DNA of 64,000 nucleotides, taken from an uncultured Planctomycetota bacterium. GTDB taxonomy: Bacteria; Planctomycetota; Phycisphaerae; SM23-33. The notes below the pieces were generated by a model, which made no database searches, had not been told where the DNA came from, and saw nothing but the letters and a program-made list of their open reading frames with translations. The translations under genes were made by a program, and so were the position numbers. Of this stretch, positions 1-64,000 are shown piece after piece; position 1 is the first letter of the stretch, and each line of letters starts with the position of its first letter. The DNA lies in contig CAITIS010000001.1 of assembly GCA_903892515.1 (NCBI GenBank), positions 13,552-77,551 on the forward strand. Direction: 5' to 3'.

Positions 1-71
1 AATCCCATTGACAACTCGTCAACTCGCGACGTATTATAAGTAACGATATAGTTGAACCATCGAGGTGACCA

Positions 72-422
72 ATGACGACCGCGCAGACTGCCTTGCCCAA
101 GACGCTGCTGAGCCTGGAGTTTCTCTGCCAGGCGGCCGAGTGCCTCAAGATCATGGCCCATCCGGTTCGGCTGAGGATCGTTGACATCCTCATGCGCGGC
201 CGCCTGCCCGTGAACGAAATCGCCGGGCTGTGCCGGATCCCCCCGCAGCAGGCGTGCGAGCACCTGCGGCTGATGCGCGGGCATTCGCTGCTGACCAGCC
301 GACGGCGCGGACGCGAGGTGTATTACGAAATCGCCTCGCCGCGATTGCCGAGCCTGATACGGTGCATCCAGGCCGGCTGCAAGGACAAGCCCGAAGAACC
401 TGTTGTGGAGAAGCGAGCATGA
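72..422 (+). CDS. ArsR/SmtB-family winged-helix transcriptional regulator, Cys-rich, possible persulfide/redox sensor
   Basis: 116-aa ORF with HTH signature HPVRLRIVDIL; Cys pairs CQAAEC (N-term), C..C (middle) and CIQAGC (C-term); stop overlaps the ATG of the downstream gene (ATGA at 419-422). Confidence 0.75.
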   Translation: MTTAQTALPKTLLSLEFLCQAAECLKIMAHPVRLRIVDILMRGRLPVNEIAGLCRIPPQQACEHLRLMRGHSLLTSRRRGREVYYEIASPRLPSLIRCIQAGCKDKPEEPVVEKRA

Positions 423-2905
423 CGACGTCCCCTTTGCGTCTGGTAATCATCGGCGGCGTGGCTGGTGGCGCCACCGCGGCCGCCAGGGCCCGCCGCCTGT
501 CCGAGTCGGCCCAGATCACGCTGATCGAGCGCGGGCCTGACATTTCCTTCGCCAACTGCGGCATGCCGTACTACCTGGGCGGCGTGATCGAGAATCGCAG
601 CGCCCTGCTGGTGCAGACCGTTGCGGGCATGAAGCGTCGCTACGGCGTGGACGTCCGCGTGGGAACGGAAGCCATGGAAATCGACCGGGCCAGTCGGCGC
701 GTTCGGCTGCGCGACCTGGCCAGCGGAAGCGAAAGTCAGCTGGAGTATGACTACCTGATCCTTTCGCCCGGCGCGCACCCCATTGTGCCTGACATGCCGG
801 GCGCTGACGACCCCAGCGTCTTCGCGCTGCGGTCGCTGGGGGACATGGACGCCATTGACCAGGCCGTGCGGTCAGGGGCCAAGGCGGCGGTGATCGTCGG
901 GGCCGGGTACATCGGGCTGGAGATGGCCGAGAACCTGCGGCATCGCGGCCTGGAGATCAAGCTGATCGAGCGAACCGACCACGTCATGTCGATAGCCGAT
1001 GTGGAAATGACCGCCCCGCTGCATGCCGAGTTGCGGCGCAACGGCATCGAGTTGCACCTGAACATGTCGGTCAAGGCCATCGAGCGTGAGAACGGGCGTT
1101 TGCAGGCTGTTCTGGCCGATGGCAGGAAGCTGGACGCCGACTTTGCGATTATGTCCGTGGGCGTGAAGCCCGAAAGCACGCTCGCCCGCAACTGCGGCCT
1201 GGAGTTGGCGGCATCGGGCGGCATCGTCGTCGATGAACACATGCGGACCACCGATGAACGCATCTACGCCGTGGGCGACGCCGTCGAGGTGCGGAACATC
1301 GTGGCCGATCGCGCCGCGCTGGTGCCGCTGGCCGGGCCGGCGAACCGGCAGGGACGCATTGCCGCCGACAACATCTTTGGCCGGCCCAGCGCCTACCACG
1401 GCTCGCAGGGCACGGCCATCTGCAAAGTCTTCGACCTGGCCATCGGCATGACCGGTTTGACCGAGCAGGCGGCCAACAAATTCGGCATCGCGTGCGAGAA
1501 GGTGTACATCCACCCGGCCAGCCATGCCGGGTACTTTCCCGGCGCGGCGCCGCTGACGCTCAAGCTGCTGTTTTCTCCGACGGATGGCAAGGTGCTGGGC
1601 GCCCAGGCCATCGGGACCGACGGCGTGGACAAGCGCATCGACGTGCTGGCGGTGGCGATTCGGGCGGGCATGAGCGTATACGACTTGCAGGATCTGGAAC
1701 TGTCGTACGCGCCGCCGTACGGCTCGGCCAAGGATCCGGTGAACTACGCCGGCTTCGTGGCCGCCAACGCCCTGGCGGGCGACGTGCGGCTGTTCCACGC
1801 CCGCGACGCCCTGGCCGTCGGGCCGGGCCAGGTGCTGCTGGATGTCCGCACGCCCGCCGAAGTCAGCGTCGGCATGATCCCCGGCGCGATGTGCATGCCG
1901 CTGGATGAACTGCGCAGCCGACTCGGCGAACTGCCGCGCGACAAAGAGTTCCTCGTGTATTGCCAAGTTGGCCTGCGCGGCTACCTGGCGTGCCGGACGC
2001 TCAGTCAGAACGGCCTGCGCTGCCGGAATCTCTCGGGCGGGTTCAAGACCTTCCAGAGCGTCGCGCAACTGGCCGGCCAGGCCCCTGCGTCCGTGCCGCC
2101 AAGGACACCCATGCAAGCACAACCATCTCAGCAGAGTCCCTCAGCGTGCGCGGGCAGGCCGTGCAGCCAGCCCAAGGTCGTCAAAGAAATCGACGCCACG
2201 TGCATGCAGTGCCCCGGGCCGATCATGCGGCTGGCGAGCGAACTGGCGACCCTGGCCAGCGGCGACTCGGCCCGCATCACCACCAACGACCCGGGCTTTG
2301 CCGCCGACGTGAAAGGCTGGTGCGACAGCACGGGCGATACGCTGGCCCAGCTTGGCCAGACGGGCAAGGCGCACTGGGCCATCGTGACCAAGGGCGCGAC
2401 CGCCGCGGCAACTGCGTCCGCTCCGGCCAACGCCACCAAGCGTAAGACAATCCTCGTTTTCAGCAGCGACTTTGAGCGGGTGTTCGCTGCCTTCATCCTG
2501 GCCAATGGCGCCGCCGCCATGGGCAGCGAAGTCACGCTGTTCTTCACCTTCTGGGGGCTCAACGCCCTGCGGCGGAGCGAAAACGTTCGCGTCCCCAAGA
2601 CCTTCATCGAGCGGATGTTCGGCTGGATGATGCCGCGCGGCGCCGGCCGGCTGAGCCTGTCCAAGATGCACATGGGCGGCGTGGGCAAAAAGCTGATGCT
2701 GGGCATCATGAAGGACAAGGGCGTGTCCAGCCTGGAGGAGTTGATCGCCTCGGCCAAGCAGGCCGGCGTGAAGCTCGTGGCGTGCAGCATGAGCATGGAC
2801 GTGATGGGCATCCACCCCGAGGAACTCATCGACGGCGTCGAGCAAGGCGGCGTCAGCAGTTTCCTGGCCACAGCCGAACAAGGCTCCATGACATTGTGCA
2901 TGTGA
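419..2905 (+). CDS. Multidomain sulfur-relay oxidoreductase: CoA-disulfide reductase/NADH oxidase + rhodanese + TusA-like + DsrE/DsrF-like
   Basis: N-term FAD Rossmann motif IIGGVAGGATAAARAR and ANCGMPYY (pyridine nucleotide-disulfide oxidoreductase); rhodanese-type region with CQVGLRGY; TusA motif CMQCPGP; C-terminal DsrE-like domain; the ORF track's upstream extension from 230 was rejected in favour of the ATG at 419. Confidence 0.75.
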   Translation: MTTSPLRLVIIGGVAGGATAAARARRLSESAQITLIERGPDISFANCGMPYYLGGVIENRSALLVQTVAGMKRRYGVDVRVGTEAMEIDRASRRVRLRDLASGSESQLEYDYLILSPGAHPIVPDMPGADDPSVFALRSLGDMDAIDQAVRSGAKAAVIVGAGYIGLEMAENLRHRGLEIKLIERTDHVMSIADVEMTAPLHAELRRNGIELHLNMSVKAIERENGRLQAVLADGRKLDADFAIMSVGVKPESTLARNCGLELAASGGIVVDEHMRTTDERIYAVGDAVEVRNIVADRAALVPLAGPANRQGRIAADNIFGRPSAYHGSQGTAICKVFDLAIGMTGLTEQAANKFGIACEKVYIHPASHAGYFPGAAPLTLKLLFSPTDGKVLGAQAIGTDGVDKRIDVLAVAIRAGMSVYDLQDLELSYAPPYGSAKDPVNYAGFVAANALAGDVRLFHARDALAVGPGQVLLDVRTPAEVSVGMIPGAMCMPLDELRSRLGELPRDKEFLVYCQVGLRGYLACRTLSQNGLRCRNLSGGFKTFQSVAQLAGQAPASVPPRTPMQAQPSQQSPSACAGRPCSQPKVVKEIDATCMQCPGPIMRLASELATLASGDSARITTNDPGFAADVKGWCDSTGDTLAQLGQTGKAHWAIVTKGATAAATASAPANATKRKTILVFSSDFERVFAAFILANGAAAMGSEVTLFFTFWGLNALRRSENVRVPKTFIERMFGWMMPRGAGRLSLSKMHMGGVGKKLMLGIMKDKGVSSLEELIASAKQAGVKLVACSMSMDVMGIHPEELIDGVEQGGVSSFLATAEQGSMTLCM

Positions 2906-2970
2906 CCGGCGGATCCGCAGATGTCGCAGAGACGGCCGAACAAGGCACCATGACATTGCGTGTGTGACCG
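2873..2970 (+). repeat. Tandem 36-bp direct duplication of the CDS 3' end (GCCGAACAAGGCWCCATGACATTG...TGTGACCG) separated by 26 bp
   Basis: Copy 1 at 2873-2908 contains the stop codon; copy 2 at 2935-2970 lies just downstream and carries 4 substitutions. Confidence 0.6.
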
Positions 2971-3133
2971 CAGCATCACCAAGTGGCGTGCCTCATGAAT
3001 CGAGCGATAACCTTGACGGCGAGCATGCGTTGGGGCATCTTGGCTCAACAGGTACGCTGTTAGCTGAATCGCTGAGGACAAGACACGGCTCGACCTGGCC
3101 AATGGCCGAGCTATTCCACCGACGGGATGAGAG

Positions 3134-5260
3134 ATGACCGCCCAGAACGCTGCAAGCTTTGAATCCTGCTACGCCAACTGGAGTGACAACCATATTACCG
3201 TAGGCAACGGCTTGATCGAACGCCGCTGGCGGATCGGCAACGGGCTGCTATTTGCCGAGTCGCTGCGGGATGTTGCCACGGGCCAGGAGTGGATCGCCCG
3301 CCCGGCGCGCCAACCGGCGCCGACACCGCCAGGGGCCTTACCTGAGGAACCGCGGGCGGTCTCCATTTCCTGGGAAGGCAATCAGGCCGGCCCGCTGCAA
3401 GTGGCATCATTGCAGGTGACGCTGCGTGCGACGGGTGAGTCCGCTTCGCTGCTGTATCATTTTCAGGTGTTTCCGCACTCCAGCGCGGTGACGATCAAGA
3501 TGGAAGTCCTCGGGCTCGTTGGCGACGCTCTGGGCGACGCTGGCGGCAGCGCGGCCGCCTCCAGTGGCATCGAGCTGGCCGACCTGCAGCGCAAGAGCAA
3601 GTCCAGCCTGCCGCCGGGCGACCTGCTGGAGACCCTGGACATCTCCCTGCCCCACCTTCGCCTCACGCAGGTGGAATTCCGCGACCAGAGCGACGACCAC
3701 AACGAGCTGGTGCTCACGCAGCAGTGGCTGTTGCACCCCAACGAACTGAACCTGCCCCTGCAGGGCAACCTGTTTGTGCTCGAGGATACGCTCAGCCACA
3801 CCGGCCTGATCTTTCTCAAGCACGCCCCGCTGCCGCACGCACGCCCCTGCCCATGCCGCACGGACTTTCTCGTCAATGGCCGAGCCGCCATGTTTCTCTC
3901 GCCCAAGCAGCCGCCATATGGCCCGACCCACCCGGATTTTCCGCTGGCGTATCAATTCGCTCTGTACGGCCACGGCCTGGCTGGCGCTGCGGGCGAGGGC
4001 TATGCCTGGACGATCGTCAGCTACTCAGGCGGCAGCGCGGGCATGACCGGGGCACTGCAAACGTATCAGCGCCAGTTCCGGCCCTACCGGAGTGGCCGCG
4101 ACGGCATCTTCCTGTCCAACACCTGGGGCGATCGCAGCCAGGACTCGCGAATCAACGAGACCTTCATGCTCGCGGAGGTCCAGGCCGCCGCCAAGTTGGG
4201 CGTGGACGTGGTGCAGATTGACGACGGCTGGCAGAAAGGCCGAACCGCCAATTCCGTCCACGGCGGCGTGTGGATCGGATACTGGGCGAACGATGCGGAG
4301 TTTTGGAAGGTCGATCCGGTCCGGCTGCCCCATGGCCTGGAGCCGCTGGTGTCGGAGGCAAGAAAGCTCGGTATGCAGTTCGGCCTGTGGTTTGGCCCGG
4401 ACTCAGCCGATGACTTCGCCAACTGGCAGCGCGACGCGGCGGTTCTGCTCGACTACCACCGCCGGCTGGGCATCAACTATTTCAAGATCGACGGTGTGAA
4501 GGCCCGAACCAGGCTGGGCGAACAGAACCTGCACCGGTTCTTCGACAAGGTGCTGCGCGACTCCGCCGGGGCCGTCACGTTTGATTTCGACATCACGGCC
4601 GAGACCCGCCCGAGCTACTTCAGCCTGATGGAAACCGGGCCGCTGTTCGTGGAGAATCGGTACACCGACTTCCGCCGCTACTGGCCGCATCACACGCTCC
4701 GCACGCTGTGGCGGCTTGCGCAGTACATCGACCCGCTCCGACTCCGCATGGAGTTTCTCAACACCGCCCGCCATCAGAACCTGTACAGCGGCGACCCGCT
4801 GGCCCCGGAGGCATACCGGCCGGAGTACCTGTTTGCATCGCTGATGTTCTGCAGCCCGCTGGGGTGGTTTGAGGCCTCCAATCTGCCGGCGGCGTACTCT
4901 GAGCAGGTCGGCCCGCTGGCGAGCATCTGGAAAACACACCGCGACGGAATCTTCGGCGGCTCGATCCTGCCCCTCGGAGATGAGCCTTCGGGCACGGGCT
5001 GGACGGGCTTTGCTTCCATCTCGCCGGATCGCCGAGGCGGCCACCTGCTGCTGCTGCGGGAATGCAACGACTCGCCGCGGCACGTGTACGAGTTGGGCGA
5101 ACTGGCCGGATCGGATTGTGGGAACCTGCCGTGTGAAGTGCTGGCCGGCCACGGCTCGGCCAGTTTCCGCAACGGCCAAGTCGAAGCCACTATTCCGAAC
5201 AGCCTCGATTATCTGCTGATCCGGTTCGGCGGGGATGATGGCGCCGACCGAGCCGGGTGA
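3134..5260 (+). CDS. Alpha-galactosidase-like glycoside hydrolase (GH36/GH27 clan GH-D)
   Basis: Motif VDVVQIDDGWQ (DDGW) and nucleophile-type motif YFKIDGV; 708 aa; no obvious signal peptide. Confidence 0.55.
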   Translation: MTAQNAASFESCYANWSDNHITVGNGLIERRWRIGNGLLFAESLRDVATGQEWIARPARQPAPTPPGALPEEPRAVSISWEGNQAGPLQVASLQVTLRATGESASLLYHFQVFPHSSAVTIKMEVLGLVGDALGDAGGSAAASSGIELADLQRKSKSSLPPGDLLETLDISLPHLRLTQVEFRDQSDDHNELVLTQQWLLHPNELNLPLQGNLFVLEDTLSHTGLIFLKHAPLPHARPCPCRTDFLVNGRAAMFLSPKQPPYGPTHPDFPLAYQFALYGHGLAGAAGEGYAWTIVSYSGGSAGMTGALQTYQRQFRPYRSGRDGIFLSNTWGDRSQDSRINETFMLAEVQAAAKLGVDVVQIDDGWQKGRTANSVHGGVWIGYWANDAEFWKVDPVRLPHGLEPLVSEARKLGMQFGLWFGPDSADDFANWQRDAAVLLDYHRRLGINYFKIDGVKARTRLGEQNLHRFFDKVLRDSAGAVTFDFDITAETRPSYFSLMETGPLFVENRYTDFRRYWPHHTLRTLWRLAQYIDPLRLRMEFLNTARHQNLYSGDPLAPEAYRPEYLFASLMFCSPLGWFEASNLPAAYSEQVGPLASIWKTHRDGIFGGSILPLGDEPSGTGWTGFASISPDRRGGHLLLLRECNDSPRHVYELGELAGSDCGNLPCEVLAGHGSASFRNGQVEATIPNSLDYLLIRFGGDDGADRAG

Positions 5261-5296
5261 TGAAACCGCTTCCCGCCGCCGACAATGAATACAGCT

Positions 5297-5404
5297 GGCT
5301 TCATAACCGTAGCACGGGCGTCCCGCCCGTGACTGAGCACCGTAAAGACGGCCGAAAAGCTCATGGGCGAGACGCCCATGCTACGTTGTGAAACCAGTTC
5401 TAGG
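5297..5404. mobile_element. MITE-like element copy A (terminal inverted repeats related to GGTTTCATAACC / GGTTATGAAACC, internal GC hairpins)
   Basis: About 75% identical to the element at 55063-55190; contains hairpins CACGGGCGTCCCGCCCGTG and CATGGGCGAGACGCCCATG; lies in a convergent intergenic region. Confidence 0.5.
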
Positions 5405-5565
5405 CTCTGCGTCTTGTTCGTCTGGGCGAACATCATTTGCATTGTTTTGATGGCCGCAACTGTGCTGATGCCCCACTGGTCCGGGCAGGTCGAAATGCAC
5501 AAGCTTTGGCTTGGGCCCAGGCCGCTGGGGCCGGCAGTCGGGCGGAGTTGTCTGCCGCTTACCCG

Positions 5566-6786
5566 TCATAGTTCGCTACCTCGATTCTCTCTGGCGTAGC
5601 TTCGCCACGCCGGCTGGTTCATCCGCAGGCTCGTCCCGCGATCGTCGGCCGGGGCGGTGGCATCGCCCAGTTCCACCTTCAGTGACAGCAGCTTGAGCAG
5701 ATCCTTGAGCGTGATGATGCCCGCCAGCTGGTCGCCCTCGACGACCAGCAACCGGCTTATGCCCGAGCGGCTCATGCGTTCCATCGCCTCCATCGCATCG
5801 GCCTGGGCACTGATGGTATTCTCGGCTCGGGCCGGTTCCAGGATGTCCCCCACCGTGTACGTGTTCCACTGCGCTGGAAGCAGATCCTTGACCTGTTCGG
5901 CCCCCACGTAACCCAGCAGCTTGCCATCCTCGACGACCGGATACATCCTGAAATGGTGGCGATACAGGTACTCTTCCACCAGCCGCCGCACGTTCAGCAC
6001 GGGCGGGACGGTGAGGGGCTCAGAACTCATGAAGTGGGCCACGCTCTCGCCGGACAAGGCCTGACGCAGCACGATCTGCTGGTAGCTCTGCTTGGCGGCC
6101 ATCCGTAGAAACATTCCGATCAGGAAGTACCAGATGCCGCCAATCGCATCGCTGCTGATGAAACGAAACGCCCCCAGCAGCATCAGCAGCAGGCCGAAGC
6201 CCCCGCCGATCTGCGCGGCCACGCGCGTGGCCCAGCGGAGGTTGTCGCGCCAGTACCACAAGGCCGATCGCAGCACGCGCCCGCCGTCGAGCGGGAAGCC
6301 CGGAATCAGGTTAAAAGCGGCCAGGATCACGTTGATGAGCGCCAGCCACAGGCAGACGGTCGAAGCCGCGGTGGAAGCGCCGGCCACGTGGCAAATGGCC
6401 CACAATCCATAGAAAAGCCCGCCCAGAATGACGCTGCTGATGGGCCCGGCGATGGCCATCCAGAACTCAGCCTTGGCGCTAGGCGGCTCGCCGTCCATCT
6501 CCGAAACGCCACCGAAGATGAAGAGCGTAATGCCCTTCATCGTCATGCCGTGGCGGCGGGCGATGAGCGAGTGGCTCAGTTCGTGCAGCACGACCGAGAG
6601 GAAAAGCCCACAGGCCCCGATGACACCCATGGCCCAGTACACCGTCGAGGCGTGACCAGGAGCCCAGGCGGGAAAGACCGCCACCGCCAGCGACCAGGTA
6701 ATCAGCATCGCCAAGATCAACCAACTCATGTCAACCCGGATGGAAAAGCCAAAGAGCGTAAAAAGCGTGACTCGCTTGCCAAACAT
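5566..6786 (-). CDS. Site-2 protease family (peptidase M50) zinc metalloprotease with tandem CBS domains
   Basis: HELSH zinc-binding motif within a multi-TM region; C-terminal CBS pair. Confidence 0.75.
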   Translation of the reverse strand: MFGKRVTLFTLFGFSIRVDMSWLILAMLITWSLAVAVFPAWAPGHASTVYWAMGVIGACGLFLSVVLHELSHSLIARRHGMTMKGITLFIFGGVSEMDGEPPSAKAEFWMAIAGPISSVILGGLFYGLWAICHVAGASTAASTVCLWLALINVILAAFNLIPGFPLDGGRVLRSALWYWRDNLRWATRVAAQIGGGFGLLLMLLGAFRFISSDAIGGIWYFLIGMFLRMAAKQSYQQIVLRQALSGESVAHFMSSEPLTVPPVLNVRRLVEEYLYRHHFRMYPVVEDGKLLGYVGAEQVKDLLPAQWNTYTVGDILEPARAENTISAQADAMEAMERMSRSGISRLLVVEGDQLAGIITLKDLLKLLSLKVELGDATAPADDRGTSLRMNQPAWRSYARENRGSEL

Positions 6787-6835
6787 TTGCTGACTCCTCG
6801 TTTGACTGCACCATCATAGCGCGGGGAGAACGAGG

Positions 6836-6966
6836 TCATAGGTCGTAGGTCGTAGGGCGCAGGGTAATACACGTCAGCCAACAGCGCGGACCGCGCCCAT
6901 GCACCGCTTGCCGTCAGCGGCCCATGACCTACGACCTACGACCTATGACCTATGACCTATGACCTC
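6836..6966. repeat. Inverted pair of heptamer tandem arrays (GGTCGTA/GGGCGTA ... TACGACC/TATGACC) forming a long hairpin with ~55-nt loop
   Basis: Left arm 6836-6866 is the reverse complement of right arm 6925-6966; lies between the M50 protease start and the PRC-barrel gene. Confidence 0.7.
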
Positions 6967-7045
6967 GCTTTTCCGCATCGCCTATAATTCATCAAGGAAT
7001 GGGCCTGGGGCCCGGCCTCCGGGAGCCTCAGGCCGGAGGTGCAAC

Positions 7046-7858
7046 ATGCTGTTGAGTGCAAGAAAGTTGGAACACTTCACGCTCCGCGCGTTTGACGGCG
7101 AGATCGGCAAGGTGCATGACTTCCTGTTCGAGGACAATCAATGGTTGCTGCGCTACATGGTGGCCGACACGCGACGCTGGCTGCCCGGCCGGCAGGTGCT
7201 GATTGCCCCGGCCTCGCTGGGTGAGCCCGAACTGACGAATCGCGACTTGCCCGTGTCGCTCAGTATCGACCAACTCCGCAACAGCCCCGGAATCGAGACG
7301 GACCGGCCCGTGTCGCGGCAATTGGAAGGCGACTTGAGCACCTACTATGGCTGGCCCATGTACTGGTATGGCCCCTCAGCCATCGGCGCTGGCGCCATGC
7401 CCGAGCCCATGTCCGGCCTGCCGATTCCGGGCGCGATGGGCCATGCGACCGACCCGTATCGAATGGAACCCGCTTCGGCGTCGGCCTCGGCCACAGCCAC
7501 CATAGAGCCCGAAACGGGCGACCCGCATCTGCGCAGCATGCGTGAGCTGGTTGGCTACCGAATCGCTGCCACGGATGGCGACATTGGGCACCTTGACGAT
7601 TTCCTGCTGGAGACGAAGAGTTGGGCGGTGCGCTACCTAGTCGTGGACATCCGAAACTGGCTGCCCGGCCGAAAAGTTCTGGTGGCCCCGCCGTGGATCA
7701 GCCGGTTCGTCTGGGAAAAAGCCAAGGTGCATGTGGACCTGCCGCGTGAACTCATCCGCACGGCCCCGGAGTTTGACCCCAATGCGCCCGTCGCGCGAGA
7801 GTACGAAGATGCCCTGCATCGGCACTACGACCGCGACCGGTACTGGGACGATTTCTAG
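7046..7858 (+). CDS. Tandem PRC-barrel domain protein
   Basis: Two repeats of a PRC-barrel-like segment (FDGEIGKVHDFLFEDNQW...RYMVADTRRWLPGRQVLIAP and ATDGDIGHLDDFLLETKSW...RYLVVDIRNWLPGRKVLVAP); the ORF-track start at 6959 lies inside the repeat array, so the ATG at 7046 is preferred. Confidence 0.5.
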   Translation: MLLSARKLEHFTLRAFDGEIGKVHDFLFEDNQWLLRYMVADTRRWLPGRQVLIAPASLGEPELTNRDLPVSLSIDQLRNSPGIETDRPVSRQLEGDLSTYYGWPMYWYGPSAIGAGAMPEPMSGLPIPGAMGHATDPYRMEPASASASATATIEPETGDPHLRSMRELVGYRIAATDGDIGHLDDFLLETKSWAVRYLVVDIRNWLPGRKVLVAPPWISRFVWEKAKVHVDLPRELIRTAPEFDPNAPVAREYEDALHRHYDRDRYWDDF

Positions 7859-7865
7859 GAGGTTT

Positions 7866-7900
7866 GCCCCGTGGCACAGCCGCCCCGGGCTGTGCTCTTT
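7866..7900 (+). terminator. REP-like terminator hairpin (CCCGTGGCACAGCCGCCCnnGGCTGTG + T-tract), copy 1
   Basis: 8 nt after the PRC-barrel stop; stem CACAGCC/GGCTGTG followed by CTCTTTGG. Confidence 0.55.
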
Positions 7901-8046
7901 GGTCGCGATGGGTGGCATGGTCACGCTGTTCGCGTGACCATGTAAGGATCTTCCACGCGGAGGATTTTCCACTCAGTGATGTTCTGGATATGAAGCAACC
8001 TCAAGCAGCACTCGGTGGGTGGGATGTGCGCTCTCGCCAACGGGAA

Positions 8047-8244
8047 TCAGCCCATCACGACGTGCTGCTCGACATTATGCGGCTCAGCCACGTTCAAGCT
8101 GGCCAGGTAGCCGCGAATGGCGTGGTCGAGATGAACGCGTGCCTCATCCTGGGACCGCGCCCGAACCATGCAGCCAGGGAGCGACGGGCACCACGCCCGG
8201 AATCGGTCCGATGACTCCTGCACAATCTTAACCATCAGTCTCAT
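8047..8244 (-). CDS. HicB-like (UPF0150) antitoxin-family protein, orphan
   Basis: 65 aa; WCPSLPGCMVRARSQDEARVHLDHAIRGYL matches the HicB/UPF0150 core (DLPGC...EA...AI..YL); no HicA-like ORF in any frame within 200 bp on either side. Confidence 0.45.
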   Translation of the reverse strand: MRLMVKIVQESSDRFRAWCPSLPGCMVRARSQDEARVHLDHAIRGYLASLNVAEPHNVEQHVVMG

Positions 8245-8472
8245 GTGCTCCCTGCCTTTCAACGCGGCGAAAGACCCACAACGAGCCTCTCGTTTGACCC
8301 TCCTATTAGAGGCGAGAAGTGTGAACTCTGCAATCCGTGTAGCACACTGCTTCTTGTCTAGGGGAAACGCCCAGACCAGATAGGAGAAGGCTGAGCCCGA
8401 AGGCCAGAGGCATGACGAACTTGAGGATTCTCGGTTTGCCGTCCAGACTGAACTTCGGGACCGGGCATCGCC

Positions 8473-8506
8473 CCTACGCCCTACGCCCTATGCCCTACGC
8501 CCTACC
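8473..8506. repeat. Heptamer tandem array (TACGCCC)x5
   Basis: CCTACGCCCTACGCCCTATGCCCTACGCCCTACC immediately downstream of the GT2 stop. Confidence 0.7.
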
Positions 8507-8507
8507 T

Positions 8508-9692
8508 CTATACCTTGCTGCCGGCCGAGTACGTGGTGTTGCGCCAGGCGATCTTGGCACCCTTGCGCATCTTGCCCAAGGCCATGACCAGCGCCGCCAA
8601 GCCCACGCCGCAGCCAAGCGGGTAGCTCCAGAACAAGCCGCTGCGGGCCTTGACCATGTCGTAAAAGCGATAGATCACGCTAAGTTGCATGACGATGGCT
8701 GTCAGGGCGACGCCCAGCAGCACCTTGGCCAGCCCCGCCGGCCCAACGCCCAGCCCGCCCGCAGCCAGCCCCAGCAGCGCCGCCATGTACGGCCAGAGGC
8801 TGATCAGCGCCAGCACCACCAGCGATGCCACCACCCGCCGCACCGTGCCGAACGTGCCGTAGTAGATGCGGCTCCAACCACGAAGCATTTCCTGTAAGCT
8901 TCGATACATGCGCACGATGCACAAGTCTCCGTTGCGGATCACGCGGATGTTCAGGCCCTGCTTCTTCATTCGCCAGGCCATGTGCATGTCCTCGTTGACC
9001 TCGCTCTTGACGGCCTCGTGGGTGCCGATCCGCTCGTACGCCTCGCGCCGCATGAGCATGAACGCCCCATTGGCGTATCCCTGCGGCTTGGCGGGGTTGT
9101 TCACCTTGGCGGGGTGGAACCAGATCATCATGATGGCGCTGCACACGGGCATGCCGGCGTTCTCCCAGAAGCCCTGCATCTCCAGGCTGGGCAGGACGCT
9201 GAGCAGGTCGATCTTCTCCTTCTGGGCATACTCCAAGGCGACCGACAGCGCCCGCGGCGAGACCAGCCGGCAGTCGGCGTCGGTCATGAAAATCCATTCG
9301 CCGGCGCTGGCGGAAATGGCGTGGGACATGGCGTGGTTCTTGCCGCACCAGCCCTTGTCCAGGTGGTCGATGTTGATCAGGTGGGCCCGGGCGTCGCCGG
9401 CGATGGTCGATTCGACGATCTGGGCCGTGCGGTCTGAGGAGCGGTCGTTGGCGACGAAGATTTCGAGGTTCTGATAGTCCTGGCTCATCAACCCGCGGAC
9501 GCAGGCATCGATGCAGCATTCCTCGTCCTTGGCCGCGACAAAGGCCGAGAGCTTCGGGCCGGTCGCGGGGGCCGGGTAATCCGAACTCAGCAGGAAGTCG
9601 TGACAGTGGTGGCTGATTTCAAAGTGCCGGCTGATCCAGACCAGCAGGCTCAGGCTCGTCAGCACGATCAAGGCGATCATTACAGCAGTCAT
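8508..9692 (-). CDS. Glycosyltransferase family 2 membrane protein
   Basis: GT-A fold with DXD-like TDADCRL; N-terminal and C-terminal TM segments. Confidence 0.75.
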   Translation of the reverse strand: MTAVMIALIVLTSLSLLVWISRHFEISHHCHDFLLSSDYPAPATGPKLSAFVAAKDEECCIDACVRGLMSQDYQNLEIFVANDRSSDRTAQIVESTIAGDARAHLINIDHLDKGWCGKNHAMSHAISASAGEWIFMTDADCRLVSPRALSVALEYAQKEKIDLLSVLPSLEMQGFWENAGMPVCSAIMMIWFHPAKVNNPAKPQGYANGAFMLMRREAYERIGTHEAVKSEVNEDMHMAWRMKKQGLNIRVIRNGDLCIVRMYRSLQEMLRGWSRIYYGTFGTVRRVVASLVVLALISLWPYMAALLGLAAGGLGVGPAGLAKVLLGVALTAIVMQLSVIYRFYDMVKARSGLFWSYPLGCGVGLAALVMALGKMRKGAKIAWRNTTYSAGSKV

Positions 9693-9751
9693 GCGGCTTC
9701 CTTCTTTACGGCACAGGCTAGCGAGCCTGGTCTTCGTCGCTCTGAGCTAGT

Positions 9752-11137
9752 TTACGACTTCCTCGCGGCGGCGCGAAACAATTCAATGGCAGCGGCCAGC
9801 ACTTCCTTGACCGCTACGCCGTGGGCGCTGGCGGCGTTGGCGGCGTCGGCGTATTCGGGCGATGCCGTCACGACTTCACCTGCCAGTTCGCCCAGCTTGA
9901 TCCGCACCGGGCCGTACGGCGTCTCGACGCTCTCGTGCCGCCTGGCCAGCATGCTTCGCTGGCAGACGTGCCGGCGAATGCCCAGCGTGGTGGTCTGGCG
10001 GAACAGGATGCTCTCCATCCGCGCCACGTCCGCAGGGCTGCACAGCACCGACAGCAGCCAGGCCGGACGGTTCTTCTTCATGTAAATCGGGCTCACCCAG
10101 GCATCCAGCGCCCCGGCCGCCATCAGCGCCTCGGTGGCCGCGGCAATCACCTGCCCCGAGCAATCGTCCAGGTTTACGGCCAATTCGACAACGCTGTCGG
10201 CCGATGCGGCGTCGGCCAGTTCGCCCAGCACCACGCGCAGCAAGTTGGGCTGCTCGGCAGGGTCTCTGCCGCCGGCGCCATAGCCAATGGCCTGAATCGT
10301 CATGGCCGGCAGCGGGCCGAATTCGCCCGCCAGCGTGGTCAGCACGGCCGCGCCCGTGGGCGTGGTCAACTCGCCGGTGGGCTTGTCGCCAAGCCGGGGG
10401 GAAGCAATGGGCACACCCCTGAGCAACTCGGCCGTGGCCGGGGCGGGCACGGGCAGCAGACCGTGGGCCATCTTCACCATGCCGCTGCCGGTCGGGATCG
10501 GCGAGCAAATCACCCGCTCGATGCCCAGCAGATCGACGGCCACCGCACAGCCGACGATGTCCATAATGCTGTCGTAGGCGCCCACCTCGTGGAAGTGGAC
10601 CTCCTGAATGTCCACGCCGTGTACCTTGGCCTCGGCCTCGCCCAGCCGCTGAAAGATCCGCTTGGCCAAATCGGCCGCCCGTGGCGACAGACCGGCCGAG
10701 TCGATCAGCGCGACGATTTCCTTCAGCCCGCGATGCTCGTGGGCGTGCGTTTGGGCGTGGGCGTGTTCGGGAGCATGCTCGTGGGCGTGTTCATGGGCAT
10801 GCTCGTGGGCATGGCCATGCTCATCGGAGTGCTCGTGTTTGTGTTCATCGGCGTGGCCGAGCGCGTGCTCATCGGCGTGCTGGCGGGCCGTCTGACCCGG
10901 TTCATCACTGTGCTCGTGATCGTTACCATCGCCGGCGTCGGCGGGCAGTTCGACGTCGAACTTTGTACCGGCCAGCCCGGCGCGGCGCACCTTGCGGGCG
11001 CTGACGTGGCAGCTGGCCAGCTCGAGCTTGGCCAACTCGGCCTGCAAGGCGGCAAAGTCCAGCCCGGCGTCCAGCAAGGCCCCGACGATCATGTCGCCCG
11101 CGGCGCCGGAGAAACAGTCAAAGTATGCCAGCTTCAT
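9752..11137 (-). CDS. larC: LarC, nickel-pincer nucleotide cofactor nickel-insertion protein (DUF111), with internal His-rich (HEHA)n insert
   Basis: N-term MKLAYFDCFSGAAGDMIVGALLDAG (LarC/DUF111 signature); a ~60-aa His/Glu-rich low-complexity insert encoded by a degenerate 12-nt tandem repeat at 10735-10905. Confidence 0.8.
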   Translation of the reverse strand: MKLAYFDCFSGAAGDMIVGALLDAGLDFAALQAELAKLELASCHVSARKVRRAGLAGTKFDVELPADAGDGNDHEHSDEPGQTARQHADEHALGHADEHKHEHSDEHGHAHEHAHEHAHEHAPEHAHAQTHAHEHRGLKEIVALIDSAGLSPRAADLAKRIFQRLGEAEAKVHGVDIQEVHFHEVGAYDSIMDIVGCAVAVDLLGIERVICSPIPTGSGMVKMAHGLLPVPAPATAELLRGVPIASPRLGDKPTGELTTPTGAAVLTTLAGEFGPLPAMTIQAIGYGAGGRDPAEQPNLLRVVLGELADAASADSVVELAVNLDDCSGQVIAAATEALMAAGALDAWVSPIYMKKNRPAWLLSVLCSPADVARMESILFRQTTTLGIRRHVCQRSMLARRHESVETPYGPVRIKLGELAGEVVTASPEYADAANAASAHGVAVKEVLAAAIELFRAAARKS

Positions 11138-11331
11138 TATGCCGCTAGTCTAGAGTTCCGGAGGCTCCGGAGCAAGGTTTACGGCACCGGGCCCGAGGCG
11201 TGAGGCACGACCAAAGCCAATTGCGACGCAGAGAAGCAGAGGCACAGAGAAAGCATTGGGGAAAACCCGTGTTCTCTGCCCCTCTGCGTCTCTGCGTTGC
11301 CTGAGTCTCTTCTCGCTTTTCTGCGCCCGCC

Positions 11332-12507
11332 CTACAGCCGGTCCCCCGCGCGGCGGGCCATGAGCGTGCAGGCTATCGCACCGACCACCGTCACGGCCAG
11401 GGCCAGCACCAGCCCTGGAATGTAGCTGTGGGTGCGGTCAACGAGCGTGCCATTGATGATCGGGGCGATCGACGAGATTCCCTGGGCCATCATGATGAAC
11501 GGGTAGATCGAGCCCAGCACGCTCAGGCCGTACAGGCGGGCGACCGTGGCCGGGAAGACTGCAAAGCTGCTGGCGTAGCAGAACGCCACGCCCGCCACGG
11601 CCACGAAGAACACCGGCCCGACGCTCCCTGCCGTCAGCAGCAGCGTCAGCCCGGCCACCGCGCACAACTGGGCCAGAAAGATCGACCGCTTCGTCCCCAG
11701 CCGATCCAGCAGCCCGCCCCAGAAGACCCGCGCCAGGGCGTTGCTGGCGGCCAGGACAGAAATCGCCTGCACTGCCGCAAGTTCCGGCAGGCCGAAGAAC
11801 GTCGCCAGCGGCTTGGCGCTGCCCATCACGATCAGGAAGCAGAAACTCCCGACCAGCATGGCCACAAACAGCGTCCAGAAGCGGATGTCGCTGAAGATCG
11901 CCCGGTATTCCACCTTGGGCCGAGTGACCGCGTGCGAGCCTTCGGGCGTGATGAGATTCAGCGCGCACACCAACACCAGCGGCGGGTATACGCACAGCAT
12001 CAGGTGAAAGATTTCCAGCACCGGCCAGCCGGAATGCAACAACCACTGCACGACATTGGACAAGATCGTCGGGCCGCCGGCGAACCCGGCCATGGCCAGC
12101 CCCGCCACCAGCCCCTTATGCGTGGGGAACCACTTCATGGCCGTGGCCAGCGGGCAGACGTAACCGGCTGTGATGCCCAAGCTGGTGATCACGCCGACAG
12201 AAACCAGCAGTACGCCGTAATGCTGGCCGAGCTTCCAGGTCAGCAGGTATCCGACCGCCAGCAAGATGGCCGAGCAGACGCCCAGCACCCGCGGCCCGTA
12301 GCGGTCGTGCAGCCGGCCCCAGATGATGAGCGTGGCGCAGAAGACAAAGGTCGAAAGGGCAAAAACCTTTTGCAGATCGGCGGCGCTGTAGCCGTAGGCG
12401 TCGTGCAGCGGCTTGACGAAGACGCTCCAAGCCTGATTGGTGCCCAAACCGATCTGCATCAGCAGGCAAAAGAGGAGAACCGAGACGCGCCGAACATAAG
12501 AAGGCAT
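11332..12507 (-). CDS. MFS transporter, oxalate/formate antiporter (OFA)-like
   Basis: About 12 TM helices; N-term MFS profile (GRLHDRYGPR). Confidence 0.7.
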   Translation of the reverse strand: MPSYVRRVSVLLFCLLMQIGLGTNQAWSVFVKPLHDAYGYSAADLQKVFALSTFVFCATLIIWGRLHDRYGPRVLGVCSAILLAVGYLLTWKLGQHYGVLLVSVGVITSLGITAGYVCPLATAMKWFPTHKGLVAGLAMAGFAGGPTILSNVVQWLLHSGWPVLEIFHLMLCVYPPLVLVCALNLITPEGSHAVTRPKVEYRAIFSDIRFWTLFVAMLVGSFCFLIVMGSAKPLATFFGLPELAAVQAISVLAASNALARVFWGGLLDRLGTKRSIFLAQLCAVAGLTLLLTAGSVGPVFFVAVAGVAFCYASSFAVFPATVARLYGLSVLGSIYPFIMMAQGISSIAPIINGTLVDRTHSYIPGLVLALAVTVVGAIACTLMARRAGDRL

Positions 12508-12519
12508 GAGGAATCCGGC

Positions 12520-12798
12520 CTATTTGTCGCGATGCCGGCGCATGGTGATGATCAGGATAATGATGACTATGAGGGCAAAGCCCAGCCCGGCCAGACTCAG
12601 CACCAGCATGGGCACCGGTACGGGATTGGCCAGAACGCTGTAGATGACCTGCAGCGTCTCTACCACGGTCAGCACGGCCAGTATCACCAGCATCGGCATC
12701 ATGCGAGCCTGGAACGACTGACGCATCTTCAACAGATGCTTGAATTCATCGGAGCTTGCCATGGGCCACATGATACGGGCAACGTGCAGGACGTGCAA
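12520..12798 (-). CDS. Small 2-TM membrane protein, hypothetical
   Basis: 92 aa with two hydrophobic helices; ends 13 nt upstream of the MFS gene on the same strand. Confidence 0.3.
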   Translation of the reverse strand: MHVLHVARIMWPMASSDEFKHLLKMRQSFQARMMPMLVILAVLTVVETLQVIYSVLANPVPVPMLVLSLAGLGFALIVIIILIITMRRHRDK

Positions 12799-12971
12799 CT
12801 TGTTGCCCGTGGTTGCACTGGGCGTATCATGTACATGGCCGGGCGCTTCCGCGCCGTTGCGGAAGCATGTCGGGCATGCCTAGGCACAAGACGCAGAAGC
12901 ATGGCACCGGGCCAAGGACGCGTACAGAGAGCTGACGGAACGAATCTCCGTCAAACACACTCGGAGATAAC

Positions 12972-13259
12972 ATGGCAACCTACATCGTTTTCACCCGAGA
13001 AAGCACCCGCGACGCTTCGGAACTGGCGACTTACTCGCAAAAGGTCGGCGGCGCGATGGCCGGTCACCCAGTTACGGTGCTGGCTGCGTATGGCCGGCAG
13101 GAGGTGCTCGAAGGCCCGCCAGTCGAGGGCGTGGTCATCCTGGAATTCCCCAACTTCGCCGCAGCCAAGGCGTGGTACGACAGCCCCGCCTACCGCCAAG
13201 TCCGCCAGCATCGCTTCAAAGGCGCCGACTACCGGGCCGTGATCGTCGAAGGCGTGTAA
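12972..13259 (+). CDS. DUF1330-family protein
   Basis: 95 aa; the pattern YIVF...GHPVTVLAAYG...VVILEFPNFAAAKAWYDSPAYRQ is typical of DUF1330. Confidence 0.5.
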   Translation: MATYIVFTRESTRDASELATYSQKVGGAMAGHPVTVLAAYGRQEVLEGPPVEGVVILEFPNFAAAKAWYDSPAYRQVRQHRFKGADYRAVIVEGV

Positions 13260-13612
13260 TTAGTCGCCCAAGGCGTGCAGAACCTTGGCGATGAAGCCGC
13301 GACGGAGGCTGAACTTCAAACTCCTCTTCCTTCGGGAGCGGTCCGCCTTCAGGCGGGGTGAGGGGCGGAGTTGCCAAGCGGCCCTCACCCGACCCTCTCC
13401 CACAGGGAGAGGAGTACAGAAGCATGGCCGCCGGCTCTGCGCTGGGGTGGCGCAGCTGTGCCGGCAAAGCTGCTTGCACGGGGGCTGCCTCGGCGGTACG
13501 ATGGCTCTTTCGCATCTGCCCGTGAAGCGCACCACGACAGGTGAAACCCCGTAGTGTTCAGCAGAGTGTCGAGCCCGCCGGGCCGATCCACAGTTAGAGG
13601 AGTTGTAACACG

Positions 13613-15499
13613 ATGAGTTGCGAGAGAGTTCCGGTGGCCGTATTTGAGGATTCCAAGGCCGCGTCCGTGGCCGTCGCCCGCCGCATCGCCGAGATCATGC
13701 GAGCCAAGGCTGCCGAAGGCAAGAACGCCGTGCTGGGCCTGGCCACCGGCCACACGCCCGTGGCCGTATACGCCGAGTTGATCCGCCTGCACAAAGAGGA
13801 AGGCCTGGACTTCTCCAACGTCGTGACCTTCAACCTCGACGAGTACTGGCCCATCGCTCCGAGCGTCATGCAGAGCTACTGGGCATGGATGCACGAGCAT
13901 CTGTTCAACCACGTGAACGTCAAGCCCGAGAACATCCACATTCCGCCCGGCGAGGTGAAGGAAGCTGAAATCGCCAAGCTCTGCCGCCAGTACGAGCACA
14001 ACATCACCAAGGCCGGCGGCATCGACCTGCAGATCCTGGGCATCGGGCTGTCGGGACACATCGGCTTTAACGAGCCCGGCTCGGCGCGCGACAGCCGCAC
14101 GCGCCGCATCGTGCTGGACCGCGTGACCCGCAAGGCCGCCGCCAGCGACTTCTTCGGCGAGGAGAACGTCCCGTCCATGGCCATCACCATGGGCGTGGGC
14201 ACCATCCTGGACGCCCGCGAGATTTGCCTGCTGGCCTTCGGCGAGCACAAGGCCTCCATCGTGCAGCGTTCCGTCGAGGGCGAGATCAACGCGACCATCG
14301 CGGCCACGTACCTGCAAAAGCACCCTAACGCGAAGTTCTACCTCGACGACGCCGCGGCCGCCCGGCTGACGCGCTTCGAGACGCCCTGGGAAATGGGCTC
14401 CTGCCAGTGGGATGACATGCTGGAACGCCACGCGGTGATCTGGCTTGCCCGGAAGGTGAACAAGGCCGTCCTGCGGCTGACGGACGAAGATTACGTCGAG
14501 CACGGGCTGGGCGAACTGCGGGCCCGCGGCGGCGCGTACGACATCAACCTCAAGGTCTTCCGCTACCTGATGAACACCATCACGGGCTGGCCGGCGGGCA
14601 AGAGCAAGAAGCGGCGCGTGCTGATCTTCAGCCCGCACCCCGACGACGACGTGATCTGCATGGCCGGCACGATGACCCGCCTGGTCGAACAGGGCCACGA
14701 AGTGCACGTGGCGTACATGGTCAGCGGCTACCTGAGCGTGTTCGACCACGACGTGTCGCGCTACGCCGACTTCGTGCGCGAGTTCAACAAGATCTTCGGC
14801 GTCATGCCCGAACAGTCGGCCACCATCGAGCAGCACATCGACAAGTTCCTCAAGCAGAAGAGGCCCGGCGACATCGACACCACGGAAATCCAGTCGCTCA
14901 AGGGCCTGATCCGCCGGGCCGAGGCCATCGACGCCGCCAAGTACTGCGGCATCGAGGAGAGCCGCTGCCACTTCCTGGACATGCCCTTCTACAACACCGG
15001 CAAGGTGCAGAAGCTGTCGATCGGCGAGGCCGACATCTCGGCCGTGCGCAAGGTGCTCGAGACCGTCAAGCCGGACATGATCTTTGCCGCCGGCGACCTG
15101 TCCGACCCGCATGGCACGCACCGGCTGTGCGGCGAGGCGGGGTTCATCGCACTGGATCAGTACCTTGCCGCCGGCAACGCCAAGCCGGAGCTGTGGCTGT
15201 ATCGCGGCGCGTGGCAGGAGTGGAGCCCCGAGCAGATTTCCATGGCCGTGCCGCTCTCGCCCGATGAACTCAAGAGCAAGCGGTTCGCCATCTTCCGCCA
15301 CCAGAGCCAGAAGGACCGCGCCATGTTCCCGGGCCCCTTCGACAGCCGCGAGTTCTGGCAGCGGGCCGAGGAACGCAACATCTCCACCGCCAAGCTGTAC
15401 GACGATCTGGGCCTGCCGGAATACCACGCCATGGAGGCCTTCGCCGTCTGGCCGCTGAAGCGTCCAGCCAACCACGATCAGCAGATGACGAAGATATAG
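13613..15499 (+). CDS. nagB: Glucosamine-6-phosphate deaminase (NagB) fused to LmbE/PIG-L-family deacetylase domain
   Basis: N-term NagB motifs (GLATGHTP, FNLDEY, GIGLSGHIGFNEPGS); C-term PIG-L motif VLIFSPHPDDDVICMAGT. Confidence 0.8.
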   Translation: MSCERVPVAVFEDSKAASVAVARRIAEIMRAKAAEGKNAVLGLATGHTPVAVYAELIRLHKEEGLDFSNVVTFNLDEYWPIAPSVMQSYWAWMHEHLFNHVNVKPENIHIPPGEVKEAEIAKLCRQYEHNITKAGGIDLQILGIGLSGHIGFNEPGSARDSRTRRIVLDRVTRKAAASDFFGEENVPSMAITMGVGTILDAREICLLAFGEHKASIVQRSVEGEINATIAATYLQKHPNAKFYLDDAAAARLTRFETPWEMGSCQWDDMLERHAVIWLARKVNKAVLRLTDEDYVEHGLGELRARGGAYDINLKVFRYLMNTITGWPAGKSKKRRVLIFSPHPDDDVICMAGTMTRLVEQGHEVHVAYMVSGYLSVFDHDVSRYADFVREFNKIFGVMPEQSATIEQHIDKFLKQKRPGDIDTTEIQSLKGLIRRAEAIDAAKYCGIEESRCHFLDMPFYNTGKVQKLSIGEADISAVRKVLETVKPDMIFAAGDLSDPHGTHRLCGEAGFIALDQYLAAGNAKPELWLYRGAWQEWSPEQISMAVPLSPDELKSKRFAIFRHQSQKDRAMFPGPFDSREFWQRAEERNISTAKLYDDLGLPEYHAMEAFAVWPLKRPANHDQQMTKI

Positions 15500-15536
15500 G
15501 GCGTAGGGCGTAGGGCGTAGGGCGTAGGGCGTAGGG
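15498..15536. repeat. Heptamer tandem array (GGGCGTA)x5
   Basis: Overlaps the nagB stop codon. Confidence 0.75.
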
Positions 15537-15697
15537 AAAAACAAGACTGGGCCACAGAGACGCAGAGGGCTCAGAGAAGACAAGATTTCAATGCGGCGCG
15601 TGTGCAACTGGTTGTACGCGCGCCGGATGGTTGTGTACCACGACAGTCCGTAGGCTGGGCCGAGGAATTCTTTCCGAGGCCCACCTTCGGCGTCCCG

Positions 15698-15741
15698 GCT
15701 TCCCGCTTCCCGATTCCCGCTTCCCGATTCCCGCTTCCCGT
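15698..15741. repeat. Heptamer tandem array (TTCCCGN)x6
   Basis: CTTCCCGCTTCCCGATTCCCGCTTCCCGATTCCCGCTTCCCG. Confidence 0.75.
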
Positions 15742-15742
15742 C

Positions 15743-16243
15743 TTATTCATCGTCGCGCACGGCCAGGAATTCAACGGCCCCCGAATCGGTATCCAGCAGG
15801 GCCACCGTGGGGACTAGCGTGCGGTCAAGGGCGCCGGGGTTGATTACGTGGGTCGAGCCGACCATCTCGTTGCGCTGGCGGTGCGTGTGGCCATGACAGA
15901 GATACGCCACGTGCCCGGAGATCCCCTTCTGCAATAGCCAGGGCTGGTTGCCGTGCGTGACGGCCAGCAGGCCCTGACCGTTGAGGCTGATCGTGACCAT
16001 GTCCAGGTCGAAGGTGATGCCATGAGCTTGGGCGTGTCGCTGCAATTCAGACATGTCCAGATCGGTATTGCCCGCGACCGCGTACACGGGCTTGCCGCAG
16101 GCGATGAGTTCGTCCATGCACGAGCAGCCGCCGACATCGCCGCAATGCACGATGGTGTCGGCCCCGCGACGGCACAAAGTTTCCAGCGCCCGCTGGAGAC
16201 GCAACCTCTGGCCGTGAGAATCCGAAACGATGCCAACTTTCAT
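15743..16243 (-). CDS. YfcE/MJ0936-family metallophosphoesterase
   Basis: MKVGIVSDSHG...GDVGG...GHTH motifs; AAGGAG ribosome-binding site 9 nt upstream of the ATG at 16243 (the ORF-track N-extension to 16339 was rejected). Confidence 0.7.
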   Translation of the reverse strand: MKVGIVSDSHGQRLRLQRALETLCRRGADTIVHCGDVGGCSCMDELIACGKPVYAVAGNTDLDMSELQRHAQAHGITFDLDMVTISLNGQGLLAVTHGNQPWLLQKGISGHVAYLCHGHTHRQRNEMVGSTHVINPGALDRTLVPTVALLDTDSGAVEFLAVRDDE

Positions 16244-16337
16244 CGAACGAAACGCTCCTTTGCCGTGCACAACTGAACCAAATGTTGATTGTACCGCGCA
16301 GGCGCGGTAATCCTCTGCCATTCTTGAAAGGGCCGAC

Positions 16338-17798
16338 ATGCGGCTGACACCTCAGGGCGTGCGTTGCCTCAGCGAAAGCGAAATCCAGGCCATCGTCGAT
16401 ACGTCGCTGAACATCCTCGACGAGATCGGCATGATCATCGAGAGCCCGTTCATCTGCCAGCGCTTCGTCGAGGCCGGGGCCGCGTGGGACGGGCAAACCC
16501 GTCTGAAGTTCCCGCGCTCGCTCATGCGGCGGTACATCGAGTCGCAGCGGCGCGAGAATTTCCCCGCGCCCGTGCCGCGCGAACCGCACGTGGGCGGCAG
16601 CATCGGCAGCTACCCGATGCGGTACCTCGACCCCTACGACCGCACCATCAAGCTGCACACCGCCCGCAGCGTGGCCGACCTGACCCGCCTGGCCGACGCC
16701 GTGCCCAACATCGATGGCATCGGCTCGTGCGGCGTGCCGTCGGACATCTCGCCGCTGCTCCAGCCGCTGTGGATGCGGTTTATTTCCTGGCGGTACGCCG
16801 AGAAGCTCTCCAACTCCTACGTGCTGTGGGATCACCGGCTTTGCCCGCTGATCGCCGAGTTCGCCGAGACGGTCTCGGCCATGGAACCGCAGAACGGCGG
16901 CGTGAAGCGGTACTTCCGCGGCGAGAACTACATCATCACCCCGCTGCGGTATGCCCGCGAAGAGGCCCTGCAATTCGAGTGGTTCTACCAGCACGGCTAC
17001 CGGGTGACAGTGGGCAACTTGCCGTCCATCGGCGGCTCGGCGCCCAGCACGATGGCCGGCGCGGTGGCGCTGGGGTTGGCGGAGTCGCTGGTCATCAACT
17101 TCTGGCAACACGTGTTCTATGGCGACAAGGGCCTGTACGTGGCGTGTGCGATTCCGCCGCTGGACATGCGCACCGGCTGCATGCCCTACGGGAGGCCGGA
17201 GCAGACGCTGACGGCCCTGGCCATGTCGCAGATCGCCGATGCCATCGGCGCGCTGGATACCGGCAGCACCGGCCACGGCACGGCCGCCAAGGGCCCCAAC
17301 ATCGAGGCCGGGCTCAACAAGGGTTTTGGGGCCGGCATGCAACTGGCCCTGTTCGGCGACGTTGACTGGCACTTCGGCATCTTCAGCACCGACGAAATCT
17401 ACGACCCGCGGCTGATCCTGATCGAGAACGAGTTCGTGGACAGCCTGCGTCGCATCAGCCGGGGCTTTGAGGTGACGCCCGAGACGCTGGCGTACGACGT
17501 GATTCGCGAGGTCGGCGCCGGCGGGCAGTTCCTCTCGCACCCGCACACGCACGAGCACTTCCGCCAGGAACTGTGGCTGCCCGACTTGTTTAATGGCATG
17601 TATATGGAAGGCTGGATGGCCGCCGGCAGGCCGGAGATTTTAGAGCGGGCTCGGGACAAGGTGCTGGATATCCTGGCCAGCCACCACCCGCGCGGCATCA
17701 AGCCCGAGACGGAAGAAGCGTTGCTCTCGCTGATGGACAAGTACGCCGCCGAGCTGAACCTGACGGACTACGTCCGGCCAACAGATTTGCCAAAGTAG
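16338..17798 (+). CDS. MttB-superfamily (trimethylamine/glycine-betaine-type) corrinoid methyltransferase homolog, no in-frame amber codon
   Basis: 486 aa, the length and N-terminal pattern (LSESEIQAIVDTSLNILDEIGM) of the MttB family; uninterrupted ORF, so a non-pyrrolysine member. Confidence 0.55.
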   Translation: MRLTPQGVRCLSESEIQAIVDTSLNILDEIGMIIESPFICQRFVEAGAAWDGQTRLKFPRSLMRRYIESQRRENFPAPVPREPHVGGSIGSYPMRYLDPYDRTIKLHTARSVADLTRLADAVPNIDGIGSCGVPSDISPLLQPLWMRFISWRYAEKLSNSYVLWDHRLCPLIAEFAETVSAMEPQNGGVKRYFRGENYIITPLRYAREEALQFEWFYQHGYRVTVGNLPSIGGSAPSTMAGAVALGLAESLVINFWQHVFYGDKGLYVACAIPPLDMRTGCMPYGRPEQTLTALAMSQIADAIGALDTGSTGHGTAAKGPNIEAGLNKGFGAGMQLALFGDVDWHFGIFSTDEIYDPRLILIENEFVDSLRRISRGFEVTPETLAYDVIREVGAGGQFLSHPHTHEHFRQELWLPDLFNGMYMEGWMAAGRPEILERARDKVLDILASHHPRGIKPETEEALLSLMDKYAAELNLTDYVRPTDLPK

Positions 17799-17814
17799 AG
17801 TTGACCGCGCGGCC

Positions 17815-17849
17815 GGTTGGCCCCGTGGCAAAGCCGCCCTCGGCTGTGC
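17815..17849 (+). terminator. REP-like terminator hairpin, copy 2
   Basis: GGCCCCGTGGCAAAGCCGCCCTCGGCTGTGCG, 17 nt after the MttB stop. Confidence 0.55.
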
Positions 17850-17859
17850 GAACCAGCGT

Positions 17860-17912
17860 TTTCACGGGTCCGTCTTCACGGGTCCGTTTTCACGGGTCCG
17901 TTTTCACGGGTG
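17860..17912. repeat. 13-mer tandem array (TTCACGGGTCCGT)x4
   Basis: Direct tandem copies between convergent MttB and lon. Confidence 0.7.
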
Positions 17913-18091
17913 CCATAGGTTGACCCGCGGCTTCTTGCGGGTCTACCTATGCGGGACGTCGGACATAGGCAGCCCCGCCTTCGCCAGACGACGCGAAGAC
18001 GTGTCAGCCTATGGCACCCATTTCCAGCCTATGGCACCCAGTTCTGGTCGCAACGTCCGGCCTGTCACGCCATGTTGCTCGGCCAACTGGT

Positions 18092-20731
18092 TCACGCCTT
18101 GGCGTGAGTGCTCTTCCGGGCGGGCTTGCGAACCGATTTACGCGGCTTGGCCTTGGGCGATTTCGTTCCGGGCGACTTGGCCGCAGGCGCAGGAGACTTC
18201 GCCGCGACCGACTTGGCCACGGCCGACTTCGGCTTCGGCTTCGCCTTGGCCTTGCTGATCTGGGCCGGGACCTTGGGCATCAGGGCGACCTTCAGCACGT
18301 CGTCGATGGTGCGGGCAAAGATGAACTGCATCTCCTTCCGGACGTCGGGCGGAATGTCGCGAATGTTCTTCTTGTTGCGATAGGGCAGGATCACGCGTTT
18401 GATGCCCGCCTGTCGGGCCGCCAGGATCTTCTCCTTGATGCCGCCCACCGGCAGCACCAGGCCGCGCAGCGTGATCTCGCCCGTCATGGCCAGGTCGTGA
18501 TGCACCGGCCGATCCAGCAGCAGCGAACACAGCGCCGTGGCCATGGTCACGCCGGCGCTGGGGCCGTCCTTGGGCACCGCGCCGGCCGGCACGTGCACGT
18601 GAATATCGAAGTTGCTGAACTTGGCCGGATCCACGCCGAACTGCTCGGCCCGGCTCTTGATGAGAGACAGCGCCGCTTGCACCGACTCCTTCATCACGTC
18701 GCCGATCTGGCCGGTCAGCAGCAAATTGCCCTTGCCCGCAAAGGCAGTGGCTTCGACGAAGATGATCTCGCCGCCGGCCGGGGTGTACGCCAAGCCCGTG
18801 GCCACGCCCGGCACGCTGGTGCGCTGGGCCAGTTCGCTCTCATACTCAGCGGGCCCAAGGTAGTGGCCGATGTCCTTTTCCGTGATGATTCGCTTCTTCT
18901 TTTCGCCGATGGCCACGCGGGCGGCCACGGCCCTGCAGACGGCGCCCACGCGGCGTTCCAGTTCGCGCACGCCGGCCTCGCGGGTGTAGTCTCGCACGAT
19001 CCGCAGGAGCGCCTCGGGCTTCATCTCCAGCAGATCCTTGGTCAGCCCGTTTTCCTTGAGCTGTCGCACCAGCAGGTAGCGTTCGGCGATGCGCAGCTTG
19101 TCGTGCGTGGTGTAGCCGGGGATCTCGATGACCTCCATGCGGTCGCGCAGCGGCGGCGGCACCGTGCTCATGATATTGGCCGTGCCGATGAACAGCACCG
19201 AGGACAGGTCAAAGGGCACGTTTAGGTAGTGGTCCTGGAAACTGAAGTTCTGGGCCGGGTCCAGCACCTCCAGCAGCGCCGAAGTCGGGTCGCCGCGGAA
19301 GTCCATGCCCACCTTGTCCAGTTCGTCGAGCATGAAAACGGGGTTGCGGCTGCCGGCCTTGCGGATTTCCTGAATGATCCGGCCAGGCATGGCGCCGATG
19401 TACGTCCGCCGGTGTCCGCGCAGTTCGGCCTCGTCGCGCATGCCGCCCAGCGACATGCGAATGAATTTGCGTCCCAGCGCCCGGGCGATGGACTGCCCCA
19501 GCGAGGTCTTGCCCACGCCCGGCGGGCCCACAAAGCACAGCACCGGCCCGCGCGATTGCGGCGCCAGCTTCAGCACGGCCAGGTATTCCAGGATGCGCTT
19601 CTTGACCTTCTCCAGGTCGTAATGGTCCTCATTCAGCACCTTGCCGGCGCGCTGAATGTCCAGGTGGTCGGGCGTGAGCTTGCCCCAGGGCAACTCGACC
19701 ATCCAGTCGAGATACGTGCGGATAACGGTGTACTCGGGGCTGGCGGCGGGAATGCCTTCAAGCCGGTGGAGCTGGCGGACGCACTCGTCCTTGACGGCTT
19801 CGGCCATGCCCGCTTCAGTGATTTTCTTCTGCAGATCGGCGACCTCGGCCGCCTGGTCATCGACCTGGCCCAGCTCCTTCTGAATGGCCTTGAGCTGTTC
19901 GCGCAGATAGTACTCGCGCTGATCCTTGTTGATGTTGGCGCGGACCTGGTCCTGCAATTGGCCGGAGAGTTCGAGCACCTCCACCTGCCGCATGAGGTGG
20001 GTTTGCAGCAGTTCCATGCGGCGGAGCACGTCGTCCTGCTCCAGCAGCGACTGCTTGTCCGCCACCGGCAGGGGCAAATTGGCCGCCAGGAAATCCGCCA
20101 GCGCGCCGGGCTGCTCGATGTTGGAGATGACCATGGCGGCCTCGTCGGGCACGTTGGGCGAAAGCTGCACGATCCGCTGGGCCTTCTGACGAACGTCCAG
20201 CACCCGCGCTTCCAACTCGCGCGAATCGGAAAGACGGTCGGCCAGCGGGGTGATGCGGGCCTTGAGGTATGGTGTGGTCTGCGTGAATTCGTCGATGTGC
20301 ACGCGCAGCAAGCCGTGCACGATCATGGTCTGGTGCCCTTCCTCGTTGCGAAGCAGCTTGAGCACCACCGCGGCCGTGGCCACCTGGTACAGATCGGCCG
20401 GCGTGGGGTCCTCGACTTCGTTGTCGCGCTGCGTGACCAGCACGATGACCTTCTGCTCGGGCAGCACTTCGTCGATAAGTTTGCGCGACTTCTCCCGGCC
20501 GACCGTCAGCGGCATGACCGTGCCGGGGAAGACCACGGCGTTGCGGATGGCCATCACGGCGGCGATTTCGGGAATGGGCAGATGCGGCTCTTTGCCGGGC
20601 CCGGAGGGGTCCTCGTGCCGAATGATCGTATCGCGATCATCGGAGGTGTCGATCCGGGTCTTGGAGGCACCCTCGGTTGTCGTGGTATCGTCTGCCAATG
20701 TCGGTCCTTTGCCGTTTCGTGACTGACTCAT
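18092..20731 (-). CDS. lon: ATP-dependent Lon protease with Lys/Ala/Pro-rich histone-H1-like C-terminal tail
   Basis: Lon N-domain, AAA+ Walker A (GPPGVGKTS), protease domain with the catalytic Ser (PKDGPSAG); ~55-aa [12 protein letters not shown]... tail. Confidence 0.9.
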
Positions 20732-20780
20732 GCACCCAACTCAGCCACGGAAGTCACAGGGAGAAGCAAAACGCGAACTC

Positions 20781-20860
20781 GTTGATTCGTGAAGCGTTGA
20801 CTCGCCAAGCCGATATGGACATGGCGTCATCCTACGAATTCACGAATCACGGAATCTCGG
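20781..20860. promoter_or_regulatory. Inverted repeat TTGATTCGTGAA-N45-TTCACGAATCACGG upstream of lon
   Basis: Lies 50-130 bp upstream of the lon start (20731, minus strand); the CGTGAATCCGTT-type motif recurs at 26388-26468 and 50912-50948. Confidence 0.35.
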
Positions 20861-20908
20861 CCTTCTTGCGCTGCGCGATCGTTCTATGCGGTTGTCTTGC
20901 TGGTGAAA

Positions 20909-21394
20909 TCATTTTTTGGGCATCGTCACCCACAGGAAACCGCCGCGATAGCACGCCTGGATGGCCTCGGAGTTTATTTCCTGCGGCAGCTCCAGCACGC
21001 GATGGAACGGCCCGTGGTTAATCTCCATTACATGCAGGCGCATGTGAGTAGTCTTTTCACCCTTGCAGCGGCTCTTCTCCAACGGCGGCCGGGGGCTGCT
21101 GCGTTCGCCACGCAATACCAGCATCCGCTTCTGCACGTGCAGGTCGATGCTCTTGGCGTCCACGCCGGCCACGTCGGCCACGAGGTAGAACGCTTCGGGG
21201 TCTTCGTAGAGATTGACGGCCGGTCGCCAGGCATTGCCGGGATACTGCACGTAGTCCGTGCCCAGCACGTGCTCGATCCAACGACTCATCTGCTTGGCCA
21301 GGCCGGTGAAGCCTTCCTCGGCCATGGTGATCGGCAGCGCCCTGGACTCCGCATCCCTCGAAAGTTCGGCTTCCAACATGACGTGCTCTCCCAA
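20909..21394 (-). CDS. Hsp20/alpha-crystallin family small heat-shock protein
   Basis: Alpha-crystallin domain (PAVNLYEDPEAFYLVADVAGVD...LHVQKRMLVLRGER). Confidence 0.8.
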   Translation of the reverse strand: MGEHVMLEAELSRDAESRALPITMAEEGFTGLAKQMSRWIEHVLGTDYVQYPGNAWRPAVNLYEDPEAFYLVADVAGVDAKSIDLHVQKRMLVLRGERSSPRPPLEKSRCKGEKTTHMRLHVMEINHGPFHRVLELPQEINSEAIQACYRGGFLWVTMPKK

Positions 21395-21481
21395 TAACGT
21401 TGCACCGGTGGCCTGGCGCTCGACAATCGCGTCTCGCCACTGCGTCTAAGGATCAAGCCGTCCGCGATTCTCTCACCGCGG

Positions 21482-23044
21482 CTACTTCGGCGAGATCACG
21501 AAATACCGCTTGCCGCCGTTCTTGGGCAGCACCACGTGCAGACGAATGGCCTTGTCCTTGGCCTCGCTGACGGCCGCCAGAAACTCGCGGACGTTGGCAA
21601 CGGCCTTCTCGTTCACACGGTCGATCATCATGCCCGAGCGAAGCCCCTTGTCAAAGGCGTCGCTGTCATTATCGACATCCGTGATGACCACACCCTTGCT
21701 GGCAAGATCGTACCCGAATTGGTCGGCTATGTCTTTGGACAAGTCCTGAACTTGCAGGCCGTACTTCTTGCCCTGCGTCTGCTTTTCCGCGGCCGAGCCA
21801 CCTTGGGCCATATCCGCCGGCTGCTCGCCCACCTTGAGCGTTATCTCCATCTTCTGGCCGCCGCGCAGGATACCAAGCTTGACCTCGTGGCCGGGCGCGA
21901 CCTCGGCGATCTGGTTGCGCAGCTCGTTGGAGTTCAGCACGCTCTTGCCATCGACTTCCACGATGACATCGTCTTCCTTCAGCCCGGCCGCCTTGGCGGG
22001 ACTATCCGGCAGCACGTTGGTCACCACGGCGCCGCGGCTGATCGACAGGTGGAAACTCTCGGCCAGCGCCGGGGTGTTGTCCTGAATGGCCACGCCCAGG
22101 AAGCCGCGGACCACCTTGCCTGTCTCGATGAGCTGCTTCATTATGTTCTTGGCCATGTTCGACGGCACGGCCAGGCCGATGCCTTCGTTCACGCCCGTGC
22201 GCGAGACAATGGCCGAGGTCACGCCGACGATCTCGCCCTTCATGTTGACCAGCGGCCCGCCGCTGTTGCCGTGATTGACGGCCGCGTCGGTCTGTATGAA
22301 GCTCTCGTACGCCCCGCGCCCGGTGGTGCGTCCCTTGGCCGAAATGATGCCCATCGTGACGGTTTGTTCCAGGCCTTCAGGCGAGCCGATGGCCAGCACG
22401 AGGTCACCCACCTGCATATCATCGCTGTTGCCCAGCGGGGTGTCGATGAGCCCTTCGGAGTTCTTGATCTTGAGCACGGCCAGGTCGCTCTGGGGATCGC
22501 CCTTGACCCAATCGGTGGAGTAGCTCTTGCCATCGGCGGTGATGATCTTGACCTCGGTGGCGCCGCCCACGACGTGCCAGTTGGTCAGCACGATGCCGTT
22601 CTTGGCGTCCACGATGGTGCCGCTGCCCAGACCTCGCTCGACCGTCGGCGGCCGGCGCTGCGTGCGAGGCCGAGTGGGCGCCGGTGTCGGAGCAGGCGCC
22701 GGCGTGGCGTCTTCGTCCTGGTCATCCTGATCGGGACTCTGGAAATGCCGGAAGAAGTCTTCCAACTCAGGCGGCACCTGCGGCTGCTCGACGCGCTTCT
22801 CAACGCGGACCTCGACCACCGAAGGCCCCACGACTTTGACGATCTTACGGAAAAGCGGGCTCAGCGTGTCCTGGGCAGACATCGAGGCCAGTTCGTCGCG
22901 GTCCTGCTGGGTGGCTTTCTCGACCTTGGCGGCGCTCTCCACCACGACAGGTTTGCTGCTCTGCGCCGGCACGGCCAGAGCCAAAGAAAGAACCACGCCC
23001 ATGAGCAGACCAACGCCGACGGTGAGTTTGCGTGCGTACATCAT
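21482..23044 (-). CDS. HtrA/DegP/DegQ-family periplasmic serine protease with two PDZ domains
   Basis: Signal peptide; trypsin-like catalytic residues (TNWHVV, D, GNSGGPL); two PDZ segments. Confidence 0.85.
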   Translation of the reverse strand: MMYARKLTVGVGLLMGVVLSLALAVPAQSSKPVVVESAAKVEKATQQDRDELASMSAQDTLSPLFRKIVKVVGPSVVEVRVEKRVEQPQVPPELEDFFRHFQSPDQDDQDEDATPAPAPTPAPTRPRTQRRPPTVERGLGSGTIVDAKNGIVLTNWHVVGGATEVKIITADGKSYSTDWVKGDPQSDLAVLKIKNSEGLIDTPLGNSDDMQVGDLVLAIGSPEGLEQTVTMGIISAKGRTTGRGAYESFIQTDAAVNHGNSGGPLVNMKGEIVGVTSAIVSRTGVNEGIGLAVPSNMAKNIMKQLIETGKVVRGFLGVAIQDNTPALAESFHLSISRGAVVTNVLPDSPAKAAGLKEDDVIVEVDGKSVLNSNELRNQIAEVAPGHEVKLGILRGGQKMEITLKVGEQPADMAQGGSAAEKQTQGKKYGLQVQDLSKDIADQFGYDLASKGVVITDVDNDSDAFDKGLRSGMMIDRVNEKAVANVREFLAAVSEAKDKAIRLHVVLPKNGGKRYFVISPK

Positions 23045-23120
23045 GCTGCTATCTCCTTTATCGCCGATAACTTGGCAGGAACGACCCAGACAAAGTATAG
23101 GCCCAGCGTCCCGGCTGTCG

Positions 23121-23245
23121 CAATCGAGACATCGTCAATGAAATCCGCACAGACAATCCGCAGATTCCGATCCGCAGATTCCGCAGATTCCGCAGATTTC
23201 GCAGATGCAGGTCGGAATCGAGACACCTTTGACGAAATCCGCGCA
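23121..23245. repeat. 9-mer tandem array (CCGCAGATT)x5 flanked by a 30-bp imperfect direct repeat (AATCGAGACAYC...GAAATCCGCRCA)
   Basis: Lies between the htrA start and the YfhO-like stop. Confidence 0.7.
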
Positions 23246-23315
23246 ACCACAGCTTGCGGGGATGCAGGGGATACACGAGACCAGACAACCCAGCCGACAA
23301 ACTCCAAACCATCAA

Positions 23316-26300
23316 TCATCGATCCTGCGTATCCCTTGTATCCCTGCGAACCTTGGGCCACAAACCGACGGCTATCAAAGTCAGCAAGGCGGCCGCCTGC
23401 ACGTACACCAGGCCCACAACAACCGTTGAGGCCGCCAGCGGCTCGGGCGGCTGCGAGGCCACCAAGCCCAATAGATCGGCCTTGACGCCGGTTTTTCCTG
23501 AGACGAGCTTGGGCGAAGGCGCCGCCTGAGCCCAGAACTCACCCTCTGCCGGTGCGGCGGCGAGCACGTCGCGGCGAAGGTCGATCGCCTCATCCCACCG
23601 CAGCCTCTCCATCGCGGTGGCCGAATCGGGCTCGACGGTTACACGCTCGGGCCTCCAGTGCGGCCCCTGGACCCGCAAGTTTTCGTAGATGTGCACCGGC
23701 AGATCGTCGGAGTGGATGGCCGGCAGCCCGTCGGGCGTCAGGTCGTGATAGATGGCCGAGGGCCCCGCGTGGCCACTGGACGCCGTGGCCACGGCACCCG
23801 GCTGAGAAGCTGCGGCCCCGACCGACATGTCGTTCCCGCTTCCCGACTCCCGATTCCCGATTCCCGACTCCCGATTCCCGCTTCCCGATTCCAGATTCCC
23901 GCTTCCCGCCGGTATCTCCCGTAACTGGACGTTGCGAATCTCTACCGCCCCGCGACTGGTCGTGGCCAGCAGGAACAACCCCGCCTCTTTCGCGCCCATA
24001 AAGAGCTGCCCAACGTGCCGCCACGTCGGCGTAAGCTGCTCGGCGGACAGCCGGATTCGCGACTGGAACTCCCGCCACCAGGCTTGCCCCAGCCCTGGCC
24101 GCCAGCCGCCGATAAAGACATTGTCAGCCCCGTGCGGCGCGCGAATGTCCATATCGATCCGGTACAGGCCATCCTCCAGCGTCACTGGCCAGGTCTTCAC
24201 GTCGGCATTATTGGCAGCGCTGGCTTGGAGCGTGATCTCCCCTACCGCCGGCAGCAGGTTTGCCCCCGGCTGGGCCAGGGGCCACTGCGCCGACTCTATG
24301 ACCTGGCGATACACCGGGTCGGCCGCCAGGACGTAGCGGACGTCAAAGAGGCTCAGCAGCCGGTTGTCGCGGATGAGCCACTGCCAGAAGCAGTTCTCGC
24401 CCCAGGGCTCAAAGCCAAACATTCTGGCGTGTTCCAGCGGTTGCAGCGGGCCGTAGTAGGAAATGCTGGCGATGCCGAACAAGGCTGAGCAGTTGGGCAG
24501 CAGCAGTTCCGCCGGCCGATGATGGTAGTCGCGCGAAAGTCCCCACACACGGAACGGTTGGCCAGCGGCGTGCTGGGCCAGCCAGGCAGCGGCTGGGGAG
24601 ACCTCCGGGTCGATCCGCTTGTCCGGCGGCGGGACGTCGACGAACCGACAGAGGATAAACAGGTCCAGCAGCAACAGCGGCAGGAGAATCAGCAGGCGTC
24701 TGTCTGAACGGCCAGGCACACTAACTATGGGTGCCACACCTGCGGCGTTTGCAGGTGTGCTGTCACGCACGGCTGCAGACTCCGCAGCCGTGGCACCCGG
24801 CGATGTAGAATCTGGTTCTTTCGTAGCACAGCCGCCCTCGGCTGTGGTCTTTTGTTCTTTCGTAGCACAGCCGCCCTCGGCTGTGGTCTTTTCCGCGGGC
24901 GATACTCCCGTGGCCCGACCAAGCGCAATCACCGTCAGCGCCAGCAGCGCCACCGGCACGTAGAAGGCCGGGCTTTTCCATTCCAGCGCTTGCTGCACCG
25001 ACTGCGCCACCGAGTGCGGCACGTTCAGCACCGGCGCCATCGCTTCCAACCGGCCGGTGCGGGCGGCCATTAGCAGTCCCAGCGACAGCAGGCACATTAC
25101 CCCGGCCAGGAAGATGCAGACCTTGCTGAGCGTTAGTTTCCAGGCCTCGTCGCGGCGGATGAGCCACCAGTGCATGCCGATGGCCGAGAGCGCCGCCAAG
25201 GCCAGGTCGAGCGTCAGCACCATCCTGGCCGGGCAGCGAACCTTGCCCAGCACCGGCAGCCAGTACATCAGCCGGTACGTCGGCAGGTATCCGCCCAGCA
25301 TCCAGACGAACGCCCCGGCGCCCAGCCACACCCACAGCCGCACCAGGGGCCCCAGCGGACCGGCCTGCTGCTCTTGCCGCCGCCGATACAACGCCAGCAC
25401 GGCCGCTGCCGCCAGGATCAGCGTGATCAGCCCGACGTAGCCCAGCATCTCGCACTGGTGCCACGGCCCCCACCACTTTTGACTGAAGAAGTTGGGGTCG
25501 CGATTGCCCAGCAAGAACGGGAACAACGCCAGCACGGTTGAGAGCGGGAAGAAGGAGTTCTCGATGGCGGTGGAATACGCCAAGCCCGCGCGGAAGGTCG
25601 CTTGCATGCCCAGCATCGTGACATATATCTGGCTGGCCATAAGCAGGCCTGCCAGCACGCCAGCTGCCAGCGCCGCGGGGATCGCGAACTTCAAAGGCCT
25701 TCCACGCACGAGCAGGTACACGCCGATGGGCAGACTCATCTGGATCACCGTCGGCCAATGACCTGCCGCCAGGGCCAGCGCCATCGCCCCAGCCAGCACC
25801 GCCAGGCCACGACGGACGCCCGCGTGCCACTGCGCGCGCTGGTTCGGGTGCCACTGCTGCGGCGTGTGCAGCAGTGTGGTTACAGCCGCGACCGACTTTG
25901 GCCGCATCAGTTCGATGCCCAGCAGAGCCCACGGCAGCAGGCCGGCAGTCTGGATGACGCCCAGGTGCACGCGGTGGCCGACCATGAAGCCGCAGAACAT
26001 GAACACGATGGCGCCGAACGCCCCGGCCTCGTCACGCAGCCCCAGCCGGCGCAGGTACACGAACGCCCCCACGCCGGCCGTGCCAAAGGCCAGGAACAGG
26101 CACAGGCTGTACGCCAGTTTCGCGGGCAAGGCCACGAAGAGCCAGTTGGGCGGAAAGAACACGCTGGATTGCGGGTCGGCCATCAGCGACGTGCCGGTGG
26201 CCGAAAATGGGTTCCACAGTGGCAGGTGGCCTTGCCGCAGCGCATCGGCCGTCAGCACGCGCACGGGATAAAAGAAGACGACGTCATCCTCGCCGGCCGA

Positions 26301-26381
26301 CGTGGGATCGGTCCACAGCGGGTACAGCATTCCCGCCGGCAGCAGGACGAGCAACAGAATGGTTAGCCAAGGGCGTGGCAT
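23316..26381 (-). CDS. YfhO-family large polytopic membrane protein (GT-C-like) carrying in-frame copies of two genome repeat families
   Basis: About 14 N-terminal TM helices, a large extracytoplasmic C-domain and a terminal TM; internal repeats TTAEGGCATKEQK x2 and GSGNRES x4 are encoded by the REP and TTCCCGN repeats. Confidence 0.55.
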   Translation of the reverse strand: MPRPWLTILLLVLLPAGMLYPLWTDPTSAGEDDVVFFYPVRVLTADALRQGHLPLWNPFSATGTSLMADPQSSVFFPPNWLFVALPAKLAYSLCLFLAFGTAGVGAFVYLRRLGLRDEAGAFGAIVFMFCGFMVGHRVHLGVIQTAGLLPWALLGIELMRPKSVAAVTTLLHTPQQWHPNQRAQWHAGVRRGLAVLAGAMALALAAGHWPTVIQMSLPIGVYLLVRGRPLKFAIPAALAAGVLAGLLMASQIYVTMLGMQATFRAGLAYSTAIENSFFPLSTVLALFPFLLGNRDPNFFSQKWWGPWHQCEMLGYVGLITLILAAAAVLALYRRRQEQQAGPLGPLVRLWVWLGAGAFVWMLGGYLPTYRLMYWLPVLGKVRCPARMVLTLDLALAALSAIGMHWWLIRRDEAWKLTLSKVCIFLAGVMCLLSLGLLMAARTGRLEAMAPVLNVPHSVAQSVQQALEWKSPAFYVPVALLALTVIALGRATGVSPAEKTTAEGGCATKEQKTTAEGGCATKEPDSTSPGATAAESAAVRDSTPANAAGVAPIVSVPGRSDRRLLILLPLLLLDLFILCRFVDVPPPDKRIDPEVSPAAAWLAQHAAGQPFRVWGLSRDYHHRPAELLLPNCSALFGIASISYYGPLQPLEHARMFGFEPWGENCFWQWLIRDNRLLSLFDVRYVLAADPVYRQVIESAQWPLAQPGANLLPAVGEITLQASAANNADVKTWPVTLEDGLYRIDMDIRAPHGADNVFIGGWRPGLGQAWWREFQSRIRLSAEQLTPTWRHVGQLFMGAKEAGLFLLATTSRGAVEIRNVQLREIPAGSGNLESGSGNRESGIGNRESGSGNDMSVGAAASQPGAVATASSGHAGPSAIYHDLTPDGLPAIHSDDLPVHIYENLRVQGPHWRPERVTVEPDSATAMERLRWDEAIDLRRDVLAAAPAEGEFWAQAAPSPKLVSGKTGVKADLLGLVASQPPEPLAASTVVVGLVYVQAAALLTLIAVGLWPKVRRDTRDTQDR
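23832..23909. repeat. TTCCCGN heptamer array (about 11 units) inside the YfhO-like CDS, in frame (encodes GSGNRES repeats)
   Basis: Same repeat family as 15698-15741 and 28441-28516. Confidence 0.75.
24815..24893. repeat. Two tandem REP-like hairpin units (TTCTTTCGTAGCACAGCCGCCCTCGGCTGTGGTCTTTTG) inside the YfhO-like CDS, in frame
   Basis: Identical 40-mer units also occur at 46141-46215. Confidence 0.75.
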
Positions 26382-26387
26382 GGTGGT

Positions 26388-26468
26388 TCGTGAATCCGTT
26401 TACTCGTGAATTCGTTGATCCGTTAATTCGTTAATTCGTTAACTCGTGAATCCGTTGAATTCGCTCAT
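26388..26468. repeat. Degenerate tandem repeats of CGTGAATCCGTT / AATTCGTTA upstream of the YfhO-like gene
   Basis: GGTTCGTGAATCCGTTTACTCGTGAATTCGTTGATCCGTTAATTCGTTAATTCGTTAACTCGTGAATCCGTTGAATTCG. Confidence 0.6.
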
Positions 26469-26536
26469 CTGTCCGCTTCTTATCTTCTCCGTCTTCCTCT
26501 GCGTCTCTGCGGCCAAGGTCTTCTGCATCTTCGGTG

Positions 26537-27517
26537 CTATTTCCCCGCGATGGCCTTGAGGTTCGCCAGCGGCGTCTTCAGCGGGATGGCGCACTCCGGG
26601 CCGACCACGTCGATGCCCGCCGTCGCCGCGGCCTGGGCCATTGCCCGAATCTCCTGACTCGTGCCTTGCAGCAGGCGGTAATTGCTGATGCCGCCCATCA
26701 GGGCCATTCGCTCGCCGGCCAGTTTGCGGACCTCCGCGGGCGAGCCCGTCTTGGTGTCCCAATGGAAGCACCCCATGCCGGTCTGCTCGATCATGCCGAT
26801 GCGGTCGGAGGTATTGCCGCAGATGTGCAGCACCAGCGGGGCGGCAATCTCCCGCACCAGTTGGCTGTGCACCGGCAGCAGGAAGTCGCGATACGCGCCG
26901 GGGCTGCACAGGTCGCGCGTGGCGTGGTCGGCCAGCAGCAGGCAATCGGCCCCGGCGTCCAGTTGGGCCTTGGCAAAAGCCAGCGTCACCGGCAGCAGGC
27001 GAGAGAGGATCTCACGCGTGGCCGAGGAACTGTCGATGGTGCCCATGAGGAAGTTTTCCACGCCGAACAAATGATACGCCAGCGTCCAAGGCCCGAAGAC
27101 CTTGCCGCACACCGCGGCCGCTCCGGACAGCCGCTTTTTCAGCAGGCCAATCGCCTCCAGCGGCACACGACAGCCCGGCCGATGCAGCAGGTCCGGCGGA
27201 ATCACGATGTCCTCAGCCGAGCGGAAGATCGGAGAGCCGCTCTCGGGCATCTGCTCGCTCGTGCCCCAGTTGACATTGCAGCCAATGGCGGCCACCTCGT
27301 GACAGACCGAGAACAGCGGCATCACCACGTCCATGCCCAGCACGCTGTAGCCGGCGATGGCCAGGTCGGCCATCTGCTCAGGATCGAGGTGCGCCTGCGG
27401 AAAGTACGCGCCCGTCTCGTGCATGAGTTCCACGCAGGCAATGGACGTGCCCGTGCCGAAGACCGGCTGGCCGTCGCCCTTGCGACCGATGGCGTTGAGG
27501 AATCGTTTCTGGCTCAT
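26537..27517 (-). CDS. Uroporphyrinogen-decarboxylase-fold MtaA/CmuA-family methyltransferase
   Basis: UroD-like pattern (MSQKRFLNAIGRKGDGQPVFG...YSVLGMDVVMPLFSVCHEVAAIGCNVNWG); the upstream ORF-track extension to 27673 is encoded by a heptamer repeat and was rejected. Confidence 0.55.
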   Translation of the reverse strand: MSQKRFLNAIGRKGDGQPVFGTGTSIACVELMHETGAYFPQAHLDPEQMADLAIAGYSVLGMDVVMPLFSVCHEVAAIGCNVNWGTSEQMPESGSPIFRSAEDIVIPPDLLHRPGCRVPLEAIGLLKKRLSGAAAVCGKVFGPWTLAYHLFGVENFLMGTIDSSSATREILSRLLPVTLAFAKAQLDAGADCLLLADHATRDLCSPGAYRDFLLPVHSQLVREIAAPLVLHICGNTSDRIGMIEQTGMGCFHWDTKTGSPAEVRKLAGERMALMGGISNYRLLQGTSQEIRAMAQAAATAGIDVVGPECAIPLKTPLANLKAIAGK

Positions 27518-27538
27518 GGCGGAAAAGATAACACTTGG

Positions 27539-27565
27539 AGGGCGTAGGGCATAGGGCGTAGGGGC
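27539..27565. repeat. Heptamer array (GGGCGTA/GGGCATA)x3
   Basis: Immediately upstream of the MtaA-like start. Confidence 0.6.
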
Positions 27566-27688
27566 CGTGTGGGCACAGGAAAGCCGCAGACGCGCTTCCG
27601 CAAGAACAGACACTCGGCGATGCCAGGCAGCCAGATAAGCAGGCTGGATAATTTCCATTGACCCTCCGTTCACTCCAGACGTACAATT

Positions 27689-28090
27689 GTGCGCATGAAG
27701 TGCATGGTAGATACAAGCGCGTTCCTGGCGGTGGCCCTGGACGAACCGGAAAAGGCCTGGCTGGTCGAGGCGACGAAGGGGTGTGTACTGGCCGCCCCGG
27801 CAGTTCTGCCCTATGAAATCGGCAATGCTCTTTCCGCGATGGTGAAACGCAAGTCCATTCTGGCGTCTGAAGCCGCCGCCGTTTGGGACACGATCGCGCG
27901 GATTCCCATAGAATTAACGGACTTCGACGTCAAGGCGGCGTTATTGCTGGCCGCTCGGTGCGGTTTGTATGCGTATGACGCCTACTACCTCCAATGCGCC
28001 ATGGTCACGCGATGTCCGCTGCTTACGCTGGACCGAGGCATGAAACACACCGCCAGGGAATTGCACATCACGCTGCTGGAGCAAGCATGA
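27689..28090 (+). CDS. PIN-domain ribonuclease toxin (VapC-like)
   Basis: Conserved acidic residues (VDTS..., ...AYDAYYL); alternative start at 27704. Confidence 0.65.
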   Translation: MRMKCMVDTSAFLAVALDEPEKAWLVEATKGCVLAAPAVLPYEIGNALSAMVKRKSILASEAAAVWDTIARIPIELTDFDVKAALLLAARCGLYAYDAYYLQCAMVTRCPLLTLDRGMKHTARELHITLLEQA

Positions 28091-28341
28091 AAGTTTACAC
28101 CTATTCTCAAGCGCGACAGAATCTCTCGGAAGTACTGAATCGGGCCAGGTCGGAAGATGTGTTTGTCCGGCGACGCGGCGGAGAGGTCTTCCGCATCGAG
28201 CCCAAGAAACAGGAAGGTTCACCTCTGGAAGTTCCCGGAGTAAAGACCAAGGCCAGGACCGCTGACATCCTCAAGGCCCTGCGGGAAGTCCGAGCGAGGC
28301 AAGGAGAACGGCTAACCGCCCGGCGCCGATCCCGCGGATAA
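28087..28341 (+). CDS. Phd/YefM-like type II antitoxin, encoded downstream of the toxin
   Basis: MKVYTYSQARQNLSEVLNRA N-terminus typical of Phd/YefM; its start overlaps the VapC stop (ATGA). Confidence 0.45.
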   Translation: MKVYTYSQARQNLSEVLNRARSEDVFVRRRGGEVFRIEPKKQEGSPLEVPGVKTKARTADILKALREVRARQGERLTARRRSRG

Positions 28342-28440
28342 ACGGGGCCGGTGAAGTGGCCCGTTGCGATGCTTGAACAAGAAAGGCTGGCAGGTCAGGA
28401 GACCCGCCAGCCCTTTTGATTGAGGTAATCGCCGTCCTCC

Positions 28441-28516
28441 GGCTTCCCGATTCCCGCTTCCCGAATCCCGCTTCCGGCTTGCCCGAATCCCGATTCCCGT
28501 TTTCCCGATTCCCGGC
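28441..28516. repeat. TTCCCGN heptamer array
   Basis: GGCTTCCCGATTCCCGCTTCCCGAATCCCGCTTCCGGCTTGCCCGAATCCCGATTCCCGTTTTCCCGATTCCCGG. Confidence 0.7.
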
Positions 28517-28524
28517 TTCTCCCG

Positions 28525-29904
28525 CTACCGAATTTTCGCCTTGGGATGGTGCTTGATGGCATCGAGCCCTGCGGCCAGGTCCGCGTCGGGCAGCGAGTAG
28601 TCCGACAGCTTGCCCTGGAAGTACTTGTCGTAGCCCACCAGGTCCATCAGCCCGTGGCCAGACCAGTTGAACAGGATCACCTTTTCCTTGCCCTCTTCCT
28701 TGGCCTTCTTAGCTTCGTCGATGGCGCAGGCGATGGCGTGGCTGGTCTCGGGCGCGGGGATGAAGCCCTCGGTCCGCGCGAACAGCACGGCCGATTCGTA
28801 GCAGCGGAGCTGATGAACGGCTCGCGGCGTGCACAGCCCTTCTTCCACCGCGTGGCTGACCAGGGGAGCCATGCCGTGATACCGCAGCCCGCCGGCGTGG
28901 ATGGGCGGCGGCACGAAGCGATGCCCCAGCGAATGCATCGCCATCAGTGGAGTCATCTTGGCCACGTCGCCGTGATCGTAGCTGAAGGGCCCGCGCGTCA
29001 GCGTCGGGCAGCTCTCGGGCTCGACGGGGATGATGTCGATCTTGGCGCCGTTGATCTTGTCGGCTATGAACGGGAAGGAAATGCCGGCGAAGTTGCTGCC
29101 GCCGCCCACGCAGCCAATGACCACGTCCACCTTCTTCTCGCCGATCTTGGCCAACTGCTTCTTGGCCTCCAGCCCGATGATGGTCTGGTGCAGCAGCACG
29201 TGGTTGAGCACGCTGCCCAAGCTGTACCGCGTCGAGCCGGTGGCGTCGCTGACGGCGGCCTCGATGGCCTCGCTGATGGCGATGCCCAGCGAACCGGGCG
29301 TGTCGGGTTGCTCTTTCAATATCTGCCGGCCCGCCGCCGTTTCGGTCGACGGGCTGGGCGTGCACTTGGCGCCCCAGGTCTCCATCATCAGCCGGCGGAA
29401 GGGCTTTTGCTCGAAGCTGATGCGGACCATGTACACCTTGCACTCCAGGCCGATCAGCGCGCAGGCGAACGCCAAGGCCGAGCCCCACTGGCCCGCGCCT
29501 GTCTCGGTTGTCAGCCGCTTGATGCCGAATTGCTTGTTGTACCAGGCCTGCGGAATGGCCGTGTTGGGCTTGTGGCTGCCGGCCGGGCTGACGCCTTCGT
29601 GCTTGAAGTAGATGCGGGCCGGCGTGCCCAGGTACTCTTCCAGCCGGCGGGCGCGGTACAGCGGGCTGGGCCGCCACAGGTACAGCATCTTGAGCACTTC
29701 ATCGGGGATGTCGATCCAACGCTGGGTGGACATCTCCTGCTCGATGATGTTCATGGGAAAGACCGGCGCCAGCATCTCGGGCTTGACCGGCTGGCCGTCG
29801 GGCCCCAGTGGCGGCAGCGGCGCGTGCGGCAGGTCGGCGGCCAGGTTGTACCATTGGCGCGGAATGTCCTTTTCGTCAAGTTGAACCTTGGTGACGTCCA
29901 TCAC
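28525..29904 (-). CDS. TrpB2-type tryptophan synthase beta-like PLP enzyme
   Basis: HKPNTA PLP-lysine region; the long N-terminal extension typical of TrpB2. Confidence 0.75.
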
Positions 29905-29976
29905 GAACTTCTCCGATCAAGCCAGGCGAGGCCTTCGGTCCACAGGCCCGCAGCAGAAAGAAGGGCGAAAGACAGG

Positions 29977-30057
29977 GTGTAGGTCGTAGGGCGTAGGGCG
30001 TAGGGAAATACGCCAAACCGCCGCGTCTCTTCCCTACGCCCTATGCCCTACGCCCTT
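29977..30057. terminator. Long hairpin built from inverted GGGCGTA heptamer arrays (stem ~20 bp, loop ~25 nt)
   Basis: GTAGGTCGTAGGGCGTAGGGCGTAGGGAAATACGCCAAACCGCCGCGTCTCTTCCCTACGCCCTATGCCCTACGCCC, downstream of the sensor kinase stop. Confidence 0.55.
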
Positions 30058-30271
30058 CCTTCTGCTGGGGGCCCATGGCCATGCCTGTCATATATCGACT
30101 GGCTGAGGCATCAGGATACCAGAGAATCGGCGATCTGTGTGAAGCTGAGTTTCATCGGAAAACGCGCCGATGAATCGAGCGGACCCGCACGCCGGGTGCC
30201 GTGGCCGCGGAGTCCAGCGGCCACGTTCAAAGAGCGACATGCCCGCGACACACGAACAACACTCGTCCGCC

Positions 30272-32176
30272 CTACCGCTTTGGCGGCGGCAGCGGCGGGA
30301 TGACGACCGTCACGGTCGTGCCTTTGCCCAGCTCGCTTTGCAGGTCGATCGTGCCGGCCAGTTGCTCGCAGGCGTGCTTGACGATGGCCAGTCCCAGCCC
30401 CGTGCCGCGGATGCTGGTGTCGCCGCTGCGGGCGGCGTCGGCCTGGAAGAATCGCTCGAAGACGCGCGTCTGATCTTCCTTGCGGATGCCGCAGCCGGTG
30501 TCGCTGACGCGCATGACCAGCCGACCATCGTCGCGCAGGGCCAGGCTGGCCGACACGTGGCCGCCGGCGGGCGTGAACTTGATGGCATTGTCCAACAGGT
30601 TCTGCAGGATCAACTCCAGCAGCTTGCGGTCGGACTGGAACGCAACGGGCAACGTGGCCGGGCCGGGCTGGACCGCCCCGGCAGTAGTTGCTTGGGCGAC
30701 GCTGGCAGCGGTGGCCTGCCCAGTGTCGGCAGCAGCTGCGCCAGTGACCGCAGCGCCAGCCGGCGCTTCCACAGTCAGCGCCACGTTTCTTTCCTCGGCC
30801 TTGGGGCCGAAAATTCCCACCGCCCAGTTGCGGAATTTCTGAACGTCGATCTCCTCGGCCCGCAGCTTGATCTTGCCCGTCTCCACCAGGTGCAGATCGA
30901 GCAGGTCCTTGGTCATATTCTCCAGGCGGGTGACGTGGCGGTGCAGGATGCCGTGCACGCGCTGCGACATGGCCTCATCCATCGCGCCCATGTCCTCCAT
31001 ATTGTCCACAGCCGCCCGTAGCGTGGCCAGCGGCGTGCGCAACTCATGCGAGGCATTGGCGGCGAATTCGGCTTTCATGGCCGAGGCCCGCACCAGGTCC
31101 GTCACGTCGCGCAGCACAAGCAGCTCGGCGATGCCGGCGGTCGAATTCAGCGGGGCCACGTGAATGTCCAGCGTCCGCCGCAGGCCGCGAATGTCGGCCT
31201 CGGACTGGCGCTGCAAGGTCTGCTTCTGGGCGAAGACCTGGTTGGACAGGTCCACCACGTCGGGCACGCGCACTACGGAGGGCAGCGGCTTGCCGACGGC
31301 CTGGCTGGCGTCGGCGCCGAGCATGGCCCCGGCGGTGCTGTTCATGAGCACGACCCGGGCATTGGCGTCCAGCGCCACGATGCCCTCGCCGAGATTGGAA
31401 ATCACGGTCTGCAAATCGCCGCGCTGGGCGGCGATGGTCTGGATCTGGCTGGCCAGGCCGTCACGCATATCGTTGAGGGCCGCCGCCAGCCGCGACAGTT
31501 CCCGAAAGCCGGTAACGCGTGCCTTCTGCTCTAAACTGCCCGAGGCGATCTGCCGGGCCGTCAGCGTGATCTTGCGCAGCGGCAGGTACCAGAACAGGGC
31601 GATCACCGACGAAAACACGGCCGCCGAGATCAGGCCGATGATCCCGCCGGTCAGCAGCATGTGCCGCAGCAGGTCGCGGTCGGTGTGCAGCGCCGTCAGC
31701 GGCATGGCCAGGCGAACGGCCCCCACTACGCGACCATCGAGAACCACCGGATGGGCAAGGTAGCGAAATTCCTCATCGGCGGTTTCGCTCCGCCGTGTGG
31801 CCGAGCCGGGCCGACCGGCCAGGGCGTCGACCAACTCGGGCCGAGAGACCGTGGCGTGATTGTCCATCTGCCGGGCGTCGAAGAGATTGTCATACAGCAC
31901 TTGCCCGTCGGCTGCGATCACCGTCAGACGCAGCGGGCTGCCCGCCAGCACCGACCGGCAAAGCTTGTCCATGGCCGCGGGCGTGTTGGCCTGGGGCCAA
32001 GCCTGCCCAACCAAGGCCGTGCAGACGGAGGTCAACTCCTGCTGCCGAGCCTGGGATTCACGCTGGAAGAACCGGCTGAAAGCGGGGTAGGCAAAGCCCA
32101 GGGCCAAGCCCAGCATGAGCAGCACCAACAGCAGGCTGCCCAGGAACAGCCGAAGAAACAGGCTACGCCGTCTCAT
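30272..32176 (-). CDS. Sensor histidine kinase (TM-HAMP-PAS-HisKA-HATPase), PhoR-like
   Basis: H-box HELRTPLATL; HATPase motifs GTGLGLAIV; overlaps the RR gene by 14 nt. Confidence 0.8.
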   Translation of the reverse strand: MRRRSLFLRLFLGSLLLVLLMLGLALGFAYPAFSRFFQRESQARQQELTSVCTALVGQAWPQANTPAAMDKLCRSVLAGSPLRLTVIAADGQVLYDNLFDARQMDNHATVSRPELVDALAGRPGSATRRSETADEEFRYLAHPVVLDGRVVGAVRLAMPLTALHTDRDLLRHMLLTGGIIGLISAAVFSSVIALFWYLPLRKITLTARQIASGSLEQKARVTGFRELSRLAAALNDMRDGLASQIQTIAAQRGDLQTVISNLGEGIVALDANARVVLMNSTAGAMLGADASQAVGKPLPSVVRVPDVVDLSNQVFAQKQTLQRQSEADIRGLRRTLDIHVAPLNSTAGIAELLVLRDVTDLVRASAMKAEFAANASHELRTPLATLRAAVDNMEDMGAMDEAMSQRVHGILHRHVTRLENMTKDLLDLHLVETGKIKLRAEEIDVQKFRNWAVGIFGPKAEERNVALTVEAPAGAAVTGAAAADTGQATAASVAQATTAGAVQPGPATLPVAFQSDRKLLELILQNLLDNAIKFTPAGGHVSASLALRDDGRLVMRVSDTGCGIRKEDQTRVFERFFQADAARSGDTSIRGTGLGLAIVKHACEQLAGTIDLQSELGKGTTVTVVIPPLPPPKR

Positions 32177-32864
32177 CCTCGCCCGCCAATTTGTATCCCA
32201 GGCCTCGGACGGTCTGAATGTGGTTCCGCGCCGCGCCCAGTTTCCGTCGAAGCGCCGTCAGGTGGACATCGATGGTACGGTCCGTCACGACGGCGTCAAT
32301 GCCGAGAATCTGATCGATGAGCTGATTTCTCGAAAGCACCCGCCCGCGCGCCGCCGCCAGGGCGGTCAGGATGCGGAACTCCGTCAGCGTCAGCGTAATG
32401 TTCTCGCCGTTGACCTGCACCTCGTGGCGATGCTGGTCGATGACAATCGGCCCGGCCTTGATCATGCCGCTCTCGCTGGAGGAGGCGTCCGAGGAGCGGC
32501 GCAGAATGGCGGCGATCCGCGCCAGTAGCACGGACATGGAGAAAGGCTTGGTAACATAGTCGTCGGCCCCGAGCTTCAGGCCCACGACGATGTCGCTCTC
32601 CTCGCTCTTGGCCGTCAGCATCAGGATCGGAATGGCGGCGGTGCGGGGATCGGAGCGGACCTGCGCGGCGATCTCCGTGCCGCTCATGCCCGGCAGCATG
32701 AGATCCAGCACGACCAGGTCAGGCCGGAGGGAGCGAATCTTCTCTAAGCCCTCGCTGCCATCGCGGGCGACTTCCACTTCGTAATGCTCACGTGTCAACC
32801 GCATGGCCACCAGGTCGGCCATGTCCCGTTCGTCTTCGATAATGAGAATCTGTTTTTTCGACAT
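32163..32864 (-). CDS. OmpR/PhoB-family response regulator
   Basis: REC domain (ILIIEDERDMADL...VLDLMLPGMSG) plus winged-helix C-terminus (RGLGYKL); start at the ATG at 32864 (MSKKQ), not the ORF-track extension. Confidence 0.85.
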   Translation of the reverse strand: MSKKQILIIEDERDMADLVAMRLTREHYEVEVARDGSEGLEKIRSLRPDLVVLDLMLPGMSGTEIAAQVRSDPRTAAIPILMLTAKSEESDIVVGLKLGADDYVTKPFSMSVLLARIAAILRRSSDASSSESGMIKAGPIVIDQHRHEVQVNGENITLTLTEFRILTALAAARGRVLSRNQLIDQILGIDAVVTDRTIDVHLTALRRKLGAARNHIQTVRGLGYKLAGEDETA

Positions 32865-32996
32865 CTTGGTAATAATTGTAATCGCAGGCGAAGCCCCGGA
32901 AACCTCCATCCAACACCCTAACGTAATATTAATGACATCCGAGGGTCGCCTGAACATAATTCGGCTGTAACCTAAGCGTAAGGATAACAAAACATT

Positions 32997-33668
32997 GTGA
33001 GTGAACTGGCCAAACAGATCGACGTGCTGCTGCGGCGGCTCAATGCCCTGGGTTTGCGCGTGGAACAGGCCGCGCAGGACGCGCTGGAGGCGACGCGCCG
33101 GCTGGACGTTGACGCCGGCAAGGCCGTGGACGAGCGCGACGCCGAGGTCGACCGCGAGGAAGTCGCCATCGAGCAGGAGTGCATCCGCCAGTTGGCGCTG
33201 TACCAGCCGGCGGCCATCGACCTGCGCACGATCTGCACGATCATCAAGGTCAACAGCGACCTGGAACGGATCGCCGACTTGGCCAGCGGCATCGGCCGGC
33301 GGGTCAAGCGAATGGTTGCCGAGGGGGCCAGCGTCGGCGGCGACGCCGATTTCAACGAAGTGGCCGGCATCACGCTGGAACTGCTCAAAAAGACCATCGA
33401 CAGCCTGGTGGACCCGCAAATCGACCTGGCCCGCGAGGTGATGGAATCCGACAAGCAGATCAACCAGGCGTACAAGCGTTTCGTCCGCGGCGTGCCGGAA
33501 CGCGAACGAACCAAAGAAGGCGGGGCCGACCGGGCCATCACGCTGTTCATGCTCGCCAAGACGCTCGAACGCATCGGCGACCACTGCACCAACATCGCCG
33601 AAGACATCATCTTCTGGCGCACCGGCGAGATCGTCCGACATCTGCGGACGACCACTGAGCAACGCTGA
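32997..33668 (+). CDS. phoU: PhoU phosphate-signalling accessory protein
   Basis: Two PhoU repeats with the conserved DLRTI...LERIADLA and LERIGDHCTNIAE. Confidence 0.75.
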   Translation: MSELAKQIDVLLRRLNALGLRVEQAAQDALEATRRLDVDAGKAVDERDAEVDREEVAIEQECIRQLALYQPAAIDLRTICTIIKVNSDLERIADLASGIGRRVKRMVAEGASVGGDADFNEVAGITLELLKKTIDSLVDPQIDLAREVMESDKQINQAYKRFVRGVPERERTKEGGADRAITLFMLAKTLERIGDHCTNIAEDIIFWRTGEIVRHLRTTTEQR

Positions 33669-33683
33669 GAGGTCCTGAAGTTT

Positions 33684-33905
33684 CCTCAGCCCGAAGGGCT
33701 GCCAGAGTACAGCCCAGGGCAAAGCGAAGCGCCGCCCTGGGTATACATCAACATATACAAATTAGCCCTGAAAGGGCGGCAAGATTGTCGCGCCCCTTCA
33801 GGGCTGAATACGTACGGCCCGTACCCAGGGCGGCGCTGTCGCTTGCCCTGGGCTGTATTCTCTGAGCCTTTCAGGCTGGCGCAAGACCGCATCTTCGGCC
33901 CTTGG
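33684..33905. repeat. ~220-bp palindromic multi-hairpin element, copy 1
   Basis: Its first ~60 bp are the reverse complement of its last ~60 bp; three GC hairpins; homologous to 36120-36318. Confidence 0.6.
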
Positions 33906-33967
33906 CGGTGGCCTATCAGCATCGCTTCCGACTCTGCGCTCTCTGCGGCTCTGCGGCTGAACTCTCG

Positions 33968-35833
33968 CTACACCTTCGCGGCCTCTTTGGCCAATTGGCC
34001 CACTGACCGAGCCATGGTGGCCGGTGTGGCGGCGCTGGGGTCGGCGTAGTTGCGTTCGTAGTAGGTCGGCGGCTCGTACGTCTGCCCTGCCTCCAGCCGC
34101 GCCGTTTCCTGCGTCAGCTTGCGGAAGGCATACCGACCCAGCACAGGCGCCGCCAAGCGGGCACGCCAGCCGAACGTCTTGACAAGTTCCTTCAACAGTT
34201 CGTCCAGGTGCTGGCTGACCGGCACATTGTGAGCGAACCATTTCCGCCCCGCCCACACAGCGGCCGGGAATGCGCTGCACGCGCCGTCCATCTCCCAGAC
34301 GTACCGAGCCCGCACGCGGGCCTCAGGGTGGTTGCGATGCTTGAGATACCCCTTGAGCGTCGTGCGGATCACCCGCATTACGCTGGGGCCATTGACCTGG
34401 AAGTCCTCGGTGAAGGCCTTGAGCAGGTACGCCGTCTCCTGGCCATTCTTGATGTGCGGATGGCGGAAGTTGAAACGGAACTGGCCGTGGGTGTCTTCAA
34501 ACGCGATCTCGTCGGGCCCCAGCAGCGTGCCCTGCTGCTCATGCTGGGCATACAGCGGCGTGCCGGCCACCGGCGTGTACAGCATGAACTGGTGAAAGTC
34601 CGTGTTGTGGCTGACGGCGTAACTGATGGCCGCACTCATATTCTCGGGCGTGTGGTCTTCCATGCCGATGATCGACGAGCCCAGCACGCGAATGCCGTTG
34701 TCCTGCAATTCGGCCACCAGCTTGCGCGTGTCGGTGCCGCCGAGTTTGCCGTACTGGCTATTCTCGCCCTCCAAGCCCAGCCACAGCCAACTGATCCCCA
34801 GCGAGACCAACTCGTCCATGGTGTACATGCGGATCGCATTGGCCGAGCTGAAGACGTAGAAGGCCCAGGATTTGTTGTGCTGGCGCATCAGCTCCAGCAA
34901 TTCCATGGCCCTGGTGCGTTGCAGCAGGAAGTTTTCGTCCATCACAAAGAAGGCGTGGATCTTCATCGTGTCTTCGAGTTGGCACATGACCTCGAAAAGG
35001 TCCTTGGCCTTGGGGAAGAAGCTGACGAACTTGCCCTTGCCTCCGAACATGGCCGAGGTGGAGCAGAAGTTGCAGCCAATGGGGCAGCCTACCGACGGCA
35101 GCAGTGCGGCCGAACTCTTCTGGGCGGCCTCGGTGAACGGGATACCCATGGTTCGCTGGTCAATGCCCGACAGCACGGCGGGGTGGCGAATCGGCTGATT
35201 GGCATCTTCGCCCAAATACTCGCGGAACCAACGCACGCCCTCGCCGCGGACGATGTGATCGGCGTCCACGCGCTGGGCCAAGTCCGGCTGGCCGGTAATG
35301 TGGCCGCCGACGATGATCTTGGCCTTGGGCAGGTGCAGCCGGATCAGCTCGCACATCTTGGCGACCTTGGGCAGGTTCGGCAGGATGCCACTGACGCCGA
35401 CGATGTCGTAGTCGTTGTCACGCAGTTCAGCGATGAAGCGCTCCAGCGTGGGGAAGTCCAGCACGGTGCAGCGGGCCTGGATGTTGGCCTGGATGAGCAT
35501 CAGCCCCCAACTGCGGTGGAACATCCGCATGGAGAACGCGCCCTGCATGCGCGTGACCTGGTTGTGCCAGAGTTCCATGGGGTTGATGCGCCGGCTGCCG
35601 TATTCGTCGTCCTGGGCGTATGGCCCAAAGACGCTGCACAGCAGCACCTTGGCCTTGCCGCCCAGCGGGTGCTTGGGTTGAATCTGGATCGGTGTGCGGG
35701 TGGGAACAAAACCTGAAACGGTTGTGTGAGAGATATCGGCGACTGACAAACAGCACCTTCGATGCACTCTTGAGGAGGGTTCATACCAGCGGGACCAACC
35801 CGCATGCCTGAGAGAAGGCGGAAACTCTAACAC
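33968..35833 (-). CDS. B12-binding domain radical SAM protein (class B rSAM)
   Basis: CxxxCxxC cluster (GCPIGCNFCS) after an N-terminal cobalamin-binding Rossmann-like domain (KVLLCSVFGPY...GGHITG); start uncertain. Confidence 0.55.
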   Translation of the reverse strand: MLEFPPSLRHAGWSRWYEPSSRVHRRCCLSVADISHTTVSGFVPTRTPIQIQPKHPLGGKAKVLLCSVFGPYAQDDEYGSRRINPMELWHNQVTRMQGAFSMRMFHRSWGLMLIQANIQARCTVLDFPTLERFIAELRDNDYDIVGVSGILPNLPKVAKMCELIRLHLPKAKIIVGGHITGQPDLAQRVDADHIVRGEGVRWFREYLGEDANQPIRHPAVLSGIDQRTMGIPFTEAAQKSSAALLPSVGCPIGCNFCSTSAMFGGKGKFVSFFPKAKDLFEVMCQLEDTMKIHAFFVMDENFLLQRTRAMELLELMRQHNKSWAFYVFSSANAIRMYTMDELVSLGISWLWLGLEGENSQYGKLGGTDTRKLVAELQDNGIRVLGSSIIGMEDHTPENMSAAISYAVSHNTDFHQFMLYTPVAGTPLYAQHEQQGTLLGPDEIAFEDTHGQFRFNFRHPHIKNGQETAYLLKAFTEDFQVNGPSVMRVIRTTLKGYLKHRNHPEARVRARYVWEMDGACSAFPAAVWAGRKWFAHNVPVSQHLDELLKELVKTFGWRARLAAPVLGRYAFRKLTQETARLEAGQTYEPPTYYERNYADPSAATPATMARSVGQLAKEAAKV

Positions 35834-36119
35834 CGCTCACGAGTGCAACAGGTGAGGATGCCCGGCTCGCGTGCCACTTTCGGCCACGACTCTCCAGGCG
35901 CAATTATGCCAGATAGGAGGCAGCTTCGCCAAGCCTATCTACTACTACGCATAGATCGTAGGATCGGCTATTTGGAACCGCTAGCAAAAGGAATTCCGGG
36001 AGCCGCCGGAGAGCTTCACAGACCCGGCCGCGTAAACAGTGCAGCCCAAAGAACTAACGCATGAGAATGAATTTGGCGGCAGACACGGTTATTCCAGACG
36101 GAGGCGTTTGCACAGCTTT

Positions 36120-36318
36120 GGCCACGCAGCCCGGAGGGCTGAGAGAATACAGCCTGGGGCAACGCCCCAGGTGAGGTGCCTCACACAGCCAAGCCCTGCA
36201 CGGGCGCGAGAGGCAAAGCTCTCCCGCTCTTGCAGGGCTGAATCGTCGCACCCCGCCAACCCAGGGCGGCGCTTCGCTCTGCCCTGGGCTGGACTCTTCA
36301 AGCCCTTCGGGCTGAAGG
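36120..36318. repeat. ~200-bp palindromic multi-hairpin element, copy 2
   Basis: Alignable to 33780-33905 (for example ACCCAGGGCGGCGCTTCGCTCTGCCCTGGGCTG); same orientation as copy 1. Confidence 0.6.
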
Positions 36319-36495
36319 AACACGGAGCAAGACGCTTCATACAAAAGCCTCCGCCGCCTCCGGCTCTGGCTCCGCCTCTGCCCTCTGCCTCCGCCTCTGC
36401 GGCTCGGCGGCCCACTTCTTCGCGCCGCCGCTTCCTTCCTGACCTGCTCTTGTTGTAGAATCTTCCGTTTCCAGCCAGATGAGAAAGAGCCAAGG

Positions 36496-39378
36496 ATGAT
36501 GCATCGGATTGAAGTTCGGTTGCGTTCGGAGTTGCCCGACCCCCAAGCCCAGGCCGTGCTGCTGCAGGTGGCAGAGCTGGGCATACATAGTGCGCGCGAA
36601 GTGCAGACCGCCCGGCTGTTCTTCCTGGCCGGCGAGCTGAGTGAGGCCGACCTCGACCGCGTGGCCCGCGAGCTGCTGGCCGACCCGGTCACCGAGACGT
36701 ACAGCCTCGCCGACGACGATGGCCAGGGCGAGGGCAAGGTCATCGAGGTGCACCTGAAGGCCGGCGTGATGGACCCGGTGGCGGCATCGACGCTCAAGGC
36801 CATTTGCGACATGGGCTTTGCCGTTGCAGCCGTCCGCACCGCCCGGCGGTACGAGTTCCACGGCCAGGTCGGCCAGGACCAACTGGCCACCATCGCCCGG
36901 AGGCTGCTGGCCAACGATTGCATCGAGGACGCCCACTTCGCCGCGTACACGCCGCCTGAATCGCACGCGGGCCAGTACCAGCTCGTGGTCCACGAGATCG
37001 CCATCCGCCAGCTTGACGACGCGGCTCTGGAGAAGCTCAGCAGCGATCGCGACCTGTTCCTCAACCTCACCGAGATGCGGACCATCCAGGAGCACTATCG
37101 CAAGCTGGGGCGCGAGCCGCGCGACGTGGAGATCGAGACCTTCGCCCAGACCTGGAGCGAGCACTGCGGCCACAAGACCTTCCGCTCCGACGTGTCGGTC
37201 CGCGACGAACGCGGCCGGCAGGTCGAGGAGATTCCCAACCTCATCAAGAGCACCATCTTTGCGGCCACGCAGAAACTGAACAAGCCCTGGTGCATCAGCG
37301 TGTTCAAGGACAACGCCGGCGTCATCGAGTTCGACGAGCAAAACGCCGTGTGCTTCAAGGTCGAGACGCACAACCACCCCAGCGCGCTGGACCCTTACGG
37401 CGGAGCGGGCACGGGCATCGGCGGGGTCATTCGCGACCCCATGGGCACGGGCATGGGCGCCTTTCCCGTGGCCAATACCGACATTTTCTGCTTTGGCCCG
37501 GCAGACCTGCCGATGGAGCAGCTGCCCAAGGGCGTGCTGCATCCGCGGCGAATCATGCGCGGCGTGGTGGCGGGCGTGCGCGATTATGGCAATCGCATGG
37601 GCATCCCCACGGTCAACGGCGCGGTGTACTTCGACGAAAAGTACGTCGGCAACCCGCTGGTCTTCTGCGGCACGGTGGGCGTGCTGCCGCGGAGCATGTG
37701 CTTTAAGGAAGTAAAGCAGGGCGACGCCATCGTGGTCGTGGGCGGCAGGACTGGCCGCGACGGCATCCACGGCGCGACCTTCTCATCCGGCGAGCTGACG
37801 CACGAGCACGAGACGGAATTCTCCGGCGCGGTGCAGATCGGCAACGCCATCACCGAAAAGAAGACGCTCGACACGATCATCCAGACGCGCGATTCGGGGC
37901 TGTACAACGCCATCACCGACTGCGGCGCGGGCGGCCTGTCCAGCGCCGTCGGCGAGATGGGCGAGGAGATCGGCGCCGAGGTGCATCTGGATCGCGTGCC
38001 GCTCAAGTACGCCGGGCTGAGCTATTGGGAAATCTGGGAATCCGAGGCGCAGGAGCGGATGGTCCTGGCCGTACCGCAGGAAAAGGTGCAGGAAATACTG
38101 CGCGTATTCGCCTCCGAGGACGTCGAGGCCACCGTCATCGGCCACTTCGGCACGCCCGAAAAGCAGCTGCGGCTCTTCTACACCGGCACGCTGGTGGGTG
38201 AGATCGACATGCGTTTCCTGCACGACGGCCTGCCCCGGCCAACCAAGGACGCCCTGTGGCAGAAACCCGAGCGGAAGAGCCCGACCGTCCGGGCCGTGCG
38301 CAACTACACCAAGATGCTGCTGAAGGTGCTGGGCTCACCTAACGTCGCCAGCAAGGAATGGATCATTCGCCAGTACGATCACGAGGTGCAGGGCGGCAGC
38401 GTCATCAAGCCGCTCATCGGCGTGACGGGCGATGGCCCCTCCGACGCGGCCGTGCTGCGACCCATCCTGTCCAGCCGGCGTGCCGTCGTGCTGGCGTGCG
38501 GCATGAACCCGCGATTGGGAGACCTGGACCCGTACCAGTCGGCCCTGCACGCCATCGACGAGGCGCTGCGGAATATCGTCTGCGTCGGCGGCGATCTTTC
38601 ACGCACGGCCATTCTGGACAACTTCTGCTGGGGCAACTGCAACAAACCCGACCGCATGGGCTCGCTGGTGCAGGCGGCCAAGGCATGCTACGACGGCGCC
38701 CTGGCGTACGGCACGCCGTTCATCTCGGGCAAGGACTCGCTCAACAACGAATTCCAGACCGAAACCGGCCAGACCATCGCCATCCCGCCGACGCTGTTGA
38801 TCTCGGCCATCAGCGTGATCGCCGACGCGGGCAAGTGCGTCTCGGCCGATCTGAAGCAGGCCGGCAACGTGGTCTTCGTGCTGGGCACCACCACGGCCCA
38901 CCTGGGCGGCAGCCACTTCCTGCTGGCATCGGGCAAGGAAACCGGCACGGACGTCCCGCCGGTCGATACGGTCGGTTCGCGGCGGATCATGGAAGCCGTG
39001 CAGCACGCCATCGCTGATGGGCTGGTGCGGAGTTGTCACGATCTGTCCGAGGGCGGCCTGGCGGTCGCGGCGGCAGAGATGGCGTTTTCGGGTGGGCTGG
39101 GGCTGAGCCTGGAAATCAGCGAAATGCCCGCCACCGGCAAGGTACCCGCACAGGCTCGGCTGTTCGCCGAGAACGCCGGGCGATTCCTCGTCGAGGTGTC
39201 TGCGGCCAAGGCGGAAGAGTTTGCCGCCCGCATGGAAGACCTGGCCTGCGGCCAAGTGGGCAAAGTGACCGACACCGGCCGGCTGTTCATCACGGCCCAG
39301 GGCGATGCGGTGGTCGATGTGGAAATCGCCAAGGCCAAGGCGGCTTGGAAGGGTTCTTTGAACCACAAAGAGCACTAA
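36496..39378 (+). CDS. purL: Phosphoribosylformylglycinamidine synthase subunit PurL with N-terminal PurS-like domain (PurS-PurL fusion)
   Basis: PurL motifs (THNHPSALDPYGGAGTGIGGVIRD); N-terminal ~90 aa resemble PurS; the C-terminal codons are formed by the downstream repeat. Confidence 0.9.
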   Translation: MMHRIEVRLRSELPDPQAQAVLLQVAELGIHSAREVQTARLFFLAGELSEADLDRVARELLADPVTETYSLADDDGQGEGKVIEVHLKAGVMDPVAASTLKAICDMGFAVAAVRTARRYEFHGQVGQDQLATIARRLLANDCIEDAHFAAYTPPESHAGQYQLVVHEIAIRQLDDAALEKLSSDRDLFLNLTEMRTIQEHYRKLGREPRDVEIETFAQTWSEHCGHKTFRSDVSVRDERGRQVEEIPNLIKSTIFAATQKLNKPWCISVFKDNAGVIEFDEQNAVCFKVETHNHPSALDPYGGAGTGIGGVIRDPMGTGMGAFPVANTDIFCFGPADLPMEQLPKGVLHPRRIMRGVVAGVRDYGNRMGIPTVNGAVYFDEKYVGNPLVFCGTVGVLPRSMCFKEVKQGDAIVVVGGRTGRDGIHGATFSSGELTHEHETEFSGAVQIGNAITEKKTLDTIIQTRDSGLYNAITDCGAGGLSSAVGEMGEEIGAEVHLDRVPLKYAGLSYWEIWESEAQERMVLAVPQEKVQEILRVFASEDVEATVIGHFGTPEKQLRLFYTGTLVGEIDMRFLHDGLPRPTKDALWQKPERKSPTVRAVRNYTKMLLKVLGSPNVASKEWIIRQYDHEVQGGSVIKPLIGVTGDGPSDAAVLRPILSSRRAVVLACGMNPRLGDLDPYQSALHAIDEALRNIVCVGGDLSRTAILDNFCWGNCNKPDRMGSLVQAAKACYDGALAYGTPFISGKDSLNNEFQTETGQTIAIPPTLLISAISVIADAGKCVSADLKQAGNVVFVLGTTTAHLGGSHFLLASGKETGTDVPPVDTVGSRRIMEAVQHAIADGLVRSCHDLSEGGLAVAAAEMAFSGGLGLSLEISEMPATGKVPAQARLFAENAGRFLVEVSAAKAEEFAARMEDLACGQVGKVTDTGRLFITAQGDAVVDVEIAKAKAAWKGSLNHKEH

Positions 39379-39560
39379 GAGAAGAACCACAAAGGGCACA
39401 AAGAGAAGACTTGCACAGCAGCAAGAGAAGAACCACAAAGGGCACAAAGAGAAGACTTACACAGCGGCAAGAAGAAGAACTCAAAGGCCACAAAGAGAGA
39501 CCAGGCCAAGAATAAGCCAAGCTGCAGGGTACAACGAGAAGAACAGAGACGACACAAAGA
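39361..39560. repeat. 46-bp tandem repeat (~2.5 units) rich in CCACAAAGGGCACAAAGAG
   Basis: Starts inside the last purL codons; no unique spacers, so not CRISPR. Confidence 0.7.
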
Positions 39561-39565
39561 GACAG

Positions 39566-39970
39566 ATGTTAGAACGATCTGCCAATCCGGTGCCGATTCC
39601 CGTGGAGTTGGATCTCGCATCCAATCGGGTTATTGGCTGCGCTATCGAGGTGCATCGGCATCTTGGGCCGGGGCTGTTGGAGTCGGTCTACGAGCGAGCA
39701 TTGATACACGAACTGCACTTGCAGGGCGTTGACGCGAAACAGCAAGTGGCCGTCAGCGTTCGATACAAAGACATAACAATCCAGGGCCAGCGCATCGACC
39801 TTCTGGTTGAGCCCGGAATCATTTTGGAACTGAAGGCAGTGGACGTTCTGCTGCCGATTCACGAGGCCCAACTGCTGAGCTACCTCAAGAGTACCGGCTA
39901 TCGGCTGGGCCTCTTGATCAACTTTGGAGCTACTACCCTCAAGAGAGGCATCAAACGGCTTGTGAATTAA
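39566..39970 (+). CDS. GxxExxY-family protein (PD-(D/E)XK-like), inserted between purL and purQ
   Basis: 134 aa with GCAIEVHRHLGPGLLESVYERAL (GxxExxY motif). Confidence 0.55.
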   Translation: MLERSANPVPIPVELDLASNRVIGCAIEVHRHLGPGLLESVYERALIHELHLQGVDAKQQVAVSVRYKDITIQGQRIDLLVEPGIILELKAVDVLLPIHEAQLLSYLKSTGYRLGLLINFGATTLKRGIKRLVN

Positions 39971-40005
39971 CTTCGTGCCCTTTGTGCCCTTTGTGGTTCA
40001 AGAAG
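39969..40005. repeat. Inverted copy (CTTCGTGCCCTTTGTGCCCTTTGTGG) of the upstream CCACAAAG repeat
   Basis: Reverse complement of repeat units at 39383-39405; lies immediately after the GxxExxY stop. Confidence 0.65.
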
Positions 40006-40009
40006 ACCC

Positions 40010-40765
40010 ATGAAACCCAGAGCAATCGTTCTAAGAGCGGCCGGTGTGAACTGTGACAAGGAATCTGAGTACGCCCTTTCGTTGGCGGGCTTCGAGGCCA
40101 CGCGGGTGCATCTCTTTCGCGTGATCGAGCAGCCGGCGCTGCTTGACGACGTGCAACTGCTGATGTTTCCGGGCGGGTTCTCCTACGGCGACGACGTGGC
40201 CGCGGGCAAGATCTTCGCCAACCAGATCATTCACCGGCTGGCCGAGCCGCTCAACAAGTTCGTCGCCGACGGCAAGCTGATCCTGGGCGTGTGCAACGGC
40301 TTCCAGGTGCTGATAAAGAGCGGGCTGCTGCCATGGGGCAAGGCCGATGCCGCCAGCGCCAACCAGGACGCCACGCTGGGCTGGAACGACAGCGGCAGCT
40401 TCATCGACCGCTGGATCCGCCTGGCCAGCGACGGCGACAAGTGCGTCTTCCTGAAGCGGGGCGAATCGCTGCAACTGCCCATCGCCCACGGCGAGGGCAA
40501 GTTCCTGACGGCCAGCAAGCAGATCCTCAAGAAGCTGCGCGACGGGCAACAGATCGTCGTGCGCTACGAAGGTGACAACCCCAACGGCAGCGAAGATGAC
40601 GTGGCGGGCATCTGCGACCCCACTGGCCGCGTGTTCGGCCTGATGCCGCACCCCGAGCGCTTCGTGGACATCACGCAGCACCCCGCCTGGACGCGCGGGC
40701 AGGTGAAGCGAGCCGACGGCCTGGTGGTCTTCCAGAACGCCGCGGCGTACCTGAAGAGTTCCTAG
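40010..40765 (+). CDS. purQ: Phosphoribosylformylglycinamidine synthase subunit PurQ (glutaminase)
   Basis: Class I glutamine amidotransferase catalytic motif LGVCNGFQVL; His/Glu at the C-terminus. Confidence 0.85.
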   Translation: MKPRAIVLRAAGVNCDKESEYALSLAGFEATRVHLFRVIEQPALLDDVQLLMFPGGFSYGDDVAAGKIFANQIIHRLAEPLNKFVADGKLILGVCNGFQVLIKSGLLPWGKADAASANQDATLGWNDSGSFIDRWIRLASDGDKCVFLKRGESLQLPIAHGEGKFLTASKQILKKLRDGQQIVVRYEGDNPNGSEDDVAGICDPTGRVFGLMPHPERFVDITQHPAWTRGQVKRADGLVVFQNAAAYLKSS

Positions 40766-40785
40766 AGCCGGTGTCATGCCGGGCT

Positions 40786-40866
40786 GGCCCCGTGGCAGCT
40801 CGGCGAACCCGTGGCGCAGCCCGCGGCCGAACCCGTGGCACAGCCGCCCTGGGCTGTGGCTTTTGC
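40786..40866 (+). terminator. REP-like hairpin cluster (3 degenerate units), copy 3
   Basis: CCCCGTGGCAGCTCGGCGAA / CCCGTGGCGCAGCCCGCGGCCGAA / CCCGTGGCACAGCCGCCCTGGGCTGTGGCTTTTG, 21 nt after the purQ stop. Confidence 0.5.
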
Positions 40867-40890
40867 GGCCATATCGATGTCCTCTCGCGC

Positions 40891-40936
40891 GGTTTCACGC
40901 CCGAGGGCGGACGTACCACGATTATGAAACCAGTTC
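40891..40936. mobile_element. MITE-like element fragment (GGTTTCAC...ATTATGAAACC)
   Basis: Shares termini and the GCCCGAGGGCGG hairpin with 55063-55190. Confidence 0.4.
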
Positions 40937-41003
40937 ATGCTGCGGCCAGCCATTCGTGGCGGGCGCAGGACTCGCCAGAGTCAGCTTTGGCCGCGGGCCG
41001 GGC

Positions 41004-42644
41004 TTACCTCTGCGTCGTGGCCTGGCCCGCCTTGGCTGGCCGGGCGATGAATTCAAGCAAGTCGATCTCCGTCGCACGGGCATCCCCGACCCCTGAGATC
41101 GGAAAGACCTGGGCCTTGCCCGGTGCAAACCGCTCCGACAACTGCTCTATGTACCGCGTCAGCCGGTCACGGGTCGGGCTGCTGCCTTGATTGAGATAGG
41201 CCAGCACCCACACGCGTCCGCTGGTCCCCGGCTGAACATCCGCCGCCGGTGGCGACCACAATACCGGCCCGCGTGCCTGCTGAAGCACGTAGAACTGAAA
41301 GCGTGGCGGGTTGGCCTTGCCAGGCGGGACTTCCTCGCCATAGAGCAGTTCTTTTCCGAACAGCACCACCCACGGCTCGCCCGGAGGCGTGAGCGACGCC
41401 ACCCGCCTCATCGCGCTGCGAAGTTGCGGGTCGCTGATGTCTTTGGTCGGGCGGTTGACGTCGCGGACCATGCCCACAATGGCGATTGCGCCGATAACCA
41501 TCGCCGTTAGCCGGAACCCGTCGGGGCTGAGCCGGCGCGGCACGAGTCGGCGGAGGCAGGCCGAAAGCCCCGCGCCCATCAGCAGGCAGAATGATGGACC
41601 CATGAACAGCATTGTCCGCAAGGCATACCCGTACGGGTACTTCTGGGCCGCCGCCGCCAGCAGGGCCGGAATCAGCGGCGCCAGCAGAAACAACACCACC
41701 TTGCCGTTGCCCGAGCGGCACAGGCTCACGCCGCCAATGACGACCATCAGCAGCGTGAAACTGCTGCCGAAGTTTTTGCTGCCCAGAGGATAGGCCATCA
41801 TCTCACTGGCGTGGATTTCCAGCAGCCACCAGGGAATCAGCCAGGGCTTGGCCATGGGCGGAAAGGCGTAGCGCCAGAAGATCGACGTGTACCACGGGTC
41901 GGCCTGGGCGTGAGGCCGGGCGTACACCCAGTACATGAGCAAGAAACTCCCGCCCGCCACAACGGCCAGGACCGCCAGCCAAAGCCAGGCCCAGCGCTGC
42001 CGCCTGAGCGTGATGAACAGGAATATCCCCATGCCGGCCACGACGAATGCAGCCGTGTACGACAACCAGATCGACAACGCGCTGCCGGCCGTCAGTGCCA
42101 GCCACCACCCTAACCGCCGGGGCCAACGATGCGTCTGCCACGCCAACGCCATCAGCACCATGGCCACCAGCATGTCCGCCGCATACGGCTTGACCTCGGC
42201 GCAATACCGCACGGCGTAGAAGGAAGCCGCCAGAACCGCTACCGCCAGCAAGGCTGTGCGACGGTCCACCAGGCGCGGGGCCCAGCGCCAGAAGAGCAGC
42301 AGCGACGCCGTCCCGCACAGGAACGGAATCAGCCGAACGATCCACTCCGAATAGCCAAACAGCCGCGTAATCGCGATCTCGCTCCACAGGAACCCCAGCG
42401 GCGCGATCTGGCCATAGGCAAGCCGCCCAAAGGCGTCCATCCAGTGGGCATGGAAGAAGTTAACGGCGATGGCCCCTTCGTCGCCCCAGATCGGAAAGCC
42501 CTCGCCGTAACGCACTGCCCGCCAAGCCAGGCCAAGGACAACCAGCACCAGCGTCAGTGTCTCGACCCGGCGAAATGCCTGCGTCAGGACGTGCCGCTGC
42601 AAGAAGCTCCGTTTGGCCGGCGGCACGGATGAAGTTTCTAACAA
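41004..42644 (-). CDS. ArnT/PMT-like glycosyltransferase family 39/83 membrane protein
   Basis: Polytopic; N-terminal loop motif PIWGDEGAIAVNFFHAHWMDAFG typical of GT-C family 39/83. Confidence 0.55.
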   Translation of the reverse strand: MLETSSVPPAKRSFLQRHVLTQAFRRVETLTLVLVVLGLAWRAVRYGEGFPIWGDEGAIAVNFFHAHWMDAFGRLAYGQIAPLGFLWSEIAITRLFGYSEWIVRLIPFLCGTASLLLFWRWAPRLVDRRTALLAVAVLAASFYAVRYCAEVKPYAADMLVAMVLMALAWQTHRWPRRLGWWLALTAGSALSIWLSYTAAFVVAGMGIFLFITLRRQRWAWLWLAVLAVVAGGSFLLMYWVYARPHAQADPWYTSIFWRYAFPPMAKPWLIPWWLLEIHASEMMAYPLGSKNFGSSFTLLMVVIGGVSLCRSGNGKVVLFLLAPLIPALLAAAAQKYPYGYALRTMLFMGPSFCLLMGAGLSACLRRLVPRRLSPDGFRLTAMVIGAIAIVGMVRDVNRPTKDISDPQLRSAMRRVASLTPPGEPWVVLFGKELLYGEEVPPGKANPPRFQFYVLQQARGPVLWSPPAADVQPGTSGRVWVLAYLNQGSSPTRDRLTRYIEQLSERFAPGKAQVFPISGVGDARATEIDLLEFIARPAKAGQATTQR

Positions 42645-42714
42645 GCGCTCACCACCCTTTCGCGCAGGCGCACTTGCTGCGACGCCGCCGGATTGTACTC
42701 AACGCAAGCAGGCA

Positions 42715-42743
42715 TTGACAAGCCAAAGCCATTCACGTACAAT
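42715..42743 (+). promoter_or_regulatory. Near-consensus sigma70 promoter TTGACA-N17-TACAAT
   Basis: TTGACA at 42715-42720 and TACAAT at 42738-42743; a ~220-nt leader with the hairpin CCCGCCGAAAGGCGGC + T-tract precedes the ORF at 42972. Confidence 0.55.
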
Positions 42744-42971
42744 AGTCGATGTAAGAGTAGCGGCAGCATCGCACGTCTTTTGATGTACCCGCCGAAAGGC
42801 GGCTTTGGGCAGTTTCATTTCGTTGAGCGTTCGTGAAATCGAGCGGCAGTGGGGCTGTCGCAGAACGGAATCTAACAGGTCTGTGGTTGCGCCAGTGTTG
42901 TCGATAGAGCTTTTGAACTATCGCAAGGCCTTCACAGACCGGCCGGAACCGCGATTTGACGAGGTGCAGAC

Positions 42972-43313
42972 ATGGCGAACATCGTCCAACAAGACCGTCT
43001 CAGCGAGCAGAAACATCAGACGTTCAGCAAGGTCTGGCGGATCGTCGCGATGGGCTCCAAGCCTCCCGCCGGCCAGTGCGCCATGACCCGCGTCCAGTAC
43101 AAGATCTTCACCAACCGCCTTCACGAGCAAGGCCTGCGCGGCCACCACGCCATCGGCGTTACGGGCATCATCTACGATTACCCGTACATCCACGGCTGCC
43201 AGATGGTCGTGGACGAAGCCAATCACCAGATCACGCTGCAAGCCGACAGCGACTACGCCCTACGCTCGATGGCCGGCAGCCTGCACCTGCCCTCGCGCAG
43301 CACCGCCGATTAA
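42972..43313 (+). CDS. Hypothetical protein
   Basis: 113-aa ORF downstream of a strong promoter; no recognizable family. Confidence 0.3.
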   Translation: MANIVQQDRLSEQKHQTFSKVWRIVAMGSKPPAGQCAMTRVQYKIFTNRLHEQGLRGHHAIGVTGIIYDYPYIHGCQMVVDEANHQITLQADSDYALRSMAGSLHLPSRSTAD

Positions 43314-43422
43314 ACACAACGCCCGGCCTGGCCTCGATAGCCACTCCGGGCGCTGCACGATTACGTCCGATTCTCATGGGCATCGAGCCCCATGAGAGTC
43401 GTCGCCATGCGCGTTTCTTAAG

Positions 43423-43710
43423 CTACACTCCGGTCTGGACAGGCGTCCGGGTCTCAACCCACTCGCCGAGATAGCCTTCGAGTTCGACCTCGGTGATGGA
43501 GTCATACGGCATGTTGTTGGCCTTGAACCAAGCGGCCAGTCGCGTCGCACTCGGGGCCTCGATGACACAGATTCCCGTGCCTTGGGTGAGATTGATGAAA
43601 CTCCGATACCCGCGGATATCCGGATCCTTTTGGAAGCTCTTGACTTGCTGTTCGAGTTCGCCGCGCGTCAGGCCCTTTGGAAGGGCGTGAGATACCATGA
43701 ACTTCTTCAT
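43423..43710 (-). CDS. DUF4242-like small protein
   Basis: MKKFMVSHALPKGLT...CVIEAPSA...W...PYDSITEVE matches the DUF4242 pattern. Confidence 0.45.
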   Translation of the reverse strand: MKKFMVSHALPKGLTRGELEQQVKSFQKDPDIRGYRSFINLTQGTGICVIEAPSATRLAAWFKANNMPYDSITEVELEGYLGEWVETRTPVQTGV

Positions 43711-43788
43711 GTTCGATGCTCCTTGATCCCCCTTTCACCAAAAAATTATAGGCTGGGTGAAGTCAGGAGGGTGCGCCGGCGGATTCGG

Positions 43789-45234
43789 TCACTGCTGCTG
43801 AGACGGCGAGGCTATAGGCTGGGCGGCCAGCTGAACGCGCACACACGAGCGGCCCGGCTCGGAAGTGATTTCCAGGGTGGCGCCGATGGCCTCTGTCCGC
43901 TCCCGCATAGAGTGCAAGCCTTGGCCCGCCCCGGCCTTGTCGGGATTGAATCCGCAGCCATCGTCAATGACCGACAAGTGCAATTGCCCCTGCTCGAAAT
44001 CCAGGTCCAGAAACACCTGCCGGCACTTGCCGTGGCGAAGGGCGTTGGTCAGCGCTTCCTGGGCAATACGGTAGAACGCGATTTCGACCTCTCGGCCAAA
44101 GCGGGCGCCCTCGATTTCCGGCGGGCTGTTGGCCTCGACGGCCGTTTCCGGGCACGCCATGTCGTTCTGAAGCTGCCGAAGAGCGGCGGCCAGGCCAAGC
44201 TCCTCCAGAATCATCGGATACAACGCCCGGCTGACGCGGCGCACGTCCTCCGACAGTTGACGATGCTGGGCTACCAGTTCGGCCAGCGGTCCGGCGGCGG
44301 CGTCATAAGCGCACCGTTTCAGCTCGGTCTCCAGCGCGCGGAGCTTAAGCCCTGCCGCCACGATCTGCTGGCCCACCGAATCGTGCAGTTCGCGGGAAAG
44401 CCGGCGGCGCTCCTCTTCCCGCGCCACGATCAATTGCCGGTGGGCCGCACGCAGCGCCTCCTGGGCCGTGATCCGCTTGGTGATGTCGTGGGATGAGCCG
44501 CAGATGACCTTCCGACCTCCCAGCATGAACGAGCTGCTGTGAATCTCGACGGGAAAGACCGTCCCGTCCTTCTTGCGATGCCAGCGCAGCATCACCCGGC
44601 TGTTCCCCTCATCGAGGGTCTGCCGCATGGATTGCAGCGTCTGCTTCGGCTCGGCGGAGAAGGCGGCACCGGTCATGCCAAGAAACTCGTCCATCTCGTA
44701 CCCGTACAACCGGGTGGCGGCCTCGTTGGCGTCGATGATTTGCAGAGTCTCGGCGTCAAAGAGCATGATGGCATCCAGCTCGCTGGCGAACAATTGCCTG
44801 TAACGTTCCTCGCTCTCCCGCAGGGCCTGCTGGGCCTGCTGGCGCTGCGCGACCTCCTGGCGAAGGTCGGCCACGGACTGCGCCAGCTCGGCCGTCCGTT
44901 CCTGCACGCGCTTTTCCAGCTCACCATGGGCCTTGCGCAACATTTCCTCGCCCTGAATGGCGGCCGCGAAAAGCGGCCCGATCGCCGACAACCCGGCAAT
45001 GAAACACAGGGAGGCGATGATCGCGGCGACTACGTCAGGCATGGTCGGGCCCTTGTCAATTCCCTTGGCAATGCTGATCAAATCCAGCACTCGGCGGATT
45101 GTGACCAACACCAGCCCGGCCGCGATCAGGAGCCAGGCAACGCGTCCGCGTGTCAGCCGGACGAGTCGCAAAGACATATAGGCCGCTACCAACTGAAGTC
45201 CGGCCGCCAGAACCAGCAAAATTGTCGCGGTCAT
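43789..45234 (-). CDS. Sensor histidine kinase, HisKA_3 (NarX/DegS-type) with N-terminal TMs and a PAS domain
   Basis: H-box ELHDSVGQQIV; HATPase (GQGLHSMRER). Confidence 0.75.
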   Translation of the reverse strand: MTATILLVLAAGLQLVAAYMSLRLVRLTRGRVAWLLIAAGLVLVTIRRVLDLISIAKGIDKGPTMPDVVAAIIASLCFIAGLSAIGPLFAAAIQGEEMLRKAHGELEKRVQERTAELAQSVADLRQEVAQRQQAQQALRESEERYRQLFASELDAIMLFDAETLQIIDANEAATRLYGYEMDEFLGMTGAAFSAEPKQTLQSMRQTLDEGNSRVMLRWHRKKDGTVFPVEIHSSSFMLGGRKVICGSSHDITKRITAQEALRAAHRQLIVAREEERRRLSRELHDSVGQQIVAAGLKLRALETELKRCAYDAAAGPLAELVAQHRQLSEDVRRVSRALYPMILEELGLAAALRQLQNDMACPETAVEANSPPEIEGARFGREVEIAFYRIAQEALTNALRHGKCRQVFLDLDFEQGQLHLSVIDDGCGFNPDKAGAGQGLHSMRERTEAIGATLEITSEPGRSCVRVQLAAQPIASPSQQQ

Positions 45235-45360
45235 GAGGCCCTCGTCCCCCGCTTCTAATCTGACCTACAGATTGTACCCTGCCGCAGCGGGAGGCAAATC
45301 AAATACTAGCCCCGCTACAATGGTTCGGCCCAATAGGTTCATCGAAAACGAGGTGGCACA

Positions 45361-45819
45361 ATGGAACTGCAAACGTTTCTGAAGAAGCAGGGCGTGCCGT
45401 TCGAGCTGCACCAGCACGAGACGGCCTTCACCGCCCAACAAGTGGCCCAGGAAGAGCACGTCAGCGGCGACGTGGTAGCCAAGAGCGTCCTGGTCCGCGC
45501 CGGCGACCGGTATCTTTTGTGCGTGCTGCAAGCCAGCCACAAAGTCGACCTGAATCGGCTGGCGGCAGTGCTCCAGAGCGACCAGTGCGAACTGGCCGAC
45601 GAGGCGGAGATTGCGCGACTCTTTCCTGACGCAGAGGTGGGCGCCGAGCCTCCCTTCGGTAAAATGTACAACCTGGAAACGCTGGTGGATGAAGCCCTGG
45701 CCAAGTGCCGGTGGATCACCTTCCAGGCCGGTACGCATCGACAGGCGGTGCGAATGCGTTACGATGATTACGCCCGCCTGGCCCAGCCGAGGGTGGCGAA
45801 CTTTTCGCTCCACCTCTAG
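45361..45819 (+). CDS. YbaK/ProX-type aminoacyl-tRNA deacylase domain protein
   Basis: 152 aa; YbaK-fold pattern (KSVLVRAGDRYLLCVL...PFGKMYNLETLVDE). Confidence 0.5.
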   Translation: MELQTFLKKQGVPFELHQHETAFTAQQVAQEEHVSGDVVAKSVLVRAGDRYLLCVLQASHKVDLNRLAAVLQSDQCELADEAEIARLFPDAEVGAEPPFGKMYNLETLVDEALAKCRWITFQAGTHRQAVRMRYDDYARLAQPRVANFSLHL

Positions 45820-45840
45820 AAAGAGTCAAGGGAGCCGCGG

Positions 45841-46056
45841 ATGACCCAGCAGAAATATGCTCTGTATTGTCCCAAGTGCGGGCGAGTCGAGGGCTTCGTG
45901 CCCGAGTCTTCGGATGAAGGCGGCGATGACGGCATCGGCGAGGCCGATGAGGTGATCTCTGAAGAGGTCGTGCGAACGCCCTCGGGAACAAGCCTCCGAG
46001 TGCGCTGCCCGCGCTGCGGCGGCTGGGTCAAGGGAGACCGCGTCAGGCCCGTGTAA
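45841..46056 (+). CDS. Small zinc-ribbon protein
   Basis: Two CxxC pairs (CPKCG ... CPRCGG) around an acidic linker. Confidence 0.3.
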   Translation: MTQQKYALYCPKCGRVEGFVPESSDEGGDDGIGEADEVISEEVVRTPSGTSLRVRCPRCGGWVKGDRVRPV

Positions 46057-46100
46057 GGCTGCGCCCACGAGGGCTCAGGCCGGAGCCGGTTCATAACCTG

Positions 46101-46215
46101 GCTCGCCCCGTGGCACAGCCGCCCCCGGCTGTGAACTTTGCTTCTTTCGTAGCACAGCCGCCCTCGGCTGTGGTCTTTGCTTCTTTCGTAGCACAGCCGC
46201 CCTCGGCTGTGGACT
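46101..46215 (+). terminator. REP-like hairpin array (3 units), copy 4
   Basis: Units 2 and 3 are identical to the 40-mers at 24815-24893; the array lies ~45 nt after the zinc-ribbon gene stop. Confidence 0.6.
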
Positions 46216-46251
46216 TGGCGGCCCCGTCGACGTCTGCTCGCGCGACTCAGC

Positions 46252-47067
46252 CTATTGCTTTGGCTGCGTGGTGGCTGCCTGCTTCTGCTTGGCTATGATC
46301 TGTTTCCACCACCTCCAGGCGACGTCGGGCTTGCGCTCGTGGCTGCCGGGGATTATCTCGATCTTCATGCCGCGGCAGCCGTGGTCGTAGAAGTAGCGAT
46401 ATGCCCGCCAGGAATCGCGCGTGACCACGTCCCACTGGCTGGCCCCGGGGCTCACGCCGGTCCTGCCGAAGTAGATGTATATCTTCAGTCGGCGAAAGGC
46501 GTCGCCGATGGGGATGTCTCCAACCGTGCTGAGATCCCAGTTGACCGATCGGCCAATAATGACCGTGAAGAGTTCGGGGTGCTTCATCACGGTGAAGTAC
46601 ATGGGGTAGCCACCGGCCGAGAATGACGAAATGGCCACGGCCCGTTCGTCGATGCGGTACTTGGCCTTGACCTCCTGCATGCAGGATAGGATGTGCTCGT
46701 CATCGCTGCGCAGGTCGTTCATACGCAGAGGGTGCGGGGCGGGCGTGACGCCCTGCGGGCTGAGCAACTGCGGGGCCAGCACGATGATCTTCTCGTCCTC
46801 GGCCAGGGCCTTCCACTCCTTGATCTGCCGGCTGGAGTCGTCGAAGCCGTGGCTGCCGTGCAGGGTGACCATGAGCGGGTAGGCCTGCTGAGGGTTGTAG
46901 TCGCTGGGGACGTACAGGAAGTACTTGCGCTTGGTCGAGGCGTTGATGAGCTGGATTTCGTCCACCGGCGTGTCCTGCCGCTGCAAGACCGGACAGCCAG
47001 CGCACGCAAGCAGCGCCAGCAACAACGGAACCAACAGGGCCAATGGCGAGGCAAACTTCTTCTGCAT
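46252..47067 (-). CDS. Lipoprotein, alpha/beta-hydrolase (PHB-depolymerase/esterase family)
   Basis: Lipobox LLACAGC; esterase pattern (MVTLHGSHG, SFSAGG). Confidence 0.5.
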   Translation of the reverse strand: MQKKFASPLALLVPLLLALLACAGCPVLQRQDTPVDEIQLINASTKRKYFLYVPSDYNPQQAYPLMVTLHGSHGFDDSSRQIKEWKALAEDEKIIVLAPQLLSPQGVTPAPHPLRMNDLRSDDEHILSCMQEVKAKYRIDERAVAISSFSAGGYPMYFTVMKHPELFTVIIGRSVNWDLSTVGDIPIGDAFRRLKIYIYFGRTGVSPGASQWDVVTRDSWRAYRYFYDHGCRGMKIEIIPGSHERKPDVAWRWWKQIIAKQKQAATTQPKQ

Positions 47068-47293
47068 CGCCATAGTATGGCAACTCTCGCCCTGCAGAGT
47101 CAATCGACCGGTGCAAACAAGCTGCTTGTAACCATGGGCAAAACGCCGTAGGTTTACTCGTCCGTAGCGGTTTTCTCAGCCATGCAAGGAGAAGTGCCAT
47201 GAAAAAGGCCGCTTCCCGCACGACCGCCTCCGTGACGTTTGGCATGGCACATCGAATGCCCATGCAGCATTCACCCGAAAGGAAACTTCTCAC

Positions 47294-48100
47294 ATGTCTG
47301 ATTGTTCCACGCAGAAATACTCAGCCGATTCTCACATAGCCGAAATCTACGATCAGGTTGAGACGCAGTTGGATGACGTTGACCTGATCGTTCGCCTGAT
47401 CGGCCCCAGCACCGGCTTGACCATCTTCGAACCCTTCTGCGGGACCGGGCGGATGCTCATTCCGCTCGCTCGACAGGGGCACCGACTCACCGGCCTGGAT
47501 GAGTCCGCGGCCATGCTGGCGCGGCTCGGTGCCAAGCTTCAGGCCGAACCCGAGACGGTTCGAAATCGAGTCCAGTTGATTCACTCCAGCGTGTTCGCGG
47601 CGCAATGGCCAGCTCAGGTGGATGTCGTATTGCTCGGCGGCAACTGCTGCTACGAAGTCAGTTCCTCCGATGAGCAAAAGGCCTTGATCCACCGGGCCGC
47701 TGCATGCCTCCGTCGGGGCGGGCACGTGTTCATCGATAACGACGATCACCCGTCGGTCGAACTGGCACCGGGTTGGAGGAAGCCGCCCGGCCAGCCCCGT
47801 CGAGCTTTTCCCAGCGGAACGTGCCAGGACGGAACGCGGCTCGAAGGCAGCACCGAGACGGCTTGGTATGACATTCATGGGCGATTCACCCATTACATCC
47901 GCCGCCTCAAGGTGACGCATACCGACGGCAGCATCTCGCACCGCGAATGGCAGGAAACCTGCCATCCCATTGTCCTGGCAGAGGTACTGGCAGCGGTCAA
48001 GCAAGCCGGCTTGGTAGTTGAGCAAACGTTCGGCGACAAGCAAGGCAATCCGTACGGCCCCGGCAGTCCGCGCGCCCTGGTATGGGCCTGTAAGTCCTGA
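47294..48100 (+). CDS. Class I SAM-dependent methyltransferase
   Basis: Motif I FEPFCGTGR; a 45-codon uORF with a strong SD lies upstream (47199-47339). Confidence 0.65.
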   Translation: MSDCSTQKYSADSHIAEIYDQVETQLDDVDLIVRLIGPSTGLTIFEPFCGTGRMLIPLARQGHRLTGLDESAAMLARLGAKLQAEPETVRNRVQLIHSSVFAAQWPAQVDVVLLGGNCCYEVSSSDEQKALIHRAAACLRRGGHVFIDNDDHPSVELAPGWRKPPGQPRRAFPSGTCQDGTRLEGSTETAWYDIHGRFTHYIRRLKVTHTDGSISHREWQETCHPIVLAEVLAAVKQAGLVVEQTFGDKQGNPYGPGSPRALVWACKS

Positions 48101-48254
48101 CAGGCCAGTCAAACACGAACGAAGGAGATGTGGTTATACGCGGGAATTACGGCGATATCAGGTACCTGATATTAGGAAAGACAGGTGTGGTCTAGCCGGC
48201 CCTGTCTTTCCCGATATCTGATATCTAATATCCAATATCGAATCCCGGCCGCTC

Positions 48255-49673
48255 CTACCGCTTGGCCGGCACGGTCTTGTCGCCCATGTTCAGCGTGGCA
48301 CAGAGCTTCTTGGCCTCGCCCACCAGGTAGAAGCTGCCGGTGATGCACAGGATGTCTTCGCGGGTAATGGCGTTGAGAGCGATTCGCATGGCGTCCTTGA
48401 GGTTCTGGGCCACCTGGGCGGTCTTGCCGCTGCGCTCTTCGTAGCGGTCGGCCAGCATTTCGGGCCGGGCGGCGCGGGCAGTGTCGGTCTTGGTGAAGAC
48501 GACCTTGTCGGCCCCGCGCATGATCTGGTCGAGCATGCCGTCGATGTCCTTGTCGGCCGCACAGCCAAAGACCACCACCATCGAGTCGTACGGAACATAC
48601 TGCCCGATCGCCCGCATCAGGGCCTCGACCGACGCGCCATTGTGCGCCCCGTCGACCATGATCCGCGGACTGTCGTTCAAAGTTTCCATCCGGCCTTCGA
48701 GCTTGACCTTGGCCAGTCCGGCCATTGCCTGCCGGTCGTCGATCTTGACGCCCTGGCCCTTAAGCTGGTCCAGCATCGCCAGCGCCAGCCCGCAGTTGAC
48801 GGCCTGATGCTCGCCCATCAGCGGCACGGGCAGGTGCTCGAACTGGCTGTTGGGCGTGGTCAGGCAGATGCGCGTCTGCGGGCCCGTCTCGCGGCTGGAC
48901 TCGAAGCGGAAGCTGAATTCGATGTTCTCGCCCGTAAACAGCAAGGGCGTATTGCTGGCCTTGGCCATCTTCTTCAGCACGGACTTGGCCTCGGCCCGCT
49001 GCGGCACGGACACGGCCGGAACGCCGGACTTGAAGATGCCGGCCTTTTCCGTGGTGATCAATTCAATGGTCGCGCCGAGCTGGTGCATGTGGTCCATGCT
49101 GATGCTCGTCACGCCGCACACCAGCGGCTTTACCACGTTGGTGCTGTCCAGCCGGCCGCCCAGTCCTGTTTCCAGCACGGCCAGGTCCACGCCCTCGTCG
49201 GCGAAGTAGCAGAAGGCGATGGCAGTGAAGATCTCGAAGAAGGTCGGCTTGTCGCGCACCATGTCATCCACGATCGGGGCCACGCGATTGATGTACCGAG
49301 TCAGCGCGGCCTGGGTGATCATGTCGCCATTGATGCGGATACGCTCGCGCAGGTCGATCAAGTGCGGCGAGGTGTACAGCCCGACCTTGTGATCGCACGC
49401 CTGCAACATCGAGGCGAGCATCGTGCACGTCGAACCCTTGCCCTTTGTGCCCGCGACATGCGCGCACCGCAAGCCCTTGTGCGGGTCGCCAAGCTTCTTG
49501 AGCAACCCCTCCATCCTGGATAGACTGAACGTGTCGCGGTTGTACCGCACGCGGAGCATCTGCTCGTAGTCCGTGTGGCTGAAGAGATATCGCAGTGCCG
49601 CATCGTACGTGCGGATAGGTGCCCGGCGAGCCGGTTTAGCCAAGGAGGCCTTGCTGGAGGTTGCACTGACCAT
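48255..49673 (-). CDS. folC: Bifunctional folylpolyglutamate synthase / dihydrofolate synthase
   Basis: Mur-ligase P-loop VAGTKGKGST and FolC-family domain architecture. Confidence 0.85.
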   Translation of the reverse strand: MVSATSSKASLAKPARRAPIRTYDAALRYLFSHTDYEQMLRVRYNRDTFSLSRMEGLLKKLGDPHKGLRCAHVAGTKGKGSTCTMLASMLQACDHKVGLYTSPHLIDLRERIRINGDMITQAALTRYINRVAPIVDDMVRDKPTFFEIFTAIAFCYFADEGVDLAVLETGLGGRLDSTNVVKPLVCGVTSISMDHMHQLGATIELITTEKAGIFKSGVPAVSVPQRAEAKSVLKKMAKASNTPLLFTGENIEFSFRFESSRETGPQTRICLTTPNSQFEHLPVPLMGEHQAVNCGLALAMLDQLKGQGVKIDDRQAMAGLAKVKLEGRMETLNDSPRIMVDGAHNGASVEALMRAIGQYVPYDSMVVVFGCAADKDIDGMLDQIMRGADKVVFTKTDTARAARPEMLADRYEERSGKTAQVAQNLKDAMRIALNAITREDILCITGSFYLVGEAKKLCATLNMGDKTVPAKR

Positions 49674-49801
49674 AATAGTAGTAGTTTATAGATGAATGCC
49701 AATGAACTGTCAAGGCTAACCCGGCCAATTTGGCATGAGTTTAGCACAGGCAGCCCCCTAATCCACGTCCTGACCCGCCCCGTTGGAAGAGATTTCCCCT
49801 A

Positions 49802-50911
49802 TTGCATCGGCTAATCAGCGGCGGTATGTTTACGCCAATTATGGACGCCACCAAGCCAACAGAAGCCTTCAGGACCGCACTTATCGGTGCCGGAGGCTTT
49901 GGCACACATACACTTGCAGCTCTTTGCCAGCTTAGCGGCGTTCGCGTCGTCGGCGTGGGCGATCAAGACTCCGCCGCCGCCTCAGCCGCCGCGGCCGAGG
50001 CTAATTGCCCCGCCTACACCGACCCGCGCCGCCTGCTCGTGGAAACCAAGCCCCAAGCCCTGTTCGCCGCCCTGCCCCCCGGCCCTGCCGGCGACATCGC
50101 CCGGCTTGCCAGCCAGAGGGGCATCCACGTCTGGCGCGAGACTCCTCTTGGCCGGACTCTCGAAGAAGGCGTAGAGCTGTGGCGGATGATGGAACAGGCC
50201 CACCTATGCTTGGCCATCGGCACCCAACGGCGCTTTATGGGCGGATATCGGGCCGCCAAACGCTGGATTGATAAAATAGGCAAGATCTCACTGGCTGACT
50301 GTCACTATTATTTCAATATCGGGCCGATTGGTAGCTGGCGCGGCGACCGTGCTGCCGGCGGCGGCAGTCTGTTGACGCTGGGCTACCACGTGTTCGACTT
50401 GGCCGTCTGGCTGATGGGCTTGCCCGAGACGGTGTACTGCCAAGCCCAGACGGCTGGGAGGCACGCCTCCCCCGAGCCCGTCTACGACACGGACGACTCC
50501 GCCTGCTGCCTGCTGGGCTACCCCGGCAAGGCCACCGTTATGATCTCCGTCAGCCGGCGGCACCACCCCGCCAGCGAGGGCATCGCCCTGTACGGCGAGA
50601 ATGGCTCGATCCTGGCTGAGCCCGGCCGGTGCCTGCTGCGGGACCGCGATGGCGCCGTCATCGACCAGTTCCAGGAAGAGTGCCTGCCGCTGACGGTCTT
50701 CGGCCGGCAGGTGCAGTCGTTCATCCAGGCCGTGCAGGCCGGCGGAGGCATGTACGAGTGCTCGGGGCTGGAAAACCTGCTGACCCTCTCGACCATCGAT
50801 GCAGCCTATCTCTCCGACCGCACCGGCCAGCCCGAATCGCCGGCCGACCTGCTCCGCAGTTTCGACATCCAACCCGCCGACTGCCTGACGCTGGCGCCGA
50901 AGATTGATTGA
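49802..50911 (+). CDS. Gfo/Idh/MocA-family NAD(P)-dependent oxidoreductase
   Basis: N-term Rossmann motif LIGAGGFG. Confidence 0.7.
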   Translation: MHRLISGGMFTPIMDATKPTEAFRTALIGAGGFGTHTLAALCQLSGVRVVGVGDQDSAAASAAAAEANCPAYTDPRRLLVETKPQALFAALPPGPAGDIARLASQRGIHVWRETPLGRTLEEGVELWRMMEQAHLCLAIGTQRRFMGGYRAAKRWIDKIGKISLADCHYYFNIGPIGSWRGDRAAGGGSLLTLGYHVFDLAVWLMGLPETVYCQAQTAGRHASPEPVYDTDDSACCLLGYPGKATVMISVSRRHHPASEGIALYGENGSILAEPGRCLLRDRDGAVIDQFQEECLPLTVFGRQVQSFIQAVQAGGGMYECSGLENLLTLSTIDAAYLSDRTGQPESPADLLRSFDIQPADCLTLAPKID

Positions 50912-51004
50912 GTCGTGAATCCGCTCTTCGTGGATTCGTGAATTCGGCCGGTCATAACCACAAAGGCACCAAGATCACACGAAGGTCACCAAGAGATGAT
51001 TGAC

Positions 51005-51178
51005 TTCGTGCTGCTTGTGCTGTGCTGGCCCGGTGCCGTGATTTGCGCAGCAACCACGTTTGCCCTTTCCTCGCGGCCTCTGTGGCAAAAGCAGTCTGCC
51101 TCTTGCCGTTCCGTTTGTCTCTTGCCGTGCCGCCCTTTGTGCCCTTCGTGATGCCGCTCTTCGTGCCCTTTGTGGTGC
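51005..51178. repeat. Degenerate CTTCGTGCCCTTTGTG-type repeats (same family as the purL/GxxExxY flank)
   Basis: GCCGCCCTTTGTGCCCTTCGTGATGCCGCTCTTCGTGCCCTTTGTGGTG between convergent genes. Confidence 0.55.
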
Positions 51179-51180
51179 TG

Positions 51181-52149
51181 CTACTGCCCGTGCTTTTCCC
51201 AGGCCACGCCGGCGGCGCCGATCATGCCGGCATTGTTGCCCAGTTCGGCCAGCACCAGCTCGGTGTGGACCGGGGCGACTTTCCAATGCTCCTCCACGAA
51301 GAACGCTTTGAGTGGGTCCAGCAGGTCCGCCACGCCGGCCTTGGCCATACCGCCGCCGATGACGATGCGGTCAGGGTCCAGCAGCCGACACAGGCTCACG
51401 CAGCCCATGGCCAGGAAACGCAGCGCCCGATTCCAGGTCTCGATGGCCAGCGCATCACCGGCCTTGCGGCACTCGTTCACGTCGATGGAGTTGATCGTGC
51501 CCTTGGCCTTGAGCCGCTGGGCCAACATGCCATCCTGCCCGGCTTCGATGCGTCTGACCGCGTATTGGGCCAGGTACGTGGCTGAACAGTACCGCTCCAG
51601 ACAGCCGCGCTGGCCGCAGCCACACAACTCACCCTCGGGCTCGACCAGCAGGTGCCCGACCTCGCCGGCCTGGCTGAACGAGCCCCGGTACAGCCGGCGG
51701 TTAATGATAATGCCGCTGCCCACGCCCGTGCCCAGCGTCAGCAGGACCATGTTTTCTATGTCGCGTCCCCCGCCGGCCAGGAACTCGCCCAAGGCGGCGG
51801 CGTTGGCGTCGTTCTCCAGCACGGCTGGCAGTTTCGTCAGAGCGCTCACGCGGTCACGCAGCGGATACATGGTGAAGCCTGGGATGTTCGGCATGCCAAC
51901 GACGATGCCATTCTTGAGATCCAGCGGCCCGGGCGAGCCGATGCCGATGCCGACAATGTCGCCGTGAGAGAGCCCCTGTTCGGCCAGCAGTTCCAGCGCA
52001 TCGCGGGCCATGACCGCCACCACGGCGTCGGGCCCGCCGCCCGCCGGCGTGGGGCTCTGCTTGTCGCGGACGATCTGCCAGTCCCGGCTCACCAGGGCCG
52101 ACTTGATGAACGTTCCGCCCAAGTCGATACCGATGCAATAATCGCGCAT
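51181..52149 (-). CDS. ROK-family glucokinase
   Basis: IGIDLGGT ATP-binding N-terminus; ROK zinc motif GHLLVEPEGELCGCGQRGCLE. Confidence 0.8.
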   Translation of the reverse strand: MRDYCIGIDLGGTFIKSALVSRDWQIVRDKQSPTPAGGGPDAVVAVMARDALELLAEQGLSHGDIVGIGIGSPGPLDLKNGIVVGMPNIPGFTMYPLRDRVSALTKLPAVLENDANAAALGEFLAGGGRDIENMVLLTLGTGVGSGIIINRRLYRGSFSQAGEVGHLLVEPEGELCGCGQRGCLERYCSATYLAQYAVRRIEAGQDGMLAQRLKAKGTINSIDVNECRKAGDALAIETWNRALRFLAMGCVSLCRLLDPDRIVIGGGMAKAGVADLLDPLKAFFVEEHWKVAPVHTELVLAELGNNAGMIGAAGVAWEKHGQ

Positions 52150-52261
52150 GCGTCATCCTTCCAAGGAAAGGGCAGACTATCCCCGCTGCGGCCCGGAAAT
52201 GCAAGATGCGGTTCGGGGCTGCTATACCAGTGTCTGAGTGCGCTTCCTGGCCGCCCGGATT

Positions 52262-52455
52262 TGTCGTGTAACAGGCCCCAGCTTCAGCTGGGGTACCAGG
52301 TGGCCGACAGACGCAATCAGCCCGGTTCACCGGGCTTGAGGCTGTGCCTTGAGGCAATGGCTCAAGCCGCAAAACGTTAAGCCCGTTGAAACGGGCTGGC
52401 AGAATGTGGGGCAATCCGCTTTACCCCGGCTAAAGCCGGGGCCTGTTACACAGCG
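52262..52455. other. ~195-nt element closed by a perfect 14-bp inverted repeat (GTGTAACAGGCCCC / GGGGCCTGTTACAC) with at least five internal GC hairpins; candidate structured ncRNA or MITE
   Basis: Hairpins CCCCAGCTTCAGCTGGGG, CCCGGTTCACCGGG, GCCCGTTGAAACGGGC and CCCCGGCTAAAGCCGGGG lie between ROK and the GH-like gene. Confidence 0.4.
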
Positions 52456-52506
52456 TCACCACAGTCTGAGACAAAGCACGTTCTGCCAAGAGTACTAGTC
52501 ACACAC

Positions 52507-54291
52507 CTATACCACGTCCATGCTGGTCATCGCATGCCAGCCATCGACCTTCTCGCCCTTGATCGCCAGCCACACCTTGGGCTTGTTTGCCTCGTCCAGG
52601 ATGGCCAGGTCGAGCTTCACCTCGCCCTTCTTGAAGCCTGCGGGCATGAGGATATTTTCTTCAAACCATGTGTGGCCCGGCAGCCAAGTACGAATGTCCT
52701 GCTTGAAGCGGACGATCTTGCTCAGCTTGCCTTGGCGGAAGCGCAGGGCCAGCGCGTACTGCCGGTAGATCGGGGCACAGCCCACGTTGTCGATGAAGAA
52801 CTGCACGTTGACCTTCTTGCCCGGGGCGCTTTGCAGCGGCAAGCGCATCTGCCGGAGGGCGAAGCGATAGCCGATCTTCTTTTCGAACTCGCTGAGCTTG
52901 GCCAGGAACTTCTGCGGGAAGAACGCGCTCTTGGGCATGAACACCGACATGTGATAGCGGAAGCCCTCGCGCATGATCACGTCCAGGTCCAGGTCGCTCA
53001 TGAACCACGTGGCCACGTTGCCGCAGGTCTCCATCGTCACCGGCGCCCGCATCCAGGCGTCCTTGGCGCCGACCTTCTGGATCTCCATCGGATAGGCGTC
53101 GAAGGTGTGGTTCCAGTTGAGCCCTGCCGGTACGCCGGGGGCGACCCAGGTCTTGAGATCGCCAAAGCAGTCGGCCCGCCACCCGACGGGACGGGCGGTA
53201 TGGCCGGTCCTGGTCTGGGCGTGCTTGCTGCCGGGCGTGCCCAGCATCGACAGCAGTTGCGTCTTCTTGAAACTGGCGAGGTATATGTCCGTCAGCTTGC
53301 AGGCCGTCTGGGCGGTGGAGTTGCCGCCGCTCTCGCCCCAGAAGCCGGCATACGCCATATCGACGCTCTCCAGGTCGGGATGCCCGTCGTAGCGCTTAGC
53401 GAAGGCGCGGATGAACTCGCCAAAGTGCTTGAGGTAGAGCGGATCGTTGCTGTCCGGCTCGTGAGGAGCGTACGTGCCGACTTCCACCCACTTTCCGCCG
53501 GTGTCCCAGTACCAGTCGGGCACGTTGACGCTCTTTTCCGGCGGGTGCCGCTTGGCCGTGCAGGGCGTGACGTCGTAGTTCACGCGAGTCGTGTACGGCT
53601 GGAAGCGCGTTTGCAGCGTCTGGCCACGGGCGTGGGCAACTGCCAGGGCCTGGTCCACGATCTTCCAGTTGTACTTGCCCTTCTTGGGTTCGAGGTACGC
53701 CCAAGGCCAGCGGCAGTAGGACAATGTTGTCTGCGCGATGTACTTGACGTTGTCCGTGGCCGGGGCGGAAAGATCGACTTCCAGCGGGCCGTGAGTATCG
53801 CTGGTGGCCCAGGCGGCGTAAGTGGGATCGCCCTGGAAGCGTTGGAACGTGGTCGTGCCGCGATGCGGGTTGTGAATGTACTCGTCGCTCTCAACTGGCC
53901 TGACGCGCTGAATCTCCTGCGTGGCGTCGTAGCCGTCGCGCCAGCGCTTCATGGCAATGCGCTTGGGCTTGGGGGCCTCGGCGGCCTTGATGACTGCCTG
54001 CAGCGTCAGCATGGCTTCGGGAAGCTTGACCGCCAGCGTGCCGGGATAGTCCTTGTCGAAGACTTCGCGCCAGCGGGCGGCCTTGGTCGGGGCCTGCTCG
54101 GTGAAGGCCGGCAGCTCCTGGAAGGTCTCCATCAGCCGGCGCGTGCGCGCGTTGCGGCCAAAGAGTTCCTGCCAGAAGGCCTTGGTCTGGCAGCCTTGGG
54201 GCATGGTCTTGGCCACGTCGGGCATGGCGGCCAGGAGGCTGAGGATTCTGTCAATGACCTGTTTGGACGTAAGTATGATGGGCTTGCTCAT
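52507..54291 (-). CDS. Putative clan GH-A TIM-barrel glycoside hydrolase (GH42/DUF4832-like), cytoplasmic
   Basis: Pattern PWAYLEPKKGKYNWKIVDQALAVAHARG resembles the GH42/GH35 N-terminal barrel; the start is set at MSKPIIL. Confidence 0.4.
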   Translation of the reverse strand: MSKPIILTSKQVIDRILSLLAAMPDVAKTMPQGCQTKAFWQELFGRNARTRRLMETFQELPAFTEQAPTKAARWREVFDKDYPGTLAVKLPEAMLTLQAVIKAAEAPKPKRIAMKRWRDGYDATQEIQRVRPVESDEYIHNPHRGTTTFQRFQGDPTYAAWATSDTHGPLEVDLSAPATDNVKYIAQTTLSYCRWPWAYLEPKKGKYNWKIVDQALAVAHARGQTLQTRFQPYTTRVNYDVTPCTAKRHPPEKSVNVPDWYWDTGGKWVEVGTYAPHEPDSNDPLYLKHFGEFIRAFAKRYDGHPDLESVDMAYAGFWGESGGNSTAQTACKLTDIYLASFKKTQLLSMLGTPGSKHAQTRTGHTARPVGWRADCFGDLKTWVAPGVPAGLNWNHTFDAYPMEIQKVGAKDAWMRAPVTMETCGNVATWFMSDLDLDVIMREGFRYHMSVFMPKSAFFPQKFLAKLSEFEKKIGYRFALRQMRLPLQSAPGKKVNVQFFIDNVGCAPIYRQYALALRFRQGKLSKIVRFKQDIRTWLPGHTWFEENILMPAGFKKGEVKLDLAILDEANKPKVWLAIKGEKVDGWHAMTSMDVV

Positions 54292-54449
54292 GCCCACCAA
54301 GGTAACGGACTCTGCGATTCGTGCAATGAAAAACAGGCTCCCCTTGGGAGCGAAAGCCTGACACGCCGGCCAGCAGCCCCCCACAAGCATCTTGGTTTTC
54401 GCCGAGGCGGTCTCGTAGCAATGCCGCTCTCGGCGTTATGGTCCCAGCC

Positions 54450-54869
54450 TCAATCGATGGAGTACGCCGGAGCGACGCCTGGCAACGCCATGTTCGCCGC
54501 TGCCTCCACCAGTTCGTCCAGTGCAAAGGGTTTCTTGAGGCACGTGATATGGCGATTTGTCCACTTCACAATAGCCGGGTTTTCCAGGTCCTGTCCGGTC
54601 AGGACGAGCGTGCGCCGCAGCAGGCCTGGGTCCGTGGCGCGAATATACTCGAGCACCTTGAAACCGTCGGGCTGGGGCATCGTCAGATCCAGGATCACGA
54701 GATCGAACTTCATCAGGGCGAAGAGGCTGATCGCGGATGTGCCGGAATTGACCGGTACGACGAAGGCCCCCTCATCCACCAGCACTTCTGCCACCAAAGA
54801 GGAAACATCGGGCTGATCGTCCACCATGAGAATTTGCAGGCTTCTGAGGATTCCGTTCTTGGCTATCAT
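54450..54869 (-). CDS. Single-domain CheY-like response regulator (REC)
   Basis: ILMVDDQ...VILDLTMP...KKPF. Confidence 0.7.
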   Translation of the reverse strand: MIAKNGILRSLQILMVDDQPDVSSLVAEVLVDEGAFVVPVNSGTSAISLFALMKFDLVILDLTMPQPDGFKVLEYIRATDPGLLRRTLVLTGQDLENPAIVKWTNRHITCLKKPFALDELVEAAANMALPGVAPAYSID

Positions 54870-55062
54870 ATCTGGTCTCTTTTATAAATAGATTGACCAT
54901 AGCCGTTATCGGCCCATCCGTAAGCCCTTGCATGTTACTCCGTTACGGTGCTGCCTGGTCATGTACGCGCGAGCGACACAGCCTACGAGTCCCGCAATTG
55001 CCACCTTCTTTCTGTCCGGTCTTCCTGCCGGATGCGCTGGGCGTCCCCGTGCCTTCAAGTGC

Positions 55063-55190
55063 GGTTTCATAACCGTGGCACGCCCGCCCTCGGGCGTGAG
55101 ACCGCCGAAAGGCATCGATATGACTGCAAAAGCCACAGCCGGGAGCGGCTGTGCCACGGGTGAAACCGGTTATGAAACCGGTTCTAGAAG
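55063..55190. mobile_element. MITE-like element copy B with 12-bp terminal inverted repeats GGTTTCATAACC / GGTTATGAAACC
   Basis: Perfect TIRs; internal hairpins GCCCGCCCTCGGGCG and CCACAGCCGGGAGCGGCTGTG; the right end overlaps the stop of the hybrid HK gene. Confidence 0.55.
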
Positions 55191-56807
55191 CTTCTTAACC
55201 GTTTCGGTCAGCGTCTGCGAACTGAATGGCTTGACCAGCAGGTTCACTTCGGACGCGAGCACGCCGCGGTTGGACAGGGCCTTGCCGGTGTAGCCGGAAA
55301 TATACAGGACCGGCATGTCTGGCTTGTGCTGACGTATCGCAGCCGCGACTTCCGGGCCGCCAATGCCCGGCATGACGACGTCGCAGATCAGCAGGTCGAT
55401 CTTCCAATTCCGCCGCTCGCTCAACTGCAAGCCCTCGGACAGGTTCGCCGCGGCCAGGACCGTGAAGCCGCATTCGCGCAGCGTCTGTGACACCACGCTG
55501 CAAATGGCGGCCTCGTCCTCAACCAGCAGAAGGGTTGCGGTTCCCGTCGGCAGCGTCAGGAGCGTCTGTGCGGCACCAGCCGGCGCGGGTTCTTCCGCGA
55601 CCCGTGGCAGATAGATCGTGAACGTCGCGCCGCGTCCGGGCTCACTGTCGACGGCGATGTACCCGCCGCTCTGCTTGACGAAGCCATACACCATGGACAG
55701 CCCCAAGCCGGTGCCGTATCCCGGGGGCTTGGTCGTAAAGAGCGGTTCGAAGATGTGCCTCAGAGTCTCCCGGTCCATGCCCAGTCCCGTGTCCGTGACC
55801 GTGGCCATCACATGGGCCCCGGCCGTCGCGCCGGGATGTCGCCGAACGAAGCTCGCGGACAGGTTGACATTGGCCGTGGCGATGCTCAGATCTCCGCCCT
55901 GGGGCATGGCATCGCGTGCATTCACAATCAGATTCATCAGGGCCTGTTCGAACTGGCCCCTGTCCACCTTGACATGGCCCAGGTCGGCCGAGGGAAGCAG
56001 CGACAGCTTGACGTCCTCGCCCAGCATGCGCGCCAGCGACTTGAACATGTCGTATATCGCGGTATTGAGATTCAGCACCTCGGGCCTGAGCGCATGTTTC
56101 CGGGTAAAGACCAGCAGATGCTCGGACATGGTGGCCGAACGATCCACCGCTGCCAGGATTTCGCGCGTGCATTCCAGGCCTTCTTCATCGATGAGCTTGC
56201 GGCGGATGAGCATCTCGGTGAAGCCCTTGATCACGGTCAGCTGGTTGCGGAAATCGTGGGCGATGCCGCCCGCCAGCAAGCCGATGGCTTCCATCTTCTG
56301 GGCCTGAATGAATTGCTGCTCGAGCTTGCGTCGTTCGGTCACGTCCGTCATGACCAGTTGGGTGGCCTTCTGACCGTGATAGGTGATCGGCCAGCCGGAG
56401 ATCTCCACGTGGCGCAGGCGTCCATTCAGGCTCTTTACGGTCTCGTCGGCGCCCCGAGAGTGCGTGCCCGGATGGGCGGGCTTGCGGATCGCCTCCAGCA
56501 CAGCGGCGTGGCGATCGGCCGCGGGGATGAAGCCCAGCAGGCTCCGGCCGATGAGGTCGCTTCGCCGGGCGGCGCCCAGCAGCTTGATCCCGGCGGGATT
56601 GCTGTATATGCAACGGTTGTCGGCATCGGCCACCAGGATGGCGTCTTGGGCCATCTCAACCAGGGCGAGGTAGCGCTGCTCGCTGTCGCGCAAGGCATCT
56701 TCGGCGCCGAGCTTGTCCCCCACGATGAGCAGCCGTAGAGGCTCACTCGCCATGCCGTCGTTGGGACTAGTGGCATCCATGACACCCACTGCACACATCT
56801 CTTTCAT
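55170..56807 (-). CDS. Hybrid sensor histidine kinase (PAS-HisKA-HATPase-REC)
   Basis: H-box HDFRNQLTVI; C-terminal REC (LLLVEDE...DVVMPGIGG...KPF). Confidence 0.8.
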   Translation of the reverse strand: MKEMCAVGVMDATSPNDGMASEPLRLLIVGDKLGAEDALRDSEQRYLALVEMAQDAILVADADNRCIYSNPAGIKLLGAARRSDLIGRSLLGFIPAADRHAAVLEAIRKPAHPGTHSRGADETVKSLNGRLRHVEISGWPITYHGQKATQLVMTDVTERRKLEQQFIQAQKMEAIGLLAGGIAHDFRNQLTVIKGFTEMLIRRKLIDEEGLECTREILAAVDRSATMSEHLLVFTRKHALRPEVLNLNTAIYDMFKSLARMLGEDVKLSLLPSADLGHVKVDRGQFEQALMNLIVNARDAMPQGGDLSIATANVNLSASFVRRHPGATAGAHVMATVTDTGLGMDRETLRHIFEPLFTTKPPGYGTGLGLSMVYGFVKQSGGYIAVDSEPGRGATFTIYLPRVAEEPAPAGAAQTLLTLPTGTATLLLVEDEAAICSVVSQTLRECGFTVLAAANLSEGLQLSERRNWKIDLLICDVVMPGIGGPEVAAAIRQHKPDMPVLYISGYTGKALSNRGVLASEVNLLVKPFSSQTLTETVKKLLEPVS

Positions 56808-56983
56808 AACTGCTTTGCGCGGTGCGCCGCATAGAACTCACGGATGTGGCCGATCGAGTGCCCGGCCCGGCACGTTATTCATTGTTGCTTGATGCGTAGC
56901 GGCAGACCATTCGCAAAAGTACCCGATGGCCTTGACGAAAAGTGCCTACGCCCCACGCCGCGGAAAGCGGGACCACAACGCCA

Positions 56984-57625
56984 TCAGCAATCGCAGGCGG
57001 TGATCCCCTCGCGAATGGCGTACTTGGTCAGTGATGCCAGGTCATGCAGGTCGAGTTTCTTCATGATGTTACGACGGTGCGCCTCGACGGTGCGGACCGA
57101 GAGGTTCAGCAGCGTGGCCACCTGCTTGCTGGCCTTGCCCTCTGTCAGGAGTTGAAGCACTTCGCGTTCCCTGTCGGCCAAGGCCGGAGCCGCCCAGGCG
57201 CCGCGCGAGAGGGTATTCTCGATCACGCTGGTGGTGATATCCGAGCTTAGGTAGCCCTCGCCTCGAGCGACGGCCTGGACGGCCCGCAAGAGTTCCTGGC
57301 CCGCGCTAGCCTTGACCACGTAGCCGCGGGCGCCCGCCTCCAGCATCCGCTGCACATAGCGCTTGTCGGCGTACGTCGACAGGGCAACAACCTTGCAGTC
57401 AGGGCAGGTTCGCTGCATCTCCCGTGTGGCCTCGATGCCGTTGAGGGTGCTCATGGCGATATCCATCACCACCACATCCGGAGCCAGGCGGATAGCCAGT
57501 TCCACGGCGGCCATGCCGTCGCCGGCTTCACCCACCACCGTGATACCCGGCTCTCTCTCCAGCACGGCCCGAAGCCCCTCGCGCACCATGGCATGATCAT
57601 CCGCTAAAAGGACCCTGATAGTCAT
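56984..57625 (-). CDS. NarL/FixJ (LuxR-type) response regulator
   Basis: REC (RVLLADDHAMVREGL) plus a LuxR HTH C-terminus. Confidence 0.85.
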   Translation of the reverse strand: MTIRVLLADDHAMVREGLRAVLEREPGITVVGEAGDGMAAVELAIRLAPDVVVMDIAMSTLNGIEATREMQRTCPDCKVVALSTYADKRYVQRMLEAGARGYVVKASAGQELLRAVQAVARGEGYLSSDITTSVIENTLSRGAWAAPALADREREVLQLLTEGKASKQVATLLNLSVRTVEAHRRNIMKKLDLHDLASLTKYAIREGITACDC

Positions 57626-60531
57626 GAAGTCCCCTTTCCGCCTGTGGTTGCCGCCTCGTTCACCGGGGCGGTCAATATCACGCGTGTGCCGGAACCCGGC
57701 GATGATTGGATCTCGCTGCGCCCTCCCAGGTACGCCAGCCTTTCACAAACGCTGAACAGGCCAAAGCCACCCGTGGTGGCATTAGCGCGAGTAAGTTCAA
57801 GATCAAAGCCCACGCCCCGGTCTTCCACGGTCACGTGCACCATGTCTTCGCGCCGCTCGATGCGCACAGAGGCCTCGTTCACCTGGGCGTGCTTGGCCAC
57901 GTTGATCAGTACCTCCCTGAGGCATCGGAACAGGATCACCCGGGCCGATTCGTGGATCGGCTTGGGCTGGCCATCGTCGGTCAGGCACAGGCTCAGGCCA
58001 TACTCGGCCTGCATGTCTTCAGCCAGCCACTCCGCCGCCGCCACGAAGCCAAGCTCGTACAAGGCCGGATGGCTCAAGTGAAGCGTGGCCGAGCGCGCGG
58101 AGCGGGAAGCCTGGTCTATCAGCGCGGAAACCTCTTCCAGCGTTTGTCGCGGATCGGCACCGCCCTGCCTGGCCAAGGCCAACTTGAGATTCGCCCGTGT
58201 AAGGACTTGCCCCAGGCCATCGTGCAGATCCTCGGCCAGTTTGCGGCGCTCGCGGGCCTCGACCAGCGAGGCCTCCATGGCCAGGCGCCGCAGCCGCGTC
58301 TGGCTGACCCGCAAGGCGTCCTCGCTGCGCTTACGGTCGGTGATATCCATTCCGTAGACACGCAGGCAGGAGTGGTCGGCCAGAAGACAGAGCGTCTGCA
58401 CGAAACATGCCGACCCTACGGCCACTTCGCGCTGGAGAAACTCATTGCCGCTGCGCTCCATCTCACGCAGTGCTTCAGAAGCGCCATGCAGGAAGGGATG
58501 CGTAAAGCCGCGCTGCCGCAAATCCGGGAACAGGCGGGTGGCGGCGGGGTTGATGAAACTGACCACGCCATCGAGTCGGATCTCCACAACTGGGGAGGGA
58601 TCCAACTGTGGAAACGACGCCAGGTGTGACAAGGCCGCCGTTGTTTGCTTTCGCAGCGTCACGTCCTTGGCGATGCCGGCAATGCGATACACAGCGCCGC
58701 TGGCGTCGTACACGGGGAACCCGCGGGCGTGAATCCACCGGGGCGACCCGTCGGGGCGAATGGTGCGGTACTCGCAGACGAAGGGGCGGCTGGAATCCCT
58801 CGCCAGGGCCTCTACCCGATCGCGGTCGTCGGGATGAATGTAGTCCAGCCACGCATCCGGGTTGCTCTGAAGTTCGCGGCGGCTGCGGCCATACATCTCG
58901 TCGTAGGCAGGGCTGACGTAGAAGCACTGCCGCATATCCGGCGAGGCCAACCAGAACACCTCTTTGATGTTCTCGGCGAGTTGGCGGAAGGTGTCCTCGG
59001 ATTCCCGCAGCTTGGCTTCGGTCCTGGCCCGATCGATCAGGGGCCCGATCTGGCCGGCGATGCGTTCGAGCATCATTCGCGTGTCGGGTGGGATTTCTTC
59101 GGCCAGGCGCGACGCCAGATTCATGCAGCCAATGACTTGGTCGCCGTGCCGGACCGGAAGGATGGCAATGGACTGGAGCCCTTCGCGACGGTGGGGCTCG
59201 AAGAACGGAACATCCACGTCGTGGGCCAGCACATACATGGGCTGGCCGGGCATCACCAGGCCGCTATTGGGTGACTCCGTGTTGTGCCGCGTTACGGCTT
59301 CGACGAATGGCGGAGAGACGCCTTGGTGCACGGCCAAACGGAACTCGCCGCTGCATTCGTCGCGAAGGTAAATGCCGCCGCAGTGCAGGCCCGAGATGCG
59401 CAAGGCCGCGTCCAGGCAGCGTGTGAGCGTGGTGGCCAGATCGTCGCTCATGGCCACGTCCCTGGCCAAGTCGCGCTCTTCGCGAAGAAAGTCTTCGGAC
59501 CGCTTGCGCTGGGTGATGTCCAGGACCGTGCCGACCATGCGGCCGGGACGCCCGGCCGAGTCCATCAGCACTTCTCCACTCGCGTGAAGGACATGCAGCG
59601 ATCCGGCCTCGGTGACGATGCGATACTCCAGGTCGTAAGGCTGGCCTGTGGCGAGGACATCAGCCAGCACGTCCCTCACTAGCTGGCGATCATCGGGATG
59701 CACGCGAGCTATGAACCATTGGTGGGTCGGGACTAGGCTCTGGCTGTCTCCGCCGAATATGCGATAGAGCTGCTCAGACCATGTGAGCCTGCCCGAGGCG
59801 ACGTTCCACTCCCAGCTTCCGATGTTGCCCAGACGTTGGGCTTCGATAAGCAGGGCCTGGCTGTGGCCCAGCTCGTCCTGAGTCTTCCTTCGTTCGGTGA
59901 TGTCTTCCACCACCTCGATGAAGCCCGTGGGTTGGTGGTCGGGTCCCAGGAGCGGGAACGCCTGGACCCGCAGGACCATGCTTGTCCCATCCTCCCGGAC
60001 GCATGTGCGCTCCATTTCGGCCGGCTGGCCGGTGGCCATCGCCGTCTTGCCGGGACAGTTCTCACACAACTGCTCGCGGCTATGAAACGCCCGGTAGCAG
60101 TGCTGCCCGACAAGCGTGCCGGCAGCGGAGGACACATGAGTGTCTGCGGAACTGGCCGCGACGATGCGATATTCCAGATCCACGTGCATGATGCCCATGC
60201 CAGAGTTCTCCACCAGCGTCCTGTACCGCAACTCGCGGTCCCGTGGCGGCGCAACCAAATCTGCCGGATCGGGCCCTTCGCACCGATAGTCCGGCTTGGC
60301 CGCGGCGTCCTCCCGAAGTGGTACTGCGACACCGCCGGCCGGGCAGAATGCCGGGGCTTCCACACGGCTCATGGCTCGGGGCACGAAGATGTGCATGCCC
60401 CCAAGGCGGACGTGCGATCCTTCTCGTTGAGACAGGATCGTTCCGGTTCGCCGTCCCTTACTCCTGGCCTCCCAAACCACTAAAGACGCGCAATACAGGG
60501 TCAGCAACATAATCGCTCCTTGCTGGCCCAA
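57622..60531 (-). CDS. Multi-PAS/GAF sensor histidine kinase, HisKA_3 type, cognate to the NarL-type RR
   Basis: Several PAS repeats; H-box EDLHDGLGQVLT; 4-nt overlap with the RR gene. Confidence 0.8.
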   Translation of the reverse strand: MGQQGAIMLLTLYCASLVVWEARSKGRRTGTILSQREGSHVRLGGMHIFVPRAMSRVEAPAFCPAGGVAVPLREDAAAKPDYRCEGPDPADLVAPPRDRELRYRTLVENSGMGIMHVDLEYRIVAASSADTHVSSAAGTLVGQHCYRAFHSREQLCENCPGKTAMATGQPAEMERTCVREDGTSMVLRVQAFPLLGPDHQPTGFIEVVEDITERRKTQDELGHSQALLIEAQRLGNIGSWEWNVASGRLTWSEQLYRIFGGDSQSLVPTHQWFIARVHPDDRQLVRDVLADVLATGQPYDLEYRIVTEAGSLHVLHASGEVLMDSAGRPGRMVGTVLDITQRKRSEDFLREERDLARDVAMSDDLATTLTRCLDAALRISGLHCGGIYLRDECSGEFRLAVHQGVSPPFVEAVTRHNTESPNSGLVMPGQPMYVLAHDVDVPFFEPHRREGLQSIAILPVRHGDQVIGCMNLASRLAEEIPPDTRMMLERIAGQIGPLIDRARTEAKLRESEDTFRQLAENIKEVFWLASPDMRQCFYVSPAYDEMYGRSRRELQSNPDAWLDYIHPDDRDRVEALARDSSRPFVCEYRTIRPDGSPRWIHARGFPVYDASGAVYRIAGIAKDVTLRKQTTAALSHLASFPQLDPSPVVEIRLDGVVSFINPAATRLFPDLRQRGFTHPFLHGASEALREMERSGNEFLQREVAVGSACFVQTLCLLADHSCLRVYGMDITDRKRSEDALRVSQTRLRRLAMEASLVEARERRKLAEDLHDGLGQVLTRANLKLALARQGGADPRQTLEEVSALIDQASRSARSATLHLSHPALYELGFVAAAEWLAEDMQAEYGLSLCLTDDGQPKPIHESARVILFRCLREVLINVAKHAQVNEASVRIERREDMVHVTVEDRGVGFDLELTRANATTGGFGLFSVCERLAYLGGRSEIQSSPGSGTRVILTAPVNEAATTGGKGTS

Positions 60532-60706
60532 ACCCGAACAGATTATACACAGGATCGTCGCGTATATTACCGAAAATGGAAAATTTAGAGCGAATTTCCG
60601 CTGATAATGTGGTGTGACTCTAGGCGATATCCCGTCAGGTCCGATAACCTGACTCTTGCTGAGGTCTTTGCCCTAGTCGATGTCCAAGCTTTATCGGAGG
60701 CGGGGC

Positions 60707-61471
60707 TTACATGGTTTGATAGCCGTAAGCGGCAGATTCAGGACGGCTGGCGTTGCTGCCTGCGTCGCTCACGCGCGATTTCGGCCTGGCCGCGGCATCC
60801 ATGGCGACCAGCCTGTTCTCGAGCCCTTCCCAGAGCAGGATACAGAGCGACTCTTGGACCAGCAGTACCTCCCGTCCGTCGATGGTGATGCCACCTTGGC
60901 CGGGATTGGAAACCCACAGGCCGATGCGACGGGAGAGCTTCAGAAGATCATCCAGATGGCGTTTGAGCAGCGCCGCCTTGTCTCGGTCATTCCGAAAATC
61001 CTCCTGACGCAGGAGAGTGCGATCGTTCATGTTCGCGCCTCCTGGCTTGTGGGAAGTCTCGGTTCTTATTTGGTGGGCTGGATTTCTTTGCGATGAGTCG
61101 TCGCAGCCGTTCGCCGGCAGGTTGCGGATGTGCACGCCATCGGCGTCATAGTTGTCAGGATCGGCGGCGGGCGAATCCCAACCATGCTGGCAGGCCGCCA
61201 GCATCGCAGCCACCTGGCGTTTCGTCGTCCCCTGAAGTTCGTTCAGAGCATCCACGCCGGTTGAGGAGATGCAGACGCCGCACGTCTCCATGCCGCCACC
61301 ACGGACGATCTCGACCATCTCATGACCTGGCCCAAGAAAGGCGTAGCACCGGACGGGCAAGCCGCTCGCGACGCGTGTCTCTTCGGATGCATACCCCATA
61401 GGCTTATTCATTGTTCTACCCTCGGGGATATCGTACACATGCATATAGCGGTTATGCCTAGACCAAAACAT
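60707..61471 (-). CDS. Hypothetical protein; frame and strand assignment uncertain
   Basis: 254-aa ORF without recognizable domains; an overlapping plus-strand ORF (60680-61096) has similar GC3 bias. Confidence 0.25.
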   Translation of the reverse strand: MFWSRHNRYMHVYDIPEGRTMNKPMGYASEETRVASGLPVRCYAFLGPGHEMVEIVRGGGMETCGVCISSTGVDALNELQGTTKRQVAAMLAACQHGWDSPAADPDNYDADGVHIRNLPANGCDDSSQRNPAHQIRTETSHKPGGANMNDRTLLRQEDFRNDRDKAALLKRHLDDLLKLSRRIGLWVSNPGQGGITIDGREVLLVQESLCILLWEGLENRLVAMDAAARPKSRVSDAGSNASRPESAAYGYQTM

Positions 61472-61534
61472 ACCTATAATGATCTGCGATTTATACCTAT
61501 GCGGCAGTCCCCTGATTTGTGCCGAGACGCTGCC

Positions 61535-62440
61535 CTAGAGTTTGACCACGGGAACAGGCACAACGCTGACGACGCAGTTTCTGCCCTGGGCCTTGGCCGC
61601 ATACAGGGCCTTGTCTGCCTGCTGGATCAGGGCTTCGGGGGAAGCGGCCTGGGAGGAGTCTGCGACACCCATGCTCATGGTGACCTGGGCGTGGGACTCG
61701 CCGAGCCGGACGTGGGCATCTGCGACGTTCTGGCGGCATCGTTCGGCCAGCAGCGCGGCGCCGTCGGCCATCTCCCCCGGAACGATGATCCCGAATTCCT
61801 CTCCGCCGTACCGGGTGGGCAGGTCGGTCTGTCGGCACTGGGAGGCGATAGCTTTGGCCACCGCCTGAAGCACCTGGTCGCCGGCGCTGTGGCCATAAGT
61901 GTCGTTAACCCGCTTGAAGTGGTCGATGTCGGCCATGATGAACGAAAGCGACCCGCCATGCCGTTGGATGCGCGACCACTCATCGGCCAGACGCTGCATC
62001 AGCGCCCGGCGGTTGGGCAGGCCGGTGAGCGGGTCGATGTGGGCATACTCGATCAGCATATCCTGGAAGTGCTTGCTTCGCAGTGCCGCCCGGACGCGGG
62101 CGCGCAGTTCGACGGCGTCGAAGGGCTTGGTCACATAGTCGACCGCGCCCATGTCCAGCCCGCGGACCTTCTCCTCAATGCTGCCAGAGCCGGAGAGGAA
62201 AATAACCGGCACGGAACACAGCGCCGGGTCGGCCTTCAGCGCCCGGAGCACCTCGAAGCCTGACAGATCGGGCATGGCCAGGTCCAGCAGCACCAGGTCC
62301 GGCACCACGCGCCGGGCTATGTCCAGGCCGGCATGGCCGCCATCGGCCGTCAGAATCTCCAGCCCTTCCTCGCGTGCCAGGCGGGCCTTGGCCACCGCGA
62401 TGGCATCAGGACTGTCATCAATGATCAGAACTTTCATCAT
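61535..62440 (-). CDS. Response regulator-diguanylate cyclase (REC-GGDEF, PleD/WspR-like)
   Basis: REC (KVLIIDDSPD...) plus GGDEF with active-site GGEEF and I-site-like RxxD. Confidence 0.85.
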   Translation of the reverse strand: MMKVLIIDDSPDAIAVAKARLAREEGLEILTADGGHAGLDIARRVVPDLVLLDLAMPDLSGFEVLRALKADPALCSVPVIFLSGSGSIEEKVRGLDMGAVDYVTKPFDAVELRARVRAALRSKHFQDMLIEYAHIDPLTGLPNRRALMQRLADEWSRIQRHGGSLSFIMADIDHFKRVNDTYGHSAGDQVLQAVAKAIASQCRQTDLPTRYGGEEFGIIVPGEMADGAALLAERCRQNVADAHVRLGESHAQVTMSMGVADSSQAASPEALIQQADKALYAAKAQGRNCVVSVVPVPVVKL

Positions 62441-64000
62441 CGCACCTCTCCCGTTGCTTCCTGGCCGGCAGGGCTCGCCGCTACGGGTCGGCCCTTGGCG
62501 GCGGCTGCGCACGCCTTGGCCAATTCCGCCAGGGCCACGTTCGCCGCTTCCACATCGGCGTCTTGAGCGGCCACTTCCAGAGTCCGGGCCATCTCCGTCA
62601 GCGCGGGATACCCGTAACTGCCGCCGGCGCCCTTGAGTTGATGGGCCAGCCCGCGCAACCGCTCGGTGTCCAAGTTGGCCAACGCCGACCGCATGGCGGA
62701 GACTTGCTGAGGCAGACCCGACACAAACGTATCCAGAATGTCCGCCAGGTCCGGATCCTCGGCGTATTCCGACACGATGACCTCGCCGCTCGACGTGGCC
62801 GGGACATCCGCCTTGACAGATACCGCCTGCCCACTATCTCCCATTCGCCCGGTGAAGCGGGCAATTGTCGCGATCAGGCACGCCCGGTCGATCGGCTTGG
62901 CCAGGTGGTCGTCGCAGCCGGCATCGAGGCACTTGGCCCGATCGCCGGCCATGGCATGAGCGGTCAGGGCGAGAATCGGGCCGCTGTACCCGGATTGGCG
63001 CAAGGTTCTGGTGGCTTCATAGCCGTCCATTTCCGGCATCTGCATGTCCATCAGGATGACGTGGTAGCCTTCCGCTCCGGCGGCCCGCACGGCCTCCAAC
63101 GCGATCCGGCCATTCTCGGCGGTCCGGACCTCGGCACCGGCCTTCTGCAGCACGGTGACGATAAGCCGCTGGTTGTCGGGCCCATCCTCGGCCAGCAGGA
63201 TCCGCAGCCCCGACAGCAGCCTGGACGTCAGGGAGACCGGCTCGCAATTATCCCGCTGGGCCCGGACGGCCTCGGCCGGGTCACGCAACATTTCCACGCC
63301 CTTGAGGCTGCCGGTAGGGAACGTCAGCGTGAAGGTGCTGCCGCGACCGGTCTGGCTGGAGGCCGTCAGCTCTCCGCCGAGCAGCTGGGCCATCCGTCGT
63401 GAAATGACCAACCCCAGCCCTGTGCCGCCATACTTTCGCGAAATCGAGTTGTCGGCCTGGGCGAACGGCTGGAATAACTTGGCCATCTTTTCTTGCCCAA
63501 TGCCGACGCCGGTGTCAATGACCGTGACCTGCATGGCACTACGCGCGCCTCGCCACTGCGGCTGAAGGCTCACGACGATCCGCACGCCGCCGCGCTCGGT
63601 GAACTTGATGGCATTGCCGACCAGGTTCACCAGGATCTGGCGCAAGCGCGAACCATCGGTGCGAACGGTGGCCGGCACGGCCGTGGCGTACTCCACGGAC
63701 AGGGCGATGCCATGCTGACGTGCTCGCACGCGCATGACGCTGGCCACGTCCGCCAGCACCGAAGCCAGCGCGACCGGTCGAACCTCTATCGACAATTTAC
63801 CGGCCTCGATCTTGGACAGGTCCAGGATGTCATTGATCAGCCCCAGCAGGTGCTGGCCGTTGCGGTGGATGACCGACAGGTAGTTCTGTCGCTCGCTGGC
63901 GCTGGCCGAGGGGTCCATCGATAGCTCCGCGTATCCCAGGATCGCCGTCATGGGCGTACGGATTTCATGGCTCATATTGGCCAGGAATATGCTCTTGGCA
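62437..64000 (-). CDS. Hybrid histidine kinase (HisKA-HATPase-REC-HPt), N-terminus beyond the window edge
   Basis: H-box MSHEIRTPMTAILGY at the window end; REC (ILLAEDGPDN...MDMQMPEMDG); C-terminal HPt (HQLKGAGGSYG); 4-nt overlap with the GGDEF gene. Confidence 0.8.
   Translation of the reverse strand, partial: AKSIFLANMSHEIRTPMTAILGYAELSMDPSASASERQNYLSVIHRNGQHLLGLINDILDLSKIEAGKLSIEVRPVALASVLADVASVMRVRARQHGIALSVEYATAVPATVRTDGSRLRQILVNLVGNAIKFTERGGVRIVVSLQPQWRGARSAMQVTVIDTGVGIGQEKMAKLFQPFAQADNSISRKYGGTGLGLVISRRMAQLLGGELTASSQTGRGSTFTLTFPTGSLKGVEMLRDPAEAVRAQRDNCEPVSLTSRLLSGLRILLAEDGPDNQRLIVTVLQKAGAEVRTAENGRIALEAVRAAGAEGYHVILMDMQMPEMDGYEATRTLRQSGYSGPILALTAHAMAGDRAKCLDAGCDDHLAKPIDRACLIATIARFTGRMGDSGQAVSVKADVPATSSGEVIVSEYAEDPDLADILDTFVSGLPQQVSAMRSALANLDTERLRGLAHQLKGAGGSYGYPALTEMARTLEVAAQDADVEAANVALAELAKACAAAAKGRPVAASPAGQEATGEVR

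Follow-up and report, generated by a model that had tools for sequence, protein, structure and literature searches.

Bacteria must keep reactive sulfur, i.e., persulfides and polysulfides, inside narrow limits, and to our knowledge only a few pairs of sensor and enzyme are understood, e.g., CstR-CoAPR, SqrR, and BigR. The locus studied here, at positions 72 to 2905 of a 64,000-nucleotide stretch of planctomycetal DNA (the window), raises the question of whether a cysteine-rich regulator and the large enzyme encoded directly behind it form another such pair. With a probability slightly above one half (roughly 0.55), the two genes are a self-contained, autoregulated module that senses sulfane sulfur (persulfides or polysulfides) and removes it reductively. 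This reading is drawn from the identity of the enzyme, the linkage of the two genes, the dyad in the promoter spacer, and the conserved cysteines, while the inducer, sulfane sulfur or thiol stress, is suggested by analogy.

The four-domain enzyme and its relatives

The second gene (ORF2, positions 419 to 2905, plus strand) encodes a protein of 828 amino acids, in which the sequence-only reading had recognized a CoA-disulfide-reductase (CoADR), a rhodanese, a TusA, and a DsrE domain. All four were supported, with their borders, by Pfam matches and each carried its catalytic cysteine: Pyr_redox_2 (residues 7-292, E = 1e-63) with Pyr_redox_dim (333-434), Rhodanese (470-546, 6.5e-13), TusA (589-655, 4e-13, 49 bits against a cutoff of 28.6), and DrsE_2 (674-826, 7e-58, 195 bits), E-values that exclude a chance match. 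The FAD/NADH-dependent CoADR-type domain (residues 7-453, positions 437 to 1777, as all following features on the plus strand) contains the redox Cys47 (557 to 559, in SFANCG) and the dinucleotide-binding motifs GGVAGG and GAGYIG, and the rhodanese domain (residues 461-552, 1799 to 2074) the active Cys515 (1961 to 1963, in CQVGLRG). A disordered linker rich in Pro, Gln, Ser, and Ala (residues 554-582, 2078 to 2164), unconserved in the alignment, leads to the TusA domain (residues 587-657, 2177 to 2389), where C598 (2210 to 2212), P599, G600, and P601 were invariant and the CPGP aligned with the CPEP of E. coli TusA/YhhP (C19 motif). After a second, short flexible linker (residues 662-672, 2402 to 2434) follows the DsrE_2 (DsrE/DsrF/DrsH-like) domain (residues 674-827, 2438 to 2899) with Cys789 (2783 to 2785, in LVACSMS). 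The four catalytic cysteines and both dinucleotide-binding motifs were invariant in 22 homologues, and AlphaFold predicted four folded blocks joined by the two linkers at low confidence (pLDDT <50). The DsrE_2 domain matched PDB 3PNX, a 'putative sulfurtransferase DsrE' (1.6e-30), with Cys789 aligned to the cysteine of 3PNX; its score against the DsrE2 equivalog model NF047629 was below the cutoff (85.6 vs 210), and it is therefore not DsrE2 proper.

Residues 7-549 of ORF2 aligned end to end with three solved enzymes, Npsr of Shewanella loihica (3NTA, 9e-180 over 543 residues), CoADR-RHD of Bacillus anthracis (3ICR, 4e-162), and CoAPR of Enterococcus faecalis (8A56, 2e-152). In the alignment with Npsr the redox cysteine in SFANCG and the rhodanese cysteine in FCQVGLRG were both matched, as were the motifs that bind FAD and NADH. 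Judged from its sequence, ORF2 is probably a flavoenzyme of the Npsr/CoAPR type with predicted persulfide-reductase activity, although it differs from all three in about 280 additional C-terminal residues that carry the TusA and DsrE_2 domains on flexible linkers. CoAPR likewise stands behind a thiol-based, persulfide-sensing repressor, CstR, through which sulfide induces it, and its rhodanese cysteine is persulfidated in cells (PMC9405070). However, CstR is of the CsoR type, whereas the regulator of ORF2 is of the ArsR type.

Two proteins have exactly the domain order of ORF2, Pcar_0429 of Pelobacter carbinolicus and BF638R_0572 of Bacteroides fragilis, both biochemically uncharacterized. The borders reported for the latter (CoADR 14-440, rhodanese 462-540, TusA 589-657, DsrE 671-825; PMC6158253) are nearly those of ORF2. 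A mechanism in which sulfane sulfur is captured, relayed, and reduced within one polypeptide, as the sequence-only reading had proposed, was put forward for Pcar_0429 in 2012 (PMC3543383), and the fusion with its relay mechanism was published for BF638R_0572 in 2018 (PMC6158253). Thus the fusion itself is real, but the design is not new. A further comparison can be made with S. aureus CstA, which is described as a fusion of DsrE, rhodanese, and TusA that relays sulfane sulfur between cysteines and is controlled by a persulfide-sensing repressor in the CstR regulon (PMC9918477, citing Higgins 2015). By that description CstA has no flavin reductase domain and would therefore pass sulfur on instead of reducing it.

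The same relatives bear on another explanation, i.e., that the locus is a module against general thiol/disulfide (oxidative or electrophile) stress, in which the regulator senses oxidants through simple disulfides and the enzyme acts as a CoA-disulfide or mixed-disulfide reductase for low-molecular-weight and protein thiols, with the sulfur-carrier domains as thiol-exchange modules. BF638R_0572 was derepressed 50-fold in a mutant of the MarR-type repressor BmoR and its loss raised sensitivity to diamide (PMC6158253). It is the sole four-domain homologue with genetic data, and its diamide phenotype, MarR-type regulator, and oxygen context weaken the sulfane-sulfur reading. Its control by BmoR also sets it apart from ORF2, which is preceded by an overlapping gene for a cysteine-rich ArsR protein. 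Thioredoxin genes sometimes found upstream of the enzyme gene and the strong match to the CoA-disulfide reductase model TIGR03385 point in the direction of thiol stress as well. However, this match remained under the equivalog cutoff (469.8 vs 578.8 bits), as did those to NF007123 (381 vs 458) and NF010037 (334 vs 394). The closest solved relatives are the persulfide reductases Npsr and CoAPR and not a plain CoADR, and rhodanese, TusA, and DsrE are carriers of sulfane sulfur whose active cysteines were invariant. The thiol-stress explanation is for these reasons considered unlikely.

Linkage of the two genes and the predicted operator

The first gene (ORF1, positions 72 to 422, plus strand) encodes the regulator of 116 amino acids and is preceded by a Shine-Dalgarno sequence, GAGGTG, read from the sequence at 62 to 67 (plus strand), 4 nucleotides 5' of the ATG at 72. 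At the junction with ORF2 (407 to 422, plus strand) a ribosome-binding site, GGAG (407 to 410), lies inside the regulator gene, and the ATG of ORF2 at 419 overlaps the TGA stop of ORF1 at 420 to 422 (GCATGA), so that the ATGA coupling (419 to 422) described from the sequence alone was confirmed. The idea of a compact regulator-enzyme module was equally borne out. Metagenome loci were collected with the regulator as the only query, and in 70 of the 77 with room for a downstream gene a CoADR-rhodanese(-TusA-DsrE) gene followed directly on the same strand. Conversely, an ArsR protein was the commonest upstream neighbor in genome loci anchored on the enzyme (33/80 by phmmer, 19/66 by Pfam). Thioredoxin genes were occasional upstream neighbors of the enzyme. 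Besides the enzyme gene, no neighbor was conserved in the regulator-anchored loci. The GC content was uniform at 62-68% throughout the first 12 kb, and no island signature was seen there. No convincing intrinsic terminator was found on the plus strand 3' of 2905, and an Rfam scan of the locus gave a single sub-threshold match, V_AS7, antisense to the coding region, which was judged to reflect conservation of the coding sequence.

Relatives of the enzyme were found in at least 597 species, the best 80 loci matching almost all 828 residues, and full-length four-domain genes were spread over many phyla. The top 120 database homologues had the identical domain architecture with 56-61% identity, and the homologues came mostly from metagenome-assembled genomes of Pirellulales, Planctomycetaceae, and Thermoguttaceae. 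Many carriers, e.g., Clostridia, Omnitrophota, and sediment Planctomycetota, are anaerobes, which could fit a catabolic role, i.e., a respiratory or fermentative reductase of S0 or polysulfide that serves as electron sink and is turned on by its repressor when sulfur is present. Sulfur respiration was indeed proposed for Npsr (PMC7969121), and Pcar_0429 was proposed as a terminal S0 reductase in the Pelobacter genome paper (PMC3543383). On the other hand, conserved respiratory, hydrogenase, or membrane partner genes were absent near the module, the enzyme is predicted to be soluble and cytoplasmic, and the tight, autorepressed bicistronic layout is typical of a stress module. A catabolic role therefore appears improbable.

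The region contains a single sigma-70-like site, TTGACA-18-TATTAT, with 11 of 12 matches (positions 2686-2715 of the extracted locus L081, i.e., 8 to 37 of the window); its -35 hexamer TTGACA lies at 8 to 13 and its -10 hexamer TATTAT at 32 to 37, both on the plus strand, and TTGACA or TTGA recurred at the equivalent position in orthologous loci. Within the spacer between the -35 and -10 elements the regulator clade shares a 20-bp dyad with the consensus ATATCG-N8-CGATAT (ATATCGnnAnnTnnCGATAT), which 71 of the 80 upstream regions compared (79 from orthologous loci, one from the present locus) matched with a score of at least 9/12. The corresponding predicted operator of the window is the unstranded dyad AACTCGTCAACTCGCGACGT at 13 to 32. 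It is a weak copy that has diverged from the consensus, with 8 of the 12 outer positions matching, similar to that of locus L085, and this weakens the model of repression presented below. The core TCGnnAnnTnnCGA is kept and occurs a single time in the 64 kb, precisely at the promoter. As the expected number is 1.07, the count is not above chance and gives no sign of a regulon inside the window; the position alone is informative.

The regulator clade and its cysteines

ORF1 is a member of the ArsR/SmtB family. Its scores exceeded the cutoffs of the NCBIfam ArsR/SmtB model NF033788 (70.5 bits, cutoff 55) and of Pfam HTH_20 (32.1, cutoff 27), and its AlphaFold model (pLDDT 89.7; helices 15-28, 31-40, 47-54, 58-70, and 91-103; beta hairpin 74-87) had exactly the alpha1-alpha2-alpha3-alpha4-beta1-beta2-alpha5 topology of the ArsR/SmtB winged helix-turn-helix. 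Foldseek matched the model to NolR, SmtB, HlyU, SqrR, PagR, and BigR with TM scores of 0.8-0.88, normalized by target length, and the top PDB sequence match was PagR, ahead of SqrR or BigR.

The clade around ORF1 comprises at least 260 proteins, mainly from Planctomycetota, and cysteines were counted in 181 non-redundant members. The ORF1 protein has six cysteines (19, 24, 54, 62, 98, and 103). Those at 24 (codon 141-143), 54 (231-233), 98 (363-365), and 103 (378-380) were kept in 96-98% of these members (96% for C103), Cys62 (255-257) was usually kept, and C19 showed no conservation across the clade. In the model, C24 lies in alpha1, C54 at the end of alpha3, C98 in the middle of alpha5, and C103 at the end of alpha5. 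These four are presumably close to one another, as we assume from the ligand positions of SmtB.

As in ORF1, the genes of the ArsR persulfide sensors SqrR (Rhodobacter capsulatus), BigR (Xylella, Acinetobacter), and HlyU (SSN cluster 4) encode the ArsR winged-helix fold and adjoin sulfurtransferase or persulfide-reducing genes, and the regulator had at first been labeled SqrR/BigR-like. This label had to be abandoned. When the regulator was aligned with BigR, SqrR, and HlyU as deposited in the PDB, Asp38 took the place of the alpha2 sensing cysteine (SqrR C41/BigR C42), and the same column held D, E, N, Q, or H in the clade and a cysteine in 0 of the 181 members, so that the canonical pair is missing. 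The BigR equivalog model NF040642 gave 33.8 bits against a cutoff of 155. C103 of ORF1 ends alpha5 in the model and lies one alignment column ahead of SqrR C107/BigR C108, the sensing cysteines at the C-terminal end of alpha5, to which it may correspond; C24, C54, and C98 are extra in the ORF1 clade. Similarly, the SqrR operator ATTC-N8-GAAT (bioRxiv 10.64898/2026.05.15.721447) has the 4-N8-4 geometry of the clade dyad, but the half-sites differ in their bases (ATCG/CGAT in the clade). On the alignments, the regulator is an uncharacterized branch of the ArsR/SmtB family without SqrR/BigR-like sensing residues.

Other known sensor types were also rejected. An H2O2-sensing ArsR of the RexT type, defined by vicinal Cys40-Cys41 in alpha3 and an adjoining thioredoxin gene (PMC8960804), does not fit, as the vicinal pair is absent and the PDB search returned no RexT match at E < 1e-3. 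In a classical As(III)-sensing ArsR, with ars genes close by, one would expect either a CxC(xxC) motif in alpha3, the start of which reads RLPVNEI here, or three cysteines in alpha5, where ORF1 has only two; the motif of a CmtR-type site is absent from ORF1.

The missing SqrR/BigR pair casts doubt on the sensing of sulfane sulfur. Four near-invariant cysteines would also suit a Zn, Fe-S, or As(III) site. The regulator could be a metal(loid) or cofactor sensor that binds As(III)/Sb(III), Zn/Cd, or an Fe-S cluster through the four cysteines kept at 96-98%, with an indirect link to sulfur. As(III) sites of the ArsR family have arisen repeatedly at varied positions, including in alpha5 only (PMC10054925), and in Fusibacter a CoADR-rhodanese gene lies within an ArsR-ACR3-ArsC cluster (PMC5525254). 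However, the 53 flanking proteins of the clade loci had no family in common and included no ars, metal-transport, or sulfur genes, and the regulator clade accompanies the persulfide-reductase gene instead, in the 70 of 77 loci given above. In addition, alpha3 has no CxC, alpha5 has no three-cysteine motif, and the alpha5 ligand positions of SmtB would map to the non-ligands Ser89 and Arg91. A metal or cofactor sensor is regarded as quite improbable. Because the set of Cys24, Cys54, Cys98, and Cys103 is very strongly conserved, thiol-based sensing is still plausible.

Proposed mechanism and its meaning

In the preferred reading of a sulfane-sulfur module, the reduced ArsR-type dimer would occupy the dyad at 13 to 32, as the position and conservation of the operator suggest, and block RNA polymerase, so that the two presumably co-transcribed, ATGA-joined genes would both be repressed. 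A rise in sulfane sulfur, or in some other oxidant of thiols, would then oxidize or bridge C98/C103 in alpha5, C24 in alpha1, and C54 in alpha3, C98 probably standing opposite C98' across the dimer axis, and this may lower the affinity for DNA and derepress the operon, by analogy with SqrR, BigR, and CstR. Sensors of the SqrR/BigR type form a tri- or tetrasulfide bridge with persulfides and then release their DNA. In the enzyme, a persulfide formed on Cys515 would be handed to Cys47 beside the FAD, probably carried on the pantetheine arm of bound CoA, and reduced there by NADH to H2S, the core chemistry being known from Npsr and CoAPR. The tethered TusA (Cys598) and DsrE (Cys789) domains may extend this relay in either direction, i.e., they could gather sulfane sulfur or thiosulfonate for the rhodanese or serve as acceptors.

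A more far-reaching version is possible but less likely than not. The regulator clade would be an independently evolved ArsR sensor of sulfane sulfur, with a novel site of Cys24, Cys54, Cys98, and Cys103, possibly with Cys98 and Cys98' bridged between the two subunits at the dimer axis, and its own operator ATATCG-N8-CGATAT. With the paired four-domain enzyme, a persulfide reductase would for the first time be seen to supply itself through a TusA/DsrE relay in cis.

As the design of the enzyme is known and widespread, the novelty lies mainly in the uncharacterized regulator clade. Anaerobes and sediment bacteria carry the module very widely, and both its four-domain enzyme and its regulator clade are biochemically uncharacterized; experiments can now start from a clearly delimited regulator clade whose conserved cysteines are known, from the predicted operator, and from the tight linkage of the two genes. 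Should the inducer turn out to be a metal or thiol stress in general, the finding would be ordinary. Persulfide sensing by the regulator, if it holds true, would mean that the ArsR scaffold arrived at this chemistry a second time with a different arrangement of cysteines, and the enzyme would then be a test of whether a persulfide reductase accepts a wider set of substrates when sulfur-carrier domains are tethered to it.

Gene arrangement and identity of the four-domain enzyme

The gene of the ArsR/SmtB regulator (ORF1; 72-422, forward strand; 116 aa with six Cys) is followed on the same strand by that of the enzyme (ORF2; 419-2905; 828 aa). The ATG of ORF2 at 419 overlaps the TGA stop of ORF1 (420-422), which confirms the ATGA coupling recognised in the sequence-only reading. 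Ribosome-binding sites were found before both genes, GAGGTG for ORF1 and GGAG, 8 nt ahead of the start, for ORF2. ORF1 scored 70.5 bits with the NCBIfam ArsR/SmtB model (cutoff 55) and also matched Pfam HTH_20. The assignment of four domains to a single 828-aa protein likewise held in the Pfam search, in which Pyr_redox_2 (residues 7-292), Pyr_redox_dim (333-434), Rhodanese (470-546), TusA (589-655) and DrsE_2 (674-826) all exceeded their cutoffs and their borders were mapped. The AlphaFold model of ORF2 comprised four folded blocks with low-confidence linkers at 554-582 and 662-672.

The module is followed downstream by melibiase and M50/CBS peptidase genes, and upstream, across a 545-bp gap, lies a divergent gene of 713 aa (minus strand; 63-2204 of L081, the window's own locus extended upstream), whose protein had no Pfam match. 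GC content was uniform around the module. The gap also contains an imperfect long inverted repeat of 220 nt with nested GC hairpins (CCCCCGCTTTTAGCGGGGG ... CCCCCGCTGAAGCGGGGG; L081 2395-2615), ~130-350 nt before the first position of the window. Its predicted fold reached -127.7 kcal/mol (z = -11.4); Rfam gave no match for it, and no second copy of the hairpin motif was present in the 64-kb window. Candidate identities are an insertion of the MITE or REP type and a structured RNA.

Residues 7-549 of ORF2 aligned end to end with the NADH persulfide reductase (Npsr) of Shewanella loihica (3NTA, E 9e-180), and the same stretch aligned with CoADR-RHD of Bacillus anthracis (3ICR) and the CoA-persulfide reductase (CoAPR) of Enterococcus faecalis (8A56). 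Both the redox C47 (SFANCG) and the rhodanese C515 (CQVGLRG) fell on their Npsr counterparts. Since the score of ORF2 was below every CoA-disulfide-reductase (CoADR) equivalog cutoff, the enzyme is, as judged from these comparisons, of the Npsr/CoAPR type and not simply a CoADR. In the NAD(P)H fold, the last residue of beta-strand 2 is Glu (KLIERTD; LLELAD in Npsr), and Glu at this position is usually taken, by the Rossmann-fold rule, to favour NADH, which suggests that NADH is preferred by ORF2 as well. The C-terminal 240 residues matched E. coli TusA (CPGP motif, C598) and the DsrE-like structure 3PNX (E 1.6e-30), with C789 aligned. C47, C515, C598 and C789 were invariant among 22 homologues of 56-61% identity. 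At the level of predicted residues, the alignments show every catalytic element expected of a persulfide reductase of the Npsr/CoAPR type, together with two more sulfur-carrier domains, each with a putative active Cys, on predicted flexible tethers. A sub-threshold Rfam match to the Vibrio antisense RNA AS7 (V_AS7; window 453-619, minus strand; L081 3131-3297; 54 bits vs. a gathering score of 90, E 3e-8) lay, in antisense orientation, opposite the segment of the enzyme gene that encodes the FAD-binding and active-site-Cys region; it most likely reflects coding-sequence conservation with a Vibrio Npsr-like gene and not an RNA gene.

The same architecture was present in all of the best 120 database homologues, most of them annotated simply as 'FAD-dependent oxidoreductase' and the rest under other generic names. 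When a single genome was scanned for each species, relatives were recovered in at least 597 species. The best 80 loci matched nearly the full 828 residues and came from Planctomycetota, Omnitrophota, Verrucomicrobia, many Clostridia, Paenibacillus, spirochaetes, Actinomycetota, Geomonas and Niveibacterium. The TusA-DsrE_2 part (window 2171-2902; 283 cluster representatives at E < 1e-30) recurred in proteins of ~230-290, 330-400, 460-550 and 800-830 aa, and it appears to behave like a mobile two-domain cassette. Judged by size, these classes could represent the cassette on its own, a protein like CstA and repeated-domain forms; the 460-550-aa proteins matched in three to four stretches, which suggests repeated domains.

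The four-domain fusion and its proposed relay are not new: both have been published before, and genes of this kind are very common. Exactly these domains were described for Pcar_0429 of Pelobacter carbinolicus in its 2012 genome paper, with a scheme of persulfide capture, relay by TusA and DsrE, and reduction through NADH/FAD (PMC3543383), i.e., the mechanism proposed for ORF2. BF638R_0572 of Bacteroides fragilis, with domain borders nearly identical to those of ORF2, was derepressed 50-fold in a mutant without the MarR-type BmoR, and its loss increased diamide sensitivity (PMC6158253). These B. fragilis data would fit a general thiol/disulfide stress module, a reading that is considered rather unlikely for ORF1 and ORF2. 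S. aureus CstA is a fusion of the sulfur-carrier domains rhodanese, TusA and DsrE (PMC9918477); it shares these three domains with ORF2 but is without the reductase. No biochemical study of any full four-domain protein was found in the searchable papers.

The regulator clade and its cysteines

By sequence, the best solved relative of ORF1 was PagR (1e-12), followed by SqrR, BigR, HlyU, SmtB and NolR at 1e-6 to 1e-8, and in fold comparison the ORF1 model was equally near all six. The AlphaFold model (pLDDT 89.7) had the canonical topology, with helices at 15-28, 31-40, 47-54 and 58-70, a hairpin at 74-87 and a helix at 91-103. ORF1 belongs to a distinct, uncharacterised clade within the ArsR family that has at least 260 members, the majority of them from Planctomycetota metagenomes.

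Among 181 non-redundant clade members, Cys was found at position 24 in 98%, at 54 in 97%, at 98 in 97% and at 103 in 96%; position 62 was Cys in 81% and otherwise Ser or Thr, and Cys19 of ORF1 was not conserved. The regulator had been proposed to be SqrR/BigR-like. However, when ORF1 was aligned with the sequences deposited in the PDB for BigR, SqrR and HlyU, the column of the SqrR/BigR alpha2 sensing Cys was occupied by Asp38, a position that was Cys in none of the 181 members, and the alpha5 sensing Cys lay one alignment column past Cys103. The BigR equivalog model gave only 33.8 bits (cutoff 155). In its sensing residues, ORF1 is not of the SqrR/BigR type. To our knowledge, the combination C24/C54/C98/C103 is absent from the described ArsR sensory sites, i.e., alpha3 CxC, alpha3N, alpha4C, alpha5, alpha5 three-Cys, the alpha2-alpha5 dithiol and the RexT vicinal pair.

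The alpha5 ligands of SmtB are D104, H106, H117' and E120'; transferred to ORF1 with the alignment offset of 15, they would place the alpha5-alpha5' two-fold axis at about residue 97-98, and therefore Cys98 and Cys98' probably face each other across the dimer. In a set of more distant enzyme-linked regulators (L009, L013, L015 and L033, from Planctomycetaceae, Victivallales and others), only the Cys98 equivalent was kept, which hints that Cys98 may be the core sensing residue. A different ArsR group precedes the four-domain enzyme in Firmicute loci of Clostridia, Paenibacillus and Anoxybacteroides (within L010-L080, e.g., L024, L052, L054, L058, L061 and L075). Its three conserved Cys (HPxRLC-IV, G-x-CNV and Q-x-C-L in alpha2/alpha3) coincide with neither those of the planctomycete clade nor those of SqrR/BigR.

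Gene linkage and the promoter dyad

Metagenome contigs were searched with the regulator alignment alone, which yielded 80 loci. A CoADR-type gene lay on the same strand, a few to ~150 nt downstream, in 69 of them and 500 nt downstream in one more; about seven loci had room for such a gene and lacked it, and three contigs ended too early. Among complete genes, 29 had all four domains and about four were two-domain CoADR-rhodanese forms not followed by genes for TusA or DsrE. The intergenic gap was mostly 5-60 nt, and an ATGA overlap like that of the window occurred in a minority of loci. From the enzyme side, an ArsR-family gene was the commonest upstream neighbour across phyla (33/80 loci). 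These gene orders show a conserved pair of regulator and enzyme genes, apparently behind one promoter.

The genes on the outer side differed from locus to locus (59 different Pfam families from 53 proteins sampled), and no ars, metal-transport or sulfur genes were among these 53 proteins. This neighbourhood speaks against a catabolic S0/polysulfide reductase, the role proposed for the Pelobacter and Shewanella enzymes, and that reading is considered improbable. Binding of a metal(loid) or Fe-S by the regulator, for which the four invariant Cys and the precedent of a Fusibacter ars cluster (PMC5525254) could be cited, is opposed by the same data and appears slightly less probable still.

Five clade regulators with the conserved Cys (L150, L152, L153, L155 and L162, the last without Cys103 in the ORF as read) had no enzyme gene behind them, their downstream neighbours being unrelated ORFs on either strand. 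In L150, L153 and L155 the conserved dyad lay ~100 nt upstream of the chosen start, which means that the start was misplaced or that these genes have a leader.

The only sigma-70-like promoter found consists of TTGACA (8-13), an 18-nt spacer and TATTAT (32-37) on the forward strand. When the upstream regions of 79 orthologous loci and the window were aligned, a 20-bp dyad, ATATCG-nnAnnTnn-CGATAT, was present in 71 of the 80, directly after TTGA(C/T)A and extending into the -10 region. The alignment thus shows a conserved dyad in the promoter spacer, and the spot between -35 and -10 is the classic position of a repressor site. The predicted operator of the window, AACTCGTCAACTCGCGACGT (13-32), is a GC-richer version that retains the core TCGnnAnnTnnCGA and is similar to the site of the orthologous locus L085. 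The core occurred once in 64 kb, exactly at the promoter, against an expected 1.07. With the count thus at chance level, the evidence is that the core sits at this place and is conserved among loci. The SqrR operator ATTC-N8-GAAT has the same layout, with 4-bp half-sites 8 bp apart, but other bases (10.64898/2026.05.15.721447). Just past the -10, AACGATATAGTTGAA (42-56) carries the right half of the consensus without a mismatch, flank included (CGATATA..TTGA), and a matching left half-site was absent 8 nt upstream. This copy could be what is left of an ancestral layout of operator and -10, or it could serve as an auxiliary half-site.

Proposed working of the module

The functional picture originally drawn for regulator and enzyme is broadly right. 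The reduced regulator would repress the operon, and sulfane sulfur or another thiol oxidant would modify the conserved Cys and release it from DNA. The enzyme would then use NADH to turn the sulfur of persulfides or polysulfides into H2S, and the TusA and DsrE domains may let it work with more kinds of sulfur donor or acceptor. Transfer could run either way: sulfur passes from rhodanese to TusA to DsrE in Allochromatium, and thiosulfonate from DsrE to TusA in Metallosphaera (PMC4175335). The new element is an ArsR clade, defined here, with its own conserved Cys set, its own predicted operator and a tight link to persulfide-reductase genes.

Follow-up and report, generated by a model that had tools for sequence, protein, structure and literature searches.

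Strand-specific placement of GGGCGTA heptamer arrays at gene boundaries in a Planctomycetota genome

Our results show that GGGCGTA heptamers form real tandem arrays in an uncultured Planctomycetota bacterium, that their placement is far from random, and that it obeys one geometric rule, by which the G-rich strand has the nearest open reading frame (ORF) to its 5' side. The analysis covered a stretch of 64,000 nucleotides (hereafter the window), together with related and unrelated loci from other genomes. We are highly confident that the GGGCGTA arrays are a lineage-specific member of the known class of G-rich heptameric simple sequence repeats (SSRs) (Rehm et al. 2015).

Seven GGGCGTA-type arrays, each of 3.6-6 units in head-to-tail tandem, were found in the window (Table 1). 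An earlier note on this DNA had proposed a dispersed heptamer family and named six array loci, all of which are present within +/-3 nt of the coordinates it gave; the gene boundaries at which it had placed them (the GT2 stop, the NagB stop, the gap between the histidine kinase (HK) and TrpB2, and the region upstream of the MtaA-like gene) are also correct. The family is genuine, as the 14-mer GGGCGTAGGGCGTA, searched with <=2 mismatches, has 20 matches in the window against 0.48 expected, a count that 0 of 100 shuffles reached. Period-7 arrays number 11 in the window and 0 in shuffles (period 8 gives 2 arrays and period 9 gives 1), and their density is 1.09 per 10 kb, compared with 0.03 in 665 kb of contigs of TrpB2 relatives. 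All seven GGGCGTA-type arrays are intergenic or overlap nothing but a stop codon, and their units include the decayed variants GGTCRTA and GGGCATA. The number of G3 tracts per array is 1, 2, 3(+1), 4, 4, 5 and 6, and the window arrays do not show the preference for four units (four G-tracts) that belongs to the class of Rehm et al. 2015. A peak at four G-tracts in other genomes was rejected as an ascertainment artefact of the 21-mer seed, because with that seed a fourth tract needs only 3 more bases. Translation of the C-rich strand gives PYALRP, in agreement with the coding-frame artefact suggested previously, and read-through ORFs with TPYALRP repeats on this strand are spurious products of the arrays. 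Matches were obtained neither in a literature search for the unit GGGCGTA nor when the window was scanned against Rfam at gathering thresholds and for tRNAs.

Table 1. Positions of heptamer arrays and associated features in the window
Feature	Position	Strand	Remarks
Left arm, inverted pair 1	6833..6864	+	AGGTCAT AGGTCGT AGGTCGT AGGGCGC AGGG, decayed GGGCGTA units
Right arm, inverted pair 1	6919..6965	G-rich strand -	six GGTCRTA units
Promoter-like site	6959..6988	+	ATGACC-18 nt-TATAAT, 10/12 matches, consensus match only
(GGGCGTA)~5	8472..8508	-	sense strand of GT2 gene, directly at TAG stop (8510-8508)
(GGGCGTA)5.7, perfect	15497..15536	+	first TAG of array is the stop of the NagB/PIG-L fusion gene
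(GGGAAKC)6.7	15693..15740	-	sense strand of metallophosphoesterase gene, 2 nt after stop; G4 predicted
(GGGARTC/GGGAAGC)11	23833..23909	-	inside continuous 1021-codon ORF 23316-26381 (- strand)
GGGCGTA GGGCATA GGGCGTA GGG	27537..27563	+	4 G-tracts
(GGGAAKC)~10	28438..28519	-	sense strand of TrpB2, 5 nt after stop; two G4s predicted
Left arm, inverted pair 2	29974..30005	+	69 nt upstream of TrpB2 ATG (29904, - strand)
Whole palindromic element, pair 2	29945..30075	.	stem ~45 bp
Right arm, inverted pair 2	30032..30058	-	4 G-tracts on - strand

The geometric rule takes two forms in the window. In the four single arrays that follow stops, those of the GT2, NagB, metallophosphoesterase and TrpB2 genes, the G-rich strand is the sense strand and the array starts 0-5 nt from the stop (4/4), in intergenic spaces of 244-650 nt, and all four sit at convergent junctions. 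In arrays upstream of starts the G-rich strand is antisense, at distances of 18 nt (array 27537-27563, URO-D/MtaA-like ATG at 27518, - strand), 46 nt (left arm of pair 1, M50 protease ATG at 6786, - strand), 69 nt (left arm of pair 2) and 80 nt (right arm of pair 1, PRC-barrel protein ATG at 7046, + strand). The NagB/PIG-L fusion protein has 628 aa, within the 626-633 aa typical of its homologues; therefore, the array that supplies its stop codon begins where the native stop is. Divergent regions hold two of the seven loci (6833-6965 and 27537), a small sample for comparison with the under-representation between divergent ORFs that belongs to the class (Rehm et al. 2015).

The same rule was found outside this genome. 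Among 119 loci from other phyla, ORFs of >=150 codons end 5' of the G-rich strand in 49 arrays and have the opposite orientation in 8, a count to be read with the fact that the GGGCGTA unit carries TAG in all three frames and that the array itself contains 29 of the 49 stops. A further 40 arrays in these loci sit immediately upstream of an ORF that runs along the C-rich strand. Where an after-stop array has a downstream gene in its locus, that gene is convergent in 18 of 29 cases, and 6 after-stop arrays of other genomes are <=30 nt from the next co-directional start, i.e. inside operons. Many phyla have scattered genomes that are rich in GGGCGTA, among them Pirellulaceae M30B19, Peribacteraceae STB_147 and Gemmatimonadetes bin.87. 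In viral contigs it is not special, being no commoner (2 loci) than GGGAATC (3) or composition-matched control heptamers (3 and 8). The 80 metagenome loci with TrpB2 relatives, 72-82% identical, hold few heptamer arrays, and their units are different; NagB relatives are <=72% identical and not syntenic.

Four of the seven arrays are arranged as two inverted pairs. Both pairs are convergent, as are those of two other loci (L073 and L120), and no divergent pair was seen. At the pair 1 locus, which the earlier note had flagged as GGGCGTA/GGTCGTA, the heptamer array was confirmed, and its units are mostly decayed GGTCRTA rather than GGGCGTA. The order of unit variants (CAT, CGT, CGT) is common to both arms, and the stem has two arms of 31 nt (6833-6863 and 6928-6958) with a complementarity of 90%, including 24 nt of perfect pairing, and a distance of 64 nt between them. 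The pair is located between the start codons of the divergent M50 protease and PRC-barrel genes, and its last heptamer unit forms the -35-like hexamer of the only promoter-like site (a consensus match) in 6600-8700. In pair 2 a distance of 22 nt separates two stem arms of 27 nt (29981-30007 and 30030-30056), whose complementarity is 93%; the left arm has ~19 nt of extra degenerate units that bulge from the stem, and the stem continues past the arrays into the unique flanks GCAGCAGAAAGAAGGGCG and CGCCCTTCCTTCTGCTGG. This pair lies between the co-directional HK and TrpB2 genes, its right arm 213 nt downstream of the HK stop (30272). The long hairpins that had been suggested for the inverted pairs were supported by RNA folding, with energies of -74 to -91 kcal/mol and z scores of -7.8 to -10.9 (-73.8/-82.5 kcal/mol for pair 1 and -91.4/-90.5 kcal/mol for pair 2 on either strand).

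Single arrays are predicted to fold differently. With the G-quadruplex (G4) support of ViennaRNA, the predicted minimum free energy (MFE) structure of the G-rich strand includes a three-layer G4 in every single array, with a gain of 2-5.5 kcal/mol; the GT2 array at 8472-8508, which has 5 G-tracts, is one of them. The C-rich strand is predicted to be nearly unstructured (-8 to -14 kcal/mol). Canonical G4 motifs number 13 in the window, compared with 4.9 expected, and 9 of the 13 are heptamer arrays. Based on these predictions, the arrays probably have the potential to form structures. However, canonical G4 potential is lost in pair 1 and in the left arm of pair 2, and heptamers that are not G-rich make the same kind of arrays and pairs (GATATCT here, GAATATT and AGGCTTG in relatives), so G4 formation cannot be the general explanation. 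The idea that after-stop arrays are more G4-competent than the rest was also rejected, since the competent share is 70% in after-stop arrays and 71% in the others.

A second family, GGGAAKC, which the earlier note had not mentioned, has 20 matches in the window against 0.57 expected and includes the exact Xanthomonas unit GGGAATC. Its arrays follow the same placement rules as those of GGGCGTA. One of its three arrays is inside an ORF, and to the left and right of this array GC3 is highest in the frame of that ORF. Co-occurrence of GGGAATC with GGGCGTA is not general, as only one GGGAATC array was found in the 119 loci. The genome also has a separate REP-like family of terminator hairpins, CACAGCCG-CCCT-CGGCTGTG, of the hairpin-plus-T type and located 17-74 nt after stops. 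Genes with this hairpin have no G-array after the stop, and G-array genes have no such hairpin.

The class to which we assign the GGGCGTA arrays has been described as GGGAATC in Xanthomonas and as GGGGAYT (STRR) in Nostoc PCC 7120, with the same positional rules and with convergent inverted pairs frequent (Rehm et al. 2015, PMC4692102). The window arrays share with it the tandem G3N4 heptamers, the dispersed and mostly intergenic distribution and the lack of any tie to mobile elements or surface genes, and the second family of the window is literally GGGAATC/GGGAAGC. GGGCGTA itself misses the GGGNATC / (GGGANTN)n consensus, differing at positions 4-7, while GGGAAKC fits it; GGGCGTA is therefore a sister unit and not the same repeat. 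Other differences are the Planctomycetota (Phycisphaerae-like) host, the presence of two units in one genome, the loss of G-tracts in some window arrays, and a density several-fold higher than in Xanthomonas (~1 per 6 kb versus ~186 arrays per roughly 5 Mb). In addition, divergent genes flank two of the seven window loci, which is seldom the case in Xanthomonas. GGGAATC forms G4 by CD spectroscopy (Rehm et al. 2015, PMC4692102); for GGGCGTA the G4 is a predicted one.

Other repeat systems resemble the arrays in part. The STRR of heterocystous cyanobacteria, reportedly described by Mazel et al. in 1990 with the units CCCCAGT, TTGGTCA and CAACAGT, are likewise tandem heptanucleotide arrays, highly iterated and intergenic, but their units and phylum differ. 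REP elements are single imperfect palindromes of 20-40 nt mobilised by RAYT transposases, and they are said to stabilise upstream mRNA and to affect translation within ~15 nt of a stop (the work reportedly of Newbury in 1987 and of Liang, Rudd and Deutscher in 2015). Like REPs and BIMEs, the window arrays are dispersed extragenic elements at gene 3' ends whose adjacent inverted copies can form hairpins; unlike them, they consist of tandem copies of a heptamer that is not palindromic, and no RAYT was seen among the window ORFs scanned. TAACTGA direct repeats of marine Beggiatoaceae, Cyanobacteria and Bacteroidetes (MacGregor 2015, PMC4679880) are also tandem copies of one exact heptamer at many intergenic sites, patchy across phyla and with no evident transfer mechanism. 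The TAACTGA repeats, however, are AT-rich and belong to the sense strand a few nt before start codons, where a translational role has been proposed (PMC4679880), whereas GGGCGTA sits after stops on the sense strand. A CRISPR array does not fit, since the units are contiguous 7-mers and not 23-50-nt repeats with unique spacers. Nor does a MITE, which would have terminal inverted repeats, a target-site duplication and several copies of the entire element; the flanks of both palindromic elements are unique in the window.

An assembly artefact was also ruled out, as four independent metagenome assemblies carry identical arrays. These assemblies (L001, L002, L202 and L203, from different samples) are 99.94-100% identical with 0-10 SNPs, and array lengths are the same in all of them, a comparison of consensus assemblies at very shallow divergence.

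The explanation that we prefer is that the arrays are slippage-born G-rich SSRs which act as structural punctuation of transcript 3' ends. As a whole this account is tentative, close to evenly balanced but on the doubtful side. Arrays would arise and grow by slipped-strand mispairing, and inverted pairs would come from inverted duplication or conversion of an array with further slippage on one arm. They would become fixed at gene ends in the orientation that puts the nearest ORF 5' of the G-rich strand, so that this strand would be the mRNA sense strand 0-5 nt after a stop or antisense shortly upstream of a start. Single arrays with at least four G3 tracts could form a three-layer G4 in the 3' UTR of the RNA or in non-template DNA, and paired arrays could fold into 27-45 bp hairpins rather than G4. 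Such structures may serve as a barrier to 3' exonucleases and/or as an aid to pausing or termination, which at the arrays would insulate convergent genes, and the arrays may share this niche with the hairpin-plus-T terminator family of the genome. The 3'-end function in itself seems possible rather than probable. Counting against it are the lack of a U-tract after the arrays, the presence of some arrays of other genomes inside operons, where a terminator would be harmful, and the two of seven loci that are in divergent promoter regions; moreover, enrichment at convergent junctions is also predicted by a model of pure tolerance.

According to the tolerance model, the arrays are slippage products without a function of their own, and purifying selection leaves the observed positions and orientation by removing arrays that do harm, either to promoters and ORFs or by bringing template-strand G4 or C-rich RNA that attracts Rho into transcripts. 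We regard this as a possible account, though a rather unlikely one. It agrees with the many unrelated tandem repeats that are found at gene ends in this genome and are present at 8 of ~12 convergent junctions, with the lineage specificity of the units, with the ordinary frequency of GGGCGTA in viral contigs, with the decay of G-tracts in some arrays and with a G4 competence that is independent of context. Polymerase slippage has been put forward as the cause of heptamer over-representation (Mrazek 2007, as summarised in PMC4679880 and PMC4692102), and pyrimidine-rich RNA is a Rho target which purine-rich sense strands avoid (PMC13323073). However, the purine bias that would be a sign of such Rho-avoidance pressure is only weak in the sense strands of window genes (0.508), the arrays are stable across four populations, and arrays upstream of starts would leave the gene downstream with C-rich stretches in its sense strand. 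Tolerance also leaves unexplained the start of arrays 0-5 nt from the stop in much wider intergenic spaces, as well as the inverted pairs that are always convergent. A different use of the C-rich strand, which we consider quite unlikely, would make the arrays orientation-dependent antisense suppressors or protein-binding arrays: either (UACGCCC)n would be a Rho-loading site transcribed only by polymerases that enter a gene from its 3' end, or a multimeric protein that binds RNA or DNA would recognise the repeats, as proposed for TAACTGA heptamers (PMC4679880). The strand rule, the convergent-junction enrichment and the C-rich strand, predicted to be almost unstructured, fit this account, and Rho has been reported to suppress pyrimidine-rich antisense transcripts (PMC13323073). 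It is weakened by units that differ between lineages and by the coexistence of two units in this genome; termination would fall inside the ORF and not before it, and the genes beside the arrays include no candidate for a binding protein. With 27-40 nt, the arrays also have about half the length of a typical rut site.

Canonical intrinsic terminators consist of a GC-rich stem with a loop of 3-8 nt followed by a T/U run. The inverted pairs had been named in the earlier note as strong candidates for bidirectional terminators, and they do resemble intrinsic terminators in their GC-rich stems after genes, with possible 3'-end formation, and in hairpins that are very stable on both strands; pair 2, in addition, is between co-directional genes, beyond the HK stop, and is bordered on each side by pyrimidine-rich sequence (TCTTTC, TTCTTTCT). 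But no T-run follows the arrays, a terminator scan of 6600-8700 was negative at the arrays there, the geometry, with loops of 22-64 nt and stems of 27-45 bp, departs widely from the canonical one, single arrays are stemless, and the genome has its own canonical hairpin-plus-T family. Pair 1 sits between two divergent starts with nothing upstream to terminate, and its G-tracts are lost and no U-tract follows, so the bidirectional terminator does not fit; for the pairs in general we judge this reading very unlikely. Contingency loci of Haemophilus and Neisseria have units of 1-5 nt (occasionally 7) in the 5' coding regions of surface genes or in promoter spacers, and are hypervariable. The suggestion that the arrays are loci of this type, with strain-dependent copy number switching gene expression by phase variation, is highly improbable. 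Short tandem units are intrinsically prone to slippage, pair 1 reaches with its last unit into a -35-like hexamer and one GGGAAKC array is in-frame inside an ORF; yet array lengths are invariant in four assemblies up to 10 SNPs apart, most arrays are after the stops of housekeeping genes and outside 5' coding regions, and added upstream units would leave the -35/-10 spacing unchanged. GGGAATC was likewise judged not to be a phase-variation locus (Rehm et al., PMC4692102). We give as little credence to REP- or MITE-like mobile elements of RAYT type, or to horizontal transfer together with a repeat-making enzyme. The abundance of GGGCGTA in scattered genomes of many phyla and the extension of the pair 2 stem beyond its arrays speak for such elements, but no conserved flank motif was found around 142 arrays, the flanks of the two window pairs are unrelated, no transposase, RAYT or Y1 domain was detected in 46 window ORFs scanned (four short ones left out), the unit itself is non-palindromic and control heptamers are equally frequent in viral contigs. 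The earlier view that the unit differs from REP families typical of Proteobacteria holds, and with a non-palindromic heptamer and no conserved flanks the arrays are not REP elements.

Over-represented heptameric repeats go back to 1990 in the literature (STRR), and the surveys of 2007 and 2015 led to no accepted function. To this our results add the unit GGGCGTA, in a phylum without a described class in the literature searched; two G3N4 units that follow the same strict strand, side and 0-5 nt rule in one genome; an ORF-side rule for GGGCGTA that was replicated in the 119 loci of many phyla; and an apparent either/or between arrays and hairpin-plus-T terminators. Together, these four additions make the hypothesis of a 3'-end signal directly testable. 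A broader hypothesis is that stop-abutting, sense-strand G-rich arrays are a widespread non-canonical 3'-end signal. An RNA G4 or an R-loop would pause or terminate transcription and/or block 3' exonucleases, and the signal would be interchangeable with hairpin terminators in Planctomycetota, Xanthomonas, cyanobacteria and other phyla. We consider this broader hypothesis unlikely, but if true, the position of the ORF on the 5' side would reflect function and the 35-year-old STRR/heptamer puzzle would be answered.

Short-read assemblies are broken by heptamer arrays, and the metagenome contig L002 ends inside the array at 8472-8508. The window also holds an octamer array, TTAACGAA, at 26387-26463, which is nearer to the TAACTGA repeats than GGGCGTA is.

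The heptamer arrays described in the earlier note were recovered at the same positions by sequence reading, Tandem Repeats Finder and our own period-7 scan (table), and they lie, as it had proposed, at gene boundaries: the GT2 stop, the NagB stop, the HK/TrpB2 gap and upstream of the MtaA-like gene. The GGGCGTA repeats are a genuine, strongly non-random family, with 20 matches in the window to the 14-mer GGGCGTAGGGCGTA at up to 2 mismatches (0.48 expected), and period 7 stands out with 11 arrays against 0 in shuffles, period 8 giving 2 and period 9 giving 1. Array lengths are equal wherever L001, L002, L202 and L203, independent assemblies of one population from different samples (99.94-100% identity, 0-10 SNPs relative to the window), overlap it. 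Because four independent assemblies carry the same lengths, the arrays are neither assembly artefacts nor hypervariable, and the possible copy-number variation raised earlier was not seen among them. The C-rich strand translates as the artefactual peptide PYALRP, as noted before, and has no stop codons, so that spurious ORFs read through the arrays. The repeats also fragment metagenome assemblies: the L002 contig ends inside the 8472 array, and three other short-read contigs (L062, L089 and L103) likewise end in GGGCGTA arrays.

Repeat features of the window (strand is that of the G-rich sequence for heptamer arrays)
Family	Position	Strand	Context
GGGCGTA type	6833-6864	+	left arm, pair 1
GGGCGTA type	6919-6965	-	right arm, pair 1
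GGGCGTA	8472-8508	-	
GGGCGTA	15497-15536	+	5.7 perfect units
GGGCGTA type	27537-27563	+	
GGGCGTA type	29974-30005	+	left arm, pair 2
GGGCGTA type	30032-30058	-	right arm, pair 2
GGGAAKC	15693-15740	-	2 nt after metallophosphoesterase stop, sense strand
GGGAAKC	23833-23909	-	77 nt, in frame within 1021-codon ORF
GGGAAKC	28438-28519	-	5 nt after TrpB2 stop, sense strand
Hairpin-plus-T	7875-7894, 17829-17848, 24827-24885, 40839-40858, 46114-46211	+	
Hairpin-plus-T	55134-55153	-	
CACAAAGGGCACAAAG	39360-39498	+	overlap PurSL stop as 46-bp units
CACAAAGGGCACAAAG	39971-39995	-	inverted, 14 nt before PurQ start
CACAAAGGGCACAAAG	51126-51178	-	2 nt after ROK stop, sense strand

A second family, GGGAAKC (GGGAATC/GGGAAGC), had been overlooked and has 20 matches in the window against 0.57 expected. 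Both units consist of three G and four loop bases (G3N4), and their placement relative to genes, which were assigned by Pfam, follows a strict orientation. All four single G3N4 arrays found after stops in the window are sense-oriented, at most 5 nt from the stop and at convergent junctions; arrays upstream of starts are all antisense, and the nearest ORF always lies 5' of the array as read on its G-rich strand. The GT2 TAG marks the start of the 8472 array, which has its G-rich strand as sense. NagB ends at the first TAG within the 15497 array, and since this protein has the same length as its homologues (the nearest NagB/PIG-L homologues are at most 72% identical and named Phycisphaerae, Sedimentisphaerales or Planctomycetes), the native stop is where the array starts. 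Judged by the names of these homologues, the window most likely comes from a member of the Planctomycetota that lacks closely related sequenced genomes. Antisense in orientation, the 27537 array is 18 nt upstream of the URO-D/MtaA-like ATG. Both inverted pairs are convergent, with a G-rich arm 5' on either strand; pair 2 is located between the HK stop and the TrpB2 start, and pair 1 between the divergent start codons of an M50 protease (ATG 6786, with GAGGAG as a good Shine-Dalgarno match) and a PRC-barrel protein (ATG 7046). The sole promoter-like site in 6600-8700 (6959-6988, + strand, ATGACC-18 nt-TATAAT) takes its -35-like hexamer from the last heptamer unit of pair 1, and a GC-rich hairpin after it overlaps the GGAGG Shine-Dalgarno of the PRC-barrel gene (7000-7040).

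These rules have been described before for other units. Rehm et al. (2015) reported GGGAATC repeats in Xanthomonas and GGGGAYT in Nostoc that are intergenic, lie nearest to the 5'-neighbouring ORF in either orientation, include 70-75 convergent inverted pairs per genome and form G-quadruplexes (G4) in vitro; they are tied neither to mobile elements nor to phase variation and have no assigned function (PMC4692102). The second family of the window includes the exact Xanthomonas unit, and GGGCGTA, as a sister unit, follows these rules too. Mrazek et al. (2007), as later papers summarise, reported heptamers to be over-represented in large, GC-rich genomes, and a single heptamer, TAACTGA, is patchy across phyla (MacGregor 2015; PMC4679880). 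No mention of GGGCGTA repeats was found within the searchable literature; the family is a newly noted unit of an already described, functionally unexplained class.

Scanning one genome per species for exact copies of (GGGCGTA)3 gave at least 119 loci with local G+C of 41 to 74%, and the matches listed include Planctomycetota (at least 9 loci in one Pirellulaceae MAG), Patescibacteria, Gemmatimonadota, Chloroflexota, Bacteroidota, Pseudomonadota, Actinomycetota, Acidobacteriota and Cyanobacteria. Among these listed matches, 49 arrays have an ORF of at least 150 codons ending on the 5' side of their G-rich strand and 8 have one in the C-rich orientation, a count to be read with the TAG present in all three frames of the unit, as 29 of the 49 stops fall inside the array; 40 more arrays are found immediately 5' of an ORF on the C strand. 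When the locus includes a downstream gene, 18 of 29 after-stop arrays face a convergent gene and 6 have a co-directional start no more than 30 nt away. The same matches showed no conserved flank motif, and G4 competence was not higher in after-stop arrays than in others. Loop positions vary somewhat more than G positions (43, 59, 81 and 70 changes against 41, 40 and 26), which is a modest indication at most. An apparent peak at four G-tracts was rejected as an artefact of the search seed. Arrays reach 371 nt in Coralloluteibacterium thermophilus (L048, 6343-6713) and are also very long in Pirellulaceae M30B19 (L013, 6531-6687; L035, 6391-6512; L090, 1903-2062), where, as in L048, sub-blocks of GGGCGTA, GGGCTCA, GGGCGAA and GGGCGTG alternate, the GGGC core being constant while the loop changes.

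GGGCGTA is probably not exceptional as a unit, since composition-matched heptamers are at least as common in viral contigs. Heptamer arrays are scarce in relatives (0.03 per 10 kb against 1.09 in the window), where AGGCTTG inverted arrays directly follow a trpB2 stop (L150, 2342-2520) and a Phycisphaerae MAG has GAATATT inverted arrays 19 nt downstream of a stop (L208, 3357-3434); non-G-rich heptamers therefore behave similarly. In the window, a GATATCT-type array (48211-48243) lies 11 nt after a Mur-ligase stop. The heptamer-array habit extends beyond G4-capable units.

As G3N4 repeats, four units of either family make a canonical G4 motif, and heptamer arrays account for 9 of the 13 such motifs in the window (4.9 expected). 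G4-aware folding predicted that the G-rich strand of every single array adopts a three-layer G4 at minimum energy, with the C-rich strands almost unstructured. For the inverted pairs the hairpin is favoured in the prediction by a wide margin, and folding confirmed the long hairpins proposed earlier for both, whichever strand is taken (-74 to -91 kcal/mol; z from -7.8 to -10.9). In pair 1 both arms consist of GGTCRTA units and lack a G4 motif, their unit variants come in the same order (CAT, CGT, CGT), and 24 nt are perfectly complementary; the stem of pair 2 runs on into unique flanks, and one arm has ~19 extra nt of degenerate units. Slippage would account for the arrays, and for the pairs an array may first have undergone inverted duplication or conversion, with slippage on a single arm coming later, because independent slippage on both arms would not give this pattern.

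A dispersed terminator-like hairpin, CCCGTGG-CACAGCCG-CCCT-CGGCTGTG-G(C/T)CTTTTG, has 9 copies in the window (0.01 expected), mostly sense and 17-74 nt after stops (PRC-barrel, MttB, PurQ and HK-RR genes), and looks like a REP-like or terminator family of the source genome. Two of its sites carry it as tandemly amplified 39-bp units, and the genes it follows lack G-arrays.

Beyond the repeat class, its geometry to genes, its predicted structures and its stability across populations, which stand as observed, we tentatively favour a function of the arrays as structural punctuation of transcript 3' ends, given that after-stop arrays are in sense orientation and sit at the stop, that arrays are enriched at convergent junctions, and that a separate hairpin-plus-T family occurs behind genes without G-arrays. 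A bolder and less probable reading is that such arrays are a general non-canonical 3'-end signal. The main rival to the punctuation role, about equally probable, is that they are tolerated slippage products with orientation filtered by selection, which could act against C-rich, Rho-attracting sense RNA (PMC13323073), but the sense-strand purine bias is weak in the window.

Antisense suppression or protein binding by the arrays seems unlikely. The earlier proposal that inverted pairs are bidirectional intrinsic terminators is more doubtful still, being contradicted at pair 1 by its divergent context and missing U-tract. Contingency loci and mobile elements are both very improbable; no transposase domain was found in the 46 window ORFs scanned with Pfam, all but four short ones.

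The 1021-codon ORF (23316-26381, - strand) has no Pfam match. Two 39-bp hairpin units (24815-24892, 2 x 13 codons) and the GGGAAKC array both lie within it without a stop, and its GC3 falls around 24680-24860; the alternatives are a single protein tolerating repeat insertions and several genes chance-fused in one frame. The octamer TTAACGAA, with variants, is repeated in tandem about 9.5 times (26387-26463, - strand sense), from 73 nt after the MtaA-like stop to 5 nt before the ATG of this ORF, recalling the Beggiatoaceae TAACTGA repeats just upstream of start codons. The CACAAAGGGCACAAAG family (8 matches, 0.04 expected) is another G-containing post-stop repeat, and four tandem copies of the 14-mer CGTTTTCACGGGTC (17857-17911) immediately follow the terminator-like hairpin behind the MttB stop at the convergent MttB/Lon junction. 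The MttB-family methyltransferase (16338-17798), whose gene has no in-frame stop and is therefore of the non-pyrrolysine type, together with the URO-D/MtaA-like methyltransferase (26537-27518) and a B12-binding radical-SAM protein (33968-35833), suggests corrinoid-dependent methyl transfer in a planctomycete-like genome.

Follow-up and report, generated by a model that had tools for sequence, protein, structure and literature searches.

Non-coding genome repeats carried in frame by a GT-C-fold membrane protein gene of an uncultured planctomycete

Introduction

GTAG REPs have been reported inside open reading frames (ORFs) of Opitutus terrae, Thauera, and others, where more than half of the intragenic elements are dimers or groups encoding 20 to 30 amino acids and clusters encode 43 to 82 amino acids; variants with a GTGG head have also been described (Di Nocera et al. 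2013, PMC3733652). GTAG REPs and REPINs form a system with RAYT (TnpA_REP) (PMC3733652; Ton-Hoang/Corneloup et al., PMC8266576). In addition, RPEs (Ogata et al. 2000) are palindromic repeats lying in frame in Rickettsia protein genes (PMC10969869, PMC3733652). As far as these accounts describe them, RPEs resemble the elements studied here in being in-frame palindromes at permissive positions of conserved, apparently functional genes, some of which were hit repeatedly. However, the same accounts give RPEs as about 100 to 150 bp long, specific to Rickettsia, and of another sequence, whereas the elements found here are GTAG-type REPs of 24 to 39 nt in a free-living planctomycete. The likeness would be functional only, as element size and host, by description, argue against membership among the RPEs.

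Heptanucleotide arrays known as STRR were reportedly described in cyanobacteria by Mazel et al. in 1990. In Haemophilus, the phase variation of HMW1A is driven by SSRs with a heptanucleotide unit, located in the promoter region (PMC8262952). The heptamers analyzed here are like STRR and SSR loci in having tandem 7-nt units, with many mostly intergenic arrays per genome and a potential frameshift switch if coding, and unlike them in their GGGAAKC (G3N4) sequence, their planctomycete host, the imperfection of the array, and the lack of length variation between assemblies. Literature searches for heptanucleotide tandem repeats in Planctomycetes, and for the REP 20-mer of this study in either orientation, found no paper.

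Here, we analyze a 64-kb stretch of DNA (the window) in which members of both repeat types lie within one gene. A sequence-only reading had noticed the two families in frame in a 1021-aa ORF, and we find both there, far above chance. It had called such insertions unusual; the observation itself is real, but the word is overstated given the intragenic GTAG REPs (PMC3733652) and RPEs (PMC10969869) already published. We regard it as likely that the repeats were inserted in frame into permissive linkers of an intact gene, where they are tolerated. The intragenic REPs are a further example of a described phenomenon, with no new system or mechanism, and add uncultured Planctomycetota to the bacteria in which GTAG REPs are documented inside genes.

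Results and Discussion

The host gene encodes a GT-C-fold membrane protein

23316..26381, minus strand: host gene, a 1021-aa ORF encoding a polytopic membrane protein

The translation contains ...PAGSGNLESGSGNRESGIGNRESGSGND... and ...EKTTAEGGCATKEQKTTAEGGCATKEPD..., and had been taken as a YfhO-type protein. This identity is not borne out by Pfam, which gives no YfhO match even at E<=1 (sole match DUF6044, E=0.35), so that the gathering score of the YfhO family (PF09586) is not reached; YfhO is weakly matched by 4 of 25 aligned members (best E=2.9e-4). NCBIfam returned no match. A profile search of PDB sequences with an alignment of homologues (alignment A1) gave nothing meaningful, and a fold search was thus needed to place the protein. 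Foldseek matched the AlphaFold2 model (pLDDT 76.8, pTM 0.82) to AftD (5.6e-5), ArnT (8.6e-5), EmbA-EmbB (8.3e-4), and Pmt1 (2.4e-2), and also to CBM16/4/22, with TM-scores so low (0.25-0.5) that the protein is placed at the level of the GT-C fold only.

Together, the alignment, the model, and the Foldseek matches give a layout in which an N-terminal core with the GT-C fold is combined with a CBM-like beta-sandwich domain, presumably periplasmic, and with a transmembrane (TM) anchor at the C terminus. An acidic motif just after TM1, E31-D32-D33, is invariant in alignment A1; members of the GT-C fold superfamily are recognized by a polytopic core that resembles solved GT-C enzymes in structure and bears an acidic motif in its first extracytoplasmic loop. 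In this core and motif, as well as in its large extracytoplasmic CBM-like C-terminal domain, the protein resembles GT-C enzymes (ArnT, AftD, EmbA/B/C; YfhO PF09586), whereas, unlike the named GT-C families, it has no Pfam or NCBIfam assignment and belongs to an uncharacterized family. It is probably a glycosyltransferase that uses lipid-linked sugars and has a carbohydrate-binding-like domain in the periplasm.

We recovered 270 homologues, the best 120 of which span 603 to 1035 aa, three of them marked partial. The 24 homologues in alignment A1 (39 to 49% identity, about 841 to 1035 aa) are single ORFs and represent one conserved gene; among named matches, the family is apparently confined to Planctomycetota/Phycisphaerae. 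The host protein keeps 89% of the conserved columns, compared with 91 to 99% in other members, and is the most divergent protein in the alignment, which is compatible with a somewhat relaxed constraint. No close relative above 50% identity was found among homologues or metagenome loci, and a metagenome scan for such relatives yielded six distant loci only (23 to 52% identity), which confines strain comparison to one independent ENA assembly with DNA.

It is extremely unlikely that the continuity of the ORF is an artefact of assembly collapse or chimerism, or that the gene is decaying and left with a chance GC-rich open frame. Repeats are classic sites of mis-assembly, but the independent ENA assembly, 99.95% identical over 19.6 kb, shows no difference in any array, and three or more assemblies in ENA have a contig that encodes the identical host protein. 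Long spurious ORFs do occur in GC-rich genomes, with many in the ORF list of this window, and the divergence of the host protein would suit a decaying gene; against this, three conserved blocks lie in one frame with GC1/2/3 of 0.67-0.70/0.46-0.49/0.80-0.86 (0.67/0.50/0.81 for the gene overall), conserved residues continue up to E925, and full-length orthologues share the architecture. The sequence-only reading had raised the possibility of a pseudogenized C-terminal part. Residues 873-1021 instead have GC1/2/3 of 0.70/0.49/0.80, their C-terminal TM helix is predicted to be present, and Y878, Y899, N901, and E925 are invariant in alignment A1; this normal coding signature and these conserved residues indicate that the downstream part is not a pseudogene. 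Neither is the ORF normally split, as that reading had also considered, since the orthologues are single ORFs of 850 to 1035 aa. On the strength of the orthologue ORFs, the identical independent assembly, and the coding signature, we rejected a split gene, a mis-assembly, and pseudogenization. The host gene is an intact, conserved gene for a GT-C-fold membrane protein that is loosely YfhO-like only.

Three insertions carry repeats

25812..25889, minus strand: Insertion 0, aa ~165-190, ...AAVTTLLHTPQQWHPNQRAQWHAGVR (alignment A1 columns 201-300)
25848-25876, plus strand: third GTGC-headed hairpin, inside Insertion 0
24708..24905, minus strand: Insertion 1, aa ~493-558 (alignment A1 columns 695-765)
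24815..24892, plus strand: REP array, two exact units of 39 nt in antisense orientation relative to the host gene (TRF, pattern searches)
24731..24796, both strands: inverted pair of REP-like hairpins, 24731-24759 on the plus and 24768-24796 on the minus strand
23766..23912, minus strand: Insertion 2, aa ~824-872 (alignment A1 columns ~1185-1245)
23833..23908, minus strand: heptamer array of 10.9 units (TRF, pattern count, units and frames)

Homologues align with the host protein on either side of every insertion, and the comparison with homologues lacking the repeats that had been proposed shows the REP and heptamer segments to be absent from them. Insertion 1 is a disordered loop of ~60 to 66 aa that separates two TM helices; in nearly all homologues this loop is 5 to 8 residues long, with only "R-PxRRA". 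Insertion 2 is a disordered linker of ~52 aa that connects the CBM-like domain to the last small beta domain, at a site that in homologues is occupied by a ~20-aa "SSWxxPINLGGRLxPGE" segment. Positions 497-558 and 827-871 form the two long stretches of the model with pLDDT <50, with only the short 954-962 and 978-984 besides. Insertion 0 had been missed in the sequence-only reading; pLDDT is 56 for block 161-170 near it. Three repeat-bearing insertions in one gene exceed the expectation from random scatter.

Insertion 1 is made almost wholly of four hairpins. TRF finds the REP array at 24815-24892 with a period of 39, 2.0 copies, and 100% matches. The unit had previously been given as 40 nt with a compensating context; it is exactly 39 nt, equal to 13 codons, and no such context is needed to keep the frame. 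Each unit combines a GTAG head with the hairpin CACAGCCG-CCCT-CGGCTGTG, a short palindrome with a perfect 8-bp stem and a 4-nt loop; head plus hairpin occupy 24823-24846 and 24862-24885, and the units read as TTAEGGCATKEQK / TTAEGGCATKEPD. The segment had been placed outside the cytoplasm; it lies between two TM helices, in a loop predicted to be cytoplasmic. The other two hairpins, the inverted pair, carry a GTGC head and the body CACNNCTGC-N7-GCAGNNGTG and are predicted to fold as a single long REPIN-like hairpin. The host gene holds every GTGC-headed hairpin of the window, three in all, and the changes among their stems are all compensatory. Their pattern had no match in 120 loci from other genomes, and this hairpin may be specific to the source genome or even to the host gene. 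A search of 22800-26600 against Rfam (E<=10) found no relevant family, its only matches, to a fragment of a group II intron and to a snoRNA, being due to chance.

Base composition sets the insertions apart from the conserved parts of the gene, with GC1/2/3 of 0.65/0.70/0.50 in Insertion 1 and 0.65/0.69/0.73 in Insertion 2. Judged by this loss of the coding GC3 signature, these two insertions are of non-coding origin, and composition and repeat identity argue strongly for insertion in the host lineage rather than deletion in all others. The suggestion of the sequence-only reading that genome repeats were inserted in frame and tolerated as flexible linkers therefore holds up, on their absence from homologues, the pLDDT <50, the lack of a GC3 signature, and the intergenic position of the other copies.

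The heptamer array and its family

15693..15740, minus strand: intergenic array of the heptamer family, directly 3' of a minus-strand gene ending at 15743
28438..28519, minus strand: intergenic array of the heptamer family, directly 3' of a minus-strand PALP gene with its stop at ~28526

The coding array reads (GGGAAKC)n on the sense strand (TTCCCGN on the other) and would be translated as GSGNLES GSGNRES GIGNRES GSGN. At period 7, TRF gives 10.9 copies with 85% matches, and at period 21 it gives 3.6 copies with 92% matches and a higher score. When searched at <=1 mismatch, TTCCCGNTTCCCG matches 20 times where 0.47 matches would be expected; these fall into three loci, one at 15700-15740, one at 23833-23908, and one at 28444-28514, and heptamer arrays are a genome-wide feature across the 64-kb window. 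The sense (minus) strand at 23835-23886 fits a regular expression for G-quadruplexes (>=4 G3 tracts, loops of 1-7 nt), taken here as a sequence motif only; the window holds 12 such motifs, 8 of which overlap TRF period-7 arrays.

A 7-nt unit is not a multiple of 3, and the array could in principle be a phase-variation switch in which slippage by one or two units loses the last ~150 residues, including the C-terminal anchor. In simulations, ±1 or ±2 units gave products of 878 to 932 aa while ±3 units kept the frame, and the Haemophilus HMW1A repeats offer a precedent, albeit in a promoter region. We nevertheless consider a switch highly improbable. The array is imperfect, with never more than two identical adjacent units in addition to the 85% matches, and its family is otherwise intergenic and widespread in the window. 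The unit-number variation that had been suggested as a check is absent between the host contig and the one independent assembly, and the protein recurs unchanged in at least three assemblies; as these are nearly clonal consensus sequences, the lack of copy-number polymorphism counts weakly. The 21-nt super-period is weak (lag-3 permutation p=0.054) and would suggest that in-frame length changes were retained, a point that is only suggestive and on which we do not rely.

The REP family in the window and in other genomes

46109..46216, plus strand: sister array of the 39-nt REP unit, 2.8 copies, intergenic, between convergent genes

The REP head and hairpin have 15 matches in the 64 kb (counting both strands of the palindrome) against 0.08 expected, corresponding to 9 REP copies at 6 loci, and the 39-mer at <=3 mismatches has 3 matches against 0 expected. 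GTAG heads lie at 24823, 24862, 46149, and 46188, and GTGG heads at 7871, 17825, 40835, 46110, and 55134. The five loci other than the one in the host gene each lie within ~10 to 70 nt beyond the 3' end of a gene and have their heads in the orientation of that gene, and the intragenic unit is identical to the intergenic unit 46141-46179 at 37/39 positions.

Outside this genome, exact copies of the 20-nt REP core occur at more than 112 loci, spread over several phyla, and the 5' flank consensus over 123 copies is aTGTRG. As in GTAG-type REPs, the family has a conserved GTAG/GTRG end and many dispersed copies, mostly extragenic and downstream of ORFs. Inverted doublets are common (e.g., L021, L028, L057, L087, L090, and L095), and Y1_Tnp/RAYT-like ORFs adjoin or sit between REPs in L004, L080, L052, and L097 (profile score for PF01797, 24.5 bits with a cut-off of 23). 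Arrays of 7-nt units are in strong excess within loci bearing the 20-nt core.

By these sequence features, the 39-mer is a bona fide GTAG-type REP (GTAG/GTGG-headed). Like described GTAG REPs and REPINs, it is a multi-copy element of 24 nt whose head is GT(A/G)G and whose hairpin stem has 8 bp, mostly just 3' of genes, with some copies in ORFs encoding tens of amino acids, and it occurs in tandem groups here and as inverted doublets in other genomes, where it also flanks a Y1_Tnp gene. It differs in that the GTAG-type copies of the window are direct tandem 39-nt units, inversion being seen only in the GTGC-headed pair 24731/24768, and in that a tblastn search found no RAYT gene within the 64 kb. 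In addition, REP families are usually narrower than one whose exact 20-mer spans several phyla.

Copies of the family lie inside ORFs elsewhere too, with 10 of 124 (about 8%) apparently flanked by a coding signature on both sides and with mixed orientation relative to the host genes. Pfam domains are present in six of eight REP-spanning ORFs (a CarB-like CPSase, GH43, LplA/B, a cytochrome c assembly protein, an aminotransferase, and a TPR/FG-GAP protein), consistent with genuine genes; of the remaining two, one has one partial domain match only and one has no match.

A model for the insertions and its alternatives

We propose that three poorly conserved linkers, between helices or between domains, each gained DNA from ordinary non-coding genome repeats. 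The donors would be REP hairpins with GTAG/GTGG heads, namely two 39-nt units in tandem, a REPIN-like inverted pair, and one more hairpin, together with a G-rich heptamer microsatellite; the net added lengths preserve the reading frame. REPs may have arrived by RAYT-mediated mobilization or by recombination between arrays, and heptamers may have grown by replication slippage with only 21-nt in-frame steps surviving. The segments would then be translated as hydrophilic, disordered linkers that leave the fold undisturbed, being tolerated rather than required and presumably selectively neutral.

The locus is a clean, well-controlled case of non-coding repeat DNA that would have turned into protein sequence, in which the added segments keep an intergenic composition, occupy disordered parts of the structure, and do not disrupt a conserved enzyme. 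The exact REP core would also be translated within well-known families elsewhere, such as CarB-like carbamoyl-phosphate synthase, GH43, and LplA/B. Annotation should leave ORFs with such repeats whole and not mark them as pseudogenes, and should allow for proteins being lengthened by low-complexity linkers that derive from repeats.

An alternative is that the nucleic acid structures themselves were selected, with REP hairpins and the G3N4 G-quadruplex motif, in the mRNA or on the non-template strand, causing pauses of translation or transcription or guiding mRNA processing so that successive domains enter the membrane stepwise, or that longer linkers are adaptive. All three insertions lie exactly at inter-helix or inter-domain boundaries, although these are the only places that tolerate insertions anyway. 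The 206-nt insert carrying the inverted pair folds at -90.9 kcal/mol (z = -3.9 compared with shuffles), the GTGC-headed stems vary in a compensatory way, and the heptamer sense strand fits the canonical G-quadruplex pattern; yet any REP family would show compensatory stems regardless of where it sits, and the mixed orientation of intragenic REPs in other genomes also speaks against such selection. Two orthologues from other planctomycetes, P0092 (locus L121) and P0111 (locus L120), independently bear REP and heptamer arrays of their own inside the gene, in other loops, but tandem peptide repeats of such kind are absent from about 95% of 120 orthologues, so that there is no family-level conservation. 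We thus find selection for structure or linker length unlikely and favor tolerated insertion.

Three repeat insertions in one gene, the confinement of all GTGC-headed hairpins to it, and the recurrence in orthologues do leave room for gene-specific targeting or selection. There is an outside chance that orthologues of this GT-C gene are a favored sink for structured repeats, with hairpins and G-quadruplexes selected at boundaries or the heptamers removing the anchor as a switch, and, separately, that a horizontally spreading REP/RAYT system seeds heptamer arrays. In both retrieved loci, L120 and L121, an HtrA-like gene lies downstream of the homologue.

In-frame repeat arrays in the host gene

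The minus-strand ORF at 23316-26381 encodes a protein of 1021 aa and contains two repeat motifs, a heptamer and a 39-mer, which both occur far over chance and are found again elsewhere in the window. The heptamer pattern TTCCCGN, for instance, has 20 matches in the window against 0.47 expected.

Repeat arrays of the host gene and their sister arrays
23833-23908, within the minus-strand ORF: heptamer array, period 7, 10.9 copies, 85% matches (Tandem Repeats Finder)
24815-24892: 39-nt unit, two exact copies (Tandem Repeats Finder)
15693-15740 and 28438-28519: TTCCCGN sister arrays (pattern count in the window)
46109-46216: 39-mer sister array, 2.8 copies, one unit 37/39 identical to the coding unit

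For the heptamer array, Tandem Repeats Finder scores a period of 21 (3.6 copies, 92% matches) above period 7. In the host frame the array is translated as GSGNLES-GSGNRES-GIGNRES-GSGN, and the 39-nt pair as TTAEGGCATKEQK-TTAEGGCATKEPD. The sequence-only reading had proposed 40-mers kept in frame by compensating context; the in-frame translation holds, but the unit measures 39 nt, or 13 codons, and the frame is therefore kept without compensation.

Fold of the host protein and position of the insertions

A homology search found 270 proteins; apart from the self-hit, the best are 36-54% identical to the query. The best 120 of these span 603-1035 aa, with three marked partial, and those that carry a source name come from Planctomycetota/Phycisphaerae MAGs. 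At threshold, Pfam gives no family for the query (sole match DUF6044, E=0.35), and no NCBIfam model matches it. Across a 25-sequence alignment (the query and 24 homologues), the only Pfam matches were weak ones, to the membrane-protein families PTPS_related (6 members), DUF6044 (5), YfhO (4, best E=2.9e-4), and DUF2079 (1), as well as to CBM_4_9; the query itself has no YfhO match. An AlphaFold2 model built from the alignment (mean pLDDT, 76.8; pTM, 0.82) has AftD, ArnT, and EmbA-EmbB as top Foldseek matches in the PDB (E 5.6e-5 to 1e-3), its beta-sandwich is matched by CBM16, CBM4, and CBM22 modules, and residues E31-D32-D33 are invariant directly after the first helix. Given the Foldseek matches and this invariant motif, the host protein is, as modeled, a membrane protein of the GT-C fold that has a carbohydrate-binding-like domain in the periplasm and is anchored by a C-terminal helix; the earlier label "YfhO-type" applies only in this loose sense.

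The 39-nt units, which we classify below as repetitive extragenic palindrome (REP) elements, lie in a segment of about 60 aa (aa ~493-558) that is absent from nearly all homologues; between the helix ending at ~491 and helix 563-580, these have just about "R-PxRRA." The heptamers fall within the segment aa ~824-872, which takes the place of a linker of about 20 aa in the homologues ("SSWxxPINLGGRLxPGE") and joins the CBM-like sandwich (716-823) to the last small beta domain. The two long stretches of pLDDT <50 in the model are 497-558 and 827-871. Together with the intact conserved flanks, the alignment with homologues, nearly all of which lack the REP segment, and the low-pLDDT segments support the proposal that flexible linkers of the host protein are made from tolerated genome repeats. 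The C-terminal domain (582-986) is flanked by helix 563-580 and the last helix, a K/R-rich tail follows the latter, and the domain looks like those that GT-C enzymes have in the periplasm; for these reasons we infer that the REP-bearing loop would be cytoplasmic, not extracytoplasmic as first read.

A third insertion (aa ~165-190), missed in the sequence-only reading, carries a hairpin of another type, which also fills the remainder of the REP-bearing insertion.

GTGC hairpins
25848-25876: hairpin GTGC-CACTGCTGC-N7-GCAGCAGTG, in the insertion at aa ~165-190
24731-24759(+) and 24768-24796(-): inverted pair of the same type, in the insertion at aa ~493-558

All three window copies of GTGC-CACNNCTGC-N7-GCAGNNGTG are within the host gene (24731-24796, 25848-25876). 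Every copy is complementary at both variable positions of the stem (AC/GT, GG/CC, TG/CA), the stem changes being compensatory. The inverted pair is predicted to form one long hairpin; for the 206-nt insert the predicted folding energy is -90.9 kcal/mol (z = -3.9). No other copy was found in the window or in 120 loci of other genomes, and this type may be a second REP family of the genome or the product of a gene-internal duplication.

The host gene appears intact

The conserved parts of the protein share one common frame and have codon-position GC of 0.67/0.48/0.86 (aa 1-492), 0.68/0.46/0.81 (aa 559-823), and 0.70/0.49/0.80 (aa 873-1021). The REP insertion (0.65/0.70/0.50) and the heptamer insertion (0.65/0.69/0.73) are not coding-like, which is how recently acquired noncoding DNA within a live gene should look. 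Pseudogenization of the C-terminal part, raised in the sequence-only reading, was rejected on the coding GC and common frame, the invariant residues retained downstream of the heptamers (Y878, Y899, N901, E925), and the terminal helix. Of 195 conserved columns (those shared by 22 or more of the 24 homologues), 174 (89%) are retained in the query, against 91-99% in other members; it is therefore the most divergent member rather than a decayed one. Nor does the ORF appear to be normally split here: the HtrA-like gene also lies downstream of the orthologues at two loci, L120 and L121, which supports orthology and a single-gene structure. An assembly error creating the continuity is contradicted by L001, DNA of an independent ENA assembly, which is 99.95% identical to window positions 13316-32871; apart from the ragged end of its contig, L001 differs only by two SNPs (15383, 15406), and no array differs in this single assembly compared as DNA. 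The identical 1021-aa protein is encoded on contigs of at least three ENA assemblies.

A GTAG-type REP element shared across phyla

Each 39-nt unit contains the hairpin CACAGCCG-CCCT-CGGCTGTG with GTAG directly 5'. Searching the 64 kb for GTRG plus hairpin yielded nine copies at six loci.

REP copies in the window (GTRG plus hairpin search)
7871
17825
24823/24862
40835
46110/46149/46188
55134

On a rough gene map from codon-position GC, and by gene calls from a public contig of identical sequence, five of the six loci closely follow the 3' end of a gene and have their head in the orientation of that gene; the 24823/24862 copies are the only intragenic ones and are antisense to the host gene. 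Rfam has no model for the element, and a literature search for its 20-nt core found no paper containing the 20-mer.

The exact core, CACAGCCGCCCTCGGCTGTG with a TGTRG head (L002-L113, e.g., L039, L077, L052, and L080), is present at over 112 loci across the GTDB species genomes, a lower bound. Among the matches listed, hosts are mostly Planctomycetota; others include Chloroflexota, Terriglobia/Acidobacteriota, Verrucomicrobiota, Hydrogenedentota, Sumerlaeota, a deltaproteobacterium, and an actinomycete MAG, and some carrier contigs are of megabase size. Across 123 oriented copies from other genomes the 5' flank consensus is aTGTRG, and inverted, REPIN-like doublets (TGTGG-hairpin-N10-20-hairpin-CCACA) are numerous. 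Clustering the ORFs of these loci recovered a family matching Pfam Y1_Tnp (IS200-like/RAYT; 24.5 bits, cutoff 23), which adjoins or is flanked by REPs in four loci.

RAYT-like Y1_Tnp ORFs
L004, 594-1249
L097, ~2773-3393
L080, ~700-1250
L052, ~140-520

These ORFs carry the HUH motif "PDHVHLV" and "YICANPVRA," and the C terminus of the L097 ORF (...TAEGGC...) is itself encoded by a REP hairpin. Because its GTAG/GTGG head, short palindrome, and 3'-of-gene position and, in other genomes, its doublets and Y1 transposase agree with the defining features of GTAG-tagged REPs, we class the element with them; Planctomycetes, the PVC group, and GTGG-headed variants are already on record (PMC3733652). An exact core common to genomes of many phyla is an unusually broad host range for a single REP and suggests that a REP/RAYT system has spread horizontally.

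In-frame repeats in other genes

Ten of 124 REP-core copies elsewhere fall inside ORFs that show a coding signature to either side of the REP, and six of eight REP-spanning ORFs match Pfam domains consistent with genuine genes; of the other two, one matches no more than part of a D-ala-D-ala ligase C-terminal domain, and the other has no Pfam match.

REP-containing genes with Pfam matches
L110, 2278-5919(-): CarB-like carbamoyl-phosphate synthase large chain, in frame
L012, 3725-5935(+): GH43 enzyme, between catalytic and C-terminal domains, in frame
L108, 640-4377(+): TPR/FG-GAP protein, three REPs, in frame
L023, 3470-4366(-): LplA/B, in frame
Cytochrome c assembly protein
Aminotransferase

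Repeats also recur in orthologues of the host gene: P0092 (L121) contains in-gene arrays of a heptamer (ATTGCCG, 4.9 copies), of a 15-mer that reads QWHPA, and of a REP-like 33-nt unit (TACACAGCCTGGAAAGGCTGTGCTACCAACTGC, 2.9 copies), P0111 (L120) has five GAATGGG copies within a 96-nt duplication, and P0069 and P0115 have tandem peptide repeats. Such repeats occur in just ~4-5% of the best 120 of the 270 homologues. Published intragenic GTAG REPs are often dimers or groups encoding 20-30 aa, with clusters of 43-82 aa, in unrelated genes whose inactivation was judged unlikely (PMC3733652), and Rickettsia RPEs are described as in-frame insertions in many genes (PMC10969869). The intragenic REPs seen here match this picture, and the host gene belongs with known intragenic REPs and RPE-like in-frame palindromes; noteworthy are its three insertions in one gene, the recurrence in orthologues, the exact cross-phylum REP core, and the marked excess of 7-nt arrays. 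The most likely history would have two steps: REP hairpins may have entered permissive linkers by RAYT-type mobilization or recombination with arrays like that at 46109, and a G-rich microsatellite may have arrived or grown by slippage, with only in-frame outcomes surviving.

Period-7 arrays and other repeats

Among short tandem arrays (period 4-12, at least 3.5 copies), 9 of 14 in the window have period 7; across REP-bearing loci of several phyla, 833 kb in all, the figure is 57 of 93. For comparison, hexamer, octamer, and nonamer arrays number 3, 11, and 17. The dominance of period 7 resembles the STRR heptamers of cyanobacteria; a literature search on an excess of period-7 arrays in Planctomycetes found no paper.

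Period-7 arrays in the window
6924-6965
8472-8505
15497-15536
15693-15740
27539-27563
28438-28519
29974-30005
30032-30056

A phase-variation switch of the host gene is conceivable, because in simulation gain or loss of one or two array units truncates the protein at 878-932 aa, with three units keeping the frame. However, the array is imperfect and is the same in L001, and its weak 21-nt superperiod (permutation p=0.054) is consistent with frame-keeping changes having been retained. Read on its sense strand, the host-gene array is (GGGAAKC)n, a canonical G3N4 G-quadruplex pattern. Like several further heptamer arrays of the G3N4 kind, its two sister arrays directly follow stop codons, with the G-rich strand as the sense strand of the upstream gene; these arrays may serve as 3'-end elements in termination or mRNA stability.

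G3N4 heptamer arrays 3' of stop codons
8471-8502(-)
15499-15536(+)
15694-15739(-)
28446-28523(-)
30032-30055(-)

The TAG stop of gene 13598-15499 is the first unit of a TAGGGCG array. Between histidine-kinase and PALP genes, the complementary arrays 29974-30005 (AGGGCGT) and 30032-30056 (CCCTACG) face each other 26 nt apart and could form a long joint hairpin. Public gene calls give the URO-D-like ORF at 26537-27673(-) a length of 373 aa; its probable start is the internal "MSQKRFLN" (M53, ~nt 27517), and the AGGGCGT array at 27539-27563 would therefore be 5' intergenic rather than coding. In the spacer from the GT-C gene stop to the HtrA-like start, a 9-nt array of TCCGCAGAT (four copies; 23156-23206) is overlapped by a 14-nt repeat. 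Another family, on CACAAAGRGCACAAAG and CTTTGTGCC motifs, occurs at 39360-39498, 39971-39995, and 51126-51178, and includes a 46-nt unit (2.7 copies) at the 3' end of gene 36316-39378.
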